Below are positions 1-37,590 of a stretch of 37,590 nt of DNA, one piece after another; position 1 is the stretch's first letter, and the number at the start of each line of letters is the position of its first letter. The stretch lies in assembly GCA_031272415.1 (NCBI GenBank), contig JAISTU010000151.1, positions 1 to 37,590 on the forward strand, given 5' to 3'. A model generated the notes under the pieces. It saw only the letters and a program-made list of their open reading frames with translations. It had not been told where the DNA came from and did no database searches. The translations under genes were made by a program, and so were the position numbers. Origin of the DNA: Bacteroidales bacterium (GTDB lineage Bacteria; Bacteroidota; Bacteroidia; Bacteroidales; WCHB1-69).

Positions 1-3000
1 GCATTCCCTACTTCGGCAACAGAATTAAAGACCATATTCATTGTGTTGTTGGAGAAATCCTCGTCAATAGGCAAGCCGAAACGCCCTGATACATAACTGT
101 ATAACAATGTGTCATCGTAAAGCATATTGTCGCCTGCAATATTTATAAAAATAGTGAAATCGTACCTGCCTGCCACCATAATGGGAAAGGCATTGCTCAA
201 TTCAATATTTAAAGTATTACCTGTATTCAAAGTACCACTCTTGATAACCGTGTCTATAGCCATTGCAATAGGTTGTGTAACTTGCAAGTGAATGGTCAAA
301 TTATCTTGCGAAAAATCAAAATTTTGATTCCCTGTGTTAGCAATTTTCAAATTCAATGCTGTGTAGTCAGGCAGACATGTTACATTTCCAAATGAAAGAC
401 CATCTAAAGTGGTGATAGTCAAATTTTTAGCATTGTATGGTATTACATATTCTGTAAAACGAATGTAAGTGGAATCGGTGATTATAATTGAATTGCCTAC
501 TGTATCACTAACTGAAAGAGAATAAATTACCTTACTGCCATAATATTGAGTAGGAATGTGTACCGACCATTTACCGTTGGCAAAACTCATTGGCAAAGAG
601 GTAGAAGTTACGTGCGAACCTACAATGCTTTGTATTTGCAATTGCGGATTAGAGTTGACATATAATGCCCCGCTACCTTCCATGATAACCGCATAAACAT
701 CAAACTCTTGATTATCAATAGTATCTGCAACAAACGGCGTTGTAAACCATGCCAAAGGAGATGCATAAAGTGTCATGCTGATAGTGTCATTCCAATTGAC
801 GGTTTCAGGGACACCGTTTACCATTTCTACCCATACTTTAATTGTTGTAGGTGTTCCGTCATATACAAAATTGCCGACAGTAACATCTTGCATTTCCATG
901 ATACCTAATGAAGGTACGGCAGTCCAAGTAGAACTGCCTTGGTCAATACCATTTTTACTCCATTTGAAAACGGCACTGTTAATATTTGTTTGCCCCATAT
1001 TGACTGCCTGTACTTTAACATAAAACGTTTGATGTATAACTGCTTGTTTTTCAGCAAAATCATTGAGCATTAAATCGGATGGACTTAATTCTACCGTGTA
1101 ACAGCCCAACTGCGTTTTTGCATAACGAGGCATTGCGTCAATATCAACGCTTACTTGTTCATCTTTATTACAAATCAATGCATCATCATATTGCATTTTT
1201 AAAGAAGAAGTAACATCGTTGAAAACGGGTAAAAATCTTACTGAATTTTTATCGGAAGTAACCGTTGTTTGCCATGCTGCGATGGATGTTTTTGCATTTT
1301 GTGCCCATCCTACATTTGTTGGTGCATACATATTGTTATCATCTATATCCCATTGACCGAGATAAGTAATTCCCGACAAATAGATAGGATAAGCCCCCGT
1401 GCCGGTCATAACAATATTGTTGTATTTAAAAATTAAAATATTTGCCGCATTATTAGCAATTTGTACGCCTCTTGGATTACCTGCTGTTGTACCTTCCACA
1501 TAAATAGAATTAAACAAAAATTTACCTTTTGCAGAGGCAATATTCATACCTTGATAATTGCCTGTTGTTCTGACGCGAACTTCATTGTTGATTATCAATG
1601 GTGTGTCAGTAGTATAAGTATTCCAAGAAGTAAAATACATACCTGTTGGACTGGTAATTGCTGTACTGCGTTGTTGAACACGATTGCCAATTATATCTCC
1701 TAATCCATAACCGAGATATAAACCATACCAACTTGTAGTTGTATTGGCGGTGCGACTTAAAACAGTATTATGCCTAACTGCTCCGTCTGAATAAGTGAAA
1801 TATACGCTGTATGAATAGGCATGAGTTACCGTATTGCTGTCAAAAACAATGTCTTTACCACGAGTAAGCGTCCCTGTACCTCCTGCAAAGTTAAAGCCGT
1901 AAGTTCCACCTCTAATAGTGTTTTTGATAAATGAAATATTGCTAACCACACCTGCGCTGCTTGCCTTATAAATGGGCATTATTGCAGCCGTGGAGACAGT
2001 ATCTGCCAAAATTTTGCATTCCCTAACCACTACATTTGTACAAGCACCTGTAAAGTTGATGCCGTAAGTATTAGCCGTTGTATTAGGAAGACGAACCGTT
2101 ATATTGCGGATGATAATATTATCGCTGTATGAAAGCGTAATACCGCTACCTGAATTGCAAATAATGGTAGCACTATCTGCATCCGTCGCCGCAGAAGTTA
2201 ATGTGAGTGAATATCCATTTAATACATTGTTAATGAATGCTAAATTAACATTTTCAGTATAAGAGCCTGTTTGCAATTCAAAAACAACATCTCCGACCGC
2301 CTGACATTGTTTTAATGCCAACACCGCATCGGCAATAGTAGCATAAACACCACTTGTACCAATAGTATAAGTACCACTAAACCCTGACGGACAAACCAAT
2401 GCCGTTTTTACAATCGTATCGTTGAGATGATTATTGTCCGTCAATATTCCCAAAGAGCCGATATTTACTTTCAATGTCAAATTACCTGTTACAAAATTGA
2501 TACCTCCAATGGTTATGGTATCGACACCGCCTGAAAGTAAAGTCCCGTTCCATGTAAAAGGAGTTTGAGCAACATTATTGACTTCCCAATCAAAGGTGAT
2601 TTCATTAACGGTGGTCGTACCTGTATTGACAACGATTACTTTTATTGGTTCTGATTGTGCATTGTAATACAAATTGTTCCAGTTAAGAATATCTGCTACA
2701 AAAACATCAACCCCAGAGGCAGAATTTAAACCGTGATAGCAACCCATACTTGTTACGGTAGAGCGGCTATTTCCCTCCATATCAAAGGGAACTGCTGCCA
2801 ATGAAGGGGTAGCAAAACCTGCGTAATTTGCCAATTCTAAATTTACAGTTGTATCCACAAAATCAGGCAAAATGCTTACCGAATGCAAGTCAGTGGCGAC
2901 CACACTTTGCCAATCGGCTATAGATGTATAATGTACGCCACCAATGTAGCCCACATCTGCGGTGCTATTAAGATTGTTGTAATCAAAAATGCAAGAACTG

Positions 3001-6000
3001 AGTATTGCTACCGAGCCCAGCCAAATAGGGGTTGCTTGTGCTGTATAAGTACATGGAATATAGAAATTGTTGTGCCGACAATCCAAAAATCCACTTTGAG
3101 GAGCCGCAAAAACAATGCCTTCACCTCTATATCCTTTTATATAAACCGAATTATGGAAAAAGCGAACAACACCGTCGCTAAAATCAAATCCTATTCCTAT
3201 CCCTGTGCCGGAGGGAGTTAATTTGATTTCATTGTTGGCAACTAATAAGGTATCTGTATAAGTTGCTTTAACGGCAGTAGGTTGTGCAGTCGCAGCAGTA
3301 CCTTGCCATACACGATTGCCGATAATTGAGCCTCTTGTATAACAGCAAAGAATACCTCCCCACGTCTGGTATGGTGCAAAAGTATTACTGCTTTTGATAG
3401 TATTGTAAGATAAACTGCCAAATGTTGCACGATAAATATAAATACCAAAATTATATGAATTGAGAATCGTGTTGGAGTCAATAATCATATAAGACCATGT
3501 ATTGCCTGTGCCTGCATAAAAATCTATCCCTGACGTGTTACCCTCCAACAGATTGTTGATGATAAATATGCTATCCGAAAATGTAGAATTGTCGGGATTT
3601 TTGATACATGCGCCTGATGTTTGCCCACGTGTAGCAGTAGTGGTCAGATTGCCCAAAATATGACAATCTCTTATTGTTACATCTCTGCAAGCATCTTTGA
3701 AGAAAATACCGTTAGAATTGTTATCGCCATCACTGACATCTATAGTTAATGCACTGATACAGAGGTTATTGCTGTTTCGTAACAAAATACCTGTTGTGTA
3801 ATCATGAATTGTTGCACTATCGGCATTATTTGCTTTGGAAGTTAATGTTAACCGATAGCCATTCATATAGTCGGACATATTGGTCATATCTACACTTTCG
3901 TTATACAATCCCGACTGTAATTTTAAAGCAATATCTCCGCTTACACCACAAACTTTAATGGCGGACAAGGCGTTGGCTATGCTTGGAAAATCAGCATTTG
4001 CATTGCCGATGGTGTAATCGCCGTTAAAAGAAGCATTGCAAATATATCCTGTTACAGTAAGAGTGTCATTTTTCAGATTGTCATCTATCTGACCAGATGA
4101 CAATGCACTGATATAGACTTCTATTTTTAGATTTCCTACCACATAATTGATTGTCCCTAAGGTAATTGTATCAAAATTTCCTGCGGGCATGTTTTTGTGT
4201 ACAACTGTTGGTTGAGATACACCATTGATTTTCCAATTGATAACAACAGTATCTAATGTATTGGCACCGTTATTAAATAAAAGTACTCTGACGTTGTCGC
4301 TTTGCCCTACAATGTGTCCGTCTCGCCAATCAATAATACCCACCAATGAGGCATCTGTATTGCTTCCGCTGTGGTAACAGCCTGCATTGGTCATGGCGGC
4401 ACGACTTTTATTTTCTATATCTACCGGAACTTCCGCCAAATAATGATGTATGCGTCCATTCGACTGTAAAACACTGTAATTGGTTAATTTTAAACTATTT
4501 GGCACATCTACAAAAGCAGGCAAAACGCTGTAAGAATTGTGGTCGGTAGGAACAATCGCTTGCCAATCACTTATGGAAGACACTGCCGCCGCTGCATAAC
4601 CTGCATAATTAGGCGAATACAAATTGTTGGCATCTATATCCCACATAGACAAACCTGTCAAACTATTAATATATATCGGATATGCTTGTTCGGACGGTAT
4701 TACAATATTGTTATATTTCACCGTTACAGGATTGGCAATGTTAAATATCCGTATGCCATAACCTAAACTTGAGCCGATATAAATAGAATTGTACAAAACT
4801 TTGACATTGGCATACGAAAGAAGGTCTATCCCTGCCGAACCGCTTGCATTGCTGAAAATAATTTCATTATTGGCAACCAAACCTGTATCAGTACGATTAA
4901 AATAGGATAACCTTAATCCTGTTGGTCCGCCGATAGCAGAGGAACGCTGTTGTATGCGGTTGCCGATAATCCTTCCACTACAATATTCGCTATAAAAACC
5001 AAACCATTGGGTAGTGGTATTCGCAGTACGACTTAAAATAGTATTATAAGACAAACTTGTAAAATCGGTGTATAAACTCAGCAGGCTGTAAAGATAAGCA
5101 TTTGTAATCGTATTGCTATCAATAACAGTACCTCCTGCATAGGCGGTAGTGTTTAATCCTCCTTGAAAATAAATTCCTGAATAACCGCCATCTACAACGT
5201 TGTGAATAATAGATACATTGGTAGCCAATCCTGTTGTTTCTTTGTTAATACCTTTGACAGAGGCTGTTGTTGTTGTCGGATTAACATATATTTTGCAATC
5301 TCTGATTAAAATATTATTGACTGCACCTGTAAAATTTATTCCATATCGGGTAGCGGTACCTGTACTTGCATTGATTGTCAATGCACGGATGGAAATATTA
5401 TCGCTATTTTTGAGTGTAAAGCCGGCACCTGTTGCAGGCAATATTATTACACTGTCAGCATCGTTGGCAGCAGAAATAAAAGTTAATGAATAACCACACA
5501 AATAATCGTTAATATTGGTCAAATCTACATTTTCTGCATACGAGCCGGAGGCTATATTCAAAGTAACATCTCCAATCATTCCGCAGGAAACAATAGCAGC
5601 CAAAGCATCATTGATAGTTGCATAAGTATTCCCCACACCTACGGATACTATTCCACTCAATGGAGTAATACATGTATAAAATGAATCCGAAAGCGTATCA
5701 TCAAAAGAATTATTGTCGGTAAGAGTGCCTCCGATATTGTCAACCCACACTTTAATATCTTGATTACCAGATACATACTGAAATTCTCCAATAATAATCG
5801 TATCATTGCTGCCCACAGGGAGTGTGCCTGTCCATATTTTGTGTGTTTTGATTGTGCCATTGATAGACCAATGAAGTTCTATATCCGTAAGGGTTGTATT
5901 ACCTGTATTGAGAACGACTGCTTTCAGCGTGTCCGTTTGTCCTGCTGCTGTTCCTATTGGTCGCCAGCCGAAAATATAAATCAATGACGCATTTGCACTT

Positions 6001-8597
6001 TGTGCCGCTATATGATAGCACCCTGTTGTTGTTATATTTTGTCGCAAATTGCCGTTTATATCCACAGGAACATCTGCATCTACAGACGCCCAAAAACCGG
6101 TGTAATCAGACTGCTGTAAATCTTGCGAAATATCTATAAACGAAGGCAATAACCTAAAAGATGTCCTATCTGTGGTTATCGTTGACCTGAAACTATAAAA
6201 CGTTGTATGTTCGGTAGTGCTTGTATATCCAATCACCGTAGGAGCATATAAATTGTTATGGTCTATATCATAACCGCTTACACTTGCAGAAATACTTAAC
6301 GGATATGCATATTGCCCCGCCATCACTATATTGTTATATTTGATAACATAACTGTAACCACTGCCAACTACATATATTCCGACAGGGTGATAAGTTGAAA
6401 CAGTCTGTACTCCACGCAAATAAATACTGTTATTTAATATTTTTGCATTAGAATATTGGATAGAAAGTCCATAAGATGTCGCCGTTCCGTAAAGTATCAA
6501 TTCATTATTGGCAATCACAGCCTCAGATACATATCTGTTGTGATATTCTGTATAAATACCTGTCGGTTGCGTAATATTGGTCGTATCCAATTGATAAAAT
6601 CGATTGCCGATGATGTCTCCTACACAAGACGAAAATTGCAATGGTTTCCATGCAGCAGGCGACCCGATAGTACGGCTATAAAAAATATTGCTTGCACAAC
6701 TGCTCAAATTCGTATTGACAAACATAGCACCGCTCTCATAACCTGTATGAATCGTATTGCTGTCAAAAACAATATTTGTGGCTGTGGTACCATCAAAGAA
6801 ATACACAGGAGCATAGCCACCATCAAAAATATTGTGTATCAAAGAAATAGCATTCAAAGACGCAGTTCCCGCTTTAAATACACCTCTTGATTGTGTACTT
6901 GCTCCGCTTGCAGAATTTGCCAATATATGACAATCTCTAACCACAATATCAGAGCATGTACCCTCAAATAAAATCCCCGCATTGTTGACTGCACCGCTAA
7001 CATCTATGGTCAAAAATTTTACTTCAATATTGTTACTATTGTAAAATCTAACTCCTACCACATTGTTGGTCAAAATAACGCTGTCGGCATTGTTAGCAAA
7101 TGAGGTCAAAGTCAATTTGTGTCCCATCATTAATTCAGAAACTCCCTCTAAATCAATACTTTGTGTGTAATTGCCCGATAAAAAATTCAAATTTATATCG
7201 CCTGATATGGTAATATAATTGAGTGTATTTTTAAATTGTTGCCAATTAGAGAAATAGCCGCCTGTTCCAACGGTATAATCTCCACTCAATCCGGTAACAC
7301 TACTATAAACAACAATCTTAATGGTGTCGTCATTTAATACATTGTCGGTTACACTATTAGGCGAACTTACGTAAGCAATAATTGTGTCAAAGTTGTCGGT
7401 TCGAGGCGTATAATTTCCCAAAGTAACGGTATCGCTCAACTCCCACGAGAGATTGTTTGACCAATTGATTTGAGGTTGTGTAACACCATTAACCGTCCAT
7501 TTGATAACGGCAGAGGTCAGATTGGCTAAACCTTTATTGCGTAAAACCACTTTTACAGGAGTAGAAACACCGCTAAAAGTACCTTTAAGAGAAGGTGAAA
7601 CAAAATTTTCCAATGCCACCGAATGCGTATCATAAACGATAGCAGAATTGAGTGCAACAGTATAATTTGCTATCGCTGTAGCCATATTTCCATTGCCATC
7701 TATCCCTGTAACAGAGTAGGATACATTTGTTCCGAGTGCAACTTGTGGCAAAGTGGCTCTCCATAATGTGTCGCCCCCTAAATTGTCCATTAAAACCGAG
7801 TCAATATGTGTAATGCTGTTGTAATCTGTCCTATATTTGAGATAGGGAGGTACAATGGCAGCAACAGTATTGCTTTTCACTTTGGCGGTAACGGCAACAG
7901 TTTTTCCACTATAAACCGTATCTTGCGGAAAGGGAGCAATAAATGCAACTTCCGGCGGCACAATTTCGCCTGTAGAGCAGGTCAATTCAAAATTATCAAT
8001 CAACCAACCGTAATTGATTTGTGTGCCGTTGATAGTTCCACGTTTGAGCCGAAATCGAAATTGAACTGAATTATCATATCCGACCTCGTAACTGACATCA
8101 AAAAACTCACTCTTCCACCACGATTGTTGTGGCATCATAAGGCTGTCCGCAGACTGCCATTCGACGTATGAAGTAGCGTTGAACCCCCTCAAAGCATAAT
8201 TGCTCGCCGAGCCTTTGTAACTGCTTGTCGGCAAGGGTGTCCAATCCGATGTGCTTGACATCTTGTACTCAACCAATATCGAATCCATTTGAGATACTTT
8301 GCATATATGCTTAAATTGCAATGCAACATAAGCAAAGTCGGTCAAATCGTACACAGGTGAGACAAGAATAATCTCGTCTCCGAGTACATTCGGTACTTCA
8401 GCCCAATAAGAATAAGGTGGCGTTGCGTAATAGTTGCCATTTGCCACCCAACTTTGGGCAGGTGATGTTGTAAATGAAACTGTATTACCGTCAAAATTTT
8501 CGGTAAAAGTCGTTCTTGCTACTTGGGCGAAGCCTGTCATAAGGCTCAAAATCATGCCCACTAAAATAATTGCTAAATGTTTACTTTTTTTAAGCAT
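1..8597 (-). CDS. Giant secreted/cell-surface protein, 3'-partial (C-terminus lies beyond the window start). It has a signal peptide, an N-terminal lectin/MAM-like head, then repeated parallel beta-helix (PbH1-like) and CARDB/Ig-like domains. Probably an adhesin and possibly T9SS cargo.
   Basis: Not in the supplied ORF track, which seems to list only ORFs closed inside the window. The minus-strand ATG at 8597-8595 gives MLKKSKHLAIILVGMILSLMTGFAQ (signal peptide). My hand translation stays open for 2865 codons to the window edge. Spot checks of plus-strand triplets starting at positions divisible by 3 found no TTA/CTA/TCA, and no listed minus ORF uses this frame. The protein is N/G/T/S/I/Y-rich, with beta-helix-type repeats (IIGNR, KYNNIV, DIDxNNLY) and CARDB-like segments ending in DNNxxNDT. 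Confidence 0.85.
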   Translation of the reverse strand, partial: MLKKSKHLAIILVGMILSLMTGFAQVARTTFTENFDGNTVSFTTSPAQSWVANGNYYATPPYSYWAEVPNVLGDEIILVSPVYDLTDFAYVALQFKHICKVSQMDSILVEYKMSSTSDWTPLPTSSYKGSASNYALRGFNATSYVEWQSADSLMMPQQSWWKSEFFDVSYEVGYDNSVQFRFRLKRGTINGTQINYGWLIDNFELTCSTGEIVPPEVAFIAPFPQDTVYSGKTVAVTAKVKSNTVAAIVPPYLKYRTDYNSITHIDSVLMDNLGGDTLWRATLPQVALGTNVSYSVTGIDGNGNMATAIANYTVALNSAIVYDTHSVALENFVSPSLKGTFSGVSTPVKVVLRNKGLANLTSAVIKWTVNGVTQPQINWSNNLSWELSDTVTLGNYTPRTDNFDTIIAYVSSPNSVTDNVLNDDTIKIVVYSSVTGLSGDYTVGTGGYFSNWQQFKNTLNYITISGDINLNFLSGNYTQSIDLEGVSELMMGHKLTLTSFANNADSVILTNNVVGVRFYNSNNIEVKFLTIDVSGAVNNAGILFEGTCSDIVVRDCHILANSASGASTQSRGVFKAGTASLNAISLIHNIFDGGYAPVYFFDGTTATNIVFDSNTIHTGYESGAMFVNTNLSSCASNIFYSRTIGSPAAWKPLQFSSCVGDIIGNRFYQLDTTNITQPTGIYTEYHNRYVSEAVIANNELILYGTATSYGLSIQYSNAKILNNSIYLRGVQTVSTYHPVGIYVVGSGYSYVIKYNNIVMAGQYAYPLSISASVSGYDIDHNNLYAPTVIGYTSTTEHTTFYSFRSTITTDRTSFRLLPSFIDISQDLQQSDYTGFWASVDADVPVDINGNLRQNITTTGCYHIAAQSANASLIYIFGWRPIGTAAGQTDTLKAVVLNTGNTTLTDIELHWSINGTIKTHKIWTGTLPVGSNDTIIIGEFQYVSGNQDIKVWVDNIGGTLTDNNSFDDTLSDSFYTCITPLSGIVSVGVGNTYATINDALAAIVSCGMIGDVTLNIASGSYAENVDLTNINDYLCGYSLTFISAANDADSVIILPATGAGFTLKNSDNISIRALTINASTGTATRYGINFTGAVNNILIRDCKIYVNPTTTTASVKGINKETTGLATNVSIIHNVVDGGYSGIYFQGGLNTTAYAGGTVIDSNTITNAYLYSLLSLYTDFTSLSYNTILSRTANTTTQWFGFYSEYCSGRIIGNRIQQRSSAIGGPTGLRLSYFNRTDTGLVANNEIIFSNASGSAGIDLLSYANVKVLYNSIYIGSSLGYGIRIFNIANPVTVKYNNIVIPSEQAYPIYINSLTGLSMWDIDANNLYSPNYAGYAAAAVSSISDWQAIVPTDHNSYSVLPAFVDVPNSLKLTNYSVLQSNGRIHHYLAEVPVDIENKSRAAMTNAGCYHSGSNTDASLVGIIDWRDGHIVGQSDNVRVLLFNNGANTLDTVVINWKINGVSQPTVVHKNMPAGNFDTITLGTINYVVGNLKIEVYISALSSGQIDDNLKNDTLTVTGYICNASFNGDYTIGNANADFPSIANALSAIKVCGVSGDIALKLQSGLYNESVDMTNMSDYMNGYRLTLTSKANNADSATIHDYTTGILLRNSNNLCISALTIDVSDGDNNSNGIFFKDACRDVTIRDCHILGNLTTTATRGQTSGACIKNPDNSTFSDSIFIINNLLEGNTSGIDFYAGTGNTWSYMIIDSNTILNSYNFGIYIYRATFGSLSYNTIKSSNTFAPYQTWGGILCCYTRGSIIGNRVWQGTAATAQPTAVKATYTDTLLVANNEIKLTPSGTGIGIGFDFSDGVVRFFHNSVYIKGYRGEGIVFAAPQSGFLDCRHNNFYIPCTYTAQATPIWLGSVAILSSCIFDYNNLNSTADVGYIGGVHYTSIADWQSVVATDLHSVSILPDFVDTTVNLELANYAGFATPSLAAVPFDMEGNSRSTVTSMGCYHGLNSASGVDVFVADILNWNNLYYNAQSEPIKVIVVNTGTTTVNEITFDWEVNNVAQTPFTWNGTLLSGGVDTITIGGINFVTGNLTLKVNIGSLGILTDNNHLNDTIVKTALVCPSGFSGTYTIGTSGVYATIADAVLALKQCQAVGDVVFELQTGSYTENVNLAFINNVLNGYSLTLTSAATDADSATIICNSGSGITLSYSDNIIIRNITVRLPNTTANTYGINFTGACTNVVVRECKILADTVSTAAIMPIYKASSAGVVSNISFIKNTIRGGTYGFNFAGGTGTLTRGKDIVFDSNTVTHAYSYSVYFTYSDGAVRHNTVLSRTANTTTSWYGLYLGYGLGDIIGNRVQQRSTAITSPTGMYFTSWNTYTTDTPLIINNEVRVRTTGNYQGMNIASAKGKFLFNSIYVEGTTAGNPRGVQIANNAANILIFKYNNIVMTGTGAYPIYLSGITYLGQWDIDDNNMYAPTNVGWAQNAKTSIAAWQTTVTSDKNSVRFLPVFNDVTSSLKMQYDDALICNKDEQVSVDIDAMPRYAKTQLGCYTVELSPSDLMLNDFAEKQAVIHQTFYVKVQAVNMGQTNINSAVFKWSKNGIDQGSSTWTAVPSLGIMEMQDVTVGNFVYDGTPTTIKVWVEMVNGVPETVNWNDTISMTLYASPLAWFTTPFVADTIDNQEFDVYAVIMEGSGALYVNSNPQLQIQSIVGSHVTSTSLPMSFANGKWSVHIPTQYYGSKVIYSLSVSDTVGNSIIITDSTYIRFTEYVIPYNAKNLTITTLDGLSFGNVTCLPDYTALNLKIANTGNQNFDFSQDNLTIHLQVTQPIAMAIDTVIKSGTLNTGNTLNIELSNAFPIMVAGRYDFTIFINIAGDNMLYDDTLLYSYVSGRFGLPIDEDFSNNTMNMVFNSVAEVGN
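750..7290 (-). repeat. Four tandem, diverged coding modules of about 1.63 kb (about 545 aa) inside the giant ORF
   Basis: Module-start motifs recur at about 7290 (SGDYTVGTGGYFSNWQQFKNTL), 5665 (SGIVSVGVGNTYATINDALAAI), 4030 (FNGDYTIGNANADFPSIANALSAI) and 2390 (FSGTYTIGTSGVYATIADAVLAL). Each is followed in the same order by GYxLTxxSxxxDADS, IIGNR, KYNNIV, DIDxNN(L/M)Y, GCYH and a CARDB-like domain. Boundaries are approximate. Confidence 0.7.
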
Positions 8598-8702
8598 CTT
8601 TACAAAATTTATTTATATATTGTTAAAATTAAAATTACAAAACAAAATTCGATTGATTTTTTACACCAACCGAATAGATATATTGAATTGATATACAGAG
8701 AA

Positions 8703-9008
8703 TTACCTCCACCCATGCTTTGTGGATTTAAATTCATACTTTTGTGTAGAAATGGCATGATGCCGTTTTGTCCCAATGTGGATACAACATCTCTGTCTTC
8801 TCCCTTGAAGAGGAAGCGACAAAATGCACGTAACTGCTTGATAATCAGTACATTGGGGGGGGGGTAAATGCTTGATAATCAGACAATTATGCAACGGTTG
8901 CCGATTTTTAAGTGTAGCAACAACCGCCTCGCCAAAATTTGTGCTATTGAGTTGATTTTCCAAAGCACGTTTGCAAGTGTTTATAAATGTCTGTATGATA
9001 TTTCTCAT
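8703..9008 (-). CDS. Hypothetical 101-codon leader ORF that reads through a C10 tract. It may be a regulatory uORF or a gene remnant.
   Basis: ATG at 9008 lies about 43 nt downstream of a canonical -7 box (9051-9058). The first 48 codons look protein-like (MRNIIQTFINTCKRALENQL...). After the CCC CCC CCC codons the sequence looks low-quality. I recognised no homology. Confidence 0.25.
   Translation of the reverse strand: MRNIIQTFINTCKRALENQLNSTNFGEAVVATLKNRQPLHNCLIIKHLPPPQCTDYQAVTCILSLPLQGRRQRCCIHIGTKRHHAISTQKYEFKSTKHGWR
8835..8882. repeat. G10 homopolymer (8855-8864) flanked by perfect 14-bp direct repeats TGCTTGATAATCAG (8835-8848 and 8869-8882)
   Basis: Read directly: ctgcttgataatcagtacattggggggggggtaaatgcttgataatcag. 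It is the longest G/C homopolymer I saw in the window. Confidence 0.95.
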
Positions 9009-9050
9009 TTTTTTATCAAGTTTATAAAATTAAGATTTTTTACTGCTTTA

Positions 9051-9058
9051 CAAAGATA
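9051..9058 (-). promoter_or_regulatory. Bacteroidota-type -7 box (TATCTTTG on the minus strand). It is the only canonical box upstream of the leader ORF and the giant gene.
   Basis: The plus strand reads caaagata inside ctttacaaagatacac, the same core as the other promoter copies in this window. I found no other CAAAnnTA match between 8598 and 9050. Confidence 0.5.
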
Positions 9059-9101
9059 CACAATTTTTTGAGTTAAAAGTTAAAAAATAAAAGTTGGCTT
9101 T

Positions 9102-10361
9102 TTATGCTTCTCTGTCCATTTGAGCGAATAATTTCACAATATTGACAATTGTATGCACGCATTTTTGCATGCTTTCTACTACAATGTATTCATATTTTCC
9201 GTGAAAATTGTGTCCGCCGGTGAAAATGTTAGGGCAAGGTAGCCCCATAAATGAAAGTTTGGCGCCGTCAGTGCCGCCTCTGATAGGAACAATTTTAGGC
9301 TTTACTCCCGCTTGTTGCATCGCTTTTTTTGCTATATCAACAATGAATTGCACAGGCTCTATTTGTGATTTCATGTTAAAATATTGGTCTTTGATTTGGC
9401 ATGAAATCTTATTATTGTATTTTGTATTTAATTGATTAACAATGTTTTGCAATAGTTTTTTTTTCTCTTCAAATTTTTGTTTATCATGTTCTCTGATGAG
9501 ATAGGTCATAGTTGTTTTCTCAACGCTACCTGTAATATTTTCCAAAAAGAAAAAGCCCTGATAATTATCGGTATATTCAGGTTTTTCGGTGGGGGGGAGA
9601 AGTGTCTCCAATTCTATTGCAATTTGTTGAGAATTAAGCATTTTATTTTTTGCTTCGCCCGGATGTATGTTTAATCCTTCGATAACAATATCCGCTTTTG
9701 CTGCATTAAAATTCTCAAACTCCAACTCGCCGATACCACCACCGTCAATAGTGTAGGCATAATTTACTCCAAATGCTTGAATATCAAACAAATCAATTCC
9801 TGTACCAATCTCCTCGTCAGGTGTAAAGGCAATACCGATTTTTCCATGTTTAATTTGAGGATTTTTGAGCAAAATTTCCATCGCAGTCAATATTTCTGCA
9901 ATTCCTGCCTTATCATCTGCTCCTAAAAGAGATGTGCCGTCCGTGTGAATGATTGTATCTCCTTGATATTGAGTTAGTTCTGGAAATTGTTGGGGCGATA
10001 AGACTATGTTTTCTTTTTCATTTAGCACAATATCGCCTCCATTGTAAGGTGAAACAAAACGTGGATGTTCGCAAATGCCTCTAAATGAGGGAGATGTATC
10101 TAAATGGGCAAAAAAACCGACCGCAGGTATATCTTTGTCCGTATTGGCGGGTAAAAAGGCGGTTAAATAGCCATTTTTGTCTGTTTTCACCTCTTTTAGC
10201 CCCATTTTTTGCATCTCTTTTGACAAATATTGTGCAAAAAACAGTTGAGAGCGAGTGCTTGGACGTGTAGCAGTGGTCTCATCAGACTGTGTATCGTATG
10301 CAATGTAAGTTGTAAAACGCTCCAATAATGCGTTTTTGATTTCTATTTCATTGATATTCAT
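9102..10361 (-). CDS. pepT: Peptidase T (tripeptide aminopeptidase, M20B family)
   Basis: 419 aa, collinear with E. coli PepT motifs: HLDTSP, LLGADDKAGIAEI, AFTPDEEIG, YTIDGGGIGELEFENFNAA, PIRGGTDGAKLSFMGLPCPNIFTGGHNFHGKYE. Confidence 0.93.
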   Translation of the reverse strand: MNINEIEIKNALLERFTTYIAYDTQSDETTATRPSTRSQLFFAQYLSKEMQKMGLKEVKTDKNGYLTAFLPANTDKDIPAVGFFAHLDTSPSFRGICEHPRFVSPYNGGDIVLNEKENIVLSPQQFPELTQYQGDTIIHTDGTSLLGADDKAGIAEILTAMEILLKNPQIKHGKIGIAFTPDEEIGTGIDLFDIQAFGVNYAYTIDGGGIGELEFENFNAAKADIVIEGLNIHPGEAKNKMLNSQQIAIELETLLPPTEKPEYTDNYQGFFFLENITGSVEKTTMTYLIREHDKQKFEEKKKLLQNIVNQLNTKYNNKISCQIKDQYFNMKSQIEPVQFIVDIAKKAMQQAGVKPKIVPIRGGTDGAKLSFMGLPCPNIFTGGHNFHGKYEYIVVESMQKCVHTIVNIVKLFAQMDREA

Positions 10362-11674
10362 TGTTTTACAGCAGGACGTGAATGGTCTTTTAATGTTTTG
10401 ATTTTTTGATTATTTTTATACAAAACTTCCAAAATAACTGTTCCATTGGCAGTGTAGTAAGTCCATTTGCCTTCTTTTGAGAGCATTTTGTATTGTCCTT
10501 TTGCTTTGATTTGCTGATTGGAGTAATAATCTATCCATTTTCCGTTCGGCACGTCATCGGTAAATGCTTGTTGGCGGGTGCGACGACCATATTTATCATT
10601 GTAAAAAGTCCACATTCCATTGCGTTTGTTGGCACGATAGTTGCCTTCTTCGAGTGGTTTTCCAAATTCGGAATATTGTGTCCATTTGCCGTCTTTGAGA
10701 CCTGATTTATATTTTCCGCTTTTTTGAATATTACCGCTTTCCCAAAAATATTGTGCAGTCCCATGTTCCATATCATCTTTAAAATCAATGACATATTTCT
10801 TTTGTCCATTAGGATACCAGCCTGTCCATGTTTTGCATCTCAATCCTGCACAAAACCAGCCCTCATCTTCTTTTTTGCCACTTTCATACCACTGCGTCCA
10901 CAGACTATCTTCTTTGTCGTTTTCAAATTTACCCTCCCGTTGTTTTTTGCCCGATTCGTACCATGCTGTCCAGATTCCGCTGCGTTTGTCGTCAACAAAA
11001 TTACCTTTTTTCCAGACCTCTCCACTTTGGTAGAAATATTTCCATTCACCTTGTCGTAATCCTTTGGAAAACAAGCCTTTACTGCCCAACGAAGAGTCTG
11101 AATAATAAAATTTCCATTCACCTTCTTGCAAACCATTGGTCATATTTCCTTCCATTTCAATCGCACCGTTGGCATACCACCATTTTGTAAATCCCTCAAA
11201 TTCACCATCTTTGTAAAAACCTTCGCACATTTTTTGTCCATTGGGGTGATATTCAATGTATTGTCCTTGCAAAACATCAAAAATATATCTGCATTCTTTT
11301 TGCAATTGACCGTTGGAATAATAAAAATTCCATACACTATCTTTTTGATAATCAAGATAATAGCCTGAACTTTCTAAATGACCGTCTTTGTACCACGTTT
11401 TGACAAAACCTGTTTGTGGGTAGCCTTCGGATGCTTTTTGTTCATTTTCGTACCAAGTAGTCCAAAAACCGATTTTGAGTCCTTTTTCATACTCCCCTTC
11501 GGCTTGTTTTTGTCCATTTTTGTAGTAATAAATCCATTTTCCATGAGGTAAATTGTCCGACAATGTACCTTCAAATTTTTTATTCCCATTGGAGTATAAT
11601 TCGGTCAATGGCTGCGCTTTTGTCGCTACAATGCAACAACTTAAAAAACAACAATATATGATTTTTTTATTCAT
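10358..11674 (-). CDS. Secreted MORN-variant repeat protein (YwqK-like repeat family)
   Basis: 438 aa with an N-terminal signal peptide (MNKKIIYCCFLSCCIVATKAQ). It has about 15 tandem repeats of the G.W..(W/Y)Y.NGQK..EG.Y..G...G.W type. Its TGA stop overlaps the pepT ATG (ATGA). Confidence 0.75.
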   Translation of the reverse strand: MNKKIIYCCFLSCCIVATKAQPLTELYSNGNKKFEGTLSDNLPHGKWIYYYKNGQKQAEGEYEKGLKIGFWTTWYENEQKASEGYPQTGFVKTWYKDGHLESSGYYLDYQKDSVWNFYYSNGQLQKECRYIFDVLQGQYIEYHPNGQKMCEGFYKDGEFEGFTKWWYANGAIEMEGNMTNGLQEGEWKFYYSDSSLGSKGLFSKGLRQGEWKYFYQSGEVWKKGNFVDDKRSGIWTAWYESGKKQREGKFENDKEDSLWTQWYESGKKEDEGWFCAGLRCKTWTGWYPNGQKKYVIDFKDDMEHGTAQYFWESGNIQKSGKYKSGLKDGKWTQYSEFGKPLEEGNYRANKRNGMWTFYNDKYGRRTRQQAFTDDVPNGKWIDYYSNQQIKAKGQYKMLSKEGKWTYYTANGTVILEVLYKNNQKIKTLKDHSRPAVKQ

Positions 11675-11747
11675 CTGTTTTGTAAACTTTTAACCCAAAT
11701 AATAAAATATATTTTTTTAACGTACCCGAAAATGAGTACCCATTTTA

Positions 11748-11823
11748 CAAAAATACACCTTTTCTTCAATTAAAAATTAAAAACTTTTTTTTTAGAGTGG
11801 AAAGTGTAGAGATTTTTTTTTGC
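11748..11823 (-). repeat. Promoter-bearing intergenic repeat cassette, copy A (upstream of the MORN gene)
   Basis: -7 box caaaaata at 11748-11755 (minus TATTTTTG), then caattaaaaattaaaaac, a T-run, heptads agagtggaaagtgtagag (11794-11812) and T9-GCATT. Confidence 0.7.
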
Positions 11824-11922
11824 ATTGTCTGAACTATGATTTTGAATGATTTGCGTGATTTATATGATTATTTTAATCCTGTTAATTTTATAAACCTCAT
11901 AAAAAAATCACAGTTCACACAA
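11824..11922. mobile_element. MITE-like element of about 99 bp with terminal inverted repeats ATTGTCTGAACTATGATTT / AAATCACAGTTCACACAA
   Basis: The left end attgtctgaactatgatttt and right end aaaatcacagttcacacaa are imperfect reverse complements. The same element type occurs at 32171-32268 and 26708-26894. It has no coding capacity. Confidence 0.65.
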
Positions 11923-11926
11923 AGAG

Positions 11927-11947
11927 ATTGCGGGCTTTACCCGCAAT
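11927..11947 (-). terminator. Stem-loop downstream of aroA, a candidate intrinsic terminator
   Basis: attgcggg-cttta-cccgcaat is a perfect 8-bp GC-rich stem with a 5-nt loop, 70 nt past the aroA stop. On the minus strand it is followed by ctctttgtg, only a weak U-tract. Confidence 0.45.
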
Positions 11948-12017
11948 GACGGTGTAGGATAATAAATGGTATAATTTAATATCAATTTGGTATTAATATC
12001 AATTTCTTTTTATCCTT

Positions 12018-13268
12018 TCATTTTTTGCATGGAATTTCTATCTTTTTTGATAGTTCTGCCCAAAAGGTAGGATAAGATTTTTTGACACAGTTTGGGTTAT
12101 TGATGACAATTTGTGAACATTTTTGAGAGAGAGCCGAAAATGCCATTGCCATACGGTGGTCGTTAAATGTTTGAAATTCAACTGTTTGTGGAATTGATTT
12201 TGTGGTAGGCGATAGTCGGAGGCAATGATTGTCGTGTTTAATATCTGCCCAAAGGGATAGATTTTTTTGCATACTTTCAATGCGATTACTTTCCTTAAAT
12301 GCAAGATTATCAACATTATAGAAAATTGCCGGCGTGCGACTGCCTGCACATAAAACGGCTAAATACGGCACCAAATCGGGGTTATTAGCACAATCCAACA
12401 GCAATTGAGACGGTTGTTGAGCCGAAATTTTGCATATTGCTACTCCTTGTGAGGTGTATGTGGTCTTTACCCCAAATGGTTCTACATGGTCGGCTATTAT
12501 GTTATCTTTCTGAATATCAGACTTTTGCAACCCTTTAATTTGCACTTTTGCATTTTTGGACAATGCTACCCAAACAAACCATACTGCTGCTGCTGACCAG
12601 TCCTGCTCAACGACAACAGTTTGCGGGGCTAAAAAAGAAGAATGTTTATAAAAAATCAGGTTTTCTTTTCTAACTATTTGAATACCAATCTGTTGCATTA
12701 GTTTGATGGTCATTTCTACATATTGTTGCGACAAGGTAGGCTGCTCAAAATTGACTACAATATCTTGCCCTACCAGTGGCAAAGAAAGCAAAATACTGCT
12801 CAAATATTGGCTACTTAATGATGTGTTTACGTGTATATTGTTGAAATTCAAATTTTTACCTTCTATTTGCAGTATAGGATGTGGATATTTTTGCAGGCAC
12901 TGAACATTTGCTCCAACTGCTTGTAAATCAGTTATTAACGGCTCAATCGGGCGATGAGATAATTGTTCATTGCCTTCCAAAATCCATTTACCTTTTATAT
13001 TTGCCAAGCAGGAGCACAAAAATCGGTAGGCAGCACCACAGTTGCCGACATTGATATTTGTTATACTATCGGGCGAACAATGGCGGATTTTTGAAAGTTG
13101 AGAGGCAAAAATTAAAGTATCTTCTGAATTTGATAAATTGTTGATTATCAAGTTATTATTGGCTGTAAATTGCAACATTAACAAGCGATTGGAAATGCTT
13201 TTTGAAGCAGGTAGTTCAACATTCAAATTTTGTGCAAGTTGAGCGTGATGAATTTTTATTTTGTGCAT
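12018..13268 (-). CDS. aroA: 3-phosphoshikimate 1-carboxyvinyltransferase (EPSP synthase)
   Basis: 416 aa with EPSP synthase motifs: LPASKSISNRLLML, GNCGAAYRFL, SHRPIEPL, SSQYLSSILL, FKESNRIESM, FNDHRMAMAFSAL. Confidence 0.9.
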   Translation of the reverse strand: MHKIKIHHAQLAQNLNVELPASKSISNRLLMLQFTANNNLIINNLSNSEDTLIFASQLSKIRHCSPDSITNINVGNCGAAYRFLCSCLANIKGKWILEGNEQLSHRPIEPLITDLQAVGANVQCLQKYPHPILQIEGKNLNFNNIHVNTSLSSQYLSSILLSLPLVGQDIVVNFEQPTLSQQYVEMTIKLMQQIGIQIVRKENLIFYKHSSFLAPQTVVVEQDWSAAAVWFVWVALSKNAKVQIKGLQKSDIQKDNIIADHVEPFGVKTTYTSQGVAICKISAQQPSQLLLDCANNPDLVPYLAVLCAGSRTPAIFYNVDNLAFKESNRIESMQKNLSLWADIKHDNHCLRLSPTTKSIPQTVEFQTFNDHRMAMAFSALSQKCSQIVINNPNCVKKSYPTFWAELSKKIEIPCKK

Positions 13269-13286
13269 TTTGTAATTTATTGATTT

Positions 13287-14501
13287 TCAATCCATTCTTA
13301 AAGCGTCAACTGTTTTTATTTTATTTGAAACCCAATACGAAGGGAGTATTAAAATCAAGATACTCAACAATATAGCACCTGCATTGATGAGCAAAACGTG
13401 CAAAATCTGAACATCAATGGGGACATACGAAACGTAATAATTTTCAGGATTTAAACGGATAATATGCCACTTCGACTGCACAAAACAGAGCAACAAACCC
13501 GCCACATTGCCGATAATTAGCCCCAATGCGAGTATTTTTAACAAAACAAAAACAAAAATATTGCCGATTTTTGCATAATTGCACCCCAAAGTTTTCAAAA
13601 TGCCGATAGTTGTAATATGTTCCAAAGTAAAAATAAATTGTGTAGAAATAAGGCTCACGGCGGCGATAATTGTAATCAATATTATCAAAATCAACACGTT
13701 CTGTTTAAAAAGTTCTATCCATTCAAATATGTCCCGATAGCGTTCTATGATGCTATAGGCAGCAAAATTATATGGTAAAGCATTGTTTATCAATGTATTA
13801 GACGTATCAATTTTGTTAAAATCATTCAATAAAATTTCTGCACCGCCGACTTGATTTTGTGTCCATTGATTTAATTTTTGTATTTGTCGTAAATCACATA
13901 TAATCAATGACTTATCAAAAGTTGAAAAGCCTGTATTATAAACTCCCACCACTTTAAACATACGCTGTCTGACCGGCTTTTGGACAAAAAATGCAGGCAA
14001 ACGGGTCGCCGTATCCGCATTCAATTTATTTGCTAACGATTGAGAAATCAAAATTTCATCACATACAGCAGAATCATTTGCTTTGGGGAGGCGACCTTTG
14101 ACAAGATGTTGCGAAAAAAATGGCATAGAATCCTCATAATCAACACCTTTGAACAACACACCCTCAATATCTTCTTCACCTTGCACAATTCCTGCTTTGG
14201 TGGCAAAAAATTGTACTTTTGAAACATTGTAAATAGATGTAAGTTGCTGTAAATCAATCTTTTCAATAGGGTCATTTTCATAAGAAGTATTATTGTTCAA
14301 ATGCGTAACCTCAATATGCGAACCAAATCCGATGACTTTCTCCCGAATATTGTCCGCAAACCCTTCCGAAATGGCAAAAGATATAATTAAAATACTGATA
14401 CCCAAAGCAATAGAAAGAACAGAAATTTTGACCACTGTTCCCGAAAGCCGTTTATTTTTTTGCGAAAGAATTTTTTGCGAAATAAAAAAACTGATATTCA
14501 T
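13287..14501 (-). CDS. ABC transporter permease, FtsX/LolC/LolE-like
   Basis: 404 aa. It has an N-terminal TM helix, a large periplasmic domain and a C-terminal 3-TM FtsX-type domain (IGILKTLGCNYAKIGNIFVF...). Confidence 0.7.
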   Translation of the reverse strand: MNISFFISQKILSQKNKRLSGTVVKISVLSIALGISILIISFAISEGFADNIREKVIGFGSHIEVTHLNNNTSYENDPIEKIDLQQLTSIYNVSKVQFFATKAGIVQGEEDIEGVLFKGVDYEDSMPFFSQHLVKGRLPKANDSAVCDEILISQSLANKLNADTATRLPAFFVQKPVRQRMFKVVGVYNTGFSTFDKSLIICDLRQIQKLNQWTQNQVGGAEILLNDFNKIDTSNTLINNALPYNFAAYSIIERYRDIFEWIELFKQNVLILIILITIIAAVSLISTQFIFTLEHITTIGILKTLGCNYAKIGNIFVFVLLKILALGLIIGNVAGLLLCFVQSKWHIIRLNPENYYVSYVPIDVQILHVLLINAGAILLSILILILPSYWVSNKIKTVDALRMD

Positions 14502-14507
14502 AATGGT

Positions 14508-15110
14508 TTAACGCAAAAAAACATGTATCCCTACCGCATAATTTAAGCCTGTAAATTGCGAATTATCGGCGAAAGAATAAAGCAAATAACCATAAGTCGC
14601 AATTCGCTCAAATTTGCGATAAAAACCGCCGCCGACACGGAAAATATTTGACCATTGTCGCTCATTAACCCATTGATTATGAGTGTTGAGTATATAATTT
14701 TCAAAATTTACGATTTCGTATTCCGCCCTAATTCCCACATAATTAAAAATATGCGCCTCAGCAAAAATTTTTCCACCGAAAGTATGGTTACTTATTTTTG
14801 TATTTGCCTCATATACAAGCGTATAATTCACTCCCACGCCGGCTGCCATCCAATCTTTCAAAAAATGATACGCCGCCTCCGGTTTCAACGCCAACAAAAT
14901 ATAATTGCCGATAGCCAAACCCACATTGCCCCCAACAGAAATATTTTCTAAATAAGACTTATCTTTGCCTTGTTTGGGTGGCTCGCTTGCCCGATGATAA
15001 GTAACATCTATATCTTCTTGACAATAGGCTGATAATGAGCGCATTGTAAATAAAAATATAAAAACAGGCAGCCATCGGTATTTATTGTTTAAAATTTTGT
15101 TTATTTTCAT
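14508..15110 (-). CDS. Hypothetical small outer-membrane beta-barrel-like protein
   Basis: 200 aa with a signal peptide (LPVFIFLFTMRSLSAYCQ). It shows alternating aromatic/glycine beta-strand patterning and a C-terminal aromatic-rich strand (YAVGIHVFLR). Confidence 0.45.
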   Translation of the reverse strand: MKINKILNNKYRWLPVFIFLFTMRSLSAYCQEDIDVTYHRASEPPKQGKDKSYLENISVGGNVGLAIGNYILLALKPEAAYHFLKDWMAAGVGVNYTLVYEANTKISNHTFGGKIFAEAHIFNYVGIRAEYEIVNFENYILNTHNQWVNERQWSNIFRVGGGFYRKFERIATYGYLLYSFADNSQFTGLNYAVGIHVFLR

Positions 15111-15147
15111 GTATTTATATGATTATCAATTGTTTATGTATTAAAAT

Positions 15148-15684
15148 TTATTTTTCTGTGGCTTCAAATTGCAACAATTCTTTTTTGAGTGTTTTTCCCC
15201 ATCTATAATTTCCTAATTCTCCTGTGGCTTTAATCACTCTGTGACAAGGAATTAGAATAGAAATCGGATTGTTTCCAACTGCATTTCCAACGGCTCGACA
15301 GGCAGATGATTTACCAATCTGTTGTGCTATTTGTCCGTATGTAACTCTTTGATTATAAGGAATTTCCAATAATTTATCCCATACTTTGCACTCAAAATCA
15401 CTACCTTTGATATGAAATTTTGGTATATTTTGATGACTTTTGTCCCAATTTTGCAATATTTCAATTGTTTTTTGTTGAATAGCATCCGATTGCGACCTTA
15501 AAATGGCATTTTTATATCTCCGTTTTAAGTCGTCAATGGCTTCCTCTTCACTTGTCGCAAACAACAAAGCACACAGGCCTTTTTCGGAAGTTGCCAACAA
15601 AACTTTTCCCCATTTTATGGTGTAAAATTTATAATTCAAATGCAAATTATTGTATTCTTGAACGCTCATAGTTTCAATTTTCAT
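15148..15684 (-). CDS. ogt: Methylated-DNA-[protein]-cysteine S-methyltransferase
   Basis: 178 aa with active-site IPCHRVI, preceded by YGQIAQQIGKSSACRAVGNAVGNNPISILIPCHRV. The start could also be the Met 5 codons downstream (15669). Confidence 0.85.
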   Translation of the reverse strand: MKIETMSVQEYNNLHLNYKFYTIKWGKVLLATSEKGLCALLFATSEEEAIDDLKRRYKNAILRSQSDAIQQKTIEILQNWDKSHQNIPKFHIKGSDFECKVWDKLLEIPYNQRVTYGQIAQQIGKSSACRAVGNAVGNNPISILIPCHRVIKATGELGNYRWGKTLKKELLQFEATEK

Positions 15685-15708
15685 TCTCCTAAATTATTAA
15701 ATGTTTTA

Positions 15709-15804
15709 CAAAAATACACCTTTTTGTCAATTAAAAATTAAAAAACTTTTTTTTAGAGTGTAGAGTGCAGATTTTTTGCATTTTGGGATAAAAACGTTCT
15801 AAAA
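15709..15804 (-). repeat. Promoter-bearing intergenic repeat cassette, copy B (archetype; upstream of ogt)
   Basis: caaaaata -7 box at 15709-15716, caattaaaaattaaaaaac, T8, heptads agagtgtagagtgcaga (15755-15771), then ttttttgcattttgggataaaaacgttctaaaa. About 85-90 percent identical by eye to the reverse complement of 37386-37494. Confidence 0.75.
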
Positions 15805-15900
15805 TTAAACATTTCTCGTCTGAACCGTACTGTCCGGTCTTAATCTGCAATTTCCACTTTTATACAATGGATTGTTTTTATGGCACTACGATATTATAAT

Positions 15901-15929
15901 GTAAAGACGGTGCATGCACCGTCTCTATA
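15901..15929 (-). terminator. Repeat-borne perfect palindrome GTAAAGACGGTGCATGCACCGTCTCTATA, a candidate terminator of the GH3 operon
   Basis: 15905-15924 agacggtgcatgcaccgtct is a perfect 20-nt palindrome, 35 nt past the nitroreductase stop. A shortened copy, gtaaagacggtgccgtctctata, is at 26767-26789. Confidence 0.5.
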
Positions 15930-15958
15930 TTTTCACTCAATTTTCCACTCTCCACTGA

Positions 15959-16486
15959 CTAATACTTATTATAACTAACTATTTCCTCTAATGATTTTCT
16001 GTTTTTATCTCTTTGATTATCAGCGGAATAGCCTACTGAAATGAGTAAAGGGACGCGTTTTCGTTGGGGTATGTGGAGCAGTTTTTTTGTTTTTTTTTCA
16101 TTAAACCACCCCACAATACAAGTTCCCAGTCCGAGTGTTGTTGCTTGCAAACAAAAATGTTCAGCCGCAATACCGATGTCTATGAGCGTGTAATCTTTTC
16201 TTTTAACAAAAGTGCCGACTTTTGACATAAAATTGGGCTTTTCAAGTATAATTGCCACAATAACAGGCGATTGTGTGAGAAATTTATTCATTCCCAAACT
16301 CGCAGAACATTCCGCGACTGCATTTTTCAATTCAGGCTCATCTATTACCACAAAATGCCACGCTTGTGCATTGCAGGCAGAAGGTGCCAATCGAGCCGCC
16401 TCTAAACATTGCGTAATCTTCTCATTTTCAACAGGCTGAGACTGATATGCACGCACACTTTGCCGTTTTTGTATGACTTCCAACAT
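15959..16486 (-). CDS. Nitroreductase family protein
   Basis: 175 aa with the N-terminal RQSVRAY motif, APSACNAQAWHFVVI, and a size typical of the NfnB/NfsA-like superfamily. Confidence 0.75.
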   Translation of the reverse strand: MLEVIQKRQSVRAYQSQPVENEKITQCLEAARLAPSACNAQAWHFVVIDEPELKNAVAECSASLGMNKFLTQSPVIVAIILEKPNFMSKVGTFVKRKDYTLIDIGIAAEHFCLQATTLGLGTCIVGWFNEKKTKKLLHIPQRKRVPLLISVGYSADNQRDKNRKSLEEIVSYNKY

Positions 16487-16515
16487 TTTTTATTGATTAT
16501 TTACAAAAATTGCCA

Positions 16516-17793
16516 CTAATTGACCAATCTTTTGTCCAAAATTACGCCGGTATCATATACACCTTTGTCCAATTTTTCTTTGATTTCGCAAAAGACTTTT
16601 ATGGTATATTCCACATCTTCCAGTTCGTGGGCAGCGGTGGGAATAAGTCTTAACATCACAATTCCTTTGGGGACAACAGGATAGATAACTATCGAGCAGA
16701 AAAGTGCATAATTTTCACGCAAATCCATTACCAAATTGGTTGCTTCTGCGACTGCTCTGTTTTGGTCGGTAGTAGTGGTGGTCAGCAATACAGGTGTTAC
16801 CGGCGAGAGCGTTGTGCCGATATTGAACCCTTTTTGCCGTAAAGCGTTTTGCAATGCGTGCGTAATTGTCCACAATTTTTCTCTCAATTGAGGCTGATTT
16901 TGCAACAATTCCAAGCGTTTTAAAGCCCCTATTACCATAGGCATGGGCAATGATTTGGCATAAATTTGAGACCGCATATTAAACCGCAGATAATCAACAA
17001 TTTCCTTTTCTGCGGCAACAAATGCACCAATGCCTGCCATGCTTTTGGCAAAAGTGGCAAAATGAACATCAATTTGGTCAGCCACGCCAAAATGTTCAGC
17101 CGTACCTGCACCTGTTTTTCCCATTGTGCCGAAACCGTGTGCATCATCAATCAAAATTCTGAAATTAAAATCTTTTTTCATGGCACAAATTTCGTCCAAT
17201 TTACCCAAATCGCCCGACATGCCAAACACACCTTCGGTAATGACCAAAATACCGCCTTCTTGCTCATTGGCAAATTTAGTTGCTCTTTGCAAAACCTCCC
17301 GCAGTTTTTCCATATTATTGTGTGGAAATACAAAACTGCGACCAATATGCAACCGCAAACCGTCTAAAATGCAAGCGTGTGCATCGGAATCATAAACGAT
17401 AATATCATGCCGATTGACCAATGAATCTACAATAGAAACCATTGCCTGATAGCCGAAATTGGTTAAATATCCGCATGGTTTTCCTACATGGTGGGCTAAT
17501 TTTTGCTCCAATTCTTTGTGGTATTTGGTGTCGCCGGACATCATTCTTGCACCCATCGGCGCTGCCATGCCAAATTCGGCGGCACCTTCGGCATCTGCTT
17601 TGCGAACTTGCGGATGATTTGCCAAACCTAAATAATTGTTTAAACTCCAATTTAAGACCTCTTTGTCCTGAAATTTCATGTGAGGACCTATCTCGCCCTC
17701 CAACTGTGGAAACATATAGTAACCATCAGCATACTGTTGATATTGCCCCAATGGACCGGGCGTTCCTTTTATTCTTTCAAAAATATCTCTCAT
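16516..17793 (-). CDS. PLP-dependent alpha-oxoamine synthase family acyltransferase (Kbl/BioF/Spt/cysteate-acyltransferase-like). The substrate cannot be resolved from sequence alone.
   Basis: 425 aa with NNYLGLANHP, GYQAMVSIV, ILIDDAHGFG and the PLP-lysine region FATFAKSMAGIGAFVAA. Confidence 0.8.
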   Translation of the reverse strand: MRDIFERIKGTPGPLGQYQQYADGYYMFPQLEGEIGPHMKFQDKEVLNWSLNNYLGLANHPQVRKADAEGAAEFGMAAPMGARMMSGDTKYHKELEQKLAHHVGKPCGYLTNFGYQAMVSIVDSLVNRHDIIVYDSDAHACILDGLRLHIGRSFVFPHNNMEKLREVLQRATKFANEQEGGILVITEGVFGMSGDLGKLDEICAMKKDFNFRILIDDAHGFGTMGKTGAGTAEHFGVADQIDVHFATFAKSMAGIGAFVAAEKEIVDYLRFNMRSQIYAKSLPMPMVIGALKRLELLQNQPQLREKLWTITHALQNALRQKGFNIGTTLSPVTPVLLTTTTTDQNRAVAEATNLVMDLRENYALFCSIVIYPVVPKGIVMLRLIPTAAHELEDVEYTIKVFCEIKEKLDKGVYDTGVILDKRLVN

Positions 17794-17822
17794 ATTCTAT
17801 TATGTAATTTCTTTATTTTCAA

Positions 17823-19331
17823 TTATTTATCTATTATTCTTTTAATTTCTTCCACCATTTTTCTATCATTGGAAAGTCGGGGAACTTTGTATTGACCGCC
17901 TAATTTTTGTTTATCCGCCAACCAATGCAAAAAAGTCCCTTTTTTTACCGAACAAACCAAAGGCGACTGTAATAAAATATCATTGGCACGCTTGGCATCA
18001 TAATCGGAATTGAGTTTTTTGAGTTCCGCATCCAATATTTTTGTAAACAATTGTAAATCAGATGGTTGTGTTTCAAATTCTATCAACCATTCATGTGCCG
18101 CTTGCGTAGAAGATTGCAAATAAATAGGGGCTGCCGTGTATTCACTAATGACCGCATTGGTCTGATTACAAGCAACTTGCAATGCTTTGTCTGCATTATC
18201 CATCATCAATTCTTCCCCAAAGGCATTGATAAAATAACTTGTCCGACCGCAAATGCTGATACGATATGGCTCAATAGACGTAAATTCAATCACATCGCCC
18301 ACTCTGTAACGCCACAAACCTGCATTGGTAGAAATCACAAGCGCATATTTTTGACCCGTTTTGACTGCCTCCAATGGAATGGCTTTGCCTGAAATATCCG
18401 AAATATTTTCAAACGGTATAAATTCATAAAAAATACCATTATCGGTCAGCAAAAGCATATCTTCCGAATCGCTACGGTCTTGAGCGGCAAAATAACCCTC
18501 ACTTGAGTTGTAAATCTGTTGATAATATAAATTGCTGTTCGGGAAAAGGGCTTGATATTGCTCCTTATATGGCGAAAATGTAACGCCCCCATACATAAAC
18601 AATTGCACATCCTGCCAGACCGAAGACATATCGGATTTGCCTGTTATTTCCATAATGCGTTTAAAAATTATCAATAACCAAGATGGTACGCCACCGATTA
18701 TTCTAACATCTTGATTTTTAGTATATTGTGCAAAAACTTCAACTTTTTCTTCCCAATTGTCCAACAAAGCGATAGATTTTGGGGGTGTTCGCATTGTATT
18801 TGCCCAAAATGGCAACATTTGCGTCAAAATGGCTGATATATCGCCACAAACCACTGACGGCTTGTTATCTACTTGCCGCAAAGCACCGGTGAGCGACAAA
18901 TATTTGCCTCCAAAAATAGTAGAATTTGGACAATTATTTAAGTACAAAACAAAAGTATCACGTCCGCATTTGTAATTATTTTCCCACAGCGATTCACGGC
19001 TGACAGGAATATACTTACTGCGGGCATTGCTGGTGCCGGAAGACTTTGAAAACCAACTAATTTTACCTCTCCAAAGCACATCTTTTTCACCTCTCATCAT
19101 GCGACTAATGTAAGGCTCTATCTGCTCGTATGAATTGATAGGCAAACGATTAGAGAATACAGCGTAATCCTTAATCGATTGATAATCAAAAGATTTGCCC
19201 CATTGAGTGCATTGAGCAGATTTTATCAAAGTTTTAAAAATCAGTTCTTGTGATGCAACAGAATGACGCATTATCTTATCTATATGTCCGCTATGAGCAA
19301 AAAAGTAGGCTTTTACAAGTTTATTTCTCAT
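17823..19331 (-). CDS. GH3 (auxin-responsive promoter) family adenylating enzyme homologue
   Basis: 502 aa with FSKSSGTSNARSKYIPVS (the GH3 P-loop-like motif), YGGVTFSPY, YNSSEGYFA and WRYRVGDVIEF. Confidence 0.85.
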   Translation of the reverse strand: MRNKLVKAYFFAHSGHIDKIMRHSVASQELIFKTLIKSAQCTQWGKSFDYQSIKDYAVFSNRLPINSYEQIEPYISRMMRGEKDVLWRGKISWFSKSSGTSNARSKYIPVSRESLWENNYKCGRDTFVLYLNNCPNSTIFGGKYLSLTGALRQVDNKPSVVCGDISAILTQMLPFWANTMRTPPKSIALLDNWEEKVEVFAQYTKNQDVRIIGGVPSWLLIIFKRIMEITGKSDMSSVWQDVQLFMYGGVTFSPYKEQYQALFPNSNLYYQQIYNSSEGYFAAQDRSDSEDMLLLTDNGIFYEFIPFENISDISGKAIPLEAVKTGQKYALVISTNAGLWRYRVGDVIEFTSIEPYRISICGRTSYFINAFGEELMMDNADKALQVACNQTNAVISEYTAAPIYLQSSTQAAHEWLIEFETQPSDLQLFTKILDAELKKLNSDYDAKRANDILLQSPLVCSVKKGTFLHWLADKQKLGGQYKVPRLSNDRKMVEEIKRIIDK

Positions 19332-19385
19332 AGAATCAAAATTCCAACATTTTTGTTTTTAGTACTCTTTTGAATTTGCATTTTG

Positions 19386-19553
19386 CAAAAATACACAAAT
19401 TTTTCAATTAAAAATTAAAAAACCTTTTTTTTCAATTGAGAATGGAGAATTGAGAATGATTTTTTTTGCATTTTGGTGCGAAAATGGGGAAATAAATAGA
19501 AAAATCTAAAATCGTAAATCTACACTCTCCACTCTGAAAAAAAAAGGTTTTTA
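19386..19553 (-). repeat. Promoter cassette copy C plus an inverted partner arm abutting the helicase stop codon
   Basis: -7 box caaaaata at 19386-19393, caattaaaaattaaaaaacc, T8, variant heptads gagaatggagaattgagaatga (19438-19459) and ttttttgcattttgg. The inverted arm tctacactctccactctgaaaaaaaaaggtttttaatt (19519-19553) runs into the TAA of the helicase gene. Confidence 0.7.
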
Positions 19554-20978
19554 ATTAATATTTGTACCTTCTTCTATCCAAAATAATTTTTCTTTGGCAC
19601 GTGTGATGGCGGTATAGAGCCATCTGTAATAATCTTGTTTTATCTCATTTTCAGGTACATAGCCTTTGTCAACGAAGACGGTATCCCAGCCACCGCCCTG
19701 TGTTTTGTGGCAAGTTTGAGCGTATGCAAATTTTACTTGCATGGCGTTCAAATATGGGTCAGTTTTGATTTTTTTAAACCGTTGAGAGCGTGGCACGATG
19801 TCCATATAATCCTTTTCTATTGCAAAAAAGAGTTCTCTCCATTGCTCATAGGGCAAAGCGGGGGTGTCGGTATAAAGCGATGAAAGGATAATTTTTGCCT
19901 CGAAAATTTTCTCTTCTGTGTCCAAAAGTTGCAAAGAAACATCTGCAAAGTCCATATTGTATTTATTTTCAATATCATACACTTTTATAACTTTCAAAAT
20001 ATCGCCATTGGCAATTAAGTCGGCTTGTTTTTTTTCATGGCTTAACCAGTAGTAATTATTTTTTACATTCATCAGTAAATCAGAGTGTTGCAAAATTTCA
20101 TCTCGCCAAAGAATGCGATTACGGATAGCCTGATTGAGCATATTGGCTTGTTTATTGGTGCGAACAATGGCAACTGTATTTTCCATACCTGATTGATTAT
20201 AAGCATTTTCTATTTCTTCCAATATTTCTGAACGGGAAATGATTTTGACATCTGAATTTTCCTTTTGACAATGAATTTGATAATCTTTGTGTGCTCCCGA
20301 TGTCAATAAATGTCTGATTTTTGTTGCATTAAACAGAATATCAGACTGTTGCTGTTGCCGAACAACATCTTTCAATTCACATTCAAAAACCAATTGTGAA
20401 TATCTATCTTTCAACAAAACGGCATCTAAAGCAGGACTTTCATTCAATCCCACCGGTGGCAATTGTGCATTATCGCCTATCAACACTAAACGACAATTGC
20501 TCCCCTGTTCTATGTATTCAAAAAGATGACTTAAAAGATAACTGTCTCTAAACCAATCATTTCCGTTACTTGTTGGGTCATCATACAGCATAGAAGCCTC
20601 ATCTACAAAAAAGAAAGCGTTTTTGTGTTTATTTACATTTTGTTGCAATGTCAGCCCTGCATCTTTGTCCATTTTCATTCTGTAAATTTCTCTGTGGACG
20701 GTAGATGCTTTTTTGGCAGCATAAGCCCCCAGCACTTTTGCGGCTCTACCTGTTGGTGCCAAAAGGACAGTCTCTATTCCACAGGCATTTAAAGCATGTA
20801 CAAAAGCACTGATAAGCGACGTTTTTCCGGTGCCTGCATAGCCTTGCAACAACATCACTTTTTGTTGTTCTTTGCAACAAACAAAGTTCATAAAAGTTGT
20901 TATGGCATTTTTTTGCCCTTCTGTTGGTTCTGTTTGTAAATAATTGATAACCAATTGATTAAAATCTTCTTTTTTCAC
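19551..20978 (-). CDS. RecD/Pif1-like SF1 DNA helicase (AAA_30 + UvrD_C_2 type)
   Basis: 475 aa with Walker A GYAGTGKTS, Walker B FFFVDEASML, VLIGDNAQLPPV, and C-terminal AYAQTCHKTQGGGWDTVFV and YTAITRAKEKL. Confidence 0.8.
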   Translation of the reverse strand: MKKEDFNQLVINYLQTEPTEGQKNAITTFMNFVCCKEQQKVMLLQGYAGTGKTSLISAFVHALNACGIETVLLAPTGRAAKVLGAYAAKKASTVHREIYRMKMDKDAGLTLQQNVNKHKNAFFFVDEASMLYDDPTSNGNDWFRDSYLLSHLFEYIEQGSNCRLVLIGDNAQLPPVGLNESPALDAVLLKDRYSQLVFECELKDVVRQQQQSDILFNATKIRHLLTSGAHKDYQIHCQKENSDVKIISRSEILEEIENAYNQSGMENTVAIVRTNKQANMLNQAIRNRILWRDEILQHSDLLMNVKNNYYWLSHEKKQADLIANGDILKVIKVYDIENKYNMDFADVSLQLLDTEEKIFEAKIILSSLYTDTPALPYEQWRELFFAIEKDYMDIVPRSQRFKKIKTDPYLNAMQVKFAYAQTCHKTQGGGWDTVFVDKGYVPENEIKQDYYRWLYTAITRAKEKLFWIEEGTNIN

Positions 20979-20984
20979 GCTTTT

Positions 20985-22499
20985 TTAGTTTTGTGATGCT
21001 TTTTTCATTCTTCTGATACATTTAAACTCCTTAAAATAGACAAAGGCAACATAAGAAAATAAGATTAAAGTATTGATAATCAATTTAATAACCAATTGAT
21101 GTTCGCCAAAGTATTGAAAAGGTATCAAAAAATAAGAGATTGAAAAAAGAGCCAATGCAACACTTATATACAGCAATATTTTTTTGACATTATAAGGCAC
21201 TGGATAGACTTTTTGCCCCAAAAAGTAGGAGGCAAGCATCATCGCAAAATAAGTAATTAAATGCGTCCATGCTGCACCCATAAAACCTATGGTCGGGATT
21301 AAAAGGAAATTCAAACCTATTGTCAGCACCGTCCCGCAGACTGTAATATAAGCCCCATATTGCGTTTTGCCGGTCAATTTGTACCAAATGGAAAGGTTAA
21401 AATTGATACCCAAAATCAAATATGCCAGCAACATAATGGGAACAACTGCCATTCCTTCTCGATATTCTTTTCCCGTAAAGTATTGAAAACCATCAATATA
21501 CATCATTACAAATAAAAATATAAATCCGCAAACAATCACAAAATAGGTCATCACTTGTGCATATTTTTCTTTGTCGTTATGCTTTTGATAGAGAGAAAAG
21601 AAAAACGGCTCGGCAGCAAACCGAAATGCCTCCTGAAACAGTCGCATCAATATCGCAATTTTTACACAAGCCGAATAAACGCCCACATAATACATAGCAG
21701 TATGCGAAATATCGCCAGCCAAAAATTTGAGCATAATTCTATCTATAGACTCGTTGGCAATGCCCGCCAATCCCAAAATCATTAAAGGAAGGGCATATTT
21801 TAACATCCGTTTGAGCAATTGCCAATCAATAGACAATTTGATAAATTTTAAATGCGTAAAAAAGAGCATTATAAATTGAACACAGGAGGCTATTAAGTTG
21901 GAAATGAACGCATAACCTATTCCTATTTCGGGCTTATATATATGTGAAATCAGGTCAGGGAGTATATTATTTTCCAACATTTTGGGGCAAATCCACAAAA
22001 AGAAAACATTTAAGCCAACATTGAGGGCGACATTGCAAATTTTCAAAAAAGCGAACAAATAGGGGCGATTTTCGGAGCGTAATTTGGCATAAGGCACATA
22101 AGTCATGGCATCTAAACCCAACATTAACACAAACCAACGCACATATTCGGGGTGCTGGGCATAATCTATCAAAGAGGCTATTTGACCGGAAAATATCAAT
22201 CCCAACACCACAAAAAGCGAAGAGGTACAAAAAAGAGCCGTTAAAGCCGTCCGGAACACCTTTTTACGGTCGTTTTCAAGTTCCGAAAATCGAAAAAATG
22301 TGGTCTCCATTCCGTAGGATAAAACGACCAACAAAAGGGCTGAATAGGCATAAAATTCGTTATAAATGCCATAATATTCAGGATTTCCGAAAATATAAGT
22401 ATGGAAAGGCACCAGCACATAACTCAAAAAACGCTGTACCATAGTCGTACCGCCATAAATGACCGTCTGTGTCGCTAATTTTTTGAGCGGTTCTTCCAT
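20985..22499 (-). CDS. Polysaccharide/oligosaccharide flippase family membrane protein (MOP/Wzx-like)
   Basis: 504 aa and strongly hydrophobic, with about 12-14 predicted TM helices. The N-terminus (TVIYGGTTMVQRFLSYVLVPF) is typical of Bacteroidota polysaccharide biosynthesis proteins. Confidence 0.6.
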   Translation of the reverse strand: MEEPLKKLATQTVIYGGTTMVQRFLSYVLVPFHTYIFGNPEYYGIYNEFYAYSALLLVVLSYGMETTFFRFSELENDRKKVFRTALTALFCTSSLFVVLGLIFSGQIASLIDYAQHPEYVRWFVLMLGLDAMTYVPYAKLRSENRPYLFAFLKICNVALNVGLNVFFLWICPKMLENNILPDLISHIYKPEIGIGYAFISNLIASCVQFIMLFFTHLKFIKLSIDWQLLKRMLKYALPLMILGLAGIANESIDRIMLKFLAGDISHTAMYYVGVYSACVKIAILMRLFQEAFRFAAEPFFFSLYQKHNDKEKYAQVMTYFVIVCGFIFLFVMMYIDGFQYFTGKEYREGMAVVPIMLLAYLILGINFNLSIWYKLTGKTQYGAYITVCGTVLTIGLNFLLIPTIGFMGAAWTHLITYFAMMLASYFLGQKVYPVPYNVKKILLYISVALALFSISYFLIPFQYFGEHQLVIKLIINTLILFSYVAFVYFKEFKCIRRMKKASQN

Positions 22500-22518
22500 T
22501 TTTGAATAAAAAATTATA

Positions 22519-23406
22519 TTATTCTATTAGTTTTTTCTCTTCAATTTGCAAAATTTGTTGCGTAGTTTTGTCAATTATATACGCAATTAAGTGGCAATGT
22601 GCTGTGTTCCATTGTGTTGTATTGAGTGCAATGGCAAACGCATTGATAGTCGTATCGCCGGCTTGCGAAATGCCGAGTGCTACTCCTTCATACGAAGTTG
22701 CTCCACATCTTAAAACGTGATTATGAACATAATCGCACATGGTCGCCAAATCTCCATTGGCAACATTTCCCTTTTGAGGTGCAACAATAGAATCTTCCAC
22801 TAATGCAACACAAATTCGAGCACCGGAGTCAATAGTACTCAAAAGGCTCGTTTTAACAAAAATACAAACCGTATCGTTGTGTATATCCGGTATAATTTGC
22901 AAGCCGATAGATGGTGCTTTCCGCTCAATGGAACGCATGGATGCCTCCCAATTAAGGTCATCTACCAAAGGTTTTGTGCCAAAGGTCAATCGGTTAATCA
23001 TTCCTTTGGGTAATCCGGCATCGGACGCTCCAAACGCATTATCAATTGCCGTTCCCATGTCGGTACGAAAATCGGTGGTAAAGGCACAATCTCCTCCGCT
23101 TGCATCGGGACGTGATAAACTGCCGGTATGAATGGAAACGACTATCAAAGTGTCGCCCATTGCAACTTTCATTTGTGCTGCTGTTCGTTGTCCGCGTGGG
23201 CAATTAGGGCATTTATGACCCGTAAAATCCTCCAATAAATACTTCTGTATCACATCATTAGCATTCAAAGGCGGAAACGTAGGAGTATCACAATACGTTA
23301 TCTCAACCGTCTGCGTAGAATACGGCTTCTCTATTTTATCACATGTGAGCAATAAAATCGCTACAAAAACCAACAAACTCTCTAAAATTAGAATCTTTTT
23401 AATCAT
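22519..23406 (-). CDS. Omp28-related thioredoxin-fold lipoprotein
   Basis: 295 aa with a lipoprotein signal (LLLTC) and LLEDFTGHKCPNCPRG, a CxxC motif in the context typical of the Omp28-related family. Confidence 0.6.
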   Translation of the reverse strand: MIKKILILESLLVFVAILLLTCDKIEKPYSTQTVEITYCDTPTFPPLNANDVIQKYLLEDFTGHKCPNCPRGQRTAAQMKVAMGDTLIVVSIHTGSLSRPDASGGDCAFTTDFRTDMGTAIDNAFGASDAGLPKGMINRLTFGTKPLVDDLNWEASMRSIERKAPSIGLQIIPDIHNDTVCIFVKTSLLSTIDSGARICVALVEDSIVAPQKGNVANGDLATMCDYVHNHVLRCGATSYEGVALGISQAGDTTINAFAIALNTTQWNTAHCHLIAYIIDKTTQQILQIEEKKLIE

Positions 23407-23449
23407 TTTTGCAAATTTTTATCTATTGTTTTATATTATAAGTAAAATA

Positions 23450-23545
23450 CAAAAATACACAAATTTATCAATTATCAATTAAAAACTTTTTTTTCAGAGT
23501 GTAGATTTTTTTTTTGCATTTTGGGATAAAATTGTTCTAAAAAAT
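23450..23545 (-). repeat. Promoter-bearing intergenic repeat cassette, copy D (upstream of the Omp28-like gene)
   Basis: -7 box at 23450-23457, caattaaaaac, T8, a short heptad unit cagagtgtaga (23495-23505), then tttttttttgcattttgggataaaattgttctaaaaaa. Confidence 0.7.
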
Positions 23546-23554
23546 GAAAAGCAG

Positions 23555-26044
23555 TCAATTAATAACTGCAGAAGGGGCTTGTTTTTCTTTTTCACGCACA
23601 AAATCCAACAAAAAATACACATATTTAAACAGAATTTTATAGTAATATTTCATGCTGCGACCTTGCTTGGCAAATTTTGTCAAAAGTGAATAAAAAAGAG
23701 GTATATTGGGGATAGGTATTACATTATTTGCCTCATCTATGAGAATAAAATGGTCAAAAAAACGAATTTCCATATTTCGGATATAAAAATTGCATAATTG
23801 ATACTTATGGTTGCCAATTTTGTCAAAAATGATAATAATAAATAAATTTTTTGTATATAATAACTCATTGAACTCCATATATTTACGTTTATTTCTCCAA
23901 TCAAAATTTTCGGCTTTGAAAAAACGATGTATTCTTAAACCTTTCTTATTTTCGTGCATCCATTGTGCTTTTATGCCAAAATGACAGCAGGCAACATGAT
24001 TATTAGGAATTATGATGGTGCAATTGTTGTTCGGCAATAGTTTTTCATACGCAAAACGGATGTCGCATCCATTGATATAACTTTCAGTTCTTGCCGTATT
24101 TTTGTCAAAAATTTCTTTGTTTTTCTTGTCAATTTTATCAATACATTCTTGCGGATTTTCTTTTAACCAATGCCTTGCAGGAAGATTTTTAATACATTTT
24201 GCTAACTTATTGTCATTCAATGAGTTTAATGCTATTCCAAGATACATAAACGGATGATACTTGGAGTTTTCAATTTTTATAATATATCCCATGTTTTTAC
24301 ATGTTAATGTTTTGGTATTGAAATGTTTATGCCCCATTGTTTCCCATTTTTCACCCCATTGTGTCCACTCTTTGTCTACACTTATCATGTATTTTTCAGT
24401 GGTAATTTTATTGACCAAAGCATAAAAATCTCTGTGATTGGGGTGATAATAACACTTTTCCGTACAAAATTTGCTATCGCCAAAATAGGTATAGCAAGTC
24501 GGTCGGCTGTGAAGATATGCTAATTGATAGGTGTCATTTTCAAATACTATTTCTGTCGGTTTATCCTCTTTTTGTTGTATTTGAATATTTTTATTCTCCA
24601 CTTCTTTTTCAAGTTGCAAAAACTTCGTTAATGCTAATGAAGCCATAGATTCAGTGAAAGATTCCACGCATGAACGTACATTTTTAAAATCTTCCAAATT
24701 TTTCAACAGGTATTCATATTTATCTCGACGCCCATTACCATAAATCACACGTGATGGCTTATAATTTATAATATCTTGATAATCATGTGTAATATAAAAA
24801 CTTTCTTCTCCACATTCTCGTTTGTACTCCTTTTTTTCTATTGTAGGAAACAGATATTCCAAAAAACAATGTTCATTGCGTTTTTTTTCAACAATAACAA
24901 CAAATCTTTTTTTTAGACGATCTTTGAGAGGCATAGTATAAGAGCAATGCAAACTCCCTTTCCCGTGACATACTTCTGTTTTTCCAAAATGAGCGTAACA
25001 AATACAAGGATTGCGAATATCTACAATCTTAAAAGTTTCATCTTCAAAAATTACTCCATATTCATTGTCAATAATTTCATTGATTATTGCAACTAATTCT
25101 GTTCTTTCGGACATCACCTCTGCCATATTTTTATTTCGCACATCCACTATCGACTTTAAATTATTGTATTGATTATTAACAAGTTGAAGGCATTGTGCTG
25201 ATAACTCTTTATGTATAGTCTCTATTGCTGCCCGCGATTGAGGATTTTTTATTGAATCTAATATTCGACCAATATGCATGCATCTGTCCATTTCGTCAGT
25301 AATATAAGGCTCATATTTTGAGGGATTATATGCGGCATATAAATTATAATAACGGCTTGAATATCCTTTTGTAATATATGATATTCTCTCCCCCTGCTGA
25401 CATGTCTGATAATCGCTCATGTATAATTTGGGGTTTTCTTCTTCATAATGCAATTGAAATTTCTTCTCGCTTTTTTTGAGGATTAAAATGTACAATTTTC
25501 CTTTTTTGTTATAACTTTCAAAAGTGTCTATATTTGAGGTCGTACACCATTGCGTACCCTTGCCATAAAGACAATTAGCGGCATAAGTTTTGGTGTGTAC
25601 CAATAAATAATCCTCATCTTCGTACAATTTTTCCGCCTCTTCATGTTTAATTTCTTTGATAATTTCTGTTTTGCTTTCAATCGGTGTTTCTATAAAATCT
25701 TGTATAACAACATACATCTCCGATAAGGATTTATATTTATTTAAATCATTGATTTTTAGTTGATTATGTTTTACTGCTTTATCAAATACAGGCAAATATT
25801 CTTCTGCTTTGTACAAATCTTCTGTTTTGAGGTTATCTGTTTTGTATAAATTGAGTAGCCATTTGGCATATTTTCCCATTTTTTTTGTCGCTATATTGCT
25901 CGAAATGCTATCCGTTTCCATAATTTGCCAAAAAACACTATCAGGCACAGTCGGGTAATACTTATAATGTATTTCGTCTGCGGGCATGTTTTTTGACGGG
26001 AAAAGACGCAATTGATAGCACGGCATAGGCTCAATATTTAACAA
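23555..26044 (-). CDS. Uncharacterised 829-aa cytoplasmic protein built from four repeats of a Cys-containing module (C-x-Y-x-x-FG-x4-C ... hydrophobic strand ... K-EK-[FY]-x-[LI])
   Basis: A long uninterrupted ORF with no signal peptide. Repeat cores lie at about aa 139-200, 330-397, 498-556 and 661-753 (nt 25445-25630, 24854-25057, 24377-24553, 23786-24064). The start is uncertain: Met1 overlaps the upstream gene by 14 nt, and Met7 (26026) or Met20 (25987) are alternatives. Confidence 0.8.
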   Translation of the reverse strand: MLNIEPMPCYQLRLFPSKNMPADEIHYKYYPTVPDSVFWQIMETDSISSNIATKKMGKYAKWLLNLYKTDNLKTEDLYKAEEYLPVFDKAVKHNQLKINDLNKYKSLSEMYVVIQDFIETPIESKTEIIKEIKHEEAEKLYEDEDYLLVHTKTYAANCLYGKGTQWCTTSNIDTFESYNKKGKLYILILKKSEKKFQLHYEEENPKLYMSDYQTCQQGERISYITKGYSSRYYNLYAAYNPSKYEPYITDEMDRCMHIGRILDSIKNPQSRAAIETIHKELSAQCLQLVNNQYNNLKSIVDVRNKNMAEVMSERTELVAIINEIIDNEYGVIFEDETFKIVDIRNPCICYAHFGKTEVCHGKGSLHCSYTMPLKDRLKKRFVVIVEKKRNEHCFLEYLFPTIEKKEYKRECGEESFYITHDYQDIINYKPSRVIYGNGRRDKYEYLLKNLEDFKNVRSCVESFTESMASLALTKFLQLEKEVENKNIQIQQKEDKPTEIVFENDTYQLAYLHSRPTCYTYFGDSKFCTEKCYYHPNHRDFYALVNKITTEKYMISVDKEWTQWGEKWETMGHKHFNTKTLTCKNMGYIIKIENSKYHPFMYLGIALNSLNDNKLAKCIKNLPARHWLKENPQECIDKIDKKNKEIFDKNTARTESYINGCDIRFAYEKLLPNNNCTIIIPNNHVACCHFGIKAQWMHENKKGLRIHRFFKAENFDWRNKRKYMEFNELLYTKNLFIIIIFDKIGNHKYQLCNFYIRNMEIRFFDHFILIDEANNVIPIPNIPLFYSLLTKFAKQGRSMKYYYKILFKYVYFLLDFVREKEKQAPSAVIN

Positions 26045-26543
26045 TCACATACTCATCGGTAAAAACATGGTTACTGTGGTGATTTTGGCGGTCAATGAGC
26101 CAACACTCAAAGCGAATAGTGTCCGTAGGAAAATATAACTCTCTTATATACCGTACATTAAGCGGGACTTCAATAGTGCCTGAAATAGATTCTTCCCCCG
26201 AAGACAACAAAGGCGTAACCCATGCGCCAAAACTGCCAAAAGTATCTACACAATGCCATTGTTCATTTTCTTTCAAAAAAAGCATAATCTTCAGATTTTC
26301 AGCCGTATCCGAAGGGCGTGGCGTCTCCCCAATATCACCATCACCGTCTGTAAATTTCAACAACAGTCGCAACTCTTCTATATTTTGAACACTTGCGATA
26401 TGCTCCAAACTTACAAACTCCAAATATGGCTCAACCGGATATTTATAATGCGGTTCGCAGGCTGTAAAAAAAAACCAACAAAACACCAACATTCCTGCTA
26501 ATCTCCATATAATCAATCTATTACTGTTTATGCTATATTCCAT
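26031..26543 (-). CDS. Hypothetical lipoprotein (170 aa), co-operonic with the 829-aa protein
   Basis: It has a signal peptide with a lipobox (FFFTAC), an acidic DGDGDIGE loop and a beta-rich remainder. A -7 box lies 24 nt upstream of its ATG. Confidence 0.65.
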   Translation of the reverse strand: MEYSINSNRLIIWRLAGMLVFCWFFFTACEPHYKYPVEPYLEFVSLEHIASVQNIEELRLLLKFTDGDGDIGETPRPSDTAENLKIMLFLKENEQWHCVDTFGSFGAWVTPLLSSGEESISGTIEVPLNVRYIRELYFPTDTIRFECWLIDRQNHHSNHVFTDEYVIVKY

Positions 26544-26567
26544 TTTTTTCCTTTTTTTAGACTATTG

Positions 26568-26707
26568 CAAAAATACACAAAAATTTAATTAAAAAATAAA
26601 AACCTTTTTTTTGCAGAGTGTAGAGTTTTTTTAGAGTGAAGAGTGAAGAGTGCAGAGTGTAGAGATTTTAGATTTAGGATTTTAGATTTTTCTATTTTTT
26701 TTTTGCA
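26568..26707 (-). repeat. Promoter cassette copy E-left with an expanded heptad array
   Basis: -7 box at 26568-26575, then aattaaaaaataaaaacc and T8. Heptads are gcagagtgtagag (26613-26625) and agagtgaagagtgaagagtgcagagtgtagaga (26633-26665). These are followed by the gattttagattt duplication and T10-GCATT. Confidence 0.75.
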
Positions 26708-26894
26708 TTTGTCTGAACCACGATTTTCATAAGATTTATGTGATTGGCAGGATTATTTTATGATTGTAAAGACGGTGCCGTCTCTATAATTCTCTTGTCT
26801 GAACTGTTGTCTGAACTGTAATTTGGAATGATTTTTTTGATTTGTGTGAAATCATAGTAATCATGTTAATCATTCAAAATCAAAGTTCAGACAA
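26708..26894. mobile_element. Compound or nested MITE copy carrying the GTAAAGACGG palindrome remnant and a tandem TTGTCTGAACTG duplication
   Basis: The left TIR is tttgtctgaaccacgatttt and the right TIR is caaagttcagacaag. The internal gtaaagacggtgccgtctctata is at 26767-26789, and ttgtctgaactgttgtctgaactg is at 26795-26818. Confidence 0.6.
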
Positions 26895-26982
26895 GGGGGG
26901 CAAAAATGCAAAAAAAAAATCTCCACTCTACTCTCTACACTCTGAAAAAAGGGTTTTAATTTTTAATTGAATCTCTCCACTC
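26895..26982 (+). repeat. Inverted partner arm of cassette E (no -7 box), abutting the tsaB stop codon
   Basis: ggggggcaaaaatgcaaaaaaaaaatctccactctactctctacactctgaaaaaagggttttaatttttaattgaatctctccactc is the reverse-complement arrangement of the left arm. Confidence 0.7.
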
Positions 26983-27686
26983 TAATTCAGTCCTTTCACT
27001 TTGGGAACTCCTGCGCGAAATGCTTTGAGATAAAAAGGCTCAAAATAGGCTACATCTGCAAAATCTTTGCTAACGTATTGATTATGAACACTTTGCAATA
27101 AATTTCGAGCGGAAATGGGAGCATCGCAAAAAAACGCATTTTGATGTTTTTCATACAAAGGACGCACTTTTGTATTGGCATTGCCACAAAATACAACTTT
27201 CTGATTATTAAGCAATTGTAAATATGTATCATCGGATAAAATTACATTAGTAACATCTTCTTTTTTTTGCAAATTTTGGTCAAAAACAGTTGTATAAACC
27301 TCCATTCGTTTGGCATCTAACATAGATATAAACAATTGAGTATCAGGATATTGTATTTTTGCGGCAGTAGCAATTCCTAACAGAGTATCGGCAGCAATGA
27401 GCGGAATTTGAAGGGCATAACACAAACCTTTGCAGGTAGAAGTACCTATTCGCAAGCCCGTGTAAGACCCCGGACCTTGACTGACGGCAATCGCAGATAA
27501 ATCATTGAGACTTATATTCGCCCCATTAAGAGCCTGTTGTATTAAATCAATCACTTTTTCGGCATGAGAATTTTTGTTGTCATTTTCCACGCAAGATACA
27601 CATTGTCCGTCTTTTCCGATTGCTACTGAACATATTTCGGTAGTTGTTTCCAAAACTAATATTGCACTGTTTTTTGCCACAATCAT
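26982..27686 (-). CDS. tsaB: tRNA t6A37 threonylcarbamoyltransferase complex dimerisation subunit TsaB
   Basis: 234 aa with ILVLETTTEICSVAI at the N-terminus and SQGPGSYTGLRIG, the ASKHA-fold TsaB signature. Confidence 0.85.
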   Translation of the reverse strand: MIVAKNSAILVLETTTEICSVAIGKDGQCVSCVENDNKNSHAEKVIDLIQQALNGANISLNDLSAIAVSQGPGSYTGLRIGTSTCKGLCYALQIPLIAADTLLGIATAAKIQYPDTQLFISMLDAKRMEVYTTVFDQNLQKKEDVTNVILSDDTYLQLLNNQKVVFCGNANTKVRPLYEKHQNAFFCDAPISARNLLQSVHNQYVSKDFADVAYFEPFYLKAFRAGVPKVKGLN

Positions 27687-27731
27687 TTTTACAAATTTAT
27701 TCCTTTTTGTTTACATTTTTAATTTTTTGCC

Positions 27732-30338
27732 CTATTTTATCAGCGTTTTTATCTCATTTAATTTCATCAATGCTTCAACAGGTGTTAGTGTATTGATGTC
27801 CGTATTAAGAATATCTTCTTTTATTTGTATCAAAACAGGGTCGTCTAAAGTAATGAAACTCAATTGCATAGCCTTATTATTGGCAGTACTTTTTGCCGCA
27901 GAAGAAGTCAATTTTCGGGTCAAAGTTTCATGTTCCGATTTTTCCAATTTAGCCAAAATTTCGTTGGCTCTTTGCAAAACTTCTACCGGCATTCCTGCCA
28001 TGCGTGCAACATGTATCCCAAAACTATGCTCGGTGCCACCTTCTACTAACTTCCTCAAAAACAACACTTTATTGTTAATTTCTTTGACCGTAACATGAAA
28101 ATTTTTGATGCGAGGAAAAGATTTTTCCATTTGATTTAGTTCGTGATAATGAGTTGCAAAAAGCACTTTGGGGCGAAATTGTTTATGTTCATGCAAAAAT
28201 TCGGCAATAGCCCATGCAATAGAAACGCCATCGTAAGTGCTTGTACCTCTGCCTATTTCGTCTAAAAGAATTAAACTGCGAGACGAAATATTGTTCAAAA
28301 TGCTCGCCGTTTCAATCATTTCCACCATAAATGTTGACTCGCCCGAAGAAATATTGTCTGATGCCCCAACGCGGGTAAAAATTTTATCCACAATTCCAAT
28401 CGAAGCCGAATCTGCCGGCACAAAAGAGCCGATTTGAGCCAAAAGTACAATCAGAGCCGTCTGACGCAAAAGAGCAGATTTACCCGACATATTGGGTCCC
28501 GTTATCATCAAAATTTGTTGTGTATCTTTGTCAATATACATGTCGTTGGCGATATATTTTTCCCCCACAGGCAATTGAGTTTCTATCACAGGATGTCGCC
28601 CATTAACAATATCTATCGAATATTCCTCATGAATTTGCGGTCTTACATAATGATTGCTTTGCGCCGTTTGTTGAAAAGAAAGCAATACATCTAATTCTGC
28701 TATTAGTCTGGCATTCAATTGAATAGGTTGTATTTTTGTAGAAACATCGGTCAGCAATTCGCTGTAAATACGCTGCTCTGTTTCAATAATTTTTTCTTCT
28801 GCTCCCAGCACTTTATTTTCATATTCTTTCAACTCTTCGGTAACGTAACGCTCTGCTGTTGTGAGCGTTTGCTTTCGTATCCATGTTGAAGGCACTTTCT
28901 TTTTATGTACATTAGTTACCTCTAAATAATACCCAAAAACGTTGTTATAGCCGATTTTAAGAGAACTGATACCCGTTTTAAGGGCTTCATTGTTCTGCAA
29001 ATCAATCATATAATTTTTGCCGGATTGAGTGATATTTCTTAACTCATCTAATTGAGCATCAACTTTTTGACAAATTACACCTCCTTTTTGCAAATTAGCG
29101 GGCGGGTCATCGACTATTGTTTTATGAATGCGTGTGCTAACCCATTGAGCCTCATCTAATTGTGTTGCAATTTTTGCCAAAGTAGGATTATTGACTTCGC
29201 TCAATGTTTGCTTAATCTCCTTAATGGCATAAAGTGCTTTTTTGAGTTGTACCATTTCCCGCGGATTGGCTCTGGCAACGGCTACTTTTGAAATCAAACG
29301 CTCCAAATCGCCAATAGTTTCAATTTTAACTGCCAACTCATCTGCAACTTCTTGATTTTGAATTAAATAATCTACAACATCATGCCGCTCTGCAATTTGA
29401 TTTTTATCTTTCAAAGGCAAAGAAACCCACCGCCGCATCATGCGTGCCCCCATTGGAGATATGGTTTGGTCAAGCACATCTAAAAGCGTAACTGCATCTT
29501 CATGCGGAGAAGTAAATAATTCCAAATTGCGGATAGTAAATTTATCCAACCAAACGTGCTTATTTTCTTCTATACGCGAAATTTTGGTGATGTGAGATAC
29601 ATTATTATGTTGTGTATCAAATAAATAATGCAAAGCAGCACCGGCGGCTATCAATCCGTTTTCTTGATTCTCAACCCCAAATCCTTTAAAAGATGTTACT
29701 TGAAAATGCTTGAGTAACAAATCATTAGAAAAATCAGATGTAAAAACCCAATCCTCAAATGTAGAGGTAAAAAATTTATCCCCAAAAAGAGTTTTAAACT
29801 CCGATAATTTGTTTTTTTCAACAATCACTTCGGCAGGTGCAAAACTTTGCAACAATTTGTCAACATAATCCGAACTCCCTTCGGCAAGGTAAAATTCCCC
29901 CGTTGAAAGGTCTAAAAATGCCACTCCCAAAATGGATTTGCCTATATGTACGGCGGCTAAAAAATTGTTGGCTTTTGCCTCCAATATTTTGTCATTGTAA
30001 GATACCGCCGGCGTAACCAATTCAGTAACACCACGTTTGACAATCGTTTTTGCCAATTTCGGGTCTTCTAATTGGTCGCAAATGGCTACTTTGTAACCCG
30101 CACGCACTAATTTTGGCAAATAATTATCTAACGCATGATGCGGAAAACCCGCTAACTCACTGCTACTCGACCCGTTATTGCGGTGTGTAAGCACTATGCC
30201 CAATATTTTAGATGTCTTAATCGCATCTTCCCCAAATGTCTCATAAAAATCCCCTATCCGAAACAACAATAACGCATCAGGATATTTCGCCTTAAATGTA
30301 TTATATTGCTTCATCAAAGGAGTATCATTTCCACTCAT
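27732..30338 (-). CDS. mutS: DNA mismatch repair protein MutS
   Basis: 868 aa with [28 protein letters not shown] at the N-terminus, Walker [25 protein letters not shown] and FATHYHEL. Confidence 0.95.
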
Positions 30339-30382
30339 TGAATCCCTTTATATTATGATTTATAATTTATGACTATATTTTG

Positions 30383-30390
30383 CAAAAATA
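30383..30390 (-). promoter_or_regulatory. -7 box (TATTTTTG on the minus strand) upstream of mutS. Only the core is present, not the full cassette.
   Basis: ttttgcaaaaatacacaaattt, 44 nt upstream of the mutS ATG. Confidence 0.55.
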
Positions 30391-30471
30391 CACAAATTTC
30401 GCAAATATTTTATTTTTTTCTATTTTGAGAAAAAAAGATTTTTATGCAAATTTTTACGCTATCTTATTGAT

Positions 30472-31965
30472 TTACCGATAACTATGCATGCCTCCTAATA
30501 AATAATTGACCCCAAAATAAGTCATTAAAACGCAAAAAAATGCAAAAATTAAGAATATATGAAAAAATATCGGCTTTTGAAAAAAAGATAAAATTTTACC
30601 ATGCAAAGGCATCGAATAGACAATCAATGTTATCAAAGCCCAAACTTCTTTCGGATCCCAGCCCCAATAACGTCCCCACGTAATATTTGCCCAAACTGCT
30701 CCCGTAAAAATACCTATCGACAAAAAACCAACGCCCAACAACAAAAGTGTCTGCGAAATGGTCTGCAATTGTGCCATCTGTGGAGTTTCTCCTTTGGTAA
30801 AAATTCGTAATGCAATGTAAATCAATGAATTAATAAATGTAAACGTAAAAACAGCATACGCAATCATTACCAATGAAACATGTATACTCATCCACGGAGA
30901 GGCTAAAACAGGCATCAAATTGCCGATTTGCGGGTTCATAAAATTGAGCGAAGCAACCAATAATGTAAAGCCCGATATGACTAATCCCCCCAGCGAAAGC
31001 AAAGGTGATTTCTTTGCTAATACAATGCAAATCAACACAATAACCCACGACAAAAACAACATTGTTTCATATCCGTTGCTCAAAGGAATATGAGAGGACA
31101 AATACCACCGAATTGCCAAATAAAGTGTCAATAAAACGCAACAAATCAGCAAAATACATCTATTTACACCAGAAATCCAAGTTGTTTTTTTGCCTTTTTG
31201 CATGAAAAATATATAAAAAAAGACAAGCAATATTCCTGCCGATAAATGAATTTTAAACAAAACATTGACAATGTTAAATGAATTGTAAATCAATTCAATA
31301 CGTACTTTTTTGTCATCAATGCTGCCTTTTTCGGCTCTGCTTTTTTGAAAAAGTGATATTTTGTGAATAATTTCCAAAATTTGAGCATGATTTTGTTCTC
31401 CAACCGATTCATAAAGCAACTGAAAAACATTGGAAATGAACAAAGTATCATTTGCATCTGCGAGCGATAAATCATCATTTTGGGCATACCATTGTGATTT
31501 TTGCGGGAATATTTTCAAAGATTCTCCTGTATGCAGAGCGCGAATGAGGCTGATTTTTTCTATCGCTTCTTTGATGGCTACATTGTGAGGGTCGTAACCA
31601 CCTCCCCAACGAAACAATTGATATGTCTCCGCATTCCCCAGAAAATCAGTCAGTTTAGCATATTTTTTGACACCCAATTTTTGTTGCAATTGCTTACTTT
31701 TTATCTTAAAAAACGGCTCATTTTGCCACTCTTCCGGGAAAAATAACCAGCCTGATAGCACTTGTACGGCATCTAAATCCTTGTAGGTAGATTGTCCATA
31801 AATTTTGCGACAAAAATCTTTGGCATAACTATCCAAAACCGCAATTCGTCCATTATAAAAGATTGATAATGAGCCTAATGCATTAGCCTCCTCTTTCGTA
31901 ATTGTTTTTTGCCCCACAACCGAAAAAGAAATAAATAAACCTAAAAACAGAGGTAACAACCTCAT
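30472..31965 (-). CDS. ccsA: Cytochrome c biogenesis protein, CcsA/ResC family (heme-handling WWD motif)
   Basis: Carries the W-rich motif WGRYWGWDPKEVWAL and multiple C-terminal TM helices. I place the start at Met58 of the listed ORF (MRLLPLFLGLFISFSVVGQ, a signal-like sequence), because the listed extension to 32136 runs through the gene's own -7 box at 32021-32028. Confidence 0.75.
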   Translation of the reverse strand: MRLLPLFLGLFISFSVVGQKTITKEEANALGSLSIFYNGRIAVLDSYAKDFCRKIYGQSTYKDLDAVQVLSGWLFFPEEWQNEPFFKIKSKQLQQKLGVKKYAKLTDFLGNAETYQLFRWGGGYDPHNVAIKEAIEKISLIRALHTGESLKIFPQKSQWYAQNDDLSLADANDTLFISNVFQLLYESVGEQNHAQILEIIHKISLFQKSRAEKGSIDDKKVRIELIYNSFNIVNVLFKIHLSAGILLVFFYIFFMQKGKKTTWISGVNRCILLICCVLLTLYLAIRWYLSSHIPLSNGYETMLFLSWVIVLICIVLAKKSPLLSLGGLVISGFTLLVASLNFMNPQIGNLMPVLASPWMSIHVSLVMIAYAVFTFTFINSLIYIALRIFTKGETPQMAQLQTISQTLLLLGVGFLSIGIFTGAVWANITWGRYWGWDPKEVWALITLIVYSMPLHGKILSFFQKPIFFHIFLIFAFFCVLMTYFGVNYLLGGMHSYR

Positions 31966-32020
31966 TTTGTTAATATTACAAATAAAAAACATTTTTACCT
32001 TTTGTCGAAAAATCATTTTG

Positions 32021-32160
32021 CAAAGATACACAAAAAAATGAAAAAAATATTCCCCAAATATAGTGAAAAAAACAAATAATAATAATGATAAATAGGGAGA
32101 AAAGAGTATAGCAGAGTGAAGAGTTTTTTTTTGCATTTTTGGGATAAAAACGTTCTAATA
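32021..32160 (-). repeat. Promoter cassette copy G-left (upstream of ccsA)
   Basis: -7 box caaagata at 32021-32028, heptads agagtatagcagagtgaagag (32103-32123), then ttttttttgcatttttgggataaaaacgttctaataaa. Confidence 0.65.
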
Positions 32161-32170
32161 AATGAAAAAA

Positions 32171-32268
32171 ATTGTCTGAACCACGATTTTCATAAGATTT
32201 ATAAGATTAGCATGATTAAAATAATCATATAAATCATTAAAATCATTCCAAATCACAGTTCAGACAAT
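32171..32268. mobile_element. MITE-like element, 98 bp, TIRs ATTGTCTGAACCACGATTT / AAATCACAGTTCAGACAAT
   Basis: 16 of 19 TIR positions are complementary. The AT-rich interior contains gatt/aatc sub-repeats. It sits between two divergent promoter cassettes. Confidence 0.7.
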
Positions 32269-32277
32269 GCAAAGAAT

Positions 32278-32349
32278 AATTCTCCATTCTTCATTCTCAA
32301 TTAAAAAAAAAGTTTTTTAATTTTTAATCCAAGAAAAAGTGTATCTTTG
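32278..32349 (+). repeat. Promoter cassette copy G-right (drives the plus-strand OMP gene)
   Basis: Variant heptads attctccattcttcattctc, aattaaaaaaaaagttttttaatttttaat, and the -7 box TATCTTTG at 32342-32349. Confidence 0.7.
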
Positions 32350-32354
32350 TAAAT

Positions 32355-33653
32355 ATGAAACTATATAAAGTAGGAGTTCATTCATTTTTGATAAAATGTT
32401 TTGAGTTAGCATGTTGTGTGCTTTTGTATTTATTGTTGTGTGTGGGGGTGAAGGCTCAGAACCAACTCAATTCGCCGTATTCGCGTTTTGGGGTGGGAGA
32501 TATATCTTCACGGTCGGCGGCAAGTATTATGTCTATGGGGGGGACGGCTTTTGCATTTCAGTCGTCTTCGGCGGTAAATTATGCTAATCCGGCGGCATAT
32601 ATTGCTTATGATTCGCTTTCTTGTCTTTTTGATGCGGCATTTTCGTTCAAAAATCATACATTAACGGCAGCCTCAACACAAAAAGGAGCAACGATGTTGT
32701 TTGATTATGTAGCCTTTGGTATTTCTGTTCGGCGTTGGTGGAAGACAAGTTTAGGGTTTCAGCCTTATTCTTCCATGAATTACACGGTGATTGAGCCAAA
32801 AAGTTTGGACTCCAATACATATAATATATTGTATACCGGACGTGGAGGTATCAATGAGGTTTATTGGGGCAATGCGTTTCGTTTGTTCAAAAATTTTTCA
32901 TTAGGATTTAATGTTTCCTATCTATTTGGCAGTTATATTCGTCAGCGACAAGTGGAATGGGATAGTAGTGATTTTTTTAATTCGCTCATTAGTCGCAACA
33001 ATCATGTTAATGGAGTGGCTTTAAATATTGGTACTCAATATTTTATACCTGTTAAAGATAAGGGTGAAATCGGGATTGGTTTGGTTTGTACGCCTCCTAT
33101 TCCCATATTTTCCAAATACAATCAAGAGATTGTCACTTATATAGGTACAGCAGATGCGGTTACGTATATAGATACCATTTATCCGCAAACGGAGTCCAAG
33201 CAAAAGCACAGTATGCCATTGTCGATAGGCGGTGGTTTGTCTTGGATAAAAAGGGATAAATATTTTGTAGGAATGGATGTTAAGTGGACAAATTGGTCAA
33301 AATATGCACTTGATGGTCAAAATGATTCATTATCTGATGCGTTGAAATTTTCAATAGGAGCCAATATTACTCCGCAAGCGACAGGAAAAATGTATTTTTC
33401 ACGCGTAACATACAGTCTTGGAGTAAGTTATGAATTAACACATCTTAAATTTAACGAGCAACAATTGGCAAAATATGCCATTAGTGCTGGATTATTTTTT
33501 CCAATTAAGCGGTCAAAAACGGGTATTGGCATGATTTTTGAATATGGAAGTTTAGGTACTACCTCCAATGGATTGATAAAAGAAGATTATTTTTCAATAA
33601 CACTCAATTTGAGAATTCATGAAAGATGGTATCAACGCATTAAGTACGAATAG
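32355..33653 (+). CDS. Putative outer-membrane beta-barrel protein (Bacteroidota putative-porin type)
   Basis: 432 aa with a signal peptide ending VKAQ, followed by NSPYSRFGVGD, a motif common at the mature N-terminus of Bacteroidota putative porins. It has alternating beta-strand patterning. The ATG lies only 5 nt after the -7 box, so either the mRNA is leaderless or the TTG at about 32388 is the real start. Confidence 0.55.
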   Translation: MKLYKVGVHSFLIKCFELACCVLLYLLLCVGVKAQNQLNSPYSRFGVGDISSRSAASIMSMGGTAFAFQSSSAVNYANPAAYIAYDSLSCLFDAAFSFKNHTLTAASTQKGATMLFDYVAFGISVRRWWKTSLGFQPYSSMNYTVIEPKSLDSNTYNILYTGRGGINEVYWGNAFRLFKNFSLGFNVSYLFGSYIRQRQVEWDSSDFFNSLISRNNHVNGVALNIGTQYFIPVKDKGEIGIGLVCTPPIPIFSKYNQEIVTYIGTADAVTYIDTIYPQTESKQKHSMPLSIGGGLSWIKRDKYFVGMDVKWTNWSKYALDGQNDSLSDALKFSIGANITPQATGKMYFSRVTYSLGVSYELTHLKFNEQQLAKYAISAGLFFPIKRSKTGIGMIFEYGSLGTTSNGLIKEDYFSITLNLRIHERWYQRIKYE

Positions 33654-33705
33654 AATAAAATAAATATATAAAATAAAATTTAGAAATAGAATATAAAAAA
33701 AAAGC

Positions 33706-35145
33706 ATGAAGATTTTAAATGTAAAAACAATTAGCAGTGCAGTATTTGCTTTTATGGGTATCATCCCTATGTTAAAAGGGCAAGAAAGTAAGTGGGGTAA
33801 GGATAGTATTGACTGTCAGACCAATATTTCTCTTTATCGGGAGGACTATAAACAAGGGAATTACAAGCGGGCTTATGAGCCATGGAAAAAGGTTTTGCAG
33901 GATTGTCCGATGTCAACGCAGTATGTTTTTGCTGACGGGTCCAATATTTTGGATTATATGATAAAAAATGAAACCGACAGCGTCAAAAAAGAAGCATACA
34001 TACAGGAAATGTTTGATTTCTTTGATTTAAGAATAAAATGTTACCCTGATAAACAGGCGTATGTTTTGGGACGTATTGGCATTTATATGATGAAATATAG
34101 GCAGCATGAATACAAAAAAGCATACGAAATATTAGGACAAGCCATTGATTTGGGCGGTTTGGAAACATCACCGCAAGTGCTTGACGTTTATTTTATTACG
34201 GCAGAATATTATATGAAAAAAGAGCGTTTGGATACCTCTATTTTGATTGATGCTTATGATAAAATTACGGAAAATTTGGATGCCATGTTAGACCAAGCCG
34301 AAAAAGCACTTGAAAAAGCCATGCGTCCTATTTATCAATTGCAAGAACAAAAAGATGGTTTTCTGATTTCAGATGAGGATTATATTGCTACTTATGAAAG
34401 ATTGGCAAAAGATTCTGCCAAAGCAGCCTATAATTTGGAACAACTTAAAAAAGCAAGCAATAATTTAGATATTCGTTTCTCAAAATATGCGTCTTGCGAC
34501 TTATTGACACAAATTTATCGTAAAAAATTAGATATTTCAAAAGATGAGCGTATTTTGAAACAAATTATTAAGTTTTTCCCAAAAGCAGGCTGTCCGGAGG
34601 ATAATGAGGTGTATATTATAGCAGTTGAGGAGTTGCATAAAATGTCGCCTAATGCGAAAACGGCTTATTTTATGGGTAAAAATAAATTTTTGAAAAAACA
34701 ATATAACGAGGCTTTGGAATATTTTAAACAAGCACAATCGTTATATGACAAAGAGTCGGACAGCATTATCACTTATTTATTGATGGGGGCTTGTTATCAG
34801 CAAATGGGGCAATATAATAATGCCAGAGATTGTGCGTATAAAATTCTCAAACTCAATCCTAATGAGGCACAAGCATATATTTTGATGGGAGATTTATACA
34901 GTCAATCTTCGGGTGTATGTAGCGGTTTGGATTTGCCTGCGTCCATTTATTGGGCGGCGGCAGATAAATACGCCAAAGCCAAATCTATAGCAACAGACCC
35001 TGCTATTGCAGAGCAAGCACAGAAAAAACTCAATGCGGCTGTTGCCAGATTTCCCAAAACGGAAGAATACTTCCAAAGAGGTCTCACCAAAGGTCAAACG
35101 TATCAGGTAGGTTGCTGGATAGGCGAGACTACCACGATTAGATAA
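33706..35145 (+). CDS. Secreted TPR-like repeat protein
   Basis: 479 aa with a signal peptide and helical-repeat segments with TPR-like A/Y/L spacing (e.g. YNEALEYFKQAQSLY, GQYNNARDCAYKILKLNPNEAQAYILMGDLY). Confidence 0.55.
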   Translation: MKILNVKTISSAVFAFMGIIPMLKGQESKWGKDSIDCQTNISLYREDYKQGNYKRAYEPWKKVLQDCPMSTQYVFADGSNILDYMIKNETDSVKKEAYIQEMFDFFDLRIKCYPDKQAYVLGRIGIYMMKYRQHEYKKAYEILGQAIDLGGLETSPQVLDVYFITAEYYMKKERLDTSILIDAYDKITENLDAMLDQAEKALEKAMRPIYQLQEQKDGFLISDEDYIATYERLAKDSAKAAYNLEQLKKASNNLDIRFSKYASCDLLTQIYRKKLDISKDERILKQIIKFFPKAGCPEDNEVYIIAVEELHKMSPNAKTAYFMGKNKFLKKQYNEALEYFKQAQSLYDKESDSIITYLLMGACYQQMGQYNNARDCAYKILKLNPNEAQAYILMGDLYSQSSGVCSGLDLPASIYWAAADKYAKAKSIATDPAIAEQAQKKLNAAVARFPKTEEYFQRGLTKGQTYQVGCWIGETTTIR

Positions 35146-35165
35146 TTGGTTAGATAAAATTAAAA

Positions 35166-35729
35166 ATGTATCTATTTCATGTACATATAGTAAGGGTAGT
35201 CGTTTTGATGACTATCCTTACATTTTTTGGAGGCTGTAAAAATGATATTGCAAAAGTTAATTCATTGATAGACAAGCATAAACAGCCATTAGAACAGTCT
35301 TTTAATATGCACCTCTATTACAGTGTAGGAGGCAATATTAAATATGAATTCATTTTCCCCAAAGTGAATAAATATAAAACACCTGAAACTTATCTGGAGT
35401 CGCCCGACGGTTTTGAAATTATAGGTTATGACGAACAGCATGAAAAAGACGTAACTTTGACCGCAAAATATGGTGTCAATTACGAAGACCGCAAACTTAT
35501 GGAGGCAAAAAACAATGTCGTTATCACCAATTTTAAAAAGAATGAAATCATTGAAACAGAGCATCTTGTGTGGGATATGAACAAACATATTATCTATTCC
35601 AATTCACAAATCAAACAAACCAAATCTGACGGCTCTGTTTATCTTGGGCAAGGTTTTGAGTCCGATGAAAATTTACAAAAATACACCATCCTCAAACCCG
35701 AAATTATTATCTATGCAGAAGAGAAATAG
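35166..35729 (+). CDS. lptC: Probable LPS export periplasmic protein LptC
   Basis: 187 aa with a membrane anchor/lipobox (FFGGC). Its size, beta-rich OstA-like patterning and the OMP-TPR-LptC gene order are as seen in Bacteroidota. The call rests on context and general resemblance only. Confidence 0.45.
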   Translation: MYLFHVHIVRVVVLMTILTFFGGCKNDIAKVNSLIDKHKQPLEQSFNMHLYYSVGGNIKYEFIFPKVNKYKTPETYLESPDGFEIIGYDEQHEKDVTLTAKYGVNYEDRKLMEAKNNVVITNFKKNEIIETEHLVWDMNKHIIYSNSQIKQTKSDGSVYLGQGFESDENLQKYTILKPEIIIYAEEK

Positions 35730-35865
35730 AAATATTTCAATTAAAAATTAAGATTGCAGGGCAATGACCTGCCTTGCCAAAAATCCATTTTTTCACTTTT
35801 TTTCTCCACTTTTTTTGTATCCTGTTGATAGTCAATGAAAATAATAAATTGTTGAAAATCAAAGG

Positions 35866-36372
35866 CTATTCATTTAATTCTTCTAAAATATAAATTTTTC
35901 TCTCTTTGACATTGTGCTTTTTTACAACTTTAAAAAGAGGAGTACTATAAAAATTAGCCGAAACAATTATACTGTCTCCGTCAAAAATGCCTTTTTTCTC
36001 AATTCGATTCTCTTTACAGATAAAAAAGAATTGATGTTGCCATTTTGTTTCATAAATAATTTTATGATTTTTCACTAAAACAACTTTATCTATTTCATCA
36101 GAATATAGTAATCCATTATGAGCAATATCAGACGGTTGCTTATCTTCTGCTATTAAGGGAACACTTGCTGCAAATTCATAACCATCAAATATATATAATG
36201 TATCATATTCCCTCTGAAATATCTTTCGCAAATCAATTAAACAGGTATCTTTTTCGACAAAGTTGCAATTTGATTGTATGTAATTATATAATTTTATATC
36301 AAAATTATTATTTATACAACCAACAAAAAGTATACCAAATAATACGAATAGGCATGATGATTTAGTTCTCAT
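35866..36372 (-). CDS. Putative immunity lipoprotein for the upstream Rhs-tip toxin
   Basis: 168 aa with the lipobox LFVGC. It starts 3 nt after the toxin stop and is extremely AT-rich (one sampled 60-nt line had 14 G+C). I recognised no family. Confidence 0.55.
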   Translation of the reverse strand: MRTKSSCLFVLFGILFVGCINNNFDIKLYNYIQSNCNFVEKDTCLIDLRKIFQREYDTLYIFDGYEFAASVPLIAEDKQPSDIAHNGLLYSDEIDKVVLVKNHKIIYETKWQHQFFFICKENRIEKKGIFDGDSIIVSANFYSTPLFKVVKKHNVKERKIYILEELNE

Positions 36373-36375
36373 AAT

Positions 36376-37323
36376 TTATTGATTTAACCCATTTTCACCT
36401 TTCTTGTTTATTTCTTCCAGTGCAGCTTTATATTGGTCTTTTGTTATTCTACTTTTTTGTATACTAACTGTTCCGTTTTTATTTTCAGACGCTGTCCATA
36501 ATCCGTTATCGCGATATTCTTTCATAACTTCACCTGCCAATTCCTTATTTGTAGCACCTTTATTTTTTTTACCAATTTCTCGACCTATTTGGTTGTTTAA
36601 TAAATCTACTACTTTGTCAGCCTCAAGCAATGACGAAAATGTTCTTTGCGTAATATCTACGGCATTGTTGTCTTCATGTGCCGCGCCTACACGCGTTGCG
36701 TGTTTAGCACCCAAGTTGCTTGCCATCATTGCTTGCCAAAGAGTATGTCTAATAGCATTTTGAGGCGAACCATCTTTGTTTGCAGACTCTCCTATCGCTT
36801 TCCCAATATTCACTTGAAAATTAGTAGCCGCAATATTATAATTATATTTAACTTGATATGCATTAATTGGGTGATTCATCGCATATCCAATCGTTTTCAC
36901 ATTATTGTTAGTTCCCAATTTTTCCATAATATATCCTGTGGCTTTCCATAGAAGGATAGGAATTGTATGAGCGTTACCGTCAGGATCTATATACTTCACC
37001 GGATTATTTGCACAATACGCATACGGCGACAAAGTCGGATACTTTTCAAACATCACATCTCTACTTATAAACACCGGCGGACTCTGATACCTCGCCTCAA
37101 AATAATACATCCCACTTTCTTCATCCAATTCTTTGGCATTAAACTTAAAATCAGGTACTTGTCCGCTGCTCCAATCAATGTTATACTCATTCACAACTTC
37201 CCCGAAAGGTGCATATTCCACTTGTTGTACAACATCACCCGTCCCATCTGTTACTAACTGCGTGCTACTCAAGTGATTACCGGTGTAATAATGCTTTGTG
37301 TATTCTTCTATTCTATCTTTCAT
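36376..37323 (-). CDS. Orphan Rhs/YD C-terminal fragment: RHS repeat-associated core (aa 1-116) plus an unclassified C-terminal toxin domain (aa 117-315)
   Basis: Core motifs are YTGNHLSSTQLVTDGTGDVVQQVEYAPFGE, FKFNAKELDEESGMYYFEARY and SPYAYCANNPVKYIDPDG (the PxxxxDPxG boundary). The tip has RHTLWQAMMASNLGAKHATRVGAAHE and DLLNNQIGREIG. An in-frame stop lies 4 codons upstream of the ATG, so no Rhs repeat body is attached. Confidence 0.75.
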   Translation of the reverse strand: MKDRIEEYTKHYYTGNHLSSTQLVTDGTGDVVQQVEYAPFGEVVNEYNIDWSSGQVPDFKFNAKELDEESGMYYFEARYQSPPVFISRDVMFEKYPTLSPYAYCANNPVKYIDPDGNAHTIPILLWKATGYIMEKLGTNNNVKTIGYAMNHPINAYQVKYNYNIAATNFQVNIGKAIGESANKDGSPQNAIRHTLWQAMMASNLGAKHATRVGAAHEDNNAVDITQRTFSSLLEADKVVDLLNNQIGREIGKKNKGATNKELAGEVMKEYRDNGLWTASENKNGTVSIQKSRITKDQYKAALEEINKKGENGLNQ

Positions 37324-37385
37324 TTTATCAATATTTTACCTTGTACAATTTTGTTAACGTCAAATCTCCGATATTATTGTAATTT

Positions 37386-37494
37386 TTTAGAACAAATTTC
37401 TCCCAAAATGCAAAAAAATCTACACTCTACACTCTGCACTCACACTCTAAAAAAAGGTTTTTTAATTTTTTATTGACAAAAAAGTGTATCTTTG
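37386..37494 (+). repeat. Promoter cassette copy H (plus orientation), driving a gene that starts near the window end
   Basis: ttttagaacaaatttctcccaaaatgcaaaaaaa, heptads tctacactctacactctgcactcacactct (37419-37448), aaaaaaaggttttttaattttttattgacaaaaaag, and the -7 box TATCTTTG at 37487-37494. Confidence 0.75.
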
Positions 37495-37562
37495 CAAAAT
37501 CTTATTAAATTTTTAATTTTTTTTGTAAGATATTGTTTATCAAAAAGTTAAATAAGTACTCA

Positions 37563-37590
37563 ATGAAAGGATATTTAGAAAAAAGGATAA
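37563..37590 (+). CDS. Possible 5' end of a plus-strand gene running off the window (MKGYLEKRI...)
   Basis: This is the first ATG downstream (68 nt) of cassette H. Only 9 codons are visible. Confidence 0.25.

Follow-up and report, generated by a model that had tools for sequence, protein, structure and literature searches.

A dispersed family of poly-C cassettes upstream of surface and defence genes in a Bacteroidales genome: candidates for a repeat-based gene switch

The G10 tract upstream of a giant gene in the genome of this uncultured Bacteroidales bacterium is one member of a dispersed cassette family with about 30 copies. The cassette consists, in this order, of a TAnnTTTG promoter, a leader ORF of 46–57 codons running into the tract, a first box (box 1), the poly-C tract, a second box (box 2) and the downstream gene. 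We propose, with a probability of roughly 60%, that the length of the tract sets the frame in which the leader is translated beyond it, and that this frame-gated translation switches the downstream gene. Thereby, a single reusable switch would apparently control some 30 unrelated genes with surface, glycan-modification and defence functions, and each gene would keep its N-terminus intact because the mutable tract is located in a disposable upstream ORF.

The cassette copy in the window

The window, i.e., the whole stretch of DNA analyzed here with a length of 37,590 nt, is one contig (C93) of a genome of 2.34 Mb with 36% GC and 229 contigs. The copy studied occupies a 504-nt spacer (8598–9101), which in minus-strand reading has a PepT-like M20 peptidase gene on one side and the giant gene on the other. 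The features of the locus are given below.

9102–10361, minus strand: M20 peptidase (PepT-like) gene, the upstream neighbour; its stop is the upstream limit of the cassette
9047–9095, minus strand: generic promoter module with the −7 box TATCTTTG (9058–9051), a TAnnTTTG match
8703–9008, minus strand: leader ORF in the assembled C10 form, running for 101 codons from the ATG at 9008 to the stop at 8705–8703; out-of-frame (+2) state
8869–8882, minus strand: box 1, CTGATTATCAAGCA, with the dyad core TGATTATCA, followed by TTTA (8868–8865); near-invariant in 28 genome copies
8855–8864, minus strand: poly-C tract, C10 in the mRNA sense (G10 on the forward strand), the presumed slipped-strand switch
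8820–8854, minus strand: box 2 with its conserved tail, AATGTACTGATTATCAAGCAGTTACGTGCATTTTG, containing the +1-frame stop TGA (8847–8845)
8637–8675, minus strand: terminator-like hairpin with an 11-bp stem (8675–8647) followed by a T-run, between the OFF-frame and ON-frame stops
8609–8611, minus strand: TAA of the +0 leader extension, reached with C9 or C12 only, 11 nt before the giant-gene ATG at 8597
3–8597, minus strand: gene of a giant secreted protein of at least 2865 aa with a signal peptide, running off the contig; the proposed regulated cargo

The coordinates given in a preliminary description of this DNA for the G10 tract, the leader ATG and TATCTTTG were all reproduced. The −7 box had been described as the only canonical one, and this holds within 400 nt on either side of the tract, where it is the sole box in forward orientation. 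The tract is located 194 nt downstream of this box, and no such box occurs from the tract to the ATG of the giant gene. The 49-nt promoter stretch (9047–9095) shares 80–95% identity with dozens of other promoter regions of the genome, and the leader ATG follows 42 nt past the −7 box in an A-rich context. Within the 37.6-kb window, the G10 tract is the only G/C run of at least 8 nt; with C10 it has the length taken as hypermutable in SSR contingency loci (about 8–9 or more G/C, above chance).

The ORF was translated in silico with different tract lengths, and the hand translations made earlier for 9, 10, 11 and 12 C were recovered throughout. With C10, the leader comprises 101 codons and stops 105 nt short of the giant gene. 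With C9 or C12, it is extended to 132–133 codons and ends at the TAA 8611–8609, so that the remaining gap of 11 nt to the ATG has the stop-to-start geometry of translational coupling; the chance of this +0 frame being open that far was 0.003 as determined by shuffling. With C8 or C11, the ORF has 53–54 codons and ends with PPP(P)MY at the TGA 8847–8845 (C10 numbering), i.e., at position +7.

The leader peptide of the window matched no Pfam family, a search of 5.8e9 proteins gave no homologue of it, and an Rfam scan of positions 8300–9400 gave chance snoRNA matches only. An intrinsic terminator between tract and gene was rejected as a family-wide element: the terminator-like hairpin was present in the window copy and in the copy on contig C221 only (2 of 20 copies examined) and thus is not a feature of the family.

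The 14-nt sequence TGCTTGATAATCAG is present twice in the window, at 8835–8848 and 8869–8882, which are the sites of box 2 and box 1. These repeats had been reported as perfect and at exactly these sites, which is correct, but they had also been read as the trace of an insertion or duplication event. This reading was abandoned, since tracts at about 30 loci are bordered by these boxes, which rules out a local or target-site duplication as their source. It is also contradicted by a copy on contig C190, a homologue of the window leader with no tract, in which the boxes are separated by a 21-nt non-repeat spacer of ordinary sequence. The "direct repeats" are two copies of a dyad-symmetric box with the core TGATWATCA.

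For the 2865-aa product of the giant gene, no Pfam or NCBIfam domain was found. It shows 29% identity over more than 1300 aa to a 3200-aa paralogue encoded on contig C138; this paralogue combines a beta-helix region with a T9SS C-terminal sorting domain. The earlier label "adhesin" for this product is a putative one.

Cassette copies across the genome and their genes

In the whole genome, 43 G/C runs of at least 9 nt were detected compared to 0.78 expected from composition, which is far above chance. Most of the genome's long G/C runs are held by the consensus element ...GCTATGCAATTGTCTGATTATCAAGCATTTA-C(8–20)-AACTGCTTGATAATCAAGCAGTTACGTGCATTTTG. In at least 28 copies, a tract of C8–C20 is enclosed by both boxes with no more than two mismatches, and in every copy the tract is poly-C in the mRNA sense. 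The sequence from box 2 to the gene is locus-specific and unique for each copy. In 25 of the 28 copies, a TAnnTTTG box in forward orientation is located 177–339 nt upstream of the tract, most commonly at about 200 nt, while the motif has a genome background of 1 per kb per strand; past the tract and ahead of the gene, almost all copies are without it.

Several contigs start or stop at tracts, and many cassette copies are located at contig ends. Homopolymers are error-prone, and together with these contig borders this would fit an assembly or sequencing artefact. Such an origin of the homopolymer is hardly credible, however, as the tract-bearing element is present at about 30 loci of this genome and also in eight contigs from five other metagenome assemblies. 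In addition, the Logan contigs of SRR14710912, the only public run in which the species was found, either stop before the tract or match the tract length of the genome. At the two comparable loci, this independent assembly gave identical tract lengths, which shows that the tracts there are not assembly artefacts. That the tract length may really vary is suggested indirectly by the spread of C8–20 between copies, by the contigs ending at tracts, and by the comparison of the window copy (C10) with its paralogue on contig C55, which has C17 although its flanks are 95% identical to those of the window.

An exact-pattern scan of 185,579 species representatives (one genome per species) gave no copy outside this genome. 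Among 40 relatives scanned, only one (G012) had something alike, namely a C7–8 tract upstream of a promoter, which is a different layout. The eight metagenome contigs stem from other species; they contain an identical box 1 and a tract of 8–20, and the genes which they have in common with this genome share about 75% DNA identity.

The genes behind the cassettes include those of giant secreted proteins, i.e., the window gene and the genes on contigs C138, C222 and C33; the full-length giant paralogues have a T9SS sorting tail plus a beta-helix, CARDB or MAM region. Other T9SS-tailed proteins, outer-membrane beta-barrels and lipoproteins were also found as cargo, as were FkbM-type and SAM methyltransferases and a restriction-endonuclease-like (REase-ARP) protein, which belong to modification and defence. 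Further cargo comprises TerB, TM2 and aspartyl-protease proteins. According to these predicted products, the cassette-linked gene set is the usual content of a phasome with a bias to surface and defence functions.

This bias also bears on the question whether the cassette could be no more than a dispersed repeat of selfish or neutral nature, such as a MITE-like element or a derivative of a promoter repeat, in which the unstable homopolymer would be incidental and have no regulatory role. The genome is indeed rich in dispersed intergenic repeats and portable promoter modules, and the many copies at contig ends would fit such an element. We nevertheless consider it very improbable, given that the cargo is strongly biased, that every copy is oriented towards a gene, and that the sequence from box 2 to the gene is unique per locus and yet has one frame open to the ATG, as described in the following section.

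Leader frames, dyad boxes and the proposed switch

In the family, an ATG in an A-rich context opens the leader ORF 24–85 nt after the promoter box, and the ORF mostly has 46–57 codons. An ATG-started ORF of at least 40 codons enters the tract in 26 of 29 copies, with a probability per copy of 0.004–0.044 in shuffled sequences. The bodies of the leaders form 13 clusters with no detectable nucleotide similarity between them, metagenome relatives included, and the ORF is kept in 10–11 of these 13 clusters while the leader peptides are not conserved from cluster to cluster. A real conserved small protein was rejected as explanation: there was no Pfam family, and beyond LRAF, which box 2 encodes, the in-frame products bear no relation to one another. 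The open frame is thus conserved and the encoded peptide is not, which is the signature of a regulatory ORF.

Downstream of the tract, the +1 frame is closed inside box 2 at +7 (TGA, then TAA) in 19 of 28 copies. The +0 frame reads P-NCLIIKQLRAF... and is open through locus-unique sequence. For 21 copies, it was determined whether a frame either runs into the gene in frame or has its stop no more than 25 nt away from the downstream ATG. This was the case for the +0 frame in 13 of the 21 copies vs 2.9 expected (P = 4e-17; Poisson-binomial, shuffles), and for the +2 frame in 4 of 21. In ten copies, the +0 stop falls close to the first ATG, between 17 nt upstream and 20 nt downstream of it; in one of these, stop and start overlap as ATGA. 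In three further copies, the +0 frame is fused to the gene, which predicts additional N-terminal residues in front of the signal peptide for these instead of reinitiation. The rule is broken in 8 of the 21 copies, notably in the "variant d" subfamily and in the copies on C152, C206 and C221. As assembled, only three copies have the long leader in the +0 frame, namely those on C55 (C17), C57 (C11) and C216 (C11). The tract-less copy on C190, which resembles a locked form of the leader arrangement, has a continuous leader ORF of 115 codons that runs through both boxes and ends about 20 nt short of its gene.

The preliminary description had suggested phase variation via the frame of the leader ORF. 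The family comparison backs this idea by the open +0 frame, and further by the recurrence of the promoter box (25/28) and of a leader of at least 40 codons (26/29) across 13 unrelated clusters.

The tract is not entered in the same frame everywhere, as most genome copies differ in this respect from the window copy and its metagenome relatives. Accordingly, box 1 is read as DYQAF in most genome copies and as LIIKHL in the window and the metagenome relatives. Many copies have a long frame-1 ORF plus a second short frame-0 ORF, both entering the tract. Because of the different reading of box 1 and the second short ORF in another frame, the ON length class is ambiguous in many copies, and some loci may have two ON classes or graded states. 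Whichever frame is used, the poly-C encodes 3–6 prolines.

Both boxes are conserved at the nucleotide level though they are read in two different frames, and box 1 is exact in the eight metagenome contigs of other species. RNA helices, i.e., hairpins of the boxes or pairing of box 1 with box 2 with the poly-C looped out, were rejected: pairing amounts to about 78%, yet covariation was no better than in shuffles. Likewise, the search for a structured cis-regulatory RNA gave no meaningful Rfam match and no covariation-supported helix. Possible roles of the boxes are the binding of a protein, help in slippage or a part in spreading the cassette.

The properties of the boxes could also be explained by a switch at the level of DNA or transcription. 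The boxes would then be operators of a dimeric regulator, or box 2 would overlap a weak promoter, the poly-C would set spacing or helical phase, and the ORF features would be incidental. In line with this, the TGATWATCA core is present in both boxes, their nucleotide sequence is conserved across two reading frames, box 1 is identical in other species with genes of only about 75% identity, an RNA helix is unsupported by covariation, and some copies have a near-consensus TGCATTTG after box 2. However, most copies are without a canonical TAnnTTTG from the tract to the gene and have the tract about 190 nt past the promoter box, and operators would leave unexplained why the +0 frame is open to the ATG of each unrelated gene (P = 4e-17) and why leaders of unrelated sequence retain an ORF of 40 codons or more. 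Such a switch is therefore improbable in our view.

For the frame-gated leader, the following course of events is proposed, with the window copy as example. Transcription would begin at the generic promoter with the −7 box at 9058–9051, and ribosomes would initiate at the ATG 9008 and translate about 48 codons into the poly-C, which gives poly-proline in any frame. Slipped-strand mispairing in replication would alter the length of the run and by this the frame in which ribosomes exit. A +1 exit would lead to an immediate stop at the TGA in box 2, a +2 exit, as with the assembled C10, to the stop 105 nt short of the giant gene, and a +0 exit (C9 or C12) to a frame open until 11 nt before the giant-gene ATG. 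The +0 exit alone would keep ribosomes on the leader all the way to the gene start and thus give the ON state. We infer from the sequence both the translation of the leader and the sign of the effect (ON vs OFF).

Two routes to the ON state are conceivable and could operate together. The first is termination-reinitiation, i.e., translational coupling, which fits the observed stop-to-start distances; in Bacteroidota, initiation is not driven by Shine-Dalgarno sequences. The second is protection from premature Rho-dependent termination or from decay on a naked leader headed by poly(C). Start-codon sequestration was not supported by structure prediction, in which the starts of the cassette genes were as accessible as those of 150 control genes of the genome. 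Thus, no intrinsic block is evident and de novo initiation should work once mRNA exists, which moves weight towards polarity. In the OFF frames, 70–370 nt of leader, with the poly(C) first, would be left untranslated, and Rho is encoded in the genome. Counting against polarity, a rut-like C-richness (C>G bias) was absent from the leader beyond the tract. Frameshifting of ribosomes on CCC-C runs is a known phenomenon, and on the tract it could blur a switch encoded purely in the DNA.

The tract might also act on the RNA level with no frame logic, either as a target of a G-rich sRNA as for RepG/tlpB, by a poly-proline stall dependent on its length, or by Rho loading scaled with the length of the poly(C). 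In mRNA sense, every tract is poly-C and lies inside the transcribed leader, Rho is present, and three to six prolines result in all frames, all of which would be compatible with such an action. If it acted in this way, however, the frames past the tract should be free of selection, whereas strong selection was seen, and the continuous ORF of the tract-less C190 copy would be left unexplained. We regard it as quite improbable.

An extension of the frame-gated leader, which we consider possible but doubtful, is that the cassette constitutes a portable and self-contained module of a promoter, a sequence-unconstrained leader ORF and the unit of dyad box, poly-C and dyad box, so that any gene behind it would become stochastically switchable. 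The boxes would then be sites for a dedicated factor which copies the module, tunes slippage or overlays global control. If true, contingency elements would gain a new, modular class, and Bacteroidales their first repeat-based phasome.

Comparison with known systems

Within Bacteroidales, the known cases of phase variation are mainly due to invertible promoters. A literature search gave no description of a homopolymer in a coupled upstream ORF or of SSR phase variation in Bacteroidales. SSR contingency loci ("phasomes") have been described for Campylobacter jejuni, Neisseria, Haemophilus influenzae and Helicobacter pylori (PMC11868660, PMC6321876, PMC5084427). The cassette family resembles them in having G/C homopolymers far over chance, in its surface, glycan-modifying and restriction-type genes, and in a tract length which fixes the reading frame, with most loci being out of frame in the consensus. 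In contrast to these phasomes, the cassette tract lies in a separate, non-conserved leader ORF outside both the regulated gene and the promoter spacer, which distinguishes it from intragenic repeats, and it is packaged with dyad boxes and a promoter and repeated before unrelated genes.

In lic1 of H. influenzae, the number of CAAT repeats selects the upstream start that is in frame, with two starts in different frames and graded states. Many cassette copies are similar in that two ORFs of different frames enter the tract. The lic1 repeats, however, form part of the regulated ORF, at its 5′ end, whereas the leader ORF of a cassette terminates close to the ATG of the gene and so leaves the native N-terminus with its signal peptide untouched.

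Homopolymers in promoter spacers are found in opc and porA of N. meningitidis. The C-stretch of the Bordetella pertussis fim promoter spacer is of the same kind (PMC1891110). These systems share with the cassette a poly-C or poly-G upstream of a surface-protein gene, possibly with flanking protein-binding sites. In the cassette, however, the tract is located about 190 nt downstream of the promoter box and inside an ORF, and with 194 nt between the lone promoter box and the tract, the window copy is not a promoter-spacer repeat of the fim, opc, porA or hif type.

For siaD of N. meningitidis, poly-C slippage combined with Rho-dependent intracistronic termination has reportedly been described by Lavitola et al. 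in 1999. Rho attenuation controlled by an upstream ORF, such as in tnaC, is known, as is phase-variable Rho termination by DNA inversion (PMC12360218). What siaD and tnaC would have in common with the cassette is that an early stop of translation bares RNA for Rho and that leader translation gates transcription. Differences are that the siaD tract lies within the gene and that the cassette is without rut-like C>G bias beyond the tract, and that the signal is a metabolite for tnaC and a mutable repeat for the cassette. In the case of the G-repeat recognized in RepG/tlpB, a variable homopolymer in the 5′-leader likewise tunes expression post-transcriptionally, but this involves a trans-acting sRNA and no frame logic, whereas frame conservation is the main signal of the cassette.

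To our knowledge, repeat-based switches elsewhere have the repeat either in the regulated gene or in its promoter. If confirmed, the cassette would add a third architecture to the repertoire of contingency loci, provide a compact design of a stochastic gene switch for Bacteroidota, and point to a diversification of the symbiont surface by hypermutation. With about 30 natural replicates, the family also offers material to compare reinitiation with the blocking of Rho by leader translation.

The window's leader, its tract-less homologue and the giant product

A homologue of the window's leader that lacks the poly-C tract was located on another contig of the source genome, G000, and a terminator-like element was detected in the leader itself.

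C190, about 5510-5960, reverse-strand coordinates: tract-less homologue of the window's leader
Window 8637-8675, reverse strand: intrinsic-terminator-like hairpin, 11-bp stem followed by a T-run
Window 3-8597, reverse strand: giant gene encoding a 2865-aa product

The homologue shares the promoter type of the window's leader and encodes a similar N-terminal peptide (MRKTIHTFVNVNTCKRALETL...). Both box 1 and box 2, the elements flanking the tract in the cassettes, are present, with 21 nt of ordinary sequence between them. Its ORF is unbroken and ends about 20 nt ahead of a T9SS-type gene. The hairpin in the window's leader is positioned between the OFF-frame stop and the ON-frame stop, and could provide an extra layer of attenuation limited to the window locus.

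In the 2865-aa product, no Pfam or NCBIfam domains were found. BLASTP self-offsets revealed internal repeats of about 600 aa. Its paralogues carry T9SS tails, and the protein is a member of a large uncharacterised family.

Variant cassettes and cassette placement

Five contigs of G000 harbor cassettes designated 'variant d'.

C16, C80, C129, C140 and C171: 'variant d' cassettes

Here, box 1 reads CTGCTTGATTATCAGACAGTTACAAGTTA, and a conserved tail of about 100 nt (…ACACTCCCTATCGGGAGCAATTAAAAATTATCAA…) is common to these cassettes past box 2. The genes behind them encode T9SS proteins whose N-terminal leader is long and conserved (…YCSPAQQVSEVWSGNQKEVEPKKNGKTEVPQSR…). This variant does not follow the +0 rule, by which the post-tract leader frame stays open to near the downstream ATG.

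The cassette on C66 begins right behind what resembles the 3′ terminus of a tRNA gene (…GGTTCGAGTCCTGTCTCCGCAAC), which is found about 75 nt upstream of the cassette's leader ATG. This position may be relevant to how cassettes get placed.

Other tracts and repeats in the source genome and a relative

Two further repeated arrangements with C runs were observed in G000.

C53:12367, C117:2931, C132:6703 and C196:210: second poly-C family, GTTGTGCCATGTA-C(9-17)-AGCGAAAGTCGCTGAAAATCAATTATTTAAGC
C51:14059, C64:10817, C114:1854, C133:65 and C203:5556: the same AACTNCTTGATTATCAG box, about 40 nt further on a short C7-8 run, then GCTAAATCGTAATGTGTTGATACTCTTTTGTTTACAAATCGAAACCGTC

The second poly-C family departs from the cassette in its layout, which may be promoter-proximal. 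Its tract precedes a small paralogous ORF (MLNIGLYGFSIGLIGSAKYG...) by 45 nt. Across the whole genome, A/T runs of at least 14 are also too frequent (19 observed, 0.37 expected); they may represent further mutable tracts or parts of promoter repeats.

Many long poly-C runs, with a maximum of 24, also occur in G023, the genome of a relative from another genus of the same family.

L100-L107: poly-C loci of G023

At L104, a cytidylyltransferase-like gene carries the run at its 3′ end, and the stop codon of this gene overlaps the ATG of the one that follows. L103 is a cassette-like copy with a leader ORF and a -7 box at -201.

Follow-up and report, generated by a model that had tools for sequence, protein, structure and literature searches.

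A modular intergenic cassette with a predicted promoter precedes most transcription units in a chromosomal segment of an uncultured Bacteroidales bacterium

The stretch of DNA analysed (37,590 nt, about 35% G+C; hereafter the window) was a chromosomal segment of an uncultured Bacteroidales bacterium. It carried an ordinary set of housekeeping genes, encoding EPSP synthase, an FtsX-type permease, Ogt, a nitroreductase, an aminotransferase, a GH3-family protein, a helicase, a flippase, an Omp28-like protein, TsaB, MutS, CcsA, a TPR protein and LptC, and a T9SS beta-helix gene, whose product exceeds 2870 aa, ran past its left edge. The closest MutS was 76% identical and came from 'Bacteroidales bacterium' MAGs (5.8 billion proteins searched), and the closest Ogt was 47% identical; the organism was therefore without a close sequenced relative. 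The identical organism or near-identical strains were found in Logan SRR14710912 and JGI 3300005723, and a relative at 94.4% nucleotide identity in JGI 3300005083 (L037). Searches with cluster members and with paralogues of the giant T9SS protein returned only pieces overlapping the window (L001, L034, L035 and L039), together with one 94% relative (L037) and loci of unrelated organisms (L036, L038 and L041-L043).

Eleven transcription units were delimited in the window from gene orientation and spacers. Eight were headed by a full copy of a repeated cassette, two by its core only, and one (36376-37323, - strand) by none. Each of the eight full cassettes faced the leading gene of its unit. A preliminary description had named eight copies, all of which exist, with coordinates exact or off by a few bases, and had placed the cassette at nearly every unit. 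Within the 37.6-kb window this was confirmed for 8/11 units with full cassettes and for 10/11 with the core-only copies counted; beyond the window, 'nearly every unit' is an extrapolation from the 37.6 kb of the organism that were examined. The association with 5' ends held at these unit starts but was not exclusive, as inverted partial copies adjoined 3' ends.

In gene orientation, the cassette consisted of an upstream module, (A)ATGC followed by 6-10 A, a run of heptads, an A/T block, a spacer and a -7 box. The upstream module was module A (TTAGAACGTTTTTATCCC) in some copies and the end of a second repeat, S (GTTCAGACAA), in others. The ATGC-A run was separated from the A/T block by one to five or more heptads, which read TNCATTC in copies C and G and TNCACTC in the other six full copies (A, B, D, E, F and H). 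The A/T block (A7-9 G1-2 T5-6 AATTTTTAATTGA) was followed by a variable spacer of about 7 nt and by GTGTATYTTTGYAAAAT. In seven copies, A7-9 G1-2 T5-6 AATTTTTAA spanned roughly -50 to -27, always in the same register relative to the -7 box. Copy F departed from the layout described earlier in its middle, which had diverged and had no A8GT6 block.

Patterns taken from the cassette were counted in the window and in shuffles. There were 3 matches to TTGACAAAAAGGTGTATTTTTG with up to 3 mismatches (0 in shuffles), 11 to GTGTATYTTTGYAAA with up to 1 mismatch (shuffle mean 0.10) and 7 to AAAAAAAGKTTTTN{18,24}GTGTATYTTTG (0 in shuffles). The double heptad CACTCTNCACTCT matched 12 times with up to 1 mismatch (0.01 expected), and AAAATGCAAAAAA 14 times with up to 1 mismatch (vs 1.9). 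TRF returned period-7 arrays at 26633-26664, 37419-37449, 32279-32302 and 19434-19458. The heptads were long simple sequence repeats, being non-coding tandem repeats of the 5-11 nt unit class in excess over chance.

Copies were scored with an nhmmer model of the core, with copy I outside the training set. Copy B, the focal copy at ogt (15703-15804, - strand; 44.7 bits), had module A, AAAATGCAAAAAA, two heptads, A8 G T6 AATTTTTAATTGA and GTGTATTTTTGTAAAA, with the predicted start site at 15703 and the start codon at 15684. Copy A (11742-11828, - strand; 39.8 bits) headed the MORN/M20 peptidase unit and had an S element upstream in place of module A, two heptads and a predicted 5' UTR of about 68 nt. 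Copy C (19380-19490, - strand; 42.8 bits), at the head of the GH3/aminotransferase/nitroreductase unit, combined the TNCATTC heptad variant with a diverged module A. Copy D (23444-23545, - strand; 31.6 bits) headed the Omp28-like/flippase/helicase unit with module A and one heptad, and began 16 nt past the stop codon of the upstream gene. Copy E (26562-26711, - strand; 31.2 bits) headed the unit of a 170-aa lipoprotein and had an S half-site, ATGC-A10, 7-8 nt repeats of the AAAATCT type and at least five heptads; the entire copy was also present in Logan contig L039.

Copy F (32015-32160, - strand) headed ccsA and was matched by the core model in its -7 part only, with module A, ATGC-A9, two heptads and the -7 box conserved. 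Copy G (32266-32355, + strand; 41.6 bits) lay back to back with copy F at the head of the OMP/TPR/LptC unit, and had the TNCATTC heptad variant and an S element upstream. Copy H (37386-37500, + strand; 44.7 bits) headed the gene at the right edge (ATG at 37563) with module A and four heptads. Copy B and the reverse complement of copy H, earlier put at roughly 85-90% identity by eye, aligned over 71 nt at 85% and over 33 nt at 88%. The two core-only copies were copy I (9045-9095, - strand; 26.5 bits), with a degenerate A/T block and GTGTATCTTTGTAAA, at the head of the unit of a 101-aa ORF and the giant T9SS protein, and copy J (30377-30425, - strand; TTTGTGTATTTTTGCAAAAT), at the head of the mutS-tsaB unit. 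A degenerate trace reported at 35738-35816 was located at 35730-35816, between two convergent 3' ends; it comprised AATTAAAAATT and degenerate heptads around a G+C hairpin, scored 6.2 bits and headed no gene.

The sequence GTGTATYTTTG contained the Bacteroidota sigma-A -7 box TAnnTTTG, which lies inside GTGTATYTTTGYAAAAT. Either TATTTTTG or TATCTTTG, both of which match TAnnTTTG, was present in 10/10 copies. The -7 box was found in gene orientation before the first start codon in 10/11 units, with predicted 5' UTR of 0-68 nt, and 9 of the 11 near-exact 15-mers were upstream of, and pointed toward, the first gene of a unit. Similarity among copies ended at about +2 of the predicted start site. 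In Flavobacterium, TAnnTTTG occupies -12 to -5 (PMC9723704). The earlier claim that the cassette carries a promoter box agrees with this consensus box and with a predicted start 0-68 nt before the start codon, and a predicted role of the core as promoter has good support from both sequence and position. RNA polymerase would initiate about 5 nt past the G of the -7 box. At ccsA, an in-frame ATG at 32016 coincided with the predicted start site, and at the OMP gene the predicted start site was the A of the ATG at 32355; because of this coincidence, the mRNAs of both genes may be leaderless.

In canonical Bacteroidota sigma-A promoters, about 17-21 nt separate a -33 TTTG/TTG from the -7 box downstream. 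The -33 element was absent in the cassettes, which had a TTG always 11 nt before the TA of the box (-26 to -24) and a T-run without G at -33. UP elements are A/T-rich blocks upstream of the -35/-33 region that contact the C-terminal domain of the RNA polymerase alpha subunit. The position (-50 to -27) and composition of the A/T block fitted an UP element, and, judging from position and fixed register, the block could act as an UP element-like or bent-DNA enhancer. The cassette was thus like a Bacteroidota sigma-A promoter in its exact -7 match, its fitting position relative to genes and an A/T block in the place that UP elements take in other bacteria, and unlike one in having no TTG at the -33 spacing and a conservation about 80 nt longer than in the promoters of relatives. 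A scan for sigma-70-type promoters was uninformative (92 sites vs 78 expected), and chance probably accounts for the perfect TTGACA in copies B and H. Short ORFs that open at a cassette ATG (MQK...) were rejected as coding, as their frames and lengths differed and they lay upstream of the promoter.

Mean pairwise identity was calculated in successive 10-nt bins of ungapped windows anchored on the -7 box. Among the seven full copies it was 0.78, 0.89, 0.72, 0.70 and 0.87 from about -50 to -1. In six promoters of a relative (L033; MutS 76%), it was 0.81-0.97 over about -22 to -2 only, and 0.31-0.41 farther upstream. The conservation claimed to go beyond that of ordinary promoters was hence observed (0.70-0.89 over -50 to -1 vs 0.31-0.41 upstream of -22 in L033). 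The core model scored 31-45 bits in trained copies, 26.5 in the untrained copy I and at most 11.5 in promoters of relatives, and had no match in L031 and L041. A repeat search identical to that of the window found no such families in the relatives L031 and L033. Relatives with MutS at 75-76% shared only about 20 nt near the -7 box. The comparison with cassette-free relatives proposed in the preliminary description thus left the extended -7 box (TGTAyCTTTGCA) as a trait of the clade, which the A/T block, heptads and module A, compared at the sequence level, are not. The cassette was accordingly rejected as a general Bacteroidales promoter, only the extended -7 box of about 20 nt being common to L031, L033 and L041.

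Exact-pattern scans gave 15 single, unrelated matches in one genome each of 185,579 species (GTDB representatives) and 14 such matches in 241 million JGI metagenome records; none of these 15 GTDB and 14 JGI loci had heptads or module A. The same type of scan of viral contigs gave single, unrelated matches at most, and blastn against plasmids gave one irrelevant 54-nt A/T-rich match. Rfam had no match over the whole window at gathering thresholds, and none at E ≤ 1. Among the sequences searched, the A/T block (-50 to -23), heptads and module A appear unique to this organism.

Inverted partial copies without a -7 box, which started at or overlapped stop codons, had been overlooked in the preliminary description. 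Copy X (26903-26983, + strand) had ATGC-A10, heptads and A6 GGG T4 AATTTTTAATTGAA; it adjoined the tsaB stop codon and paired across the spacer with copy E, its sequence being kept as far as AATTGAA. Copy Y (19497-19559, + strand) had heptads and A9 GG T5 AATTAAT, overlapped the helicase stop codon and paired with copy C. These promoter-less copies were 82-93% complementary to promoter-bearing copies. An inverted run of heptads (15932-15957, + strand) directly 3' of the nitroreductase stop codon paired with the heptads of copy B. The left arm and the downstream cassette together made the whole spacer a long inverted repeat.

A second, palindromic family, S, had also been overlooked. Its elements were 88-96 nt long, had the ends TTGTCTGAAC ... 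GTTCAGACAA and internal 9-nt AAATCATNN sub-repeats, gave an inverted match of 94 nt at 86%, and were positioned between arms or directly upstream of an ATGC-A run. One of 96 nt (32172-32267) lay between the divergent copies F and G; further copies were at 26807-26894 and 11825-11925, and half-sites at 26795-26804, 26709-26718 and 15816-15825. A hairpin (AGACGG ... CCGTCT) was conserved in two spacers. Read as sequence, the spacers are mosaics of a few reusable modules, the fullest example being the divergent F-S-G pair (32015-32355), a palindromic double-promoter unit.

The best explanation, held with moderate confidence, is a lineage-specific modular intergenic repeat that carries a stereotyped housekeeping (sigma-A type) promoter and has been spread or homogenised by duplication or gene conversion. 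Two heptad subfamilies were each common to unrelated loci, and in the alignment the variant characters (G or GG, type of spacer, C or T in the -7 box) were distributed as a mosaic across copies. The presence of the palindromic S family alongside the cassettes also speaks for a repeat family. Copying is favoured over independent selection because of the promoter-less copies, the shared heptad subfamilies, the mosaic variants and the restriction to one lineage. The family would have been spread and kept alike by duplication, gene conversion or some mobilisation, and not by promoter selection alone. Between the two options left by the preliminary description, the dispersed promoter-carrying repeat is preferred, given the promoter-less copies, the heptad subfamilies and the absence from relatives. 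The other, a site for a common upstream regulator, lost ground: 63, 66, 71, 76, 79, 80, 109 or 134 nt separated the ATGC-A run from the -7 box, helical phasing was absent, and either module A or S could fill the upstream position. With an unphased distance to the core and two alternative modules, the upstream part probably does not serve as a classical activator site.

The (TNCACTC)n heptads would be slippage-prone simple repeats acting as a variable, unphased spacer from the core to module A or S, probably with no strict positional role. Heptad number was unchanged in copies B, E and G in two strain-level comparisons (strains more than 99.8% identical), and one SNP in a heptad was the sole difference between strains in these three cassettes.

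Pure functional constraint, by which the cassette would be a long native promoter (core, UP element and sites of global factors) selected at each locus with no copying, is considered improbable, although it accounts for part of the observations. Selection by itself could account for the abrupt end of similarity at the predicted start site and for the constant register between the A/T block and the -7 box. The variable spacer between TTGA and GTGTA, with both flanks conserved, was a motif-like pattern, and the promoters of relatives were also stereotyped over about 35-40 nt, one divergent pair in L033 being perfect over 33 nt. Constraint does not, however, lead one to expect well-conserved copies that lack the -7 box and face the 3' ends of genes, nor heptad subfamilies common to unrelated loci, nor an upstream part that varied from 63 to 134 nt with no helical phase and two alternative modules. 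It is further opposed by the lack of the A/T block in copy F and of heptads in copies I and J, and by the absence of the cassette from all relatives and all scanned genomes.

Spread by copying could also have been mediated by a transposase, with the cassette as a MITE of the Correia (CREE) type that colonised spacers with outward-facing promoters; this is more doubtful than constraint. The copies were small, intergenic and dense, with a terminal promoter, and the pairs of arms formed inverted repeats across spacers; CREE set a precedent, with inverted repeats, promoters that arise at either end and copy numbers above 100-250 (PMC2649163). Mobility of the Correia kind, which the earlier comparison had entertained, nevertheless found no backing. 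Terminal inverted repeats, searched by local alignment of the left end with the -7 end and 1000 shuffles, were not significant in 8/8 copies; the reverse-complemented left end (GTGTAGATTTTTTGCAT; the ATGC-A run with the first heptad) resembled the -7 box by eye and was rejected as a terminal repeat, not being above shuffles. No target-site duplications were visible in the flanks, which are A/T-rich, so that short ones could escape, and the window had no transposase gene. The paired arms enclosed differing contents (S elements, hairpins, module A), arm Y and its partner, copy C, belonged to different heptad subfamilies, and random insertion would hardly fill almost all unit starts in the correct orientation.

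A mainly RNA-level element, in which inverted arms terminate, insulate or stabilise the upstream mRNA as in REP/BIME or BOX and the promoter is incidental, is quite unlikely. RNA folds of whole spacers were far more stable than those of shuffles (z = -4.45 for Y/C, -4.75 for the B heptads and -9.9 for X/E), although any inverted repeat automatically gives a negative z. The arms started at the stop codon, and G-U pairs maintained the Y/C stem on the transcribed strand only. Against such a main role, the left arm was present in only 3/7 co-directional spacers, the stems were A-U rich, terminators of the central G+C hairpin kind would halt transcription ahead of the right arm, and Rfam matches were absent even at E ≤ 1. 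Under the modular repeat carrying a housekeeping promoter, the inverted copies at 3' ends could still serve as read-through insulators or 3' stem-loops; such a role of the paired arms in RNA is possible as a secondary one.

An assembly or chimera artefact, suggested by short-read contigs that broke within cassettes (L001, L034, L035, L037 and L039) and by an N-gap inside a cassette in one scaffold, can practically be dismissed, because independent assemblies reproduced cassette parts at 99.5-100% identity (Logan SRR14710912: L001, L034 and L039; JGI 3300005723: L035), copies B, E and G with their unique flanks being recovered in three independent datasets. The contig of the 94.4% relative (L037) terminated at a cassette edge. 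Contig breaks within cassettes are consistent with a multi-copy repeat, for which the copies of the window already suffice as an explanation; the cassettes would explain the fragmentation of short-read assemblies of this organism at every operon boundary.

Known promoter-carrying repeats (Correia, BrickBuilt and BOX) adorn a minority of genes, whereas the cassette headed almost every sampled operon and apparently serves housekeeping genes too (aroA, mutS, ccsA and lptC). Should this hold across the genome, it would exemplify in nature a near-uniform promoter architecture reached via copying and not by independent selection. It would then bear on the origin and homogenisation of promoters, on the extent of 'one promoter fits all' regulation in bacteria, and on the trust placed in promoter predictors for non-model Bacteroidota. 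A bolder proposal, put forward as a conjecture with low probability, is that a self-propagating or self-homogenising module replaced almost all native promoters genome-wide (concerted promoter evolution), and that the heptads and inverted partners form a genome-wide system of unit boundaries, for example as sites of a dedicated factor or as insulating stem-loops. The cassette is also a compact and naturally modular promoter part, with a core, an A/T block and a tunable spacer.

The cassette is best classed outside every named repeat family, while sharing promoter delivery, a modular array build and lineage restriction with known ones. BIMEs/REP of enterobacteria are G+C-rich palindromes at 3' ends and carry no promoter; the spacers resembled BIMEs in being mosaics of few motifs in alternating orientation. 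CREE/NEMIS of Neisseria have 26-bp terminal inverted repeats, insertion at TA, an IHF site and fixed length classes, and are present in about 120-250 copies at some genes only (PMC2649163). As with CREE, the cassette was a small, abundant, lineage-restricted intergenic repeat with a promoter for neighbouring genes and possible hairpins in transcripts. Unlike CREE, it was directional and ended at the start site, had no terminal repeats or target duplication that could be found, contained a variable heptad array and a Bacteroidota-type -7 box, and headed 8-10/11 sampled units.

BOX of Streptococcus pneumoniae (boxA-(boxB)n-boxC) has terminal inverted repeats and target duplications, and is usually co-transcribed and not itself the promoter (PMC3049150). 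The likeness to BOX was in architecture only: constant end modules flank a tandem array that varies in copy number, the location is intergenic and other repeat families cluster nearby; the boxB unit is much longer than the 7 nt of the cassette, and there was no sequence similarity. Both can modulate downstream expression, which for the cassette is a prediction from sequence. The BrickBuilt MITE of Porphyromonas gingivalis has a 23-nt unit in up to 22.8 copies, small inverted-repeat ends, 19 elements per 2.3 Mb and bidirectional promoter activity (PMC4596501). BrickBuilt was similar to the cassette in occurring in Bacteroidales, in its leader, tandem repeats and tail, in being strictly intergenic and species-restricted, and in having segments with promoter activity, but it does not head most operons.

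Heptamer repeats of TAACTGA occur as 2-6 units per set a few nt from start codons, and a translational role was proposed for them (PMC4679880). A passage of that paper also places heptamer repeats in some Bacteroidetes (PMC4679880, citing Mrazek 2007). The cassette heptads were likewise tandem 7-nt units oriented by strand to the downstream gene, with some sets reversed right after stop codons; they differed in being part of a larger conserved cassette and in occupying a region upstream of the promoter, from about -51 to -70 and farther out. Many 7- and 9-nt tandem arrays were observed in the spacers of another Bacteroidales organism (L026, 53% G+C), which was among the matches of the pattern scans. 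An A8GT6 ... GTGTATTTTTG promoter directly followed one of these arrays, and others began at stop codons. Spacers of uncultured Bacteroidales thus repeatedly contain short tandem repeats whose units are specific to the lineage, and the pattern in L026 is in line with published work on heptamer and long simple sequence repeats (PMC4679880).

A second dispersed repeat family, S, was found in the window, with copies of 88-96 nt at 32172-32267, 26807-26894 and 11825-11925, and half-sites at 26795-26804, 26709-26718 and 15816-15825. The elements had the ends TTGTCTGAAC ... GTTCAGACAA and contained 9-nt repeats of the unit AAATCATNN. Over 94 nt, 11812-11905 and 32187-32280 were 86% complementary. 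Within the window, S was placed only in spacers and always adjoined the promoter-bearing cassettes of about 100 nt. The S element looks more like a MITE than the cassette does.

The cassette repeats break up short-read assemblies at operon boundaries. Short-read contigs or scaffolds of the same organism or near-identical strains (L001, L034, L035, L039) and of a relative at 94.4% nucleotide identity (L037) ended, or had an N-gap, inside cassettes or exactly at cassette edges. Examples were contig ends at window positions 19413, 32280, 26707, 23513 and 26562, and an N-gap after 15723.

Long tandem arrays with 7-nt and 9-nt units filled the spacers of an unrelated Bacteroidales contig of 53% G+C (L026, JGI Ga0310697_10005440; arrays at 4353-4437, 6779-6842, 8295-8390 and 11163-11297), with the units CTAAACTTA, CTTGAAA, TTTGGCT and TTGAACT. 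Some of these arrays started at stop codons, and one immediately preceded an A8GT6 ... GTGTATTTTTG promoter. In a relative (L033, MutS 76%), two divergent back-to-back promoters at 4382-4453 formed a perfect 33-nt palindrome (AAATTAAAAATTGTACCTTTGCAAAAATTTTAT), and the predicted promoters of this clade are therefore highly stereotyped, over a shorter span than the cassette. In another relative (L031, MAG GCA_031553535.1), mutS was immediately preceded by an array of about 11 tandem copies of a 42-nt unit (9041-9525), across which two overlapping hypothetical genes were called.

The predicted start sites of ccsA (cassette F, 32014-32016) and of the OMP gene (cassette G, 32355-32357) coincided with in-frame ATG codons, which suggests leaderless mRNAs for both genes. 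The listed 554-aa ccsA ORF probably begins 40 codons too early, within cassette F. A perfect GTGTATTTTTGTAAA box was located on the reverse strand within the 3' end of lptC (35672-35686), antisense to the gene, and a box of the same type with one mismatch was located antisense within mutS (28520-28534, forward strand); these boxes may drive antisense transcription or may have arisen by chance.

An ORF of more than 2870 aa (3-8612, reverse strand) ran off the left edge of the window and had three repeats within it, each about 1640 nt long. No Pfam family was assigned to it by hmmscan, and its homologues (at most 42% identity) were giant parallel beta-helix proteins, sorted by the T9SS, from Bacteroidales MAGs.

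An identical G+C hairpin, AGACGG-loop-CCGTCT, flanked by TATAG/CTTTACA, occurred in two spacers (15905-15924 and 26770-26783) and is probably a common intrinsic terminator module. Further hairpins were present at 11927-11947 and near 35755-35775. In cassette E, the ATGC-A run was separated from the heptads by a short AAAATCT/AGATTTT tandem repeat of period 7-8 (26663-26690), which also lay beside copy Y, the inverted partial cassette (19501-19522).

Follow-up and report, generated by a model that had tools for sequence, protein, structure and literature searches.

A chromosomal Bacteroidales protein with an intact domain of a viral family and three degenerate copies of its core

Introduction

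The window analysed here, a stretch of 37,590 nucleotides from a Bacteroidales assembly (GCA_031272415.1, contig JAISTU010000151.1), carries on its minus strand a short gene for a lipoprotein-like protein followed by a large ORF. A preliminary description, made from the sequence itself, treated the two genes as an operon of undescribed phage-interaction or defence-type function and divided the large protein into four modules with a Cys motif. The locus raises the question of what the large ORF encodes, where the gene came from, and whether it forms a functional unit with the lipoprotein gene upstream.

Results

Gene structure and transcription of the locus

Both ORFs were confirmed at the positions and on the strand given in Table 1. 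The overlap or near abutment of the two genes was found to depend on the start codon of the large ORF: initiation at TTG 26044 gives an overlap of 14 nt, while ATG 26026 and the annotated ATG 25987 lie 4 and 43 nt past the lipoprotein stop codon, respectively. The 810-aa version corresponds to the MAG annotation LBR36_06610 (P0001, 810 aa, is 100% identical), and the 823-aa version is the gene call in an independent sample. The ORF is intact in the second sample at 99.9% nucleotide identity; the two alleles, which belong to one lineage, differ by three SNPs, all within the last ~100 codons and two of them nonsynonymous. Scanning the window for tRNAs and Rfam families gave no matches.

Table 1. 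Coordinates of the lipoprotein-like gene, the large ORF and their associated elements in the window
Feature	Position	Strand	Description
Promoter cassette upstream of lipoprotein gene	26568..26623	minus	CTACACTCTG, A-run, then TTTGTGTATTTTTG
Lipoprotein-like gene	26031..26543	minus	170 aa; basic n-region, hydrophobic stretch, FTAC lipobox, Cys29 codon 26457-26459
Large ORF	23555..26044	minus	829 aa from TTG 26044, 823 aa from ATG 26026, 810 aa from ATG 25987
Module 1, intact family domain	25433..25981	minus	aa 22-204, ~185 aa
Module 1, helical subdomain	25640-25981	minus	aa 22-135
Module 1, alpha/beta core	25433-25639	minus	aa 136-204; E142-D143, W166-C167-T168, K195, Q197, H199
Module 2, degenerate core copy	24860..25174	minus	aa ~291-395; FEDETF strand, GKGSLHC, FVVIVEKK
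Module 3, degenerate core copy	24383..24634	minus	aa 471-554; FENDTY, GDSKFCT, FYALVNK, KYMIS
Module 4, most diverged copy	23798..24052	minus	aa 665-749; GIKAQWM, LFIIIIFDK, HKYQLC
Terminator-like hairpin	23541..23569	minus	overlaps large-ORF stop codon, then TTTTCATTTT

Within the promoter cassette, a Bacteroidetes-type -7 box, TAnnTTTG, is contained in the 14-mer (26568-26575). Exact copies of the 14-mer are confined to 19386, 23450, 26568 and 30383; each precedes a minus-strand ATG by 25-60 nt, and together they mark four operon starts including that of the lipoprotein gene. No promoter motif was found directly before the large ORF, and the next cassette (23450-23504) serves the Omp28 gene. 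Because the motif precedes the lipoprotein gene only, the two genes are probably co-transcribed, in agreement with the shared promoter cassette proposed earlier.

The location of the locus in a bacterial chromosome was borne out by its neighbours, which are housekeeping genes and include mutS, tsaB, Omp28, a flippase and a RecD-like helicase; no phage genes were seen among them. The GC content of the large ORF (31.3%) is below that of the host-like lipoprotein gene (38.8%) and of the flanking genes (36.5-41.3%), and this difference of 31% against 37-41% suggests horizontal acquisition of the large ORF. A tblastn search of 72,556 plasmids returned no match.

The lipoprotein-like protein occurs as a stand-alone gene elsewhere

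Inspection by eye suggested a lipoprotein-like amino-terminus, in which R9 and R14 precede a hydrophobic stretch (residues 15-26) and F-T-A-C29. The large protein showed neither a signal peptide nor a membrane segment by eye. Pfam and NCBIfam searches with both proteins gave noise only, with no Pfam match at E ≤ 1 for the large protein; the lipoprotein-like protein was likewise without a match in PADLOC or, by phmmer, in the PDB. It has 16 homologues of 164-180 aa in Bacteroidales, which were found as stand-alone genes in unrelated, housekeeping contexts. An HMM of this protein matched at none of 97 loci carrying the domain described below (0/97, within ~6 kb), and the reciprocal search with the domain HMM was negative at all five lipoprotein loci (0/5). 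The preliminary description had let its model of a functional pair stand or fall with conservation of the gene pair in other genomes, and with co-occurrence at none of the surveyed loci that model fails. Pairing with the upstream lipoprotein gene thus looks accidental rather than a conserved system.

The amino-terminal domain belongs to a viral family

Homologues of the large protein matched only its residues ~20-204. There were 59 of these, with E values from 1e-18 to 1e-74 and 40-57% identity to module 1; the nearest are other chromosomal Bacteroidia copies (50-57%), and the best viral relative shares 49.5%. The likeness of the first ~200 residues to proteins of large phages and giant viruses, suggested in the preliminary description, was verified by four kinds of search. 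The isolated domain matched phrog_28193 (E 3e-7) and phrog_17056 (E 6e-7), and its homologues did so with E values down to 7e-18; when the window domain was taken together with 30 homologues, phrog_17056 was matched by 31/31 aligned sequences and phrog_28193 by 26/31. By tblastn, PA5oct-like Pseudomonas jumbo phages were found at 28% identity (E 5e-7), and the PA5oct protein EST35_0205 (A0A4Y5JTQ7) scored 133 bits with a family HMM built from 76 homologous domain copies. Foldseek against BFVD returned proteins of PA5oct, a Myoviridae sp., Caulobacter phage CcrBL9 and Marseillevirus (E 3e-10 to 1e-3). IMG/VR contributed 136 relatives, many of them on contigs of 100-518 kb and several contigs carrying more than one copy. 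Among 185,579 species genomes, 12 loci were detected, seven of them in Bacteroidia and at least one other lying on a contig that is also in IMG/VR as a phage contig; the genomic contexts of P0040, P0046 and P0050 also resemble large phages. The family has no Pfam match. The amino-terminal ~185 aa thus form a complete copy of an uncharacterised domain whose family, from jumbo phages and giant viruses, is overwhelmingly viral.

The PA5oct member carries a virion-protein annotation based on ESI-MS/MS and lies within a block of virion proteins; at least this one phage, according to the annotation, packages such a protein in its virion, and it is from this single annotation that virion association is known. 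The omics paper on PA5oct makes no mention of paralogs, gp203/gp205, duplication, gene family or internal (PMC7318152). A comparative review of jumbo phages leaves PA5oct, PcfJ, DUF4116, InPase and the WG repeat unmentioned, and its single "variable C-terminal" passage concerns rIIA (PMC7824862).

The tails of the relatives were found to vary, with TPR, LRR, WG, DUF4116, Sel1 and InPase plus Tad6 domains, and most had no Pfam match. The InPase and Tad6 tail belongs to P0046; Tad6 is an anti-Thoeris domain, and the InPase domain of this protein recurs in PHROGs whose annotations are minor head protein, virion structural protein and DarB-like. The N-domain normally fronts multi-copy proteins with highly variable tails.

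Three diverged copies of the domain core follow the intact domain

Module 1 scored 214.9 bits with the family HMM. The twelve motif strings quoted for the four modules were all located (aa 140/331/499/662, 158/349/517/686 and 184/381/540/734), and the relatedness of the modules was supported by profile register, tail score and Smith-Waterman comparison. Modules 2-4 align in register with HMM positions ~81-181 at 2-9 bits each: residues 291-342 of module 2 with positions 81-131, module 3 with positions 92-181 (8.3 bits) and module 4 with positions 117-180 (8.7 bits). Only the core half is repeated, at a spacing of 163-191 aa. Self-BLASTP of the 829-aa protein gave no internal match at E<10, and the repeats were visible only to the family profile or to Smith-Waterman alignment with shuffles. 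With module 1 removed, the protein (aa 216-829) scored 15.8 bits, above every shuffle (maximum 10.4 in 1000 global and 11.5 in 1000 block shuffles). Smith-Waterman z-scores were 6.9 for M1-M2, 8.9 for M2-M3 and 3.6 for M1-M3, reached by 0, 0 and 2 of 500 shuffles, respectively. Module 4 was weak in pairwise comparison (z ~2.5); its region (aa 667-797) matched the P0056 domain by BLASTP (E 7e-4). When 186 segments lying outside the domain in family members were compared, the window tail alone stood out from noise, with 15.9 bits; the other segments reached at most 6.0 and shuffled ones at most 7.1. A search by phmmer with the 625-aa tail found only itself among 1.84e9 representatives.

Loss of conserved residues differs between the copies. 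Module 2 is without the family-invariant W, K, Q and H; module 3 retains C and T and has lost W, Q and H; module 4 retains W, K and Q and has lost C and H. The usual tail is replaced in this lineage by three internal duplications of a ~165-190-aa unit, comprising the domain core and the following linker, and the copies are diverged almost past recognition, with parts of the invariant W-C-T / K-x-Q-x-H set lost. Modules 2-4 could be functionless, on a comparison that spans two near-identical samples of one lineage. In a full-length AlphaFold2 model, for which the alignment covered the N-domain alone, mean pLDDT was 51.7; modules 2-4 were below 50, and the model is therefore uninformative.

Conserved residues and predicted fold of module 1

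All 19 invariant columns of the family alignment are kept in module 1, among them W62, D76, D100, A156, G161, W166-C167-T168, Y178, L184, K195, Q197 and H199, and modules 2-4 do not keep this set. The Cys pair of the earlier reading held for one partner: C167 is conserved throughout (77/77 copies), whereas position 158 has Cys in no more than 49/77 and Ile in 23, and the pair is not family-wide. H199 is His in 73/77, and no further conserved Cys or His lies beyond it. With Cys at position 158 in 49/77 copies and no set of four conserved metal ligands, a Zn-binding Cys module is not a feature of the family.

Modelling and fold search, as recommended earlier, were carried out for module 1 and found viral relatives but no PDB structure. 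The AlphaFold2 model (pLDDT 91) gave 21 BFVD matches at E ≤ 1e-3 with probability ~1.0 and TM-scores of only 0.3-0.5; Foldseek against the PDB returned nothing significant (best E 0.6), and a profile HMM search of the PDB found no match for the N-domain. The invariant polar cluster around one invariant Cys and a near-invariant His suggests a putative thiol-dependent catalytic or ligand-binding pocket. Since neither search gave a PDB match, it is the conservation pattern alone that points to a catalytic Cys. PD-(D/E)xK, beta-beta-alpha-Me and papain-like cores, considered from motif order and predicted secondary structure, were rejected for misfit of topology and absence of a fold match.

Comparison with known systems

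Proteins of PHROG 17056/28193, including PA5oct EST35_0205, share with the window protein an amino-terminal ~185-aa domain followed by a non-conserved tail. They are viral, ~420-680 aa long and have tails unrelated to the domain, whereas the window protein is chromosomal and has a tail made up of three decayed core copies, which no other member shows (186 segments compared). Tandem duplication of the domain is shared with the two-copy members P0002-P0018 (880-1430 aa, metagenomic phage-like contigs), in which, however, the two intact copies run the full length of the domain (240-320 bits each) and lie ~500 aa apart, whereas the window copies cover the core half only.

PcfJ-like proteins (PF14284; pCF10 PcfJ) show a similar order of an acidic strand, a helix, G-x-x-x-(H/W)-C, Y/H, G and a hydrophobic strand with a basic patch, but they are without the amino-terminal helical subdomain. 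Comparison of the N-domain with PcfJ by hhalign was non-significant (E 0.22 with a single sequence and 0.095 with a 28-sequence profile, 51 columns in register), and Foldseek BFVD gave a weak match to a phage PcfJ-like protein (E 0.03, probability 0.47). PF14284 did not match the window protein at E ≤ 1 and was absent from the best 25 of 51 families (E ≤ 1) for the 31 aligned sequences. The link to PcfJ is a lead, not membership.

MuF-type minor head proteins and P1 DarB-like proteins are modular virion-borne effectors with a conserved amino-terminal module and polymorphic carboxy-termini. The present family would share with them, by analogy, the logic of a conserved head and a variable tail; it has no sequence or fold relation to MuF or Dar, and packaging and injection of its members are putative.

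Defence-type neighbours of other copies

PADLOC-DB 2.0 returned no family at E ≤ 0.01 for the two window proteins and four homologues. The defence-type role proposed for the gene pair found no support there, and the locus is a housekeeping region, neither a defence island nor a prophage. Other chromosomal copies are differently placed: three of the seven Bacteroidia loci adjoin defence-type genes, one of the three being a 90-aa fragment, and the genes beside such copies include PDC-S26, IetA-like, WYL, AAA_21/RloB and Abi_2. Two Bacteroidia copies, L020 and L022, are fragmentary. With an anti-Thoeris fusion in one relative and defence-type genes beside 3/7 loci, a conflict-related role is plausible for the domain family.

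Discussion

The reading we prefer, with a probability of about 0.6 for its proposed origin, transcription and mechanism taken together, is that the large ORF derives from a phage gene and was acquired horizontally. It would be read from the lipoprotein promoter by an accident of insertion. The N-domain would be the active module, and in viruses the variable carboxy-terminal repeats or effector domains may aim it at targets in host takeover or counter-defence. The bacterial protein would act in the cytoplasm as a leftover of, or a copy co-opted from, such conflict, in which module 1 alone may be competent and modules 2-4 may serve as structural or binding pseudo-domains. Against this reading, the defence-type neighbours at 3/7 Bacteroidia loci could mean that the gene benefits the host and is no passive remnant.

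An unlikely alternative regards the N-domain as a non-enzymatic virion-incorporation or scaffold module, comparable to MuF or to capsid-targeting sequences with variable cargo, and the chromosomal gene as a functionless remnant drifting after internal duplications. Detection of the PA5oct homologue in the virion by mass spectrometry, amid virion protein genes, fits this view, as do the InPase domain that P0046 shares with virion-annotated PHROGs, the solitary tail and the clustering of all three SNPs in the last ~100 codons. However, the invariant polar residues (D76, D100, C167, T168, K195 and Q197, with H199 in 73/77) are more like an active or ligand-binding site, and members of the family extend to giant viruses of eukaryotes, with virions of unrelated architecture. 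Unless very young, a reading frame open over 2.5 kb of AT-rich DNA would also be expected to close in the absence of selection.

Protection of the host by a domesticated jumbo-phage domain is less probable again. One live and three dead copies would titrate or poison the partner of the phage proteins, for example in virion incorporation or at a host target, and protect against phages carrying the family. Tandem degenerate copies unique to this chromosomal gene among 186 segments, an ORF kept open through 2.5 kb at 31% GC and in both samples, defence-island-like sites of other Bacteroidia copies and N-domain relatives that are closest in chromosomal Bacteroidia would agree with such a decoy. 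But protection is conjectural; defence islands also gather mobile-element debris and anti-defence genes, the fragments L020 and L022 suggest decay rather than selection, and the window is not a defence island. A combined proposal, which we consider a long shot, is that jumbo phages and giant viruses use the N-domain in conflict with their hosts as a "warhead" of a kind not described before, a thiol-dependent enzyme or ligand binder, directed by polymorphic carboxy-terminal targeting, and that termite-gut Bacteroidia captured it, with the window copy and its one live and three dead cores acting in host-side decoy or interference.

Joint action of the lipoprotein and the four-module protein in an envelope-linked phage-interaction or defence system, as first supposed, would suit their tight coupling behind one promoter motif, the virus-associated domain and the defence-type neighbours of other copies, but is highly improbable in view of the absent co-occurrence, the stand-alone homologues of the lipoprotein in housekeeping contexts, the 7.5 points of GC between the genes, the large protein without signal peptide or membrane segment by eye, the empty PADLOC search and the housekeeping neighbourhood.

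This lipoprotein and large-ORF "operon" is not a new system. What emerges is a widespread viral domain family without a Pfam entry or solved structure, with at least 136 IMG/VR relatives and a range that takes in phages of Pseudomonas, Caulobacter and the gut as well as marseilleviruses, which combines a strikingly conserved W-C-T ... K-x-Q-x-H motif with polymorphic tails that include an anti-Thoeris domain. Its characterisation could uncover a new activity in host takeover by phages and giant viruses. The chromosomal Bacteroidia copies offer a natural test of viral-gene domestication, and the window protein illustrates how an orphan sequence may be born, by internal duplication and then runaway divergence.

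The N-Terminal Domain Belongs to an Uncharacterized Viral Family

Homology searching with the long ORF returned relatives only for aa ~20–204, i.e., the N-terminal domain (N-domain), which showed no match in Pfam or NCBIfam. The isolated domain matched phrog_28193 (E 3e-7) and phrog_17056 (E 6e-7), which carry no functional assignment and matched 26 and all 31, respectively, of the 31 aligned sequences. In the AlphaFold2 model from this alignment (pLDDT 91), an N-subdomain of six helices leads into a beta-beta-alpha-alpha-beta-beta core. Foldseek of this model found no match in the PDB (best E 0.6) and 21 matches at E ≤ 1e-3 in BFVD, including the PA5oct "structural protein," Myoviridae sp. 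ctWb16, Caulobacter phage CcrBL9, uncultured Caudovirales, and proteins of Marseillevirus LCMAC201/202 that carry the annotation ankyrin-repeat protein or glutamate-tRNA ligase. Tblastn against INPHARED matched 11 PA5oct-like Pseudomonas jumbo phages; EST35_0205 of PA5oct is annotated as a virion protein (ESI-MS/MS) and sits in a block of such proteins. IMG/VR held 136 confirmed relatives, many on 100–518 kb contigs, with two or three domain copies on several contigs. The contexts of the homologs P0040 (141 kb), P0046 (236 kb), and P0050 (56 kb) resemble large phages, with many ORFans along with UvrD, ClpB-like, KTSC, Dam, RtcB, Thg1, and Macro genes. The resemblance to large-phage and giant-virus proteins, noted in the preliminary description, was therefore correct.

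Among 185,579 species genomes, only 12 domain loci were found, seven of them in Bacteroidia; at least one non-Bacteroidia locus, L019, coincides with the IMG/VR phage contig L055. Several of the Bacteroidia loci may come from termite-gut MAGs or single-cell genomes. The window N-domain is slightly closer to chromosomal Bacteroidia copies (50–57% identity) than to the best viral ones (49.5%).

Family members nearly always carry the domain at the N-terminus or, in proteins of 880–1430 aa, repeat it every ~500 aa, and the tail following it is not conserved across the family. Tails recognized by Pfam are mostly repeat-type binding modules (DUF4116, n = 5; WG, n = 4; TPR, n = 2; LRR; Sel1), and one marseillevirus member carries Ankyrin. 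The family also forms tandem or multiple paralogs: three domain copies were seen on contig L067 and, adjacent to each other, on L021, a contig binned as Candidatus Dojkabacteria. L024 and L026 are one 367-kb IMG/VR contig with at least two copies; on L024 and L025, the domain is embedded in open frames that run without interruption for about 2000 codons.

Conservation of the core is chiefly polar (E142, D143, W166-C167-T168, Y178, K195, Q197, H199), with W166, C167, T168, and Q197 each present in 77/77 copies and H199 in 73/77. The Cys pair described earlier thus reduces to one invariant residue, C167: its first member, C158, is retained in just 49/77 copies (Ile in 23), and therefore the family conserves neither a Cys pair nor a Zn site. 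Judging from the alignment, the invariant Cys and near-invariant His may form a catalytic or ligand pocket. Of the named families, PcfJ-like (PF14284) alone gave a signal, weak in Foldseek (E 0.03) and in register, albeit non-significant, in hhalign (E 0.22 vs. pCF10 PcfJ; 0.095 vs. a 28-sequence PcfJ profile). No HMMER-level PF14284 signal was obtained for the window protein or, among the families listed (best 25 of 51), for the 31 aligned sequences, and PcfJ-like kinship is an unproven lead.

The Tail Contains Three Decayed Copies of the Core

The motif strings of four modules had been quoted earlier, and all of them were found at the spacing described. Self-BLASTP of the long ORF detected no internal repeats. 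With a family HMM of 76 homologous domain copies, the first module (M1, the N-domain) scored 214.9 bits, and aa 291–342, 471–554, and 665–749 aligned to HMM positions 81–131, 92–181, and 117–180, in the register proposed earlier (acidic hairpin, G-x-G-T-x-W-C, hydrophobic strand, K-Y-Q-x-H). When M1 was deleted, the residual 614 aa scored 15.8 bits vs. shuffle maxima of 10.4 (1000 global) and 11.5 (1000 block). Smith-Waterman z values were 6.9 (M1–M2), 8.9 (M2–M3), and 3.6 (M1–M3); M4 was weak (z about 2.5), and aa 667–797 in its region matched the domain of the homolog P0056 by BLASTP (E 7e-4). As the post-core linkers are also weakly alike (S1–S2 and S1–S3, z about 3.4), the duplicated unit was about 165–190 aa. 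In a natural-sequence control of 186 non-domain family segments, only the long-ORF tail exceeded noise (15.9 bits; maxima ≤6.0 bits for other family segments and ≤7.1 bits for shuffled ones). By HMM, shuffling, Smith-Waterman, and this control, the four modules are real; the repeats are very diverged and, in the 186-segment control, unique to this protein.

M2 is without the family W, K, Q, and H; M3 retains C and T and has lost W, Q, and H; M4 retains W, K, and Q and has lost C and H. The tail (aa 205–829) is an orphan: phmmer against 1.84 billion cluster representatives matched only the protein itself, and in the full-length AlphaFold2 model the N-domain alone was confident. It is doubtful that the domain is a non-catalytic virion scaffold and the chromosomal gene a drifting remnant; the PA5oct virion annotation and the orphan tail speak for this reading, and the many invariant polar residues of the domain speak against it.

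Links to Defense and Anti-defense Genes

The tail of P0046 comprises InPase and Tad6 (Pfam "Type I Thoeris inhibitor Tad6"), and its InPase region also matches PHROGs for DarB-like antirestriction, minor head, and virion structural proteins. A preprint counts Tad6 among Thoeris anti-defense proteins blocking an NAD-processing active site (10.64898/2026.01.28.702374). The P0046 fusion ties the domain family to anti-defense functions. On pCF10, pcfJ directly adjoins a gene assigned by annotation to the Cas9 inhibitor AcrIIA9 family, which hints that PcfJ-like proteins also occur in anti-defense neighborhoods. Three other Bacteroidia domain loci (L012, L014, and L022) adjoin defense-type genes; L013 and L016 have no such neighbors, and on L020 the domain survives only in part, in two partial ORFs lying side by side. 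A defense-type match was sought with PADLOC and was found neither for the two window proteins nor for four homologs. A domesticated decoy or interference protein appears improbable.

Location of the genes and loci described
Feature	Location	Strand	Remarks
Open frame, ≥2870 aa	3-8612	-	extends past window start
Omp28-family outer-membrane lipoprotein gene	22519-23406	-	weak thioredoxin-like N-terminal signal
Long ORF	ends 23555	-	three possible starts
Lipoprotein-like ORF	26031-26543	-	170 aa, immediately 5' of long ORF
P0046 fusion, N-domain + InPase + Tad6	L010 10001-12178		236-kb phage-like contig
Defense-type neighbors, L012	L012/L001 6343-9425		WYL + PDDEXK_4 protein
Defense-type neighbors, L014	L014 1890-7083		PDC-S26 (PDDEXK_4) + IetA-like AAA ATPase
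Defense-type neighbors, L022	L022 5083-9225		AAA_21 + RloB, and Abi_2; 90-aa domain fragment only, TPR ORF preceding
Three adjacent domain copies	L021 3319-9449		
pcfJ and AcrIIA9-family gene	L103 15874-17984		pCF10

Genomic Context and Probable Co-transcription of the Gene Pair

Three starts are possible for the long ORF: TTG 26044 (829 aa; 14-nt overlap with the upstream stop), ATG 26026 (823 aa; 4 nt beyond that stop; chosen in an independent assembly), and ATG 25987 (810 aa; the start annotated in GenBank for the MAG, "Bacteroidales bacterium LBR36_06610"). The same 3.2 kb occurs in a second sample (Logan SRR14710912, L104) at 99.9% identity, with only three SNPs (23595, 23816, and 23846), all within the last ~100 codons of the long ORF (N733K, I743I, and R817H; two nonsynonymous) and none in the lipoprotein gene or N-domain. 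GC content is 31.3% in the long ORF, 38.8% (host-like) in the lipoprotein gene, and 36.5–41.3% in flanking genes. Read by eye, the N-terminus of the 170-aa ORF is plausible as a lipoprotein signal, with R9/R14 ahead of a hydrophobic stretch and then F-T-A-C29.

The neighbors are housekeeping genes, with mutS and tsaB upstream and the Omp28-family gene, polysaccharide flippase, RecD-like helicase, GH3, aminotransferase, and nitroreductase downstream; no prophage or defense genes were seen among the window neighbors. The open frame at the window start has a signal-peptide-like sequence near its N-terminus (MLKKSKHLAIILVGMILSLMTGFAQ) and is probably a giant surface protein.

TAnnTTTG is the Bacteroidetes-type -7 box consensus and is contained in the exact 14-mer TTTGTGTATTTTTG, which occurs only four times (19386, 23450, 26568, and 30383, minus strand), each 25–60 nt before a minus-strand start (GH3, Omp28, lipoprotein gene, and mutS). 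At two of these sites (those of the Omp28 and lipoprotein genes), CTACACTCTG and an A-run stand ahead of the 14-mer; the cassette positions also include 23495, 26614, and 26653 (minus strand), and the CTACACTCTG motif was found 11 times vs. 0.7 expected. Together they are a highly stereotyped promoter cassette of this genome. Since the motif precedes the lipoprotein gene, no exact 14-mer precedes the long ORF, and a terminator-like hairpin overlaps the long-ORF stop codon, the long ORF is likely co-transcribed from the lipoprotein promoter. The Omp28 gene bears its own cassette copy and is thus a separate transcription unit. A dispersed intergenic element, marked by GTTCAGACAA and its inverted copy ~88–180 bp apart (11825/11913, 26709–26894, and 32172/32258; nine matches vs. 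2.6 expected), has four copies inside the 440-bp tsaB–lipoprotein gene spacer and resembles REP- or MITE-type elements.

The shared promoter proposed earlier thus appears likely, and the pairing itself is not conserved: the lipoprotein HMM had no match in 97 domain-containing loci, nor the domain HMM in five lipoprotein loci. The lipoprotein has 16 homologs in Bacteroidales, which in the three contexts examined were stand-alone genes beside unrelated housekeeping genes. A lipoprotein-linked defense system, which would be expected to keep its gene pair together, is therefore very improbable, and the simplest reading is a foreign gene inserted behind a resident one.

Overall, with a probability of about 0.6, the long ORF would be a phage-derived gene gained horizontally, its N-domain an intact member of an uncharacterized viral conflict-type family and its tail the product of a core unit that was triplicated internally and then diverged to an extreme degree, with expression by read-through from the native lipoprotein promoter. 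Confidence is high for the descriptive part and low for the biochemistry. The observation in the preliminary description is borne out, and its interpretation is partly supported. The long ORF adds a new architecture to a viral family that is catalogued but functionally uncharacterized; the gene pair itself is ordinary, and it is the domain family that merits structural and biochemical work.
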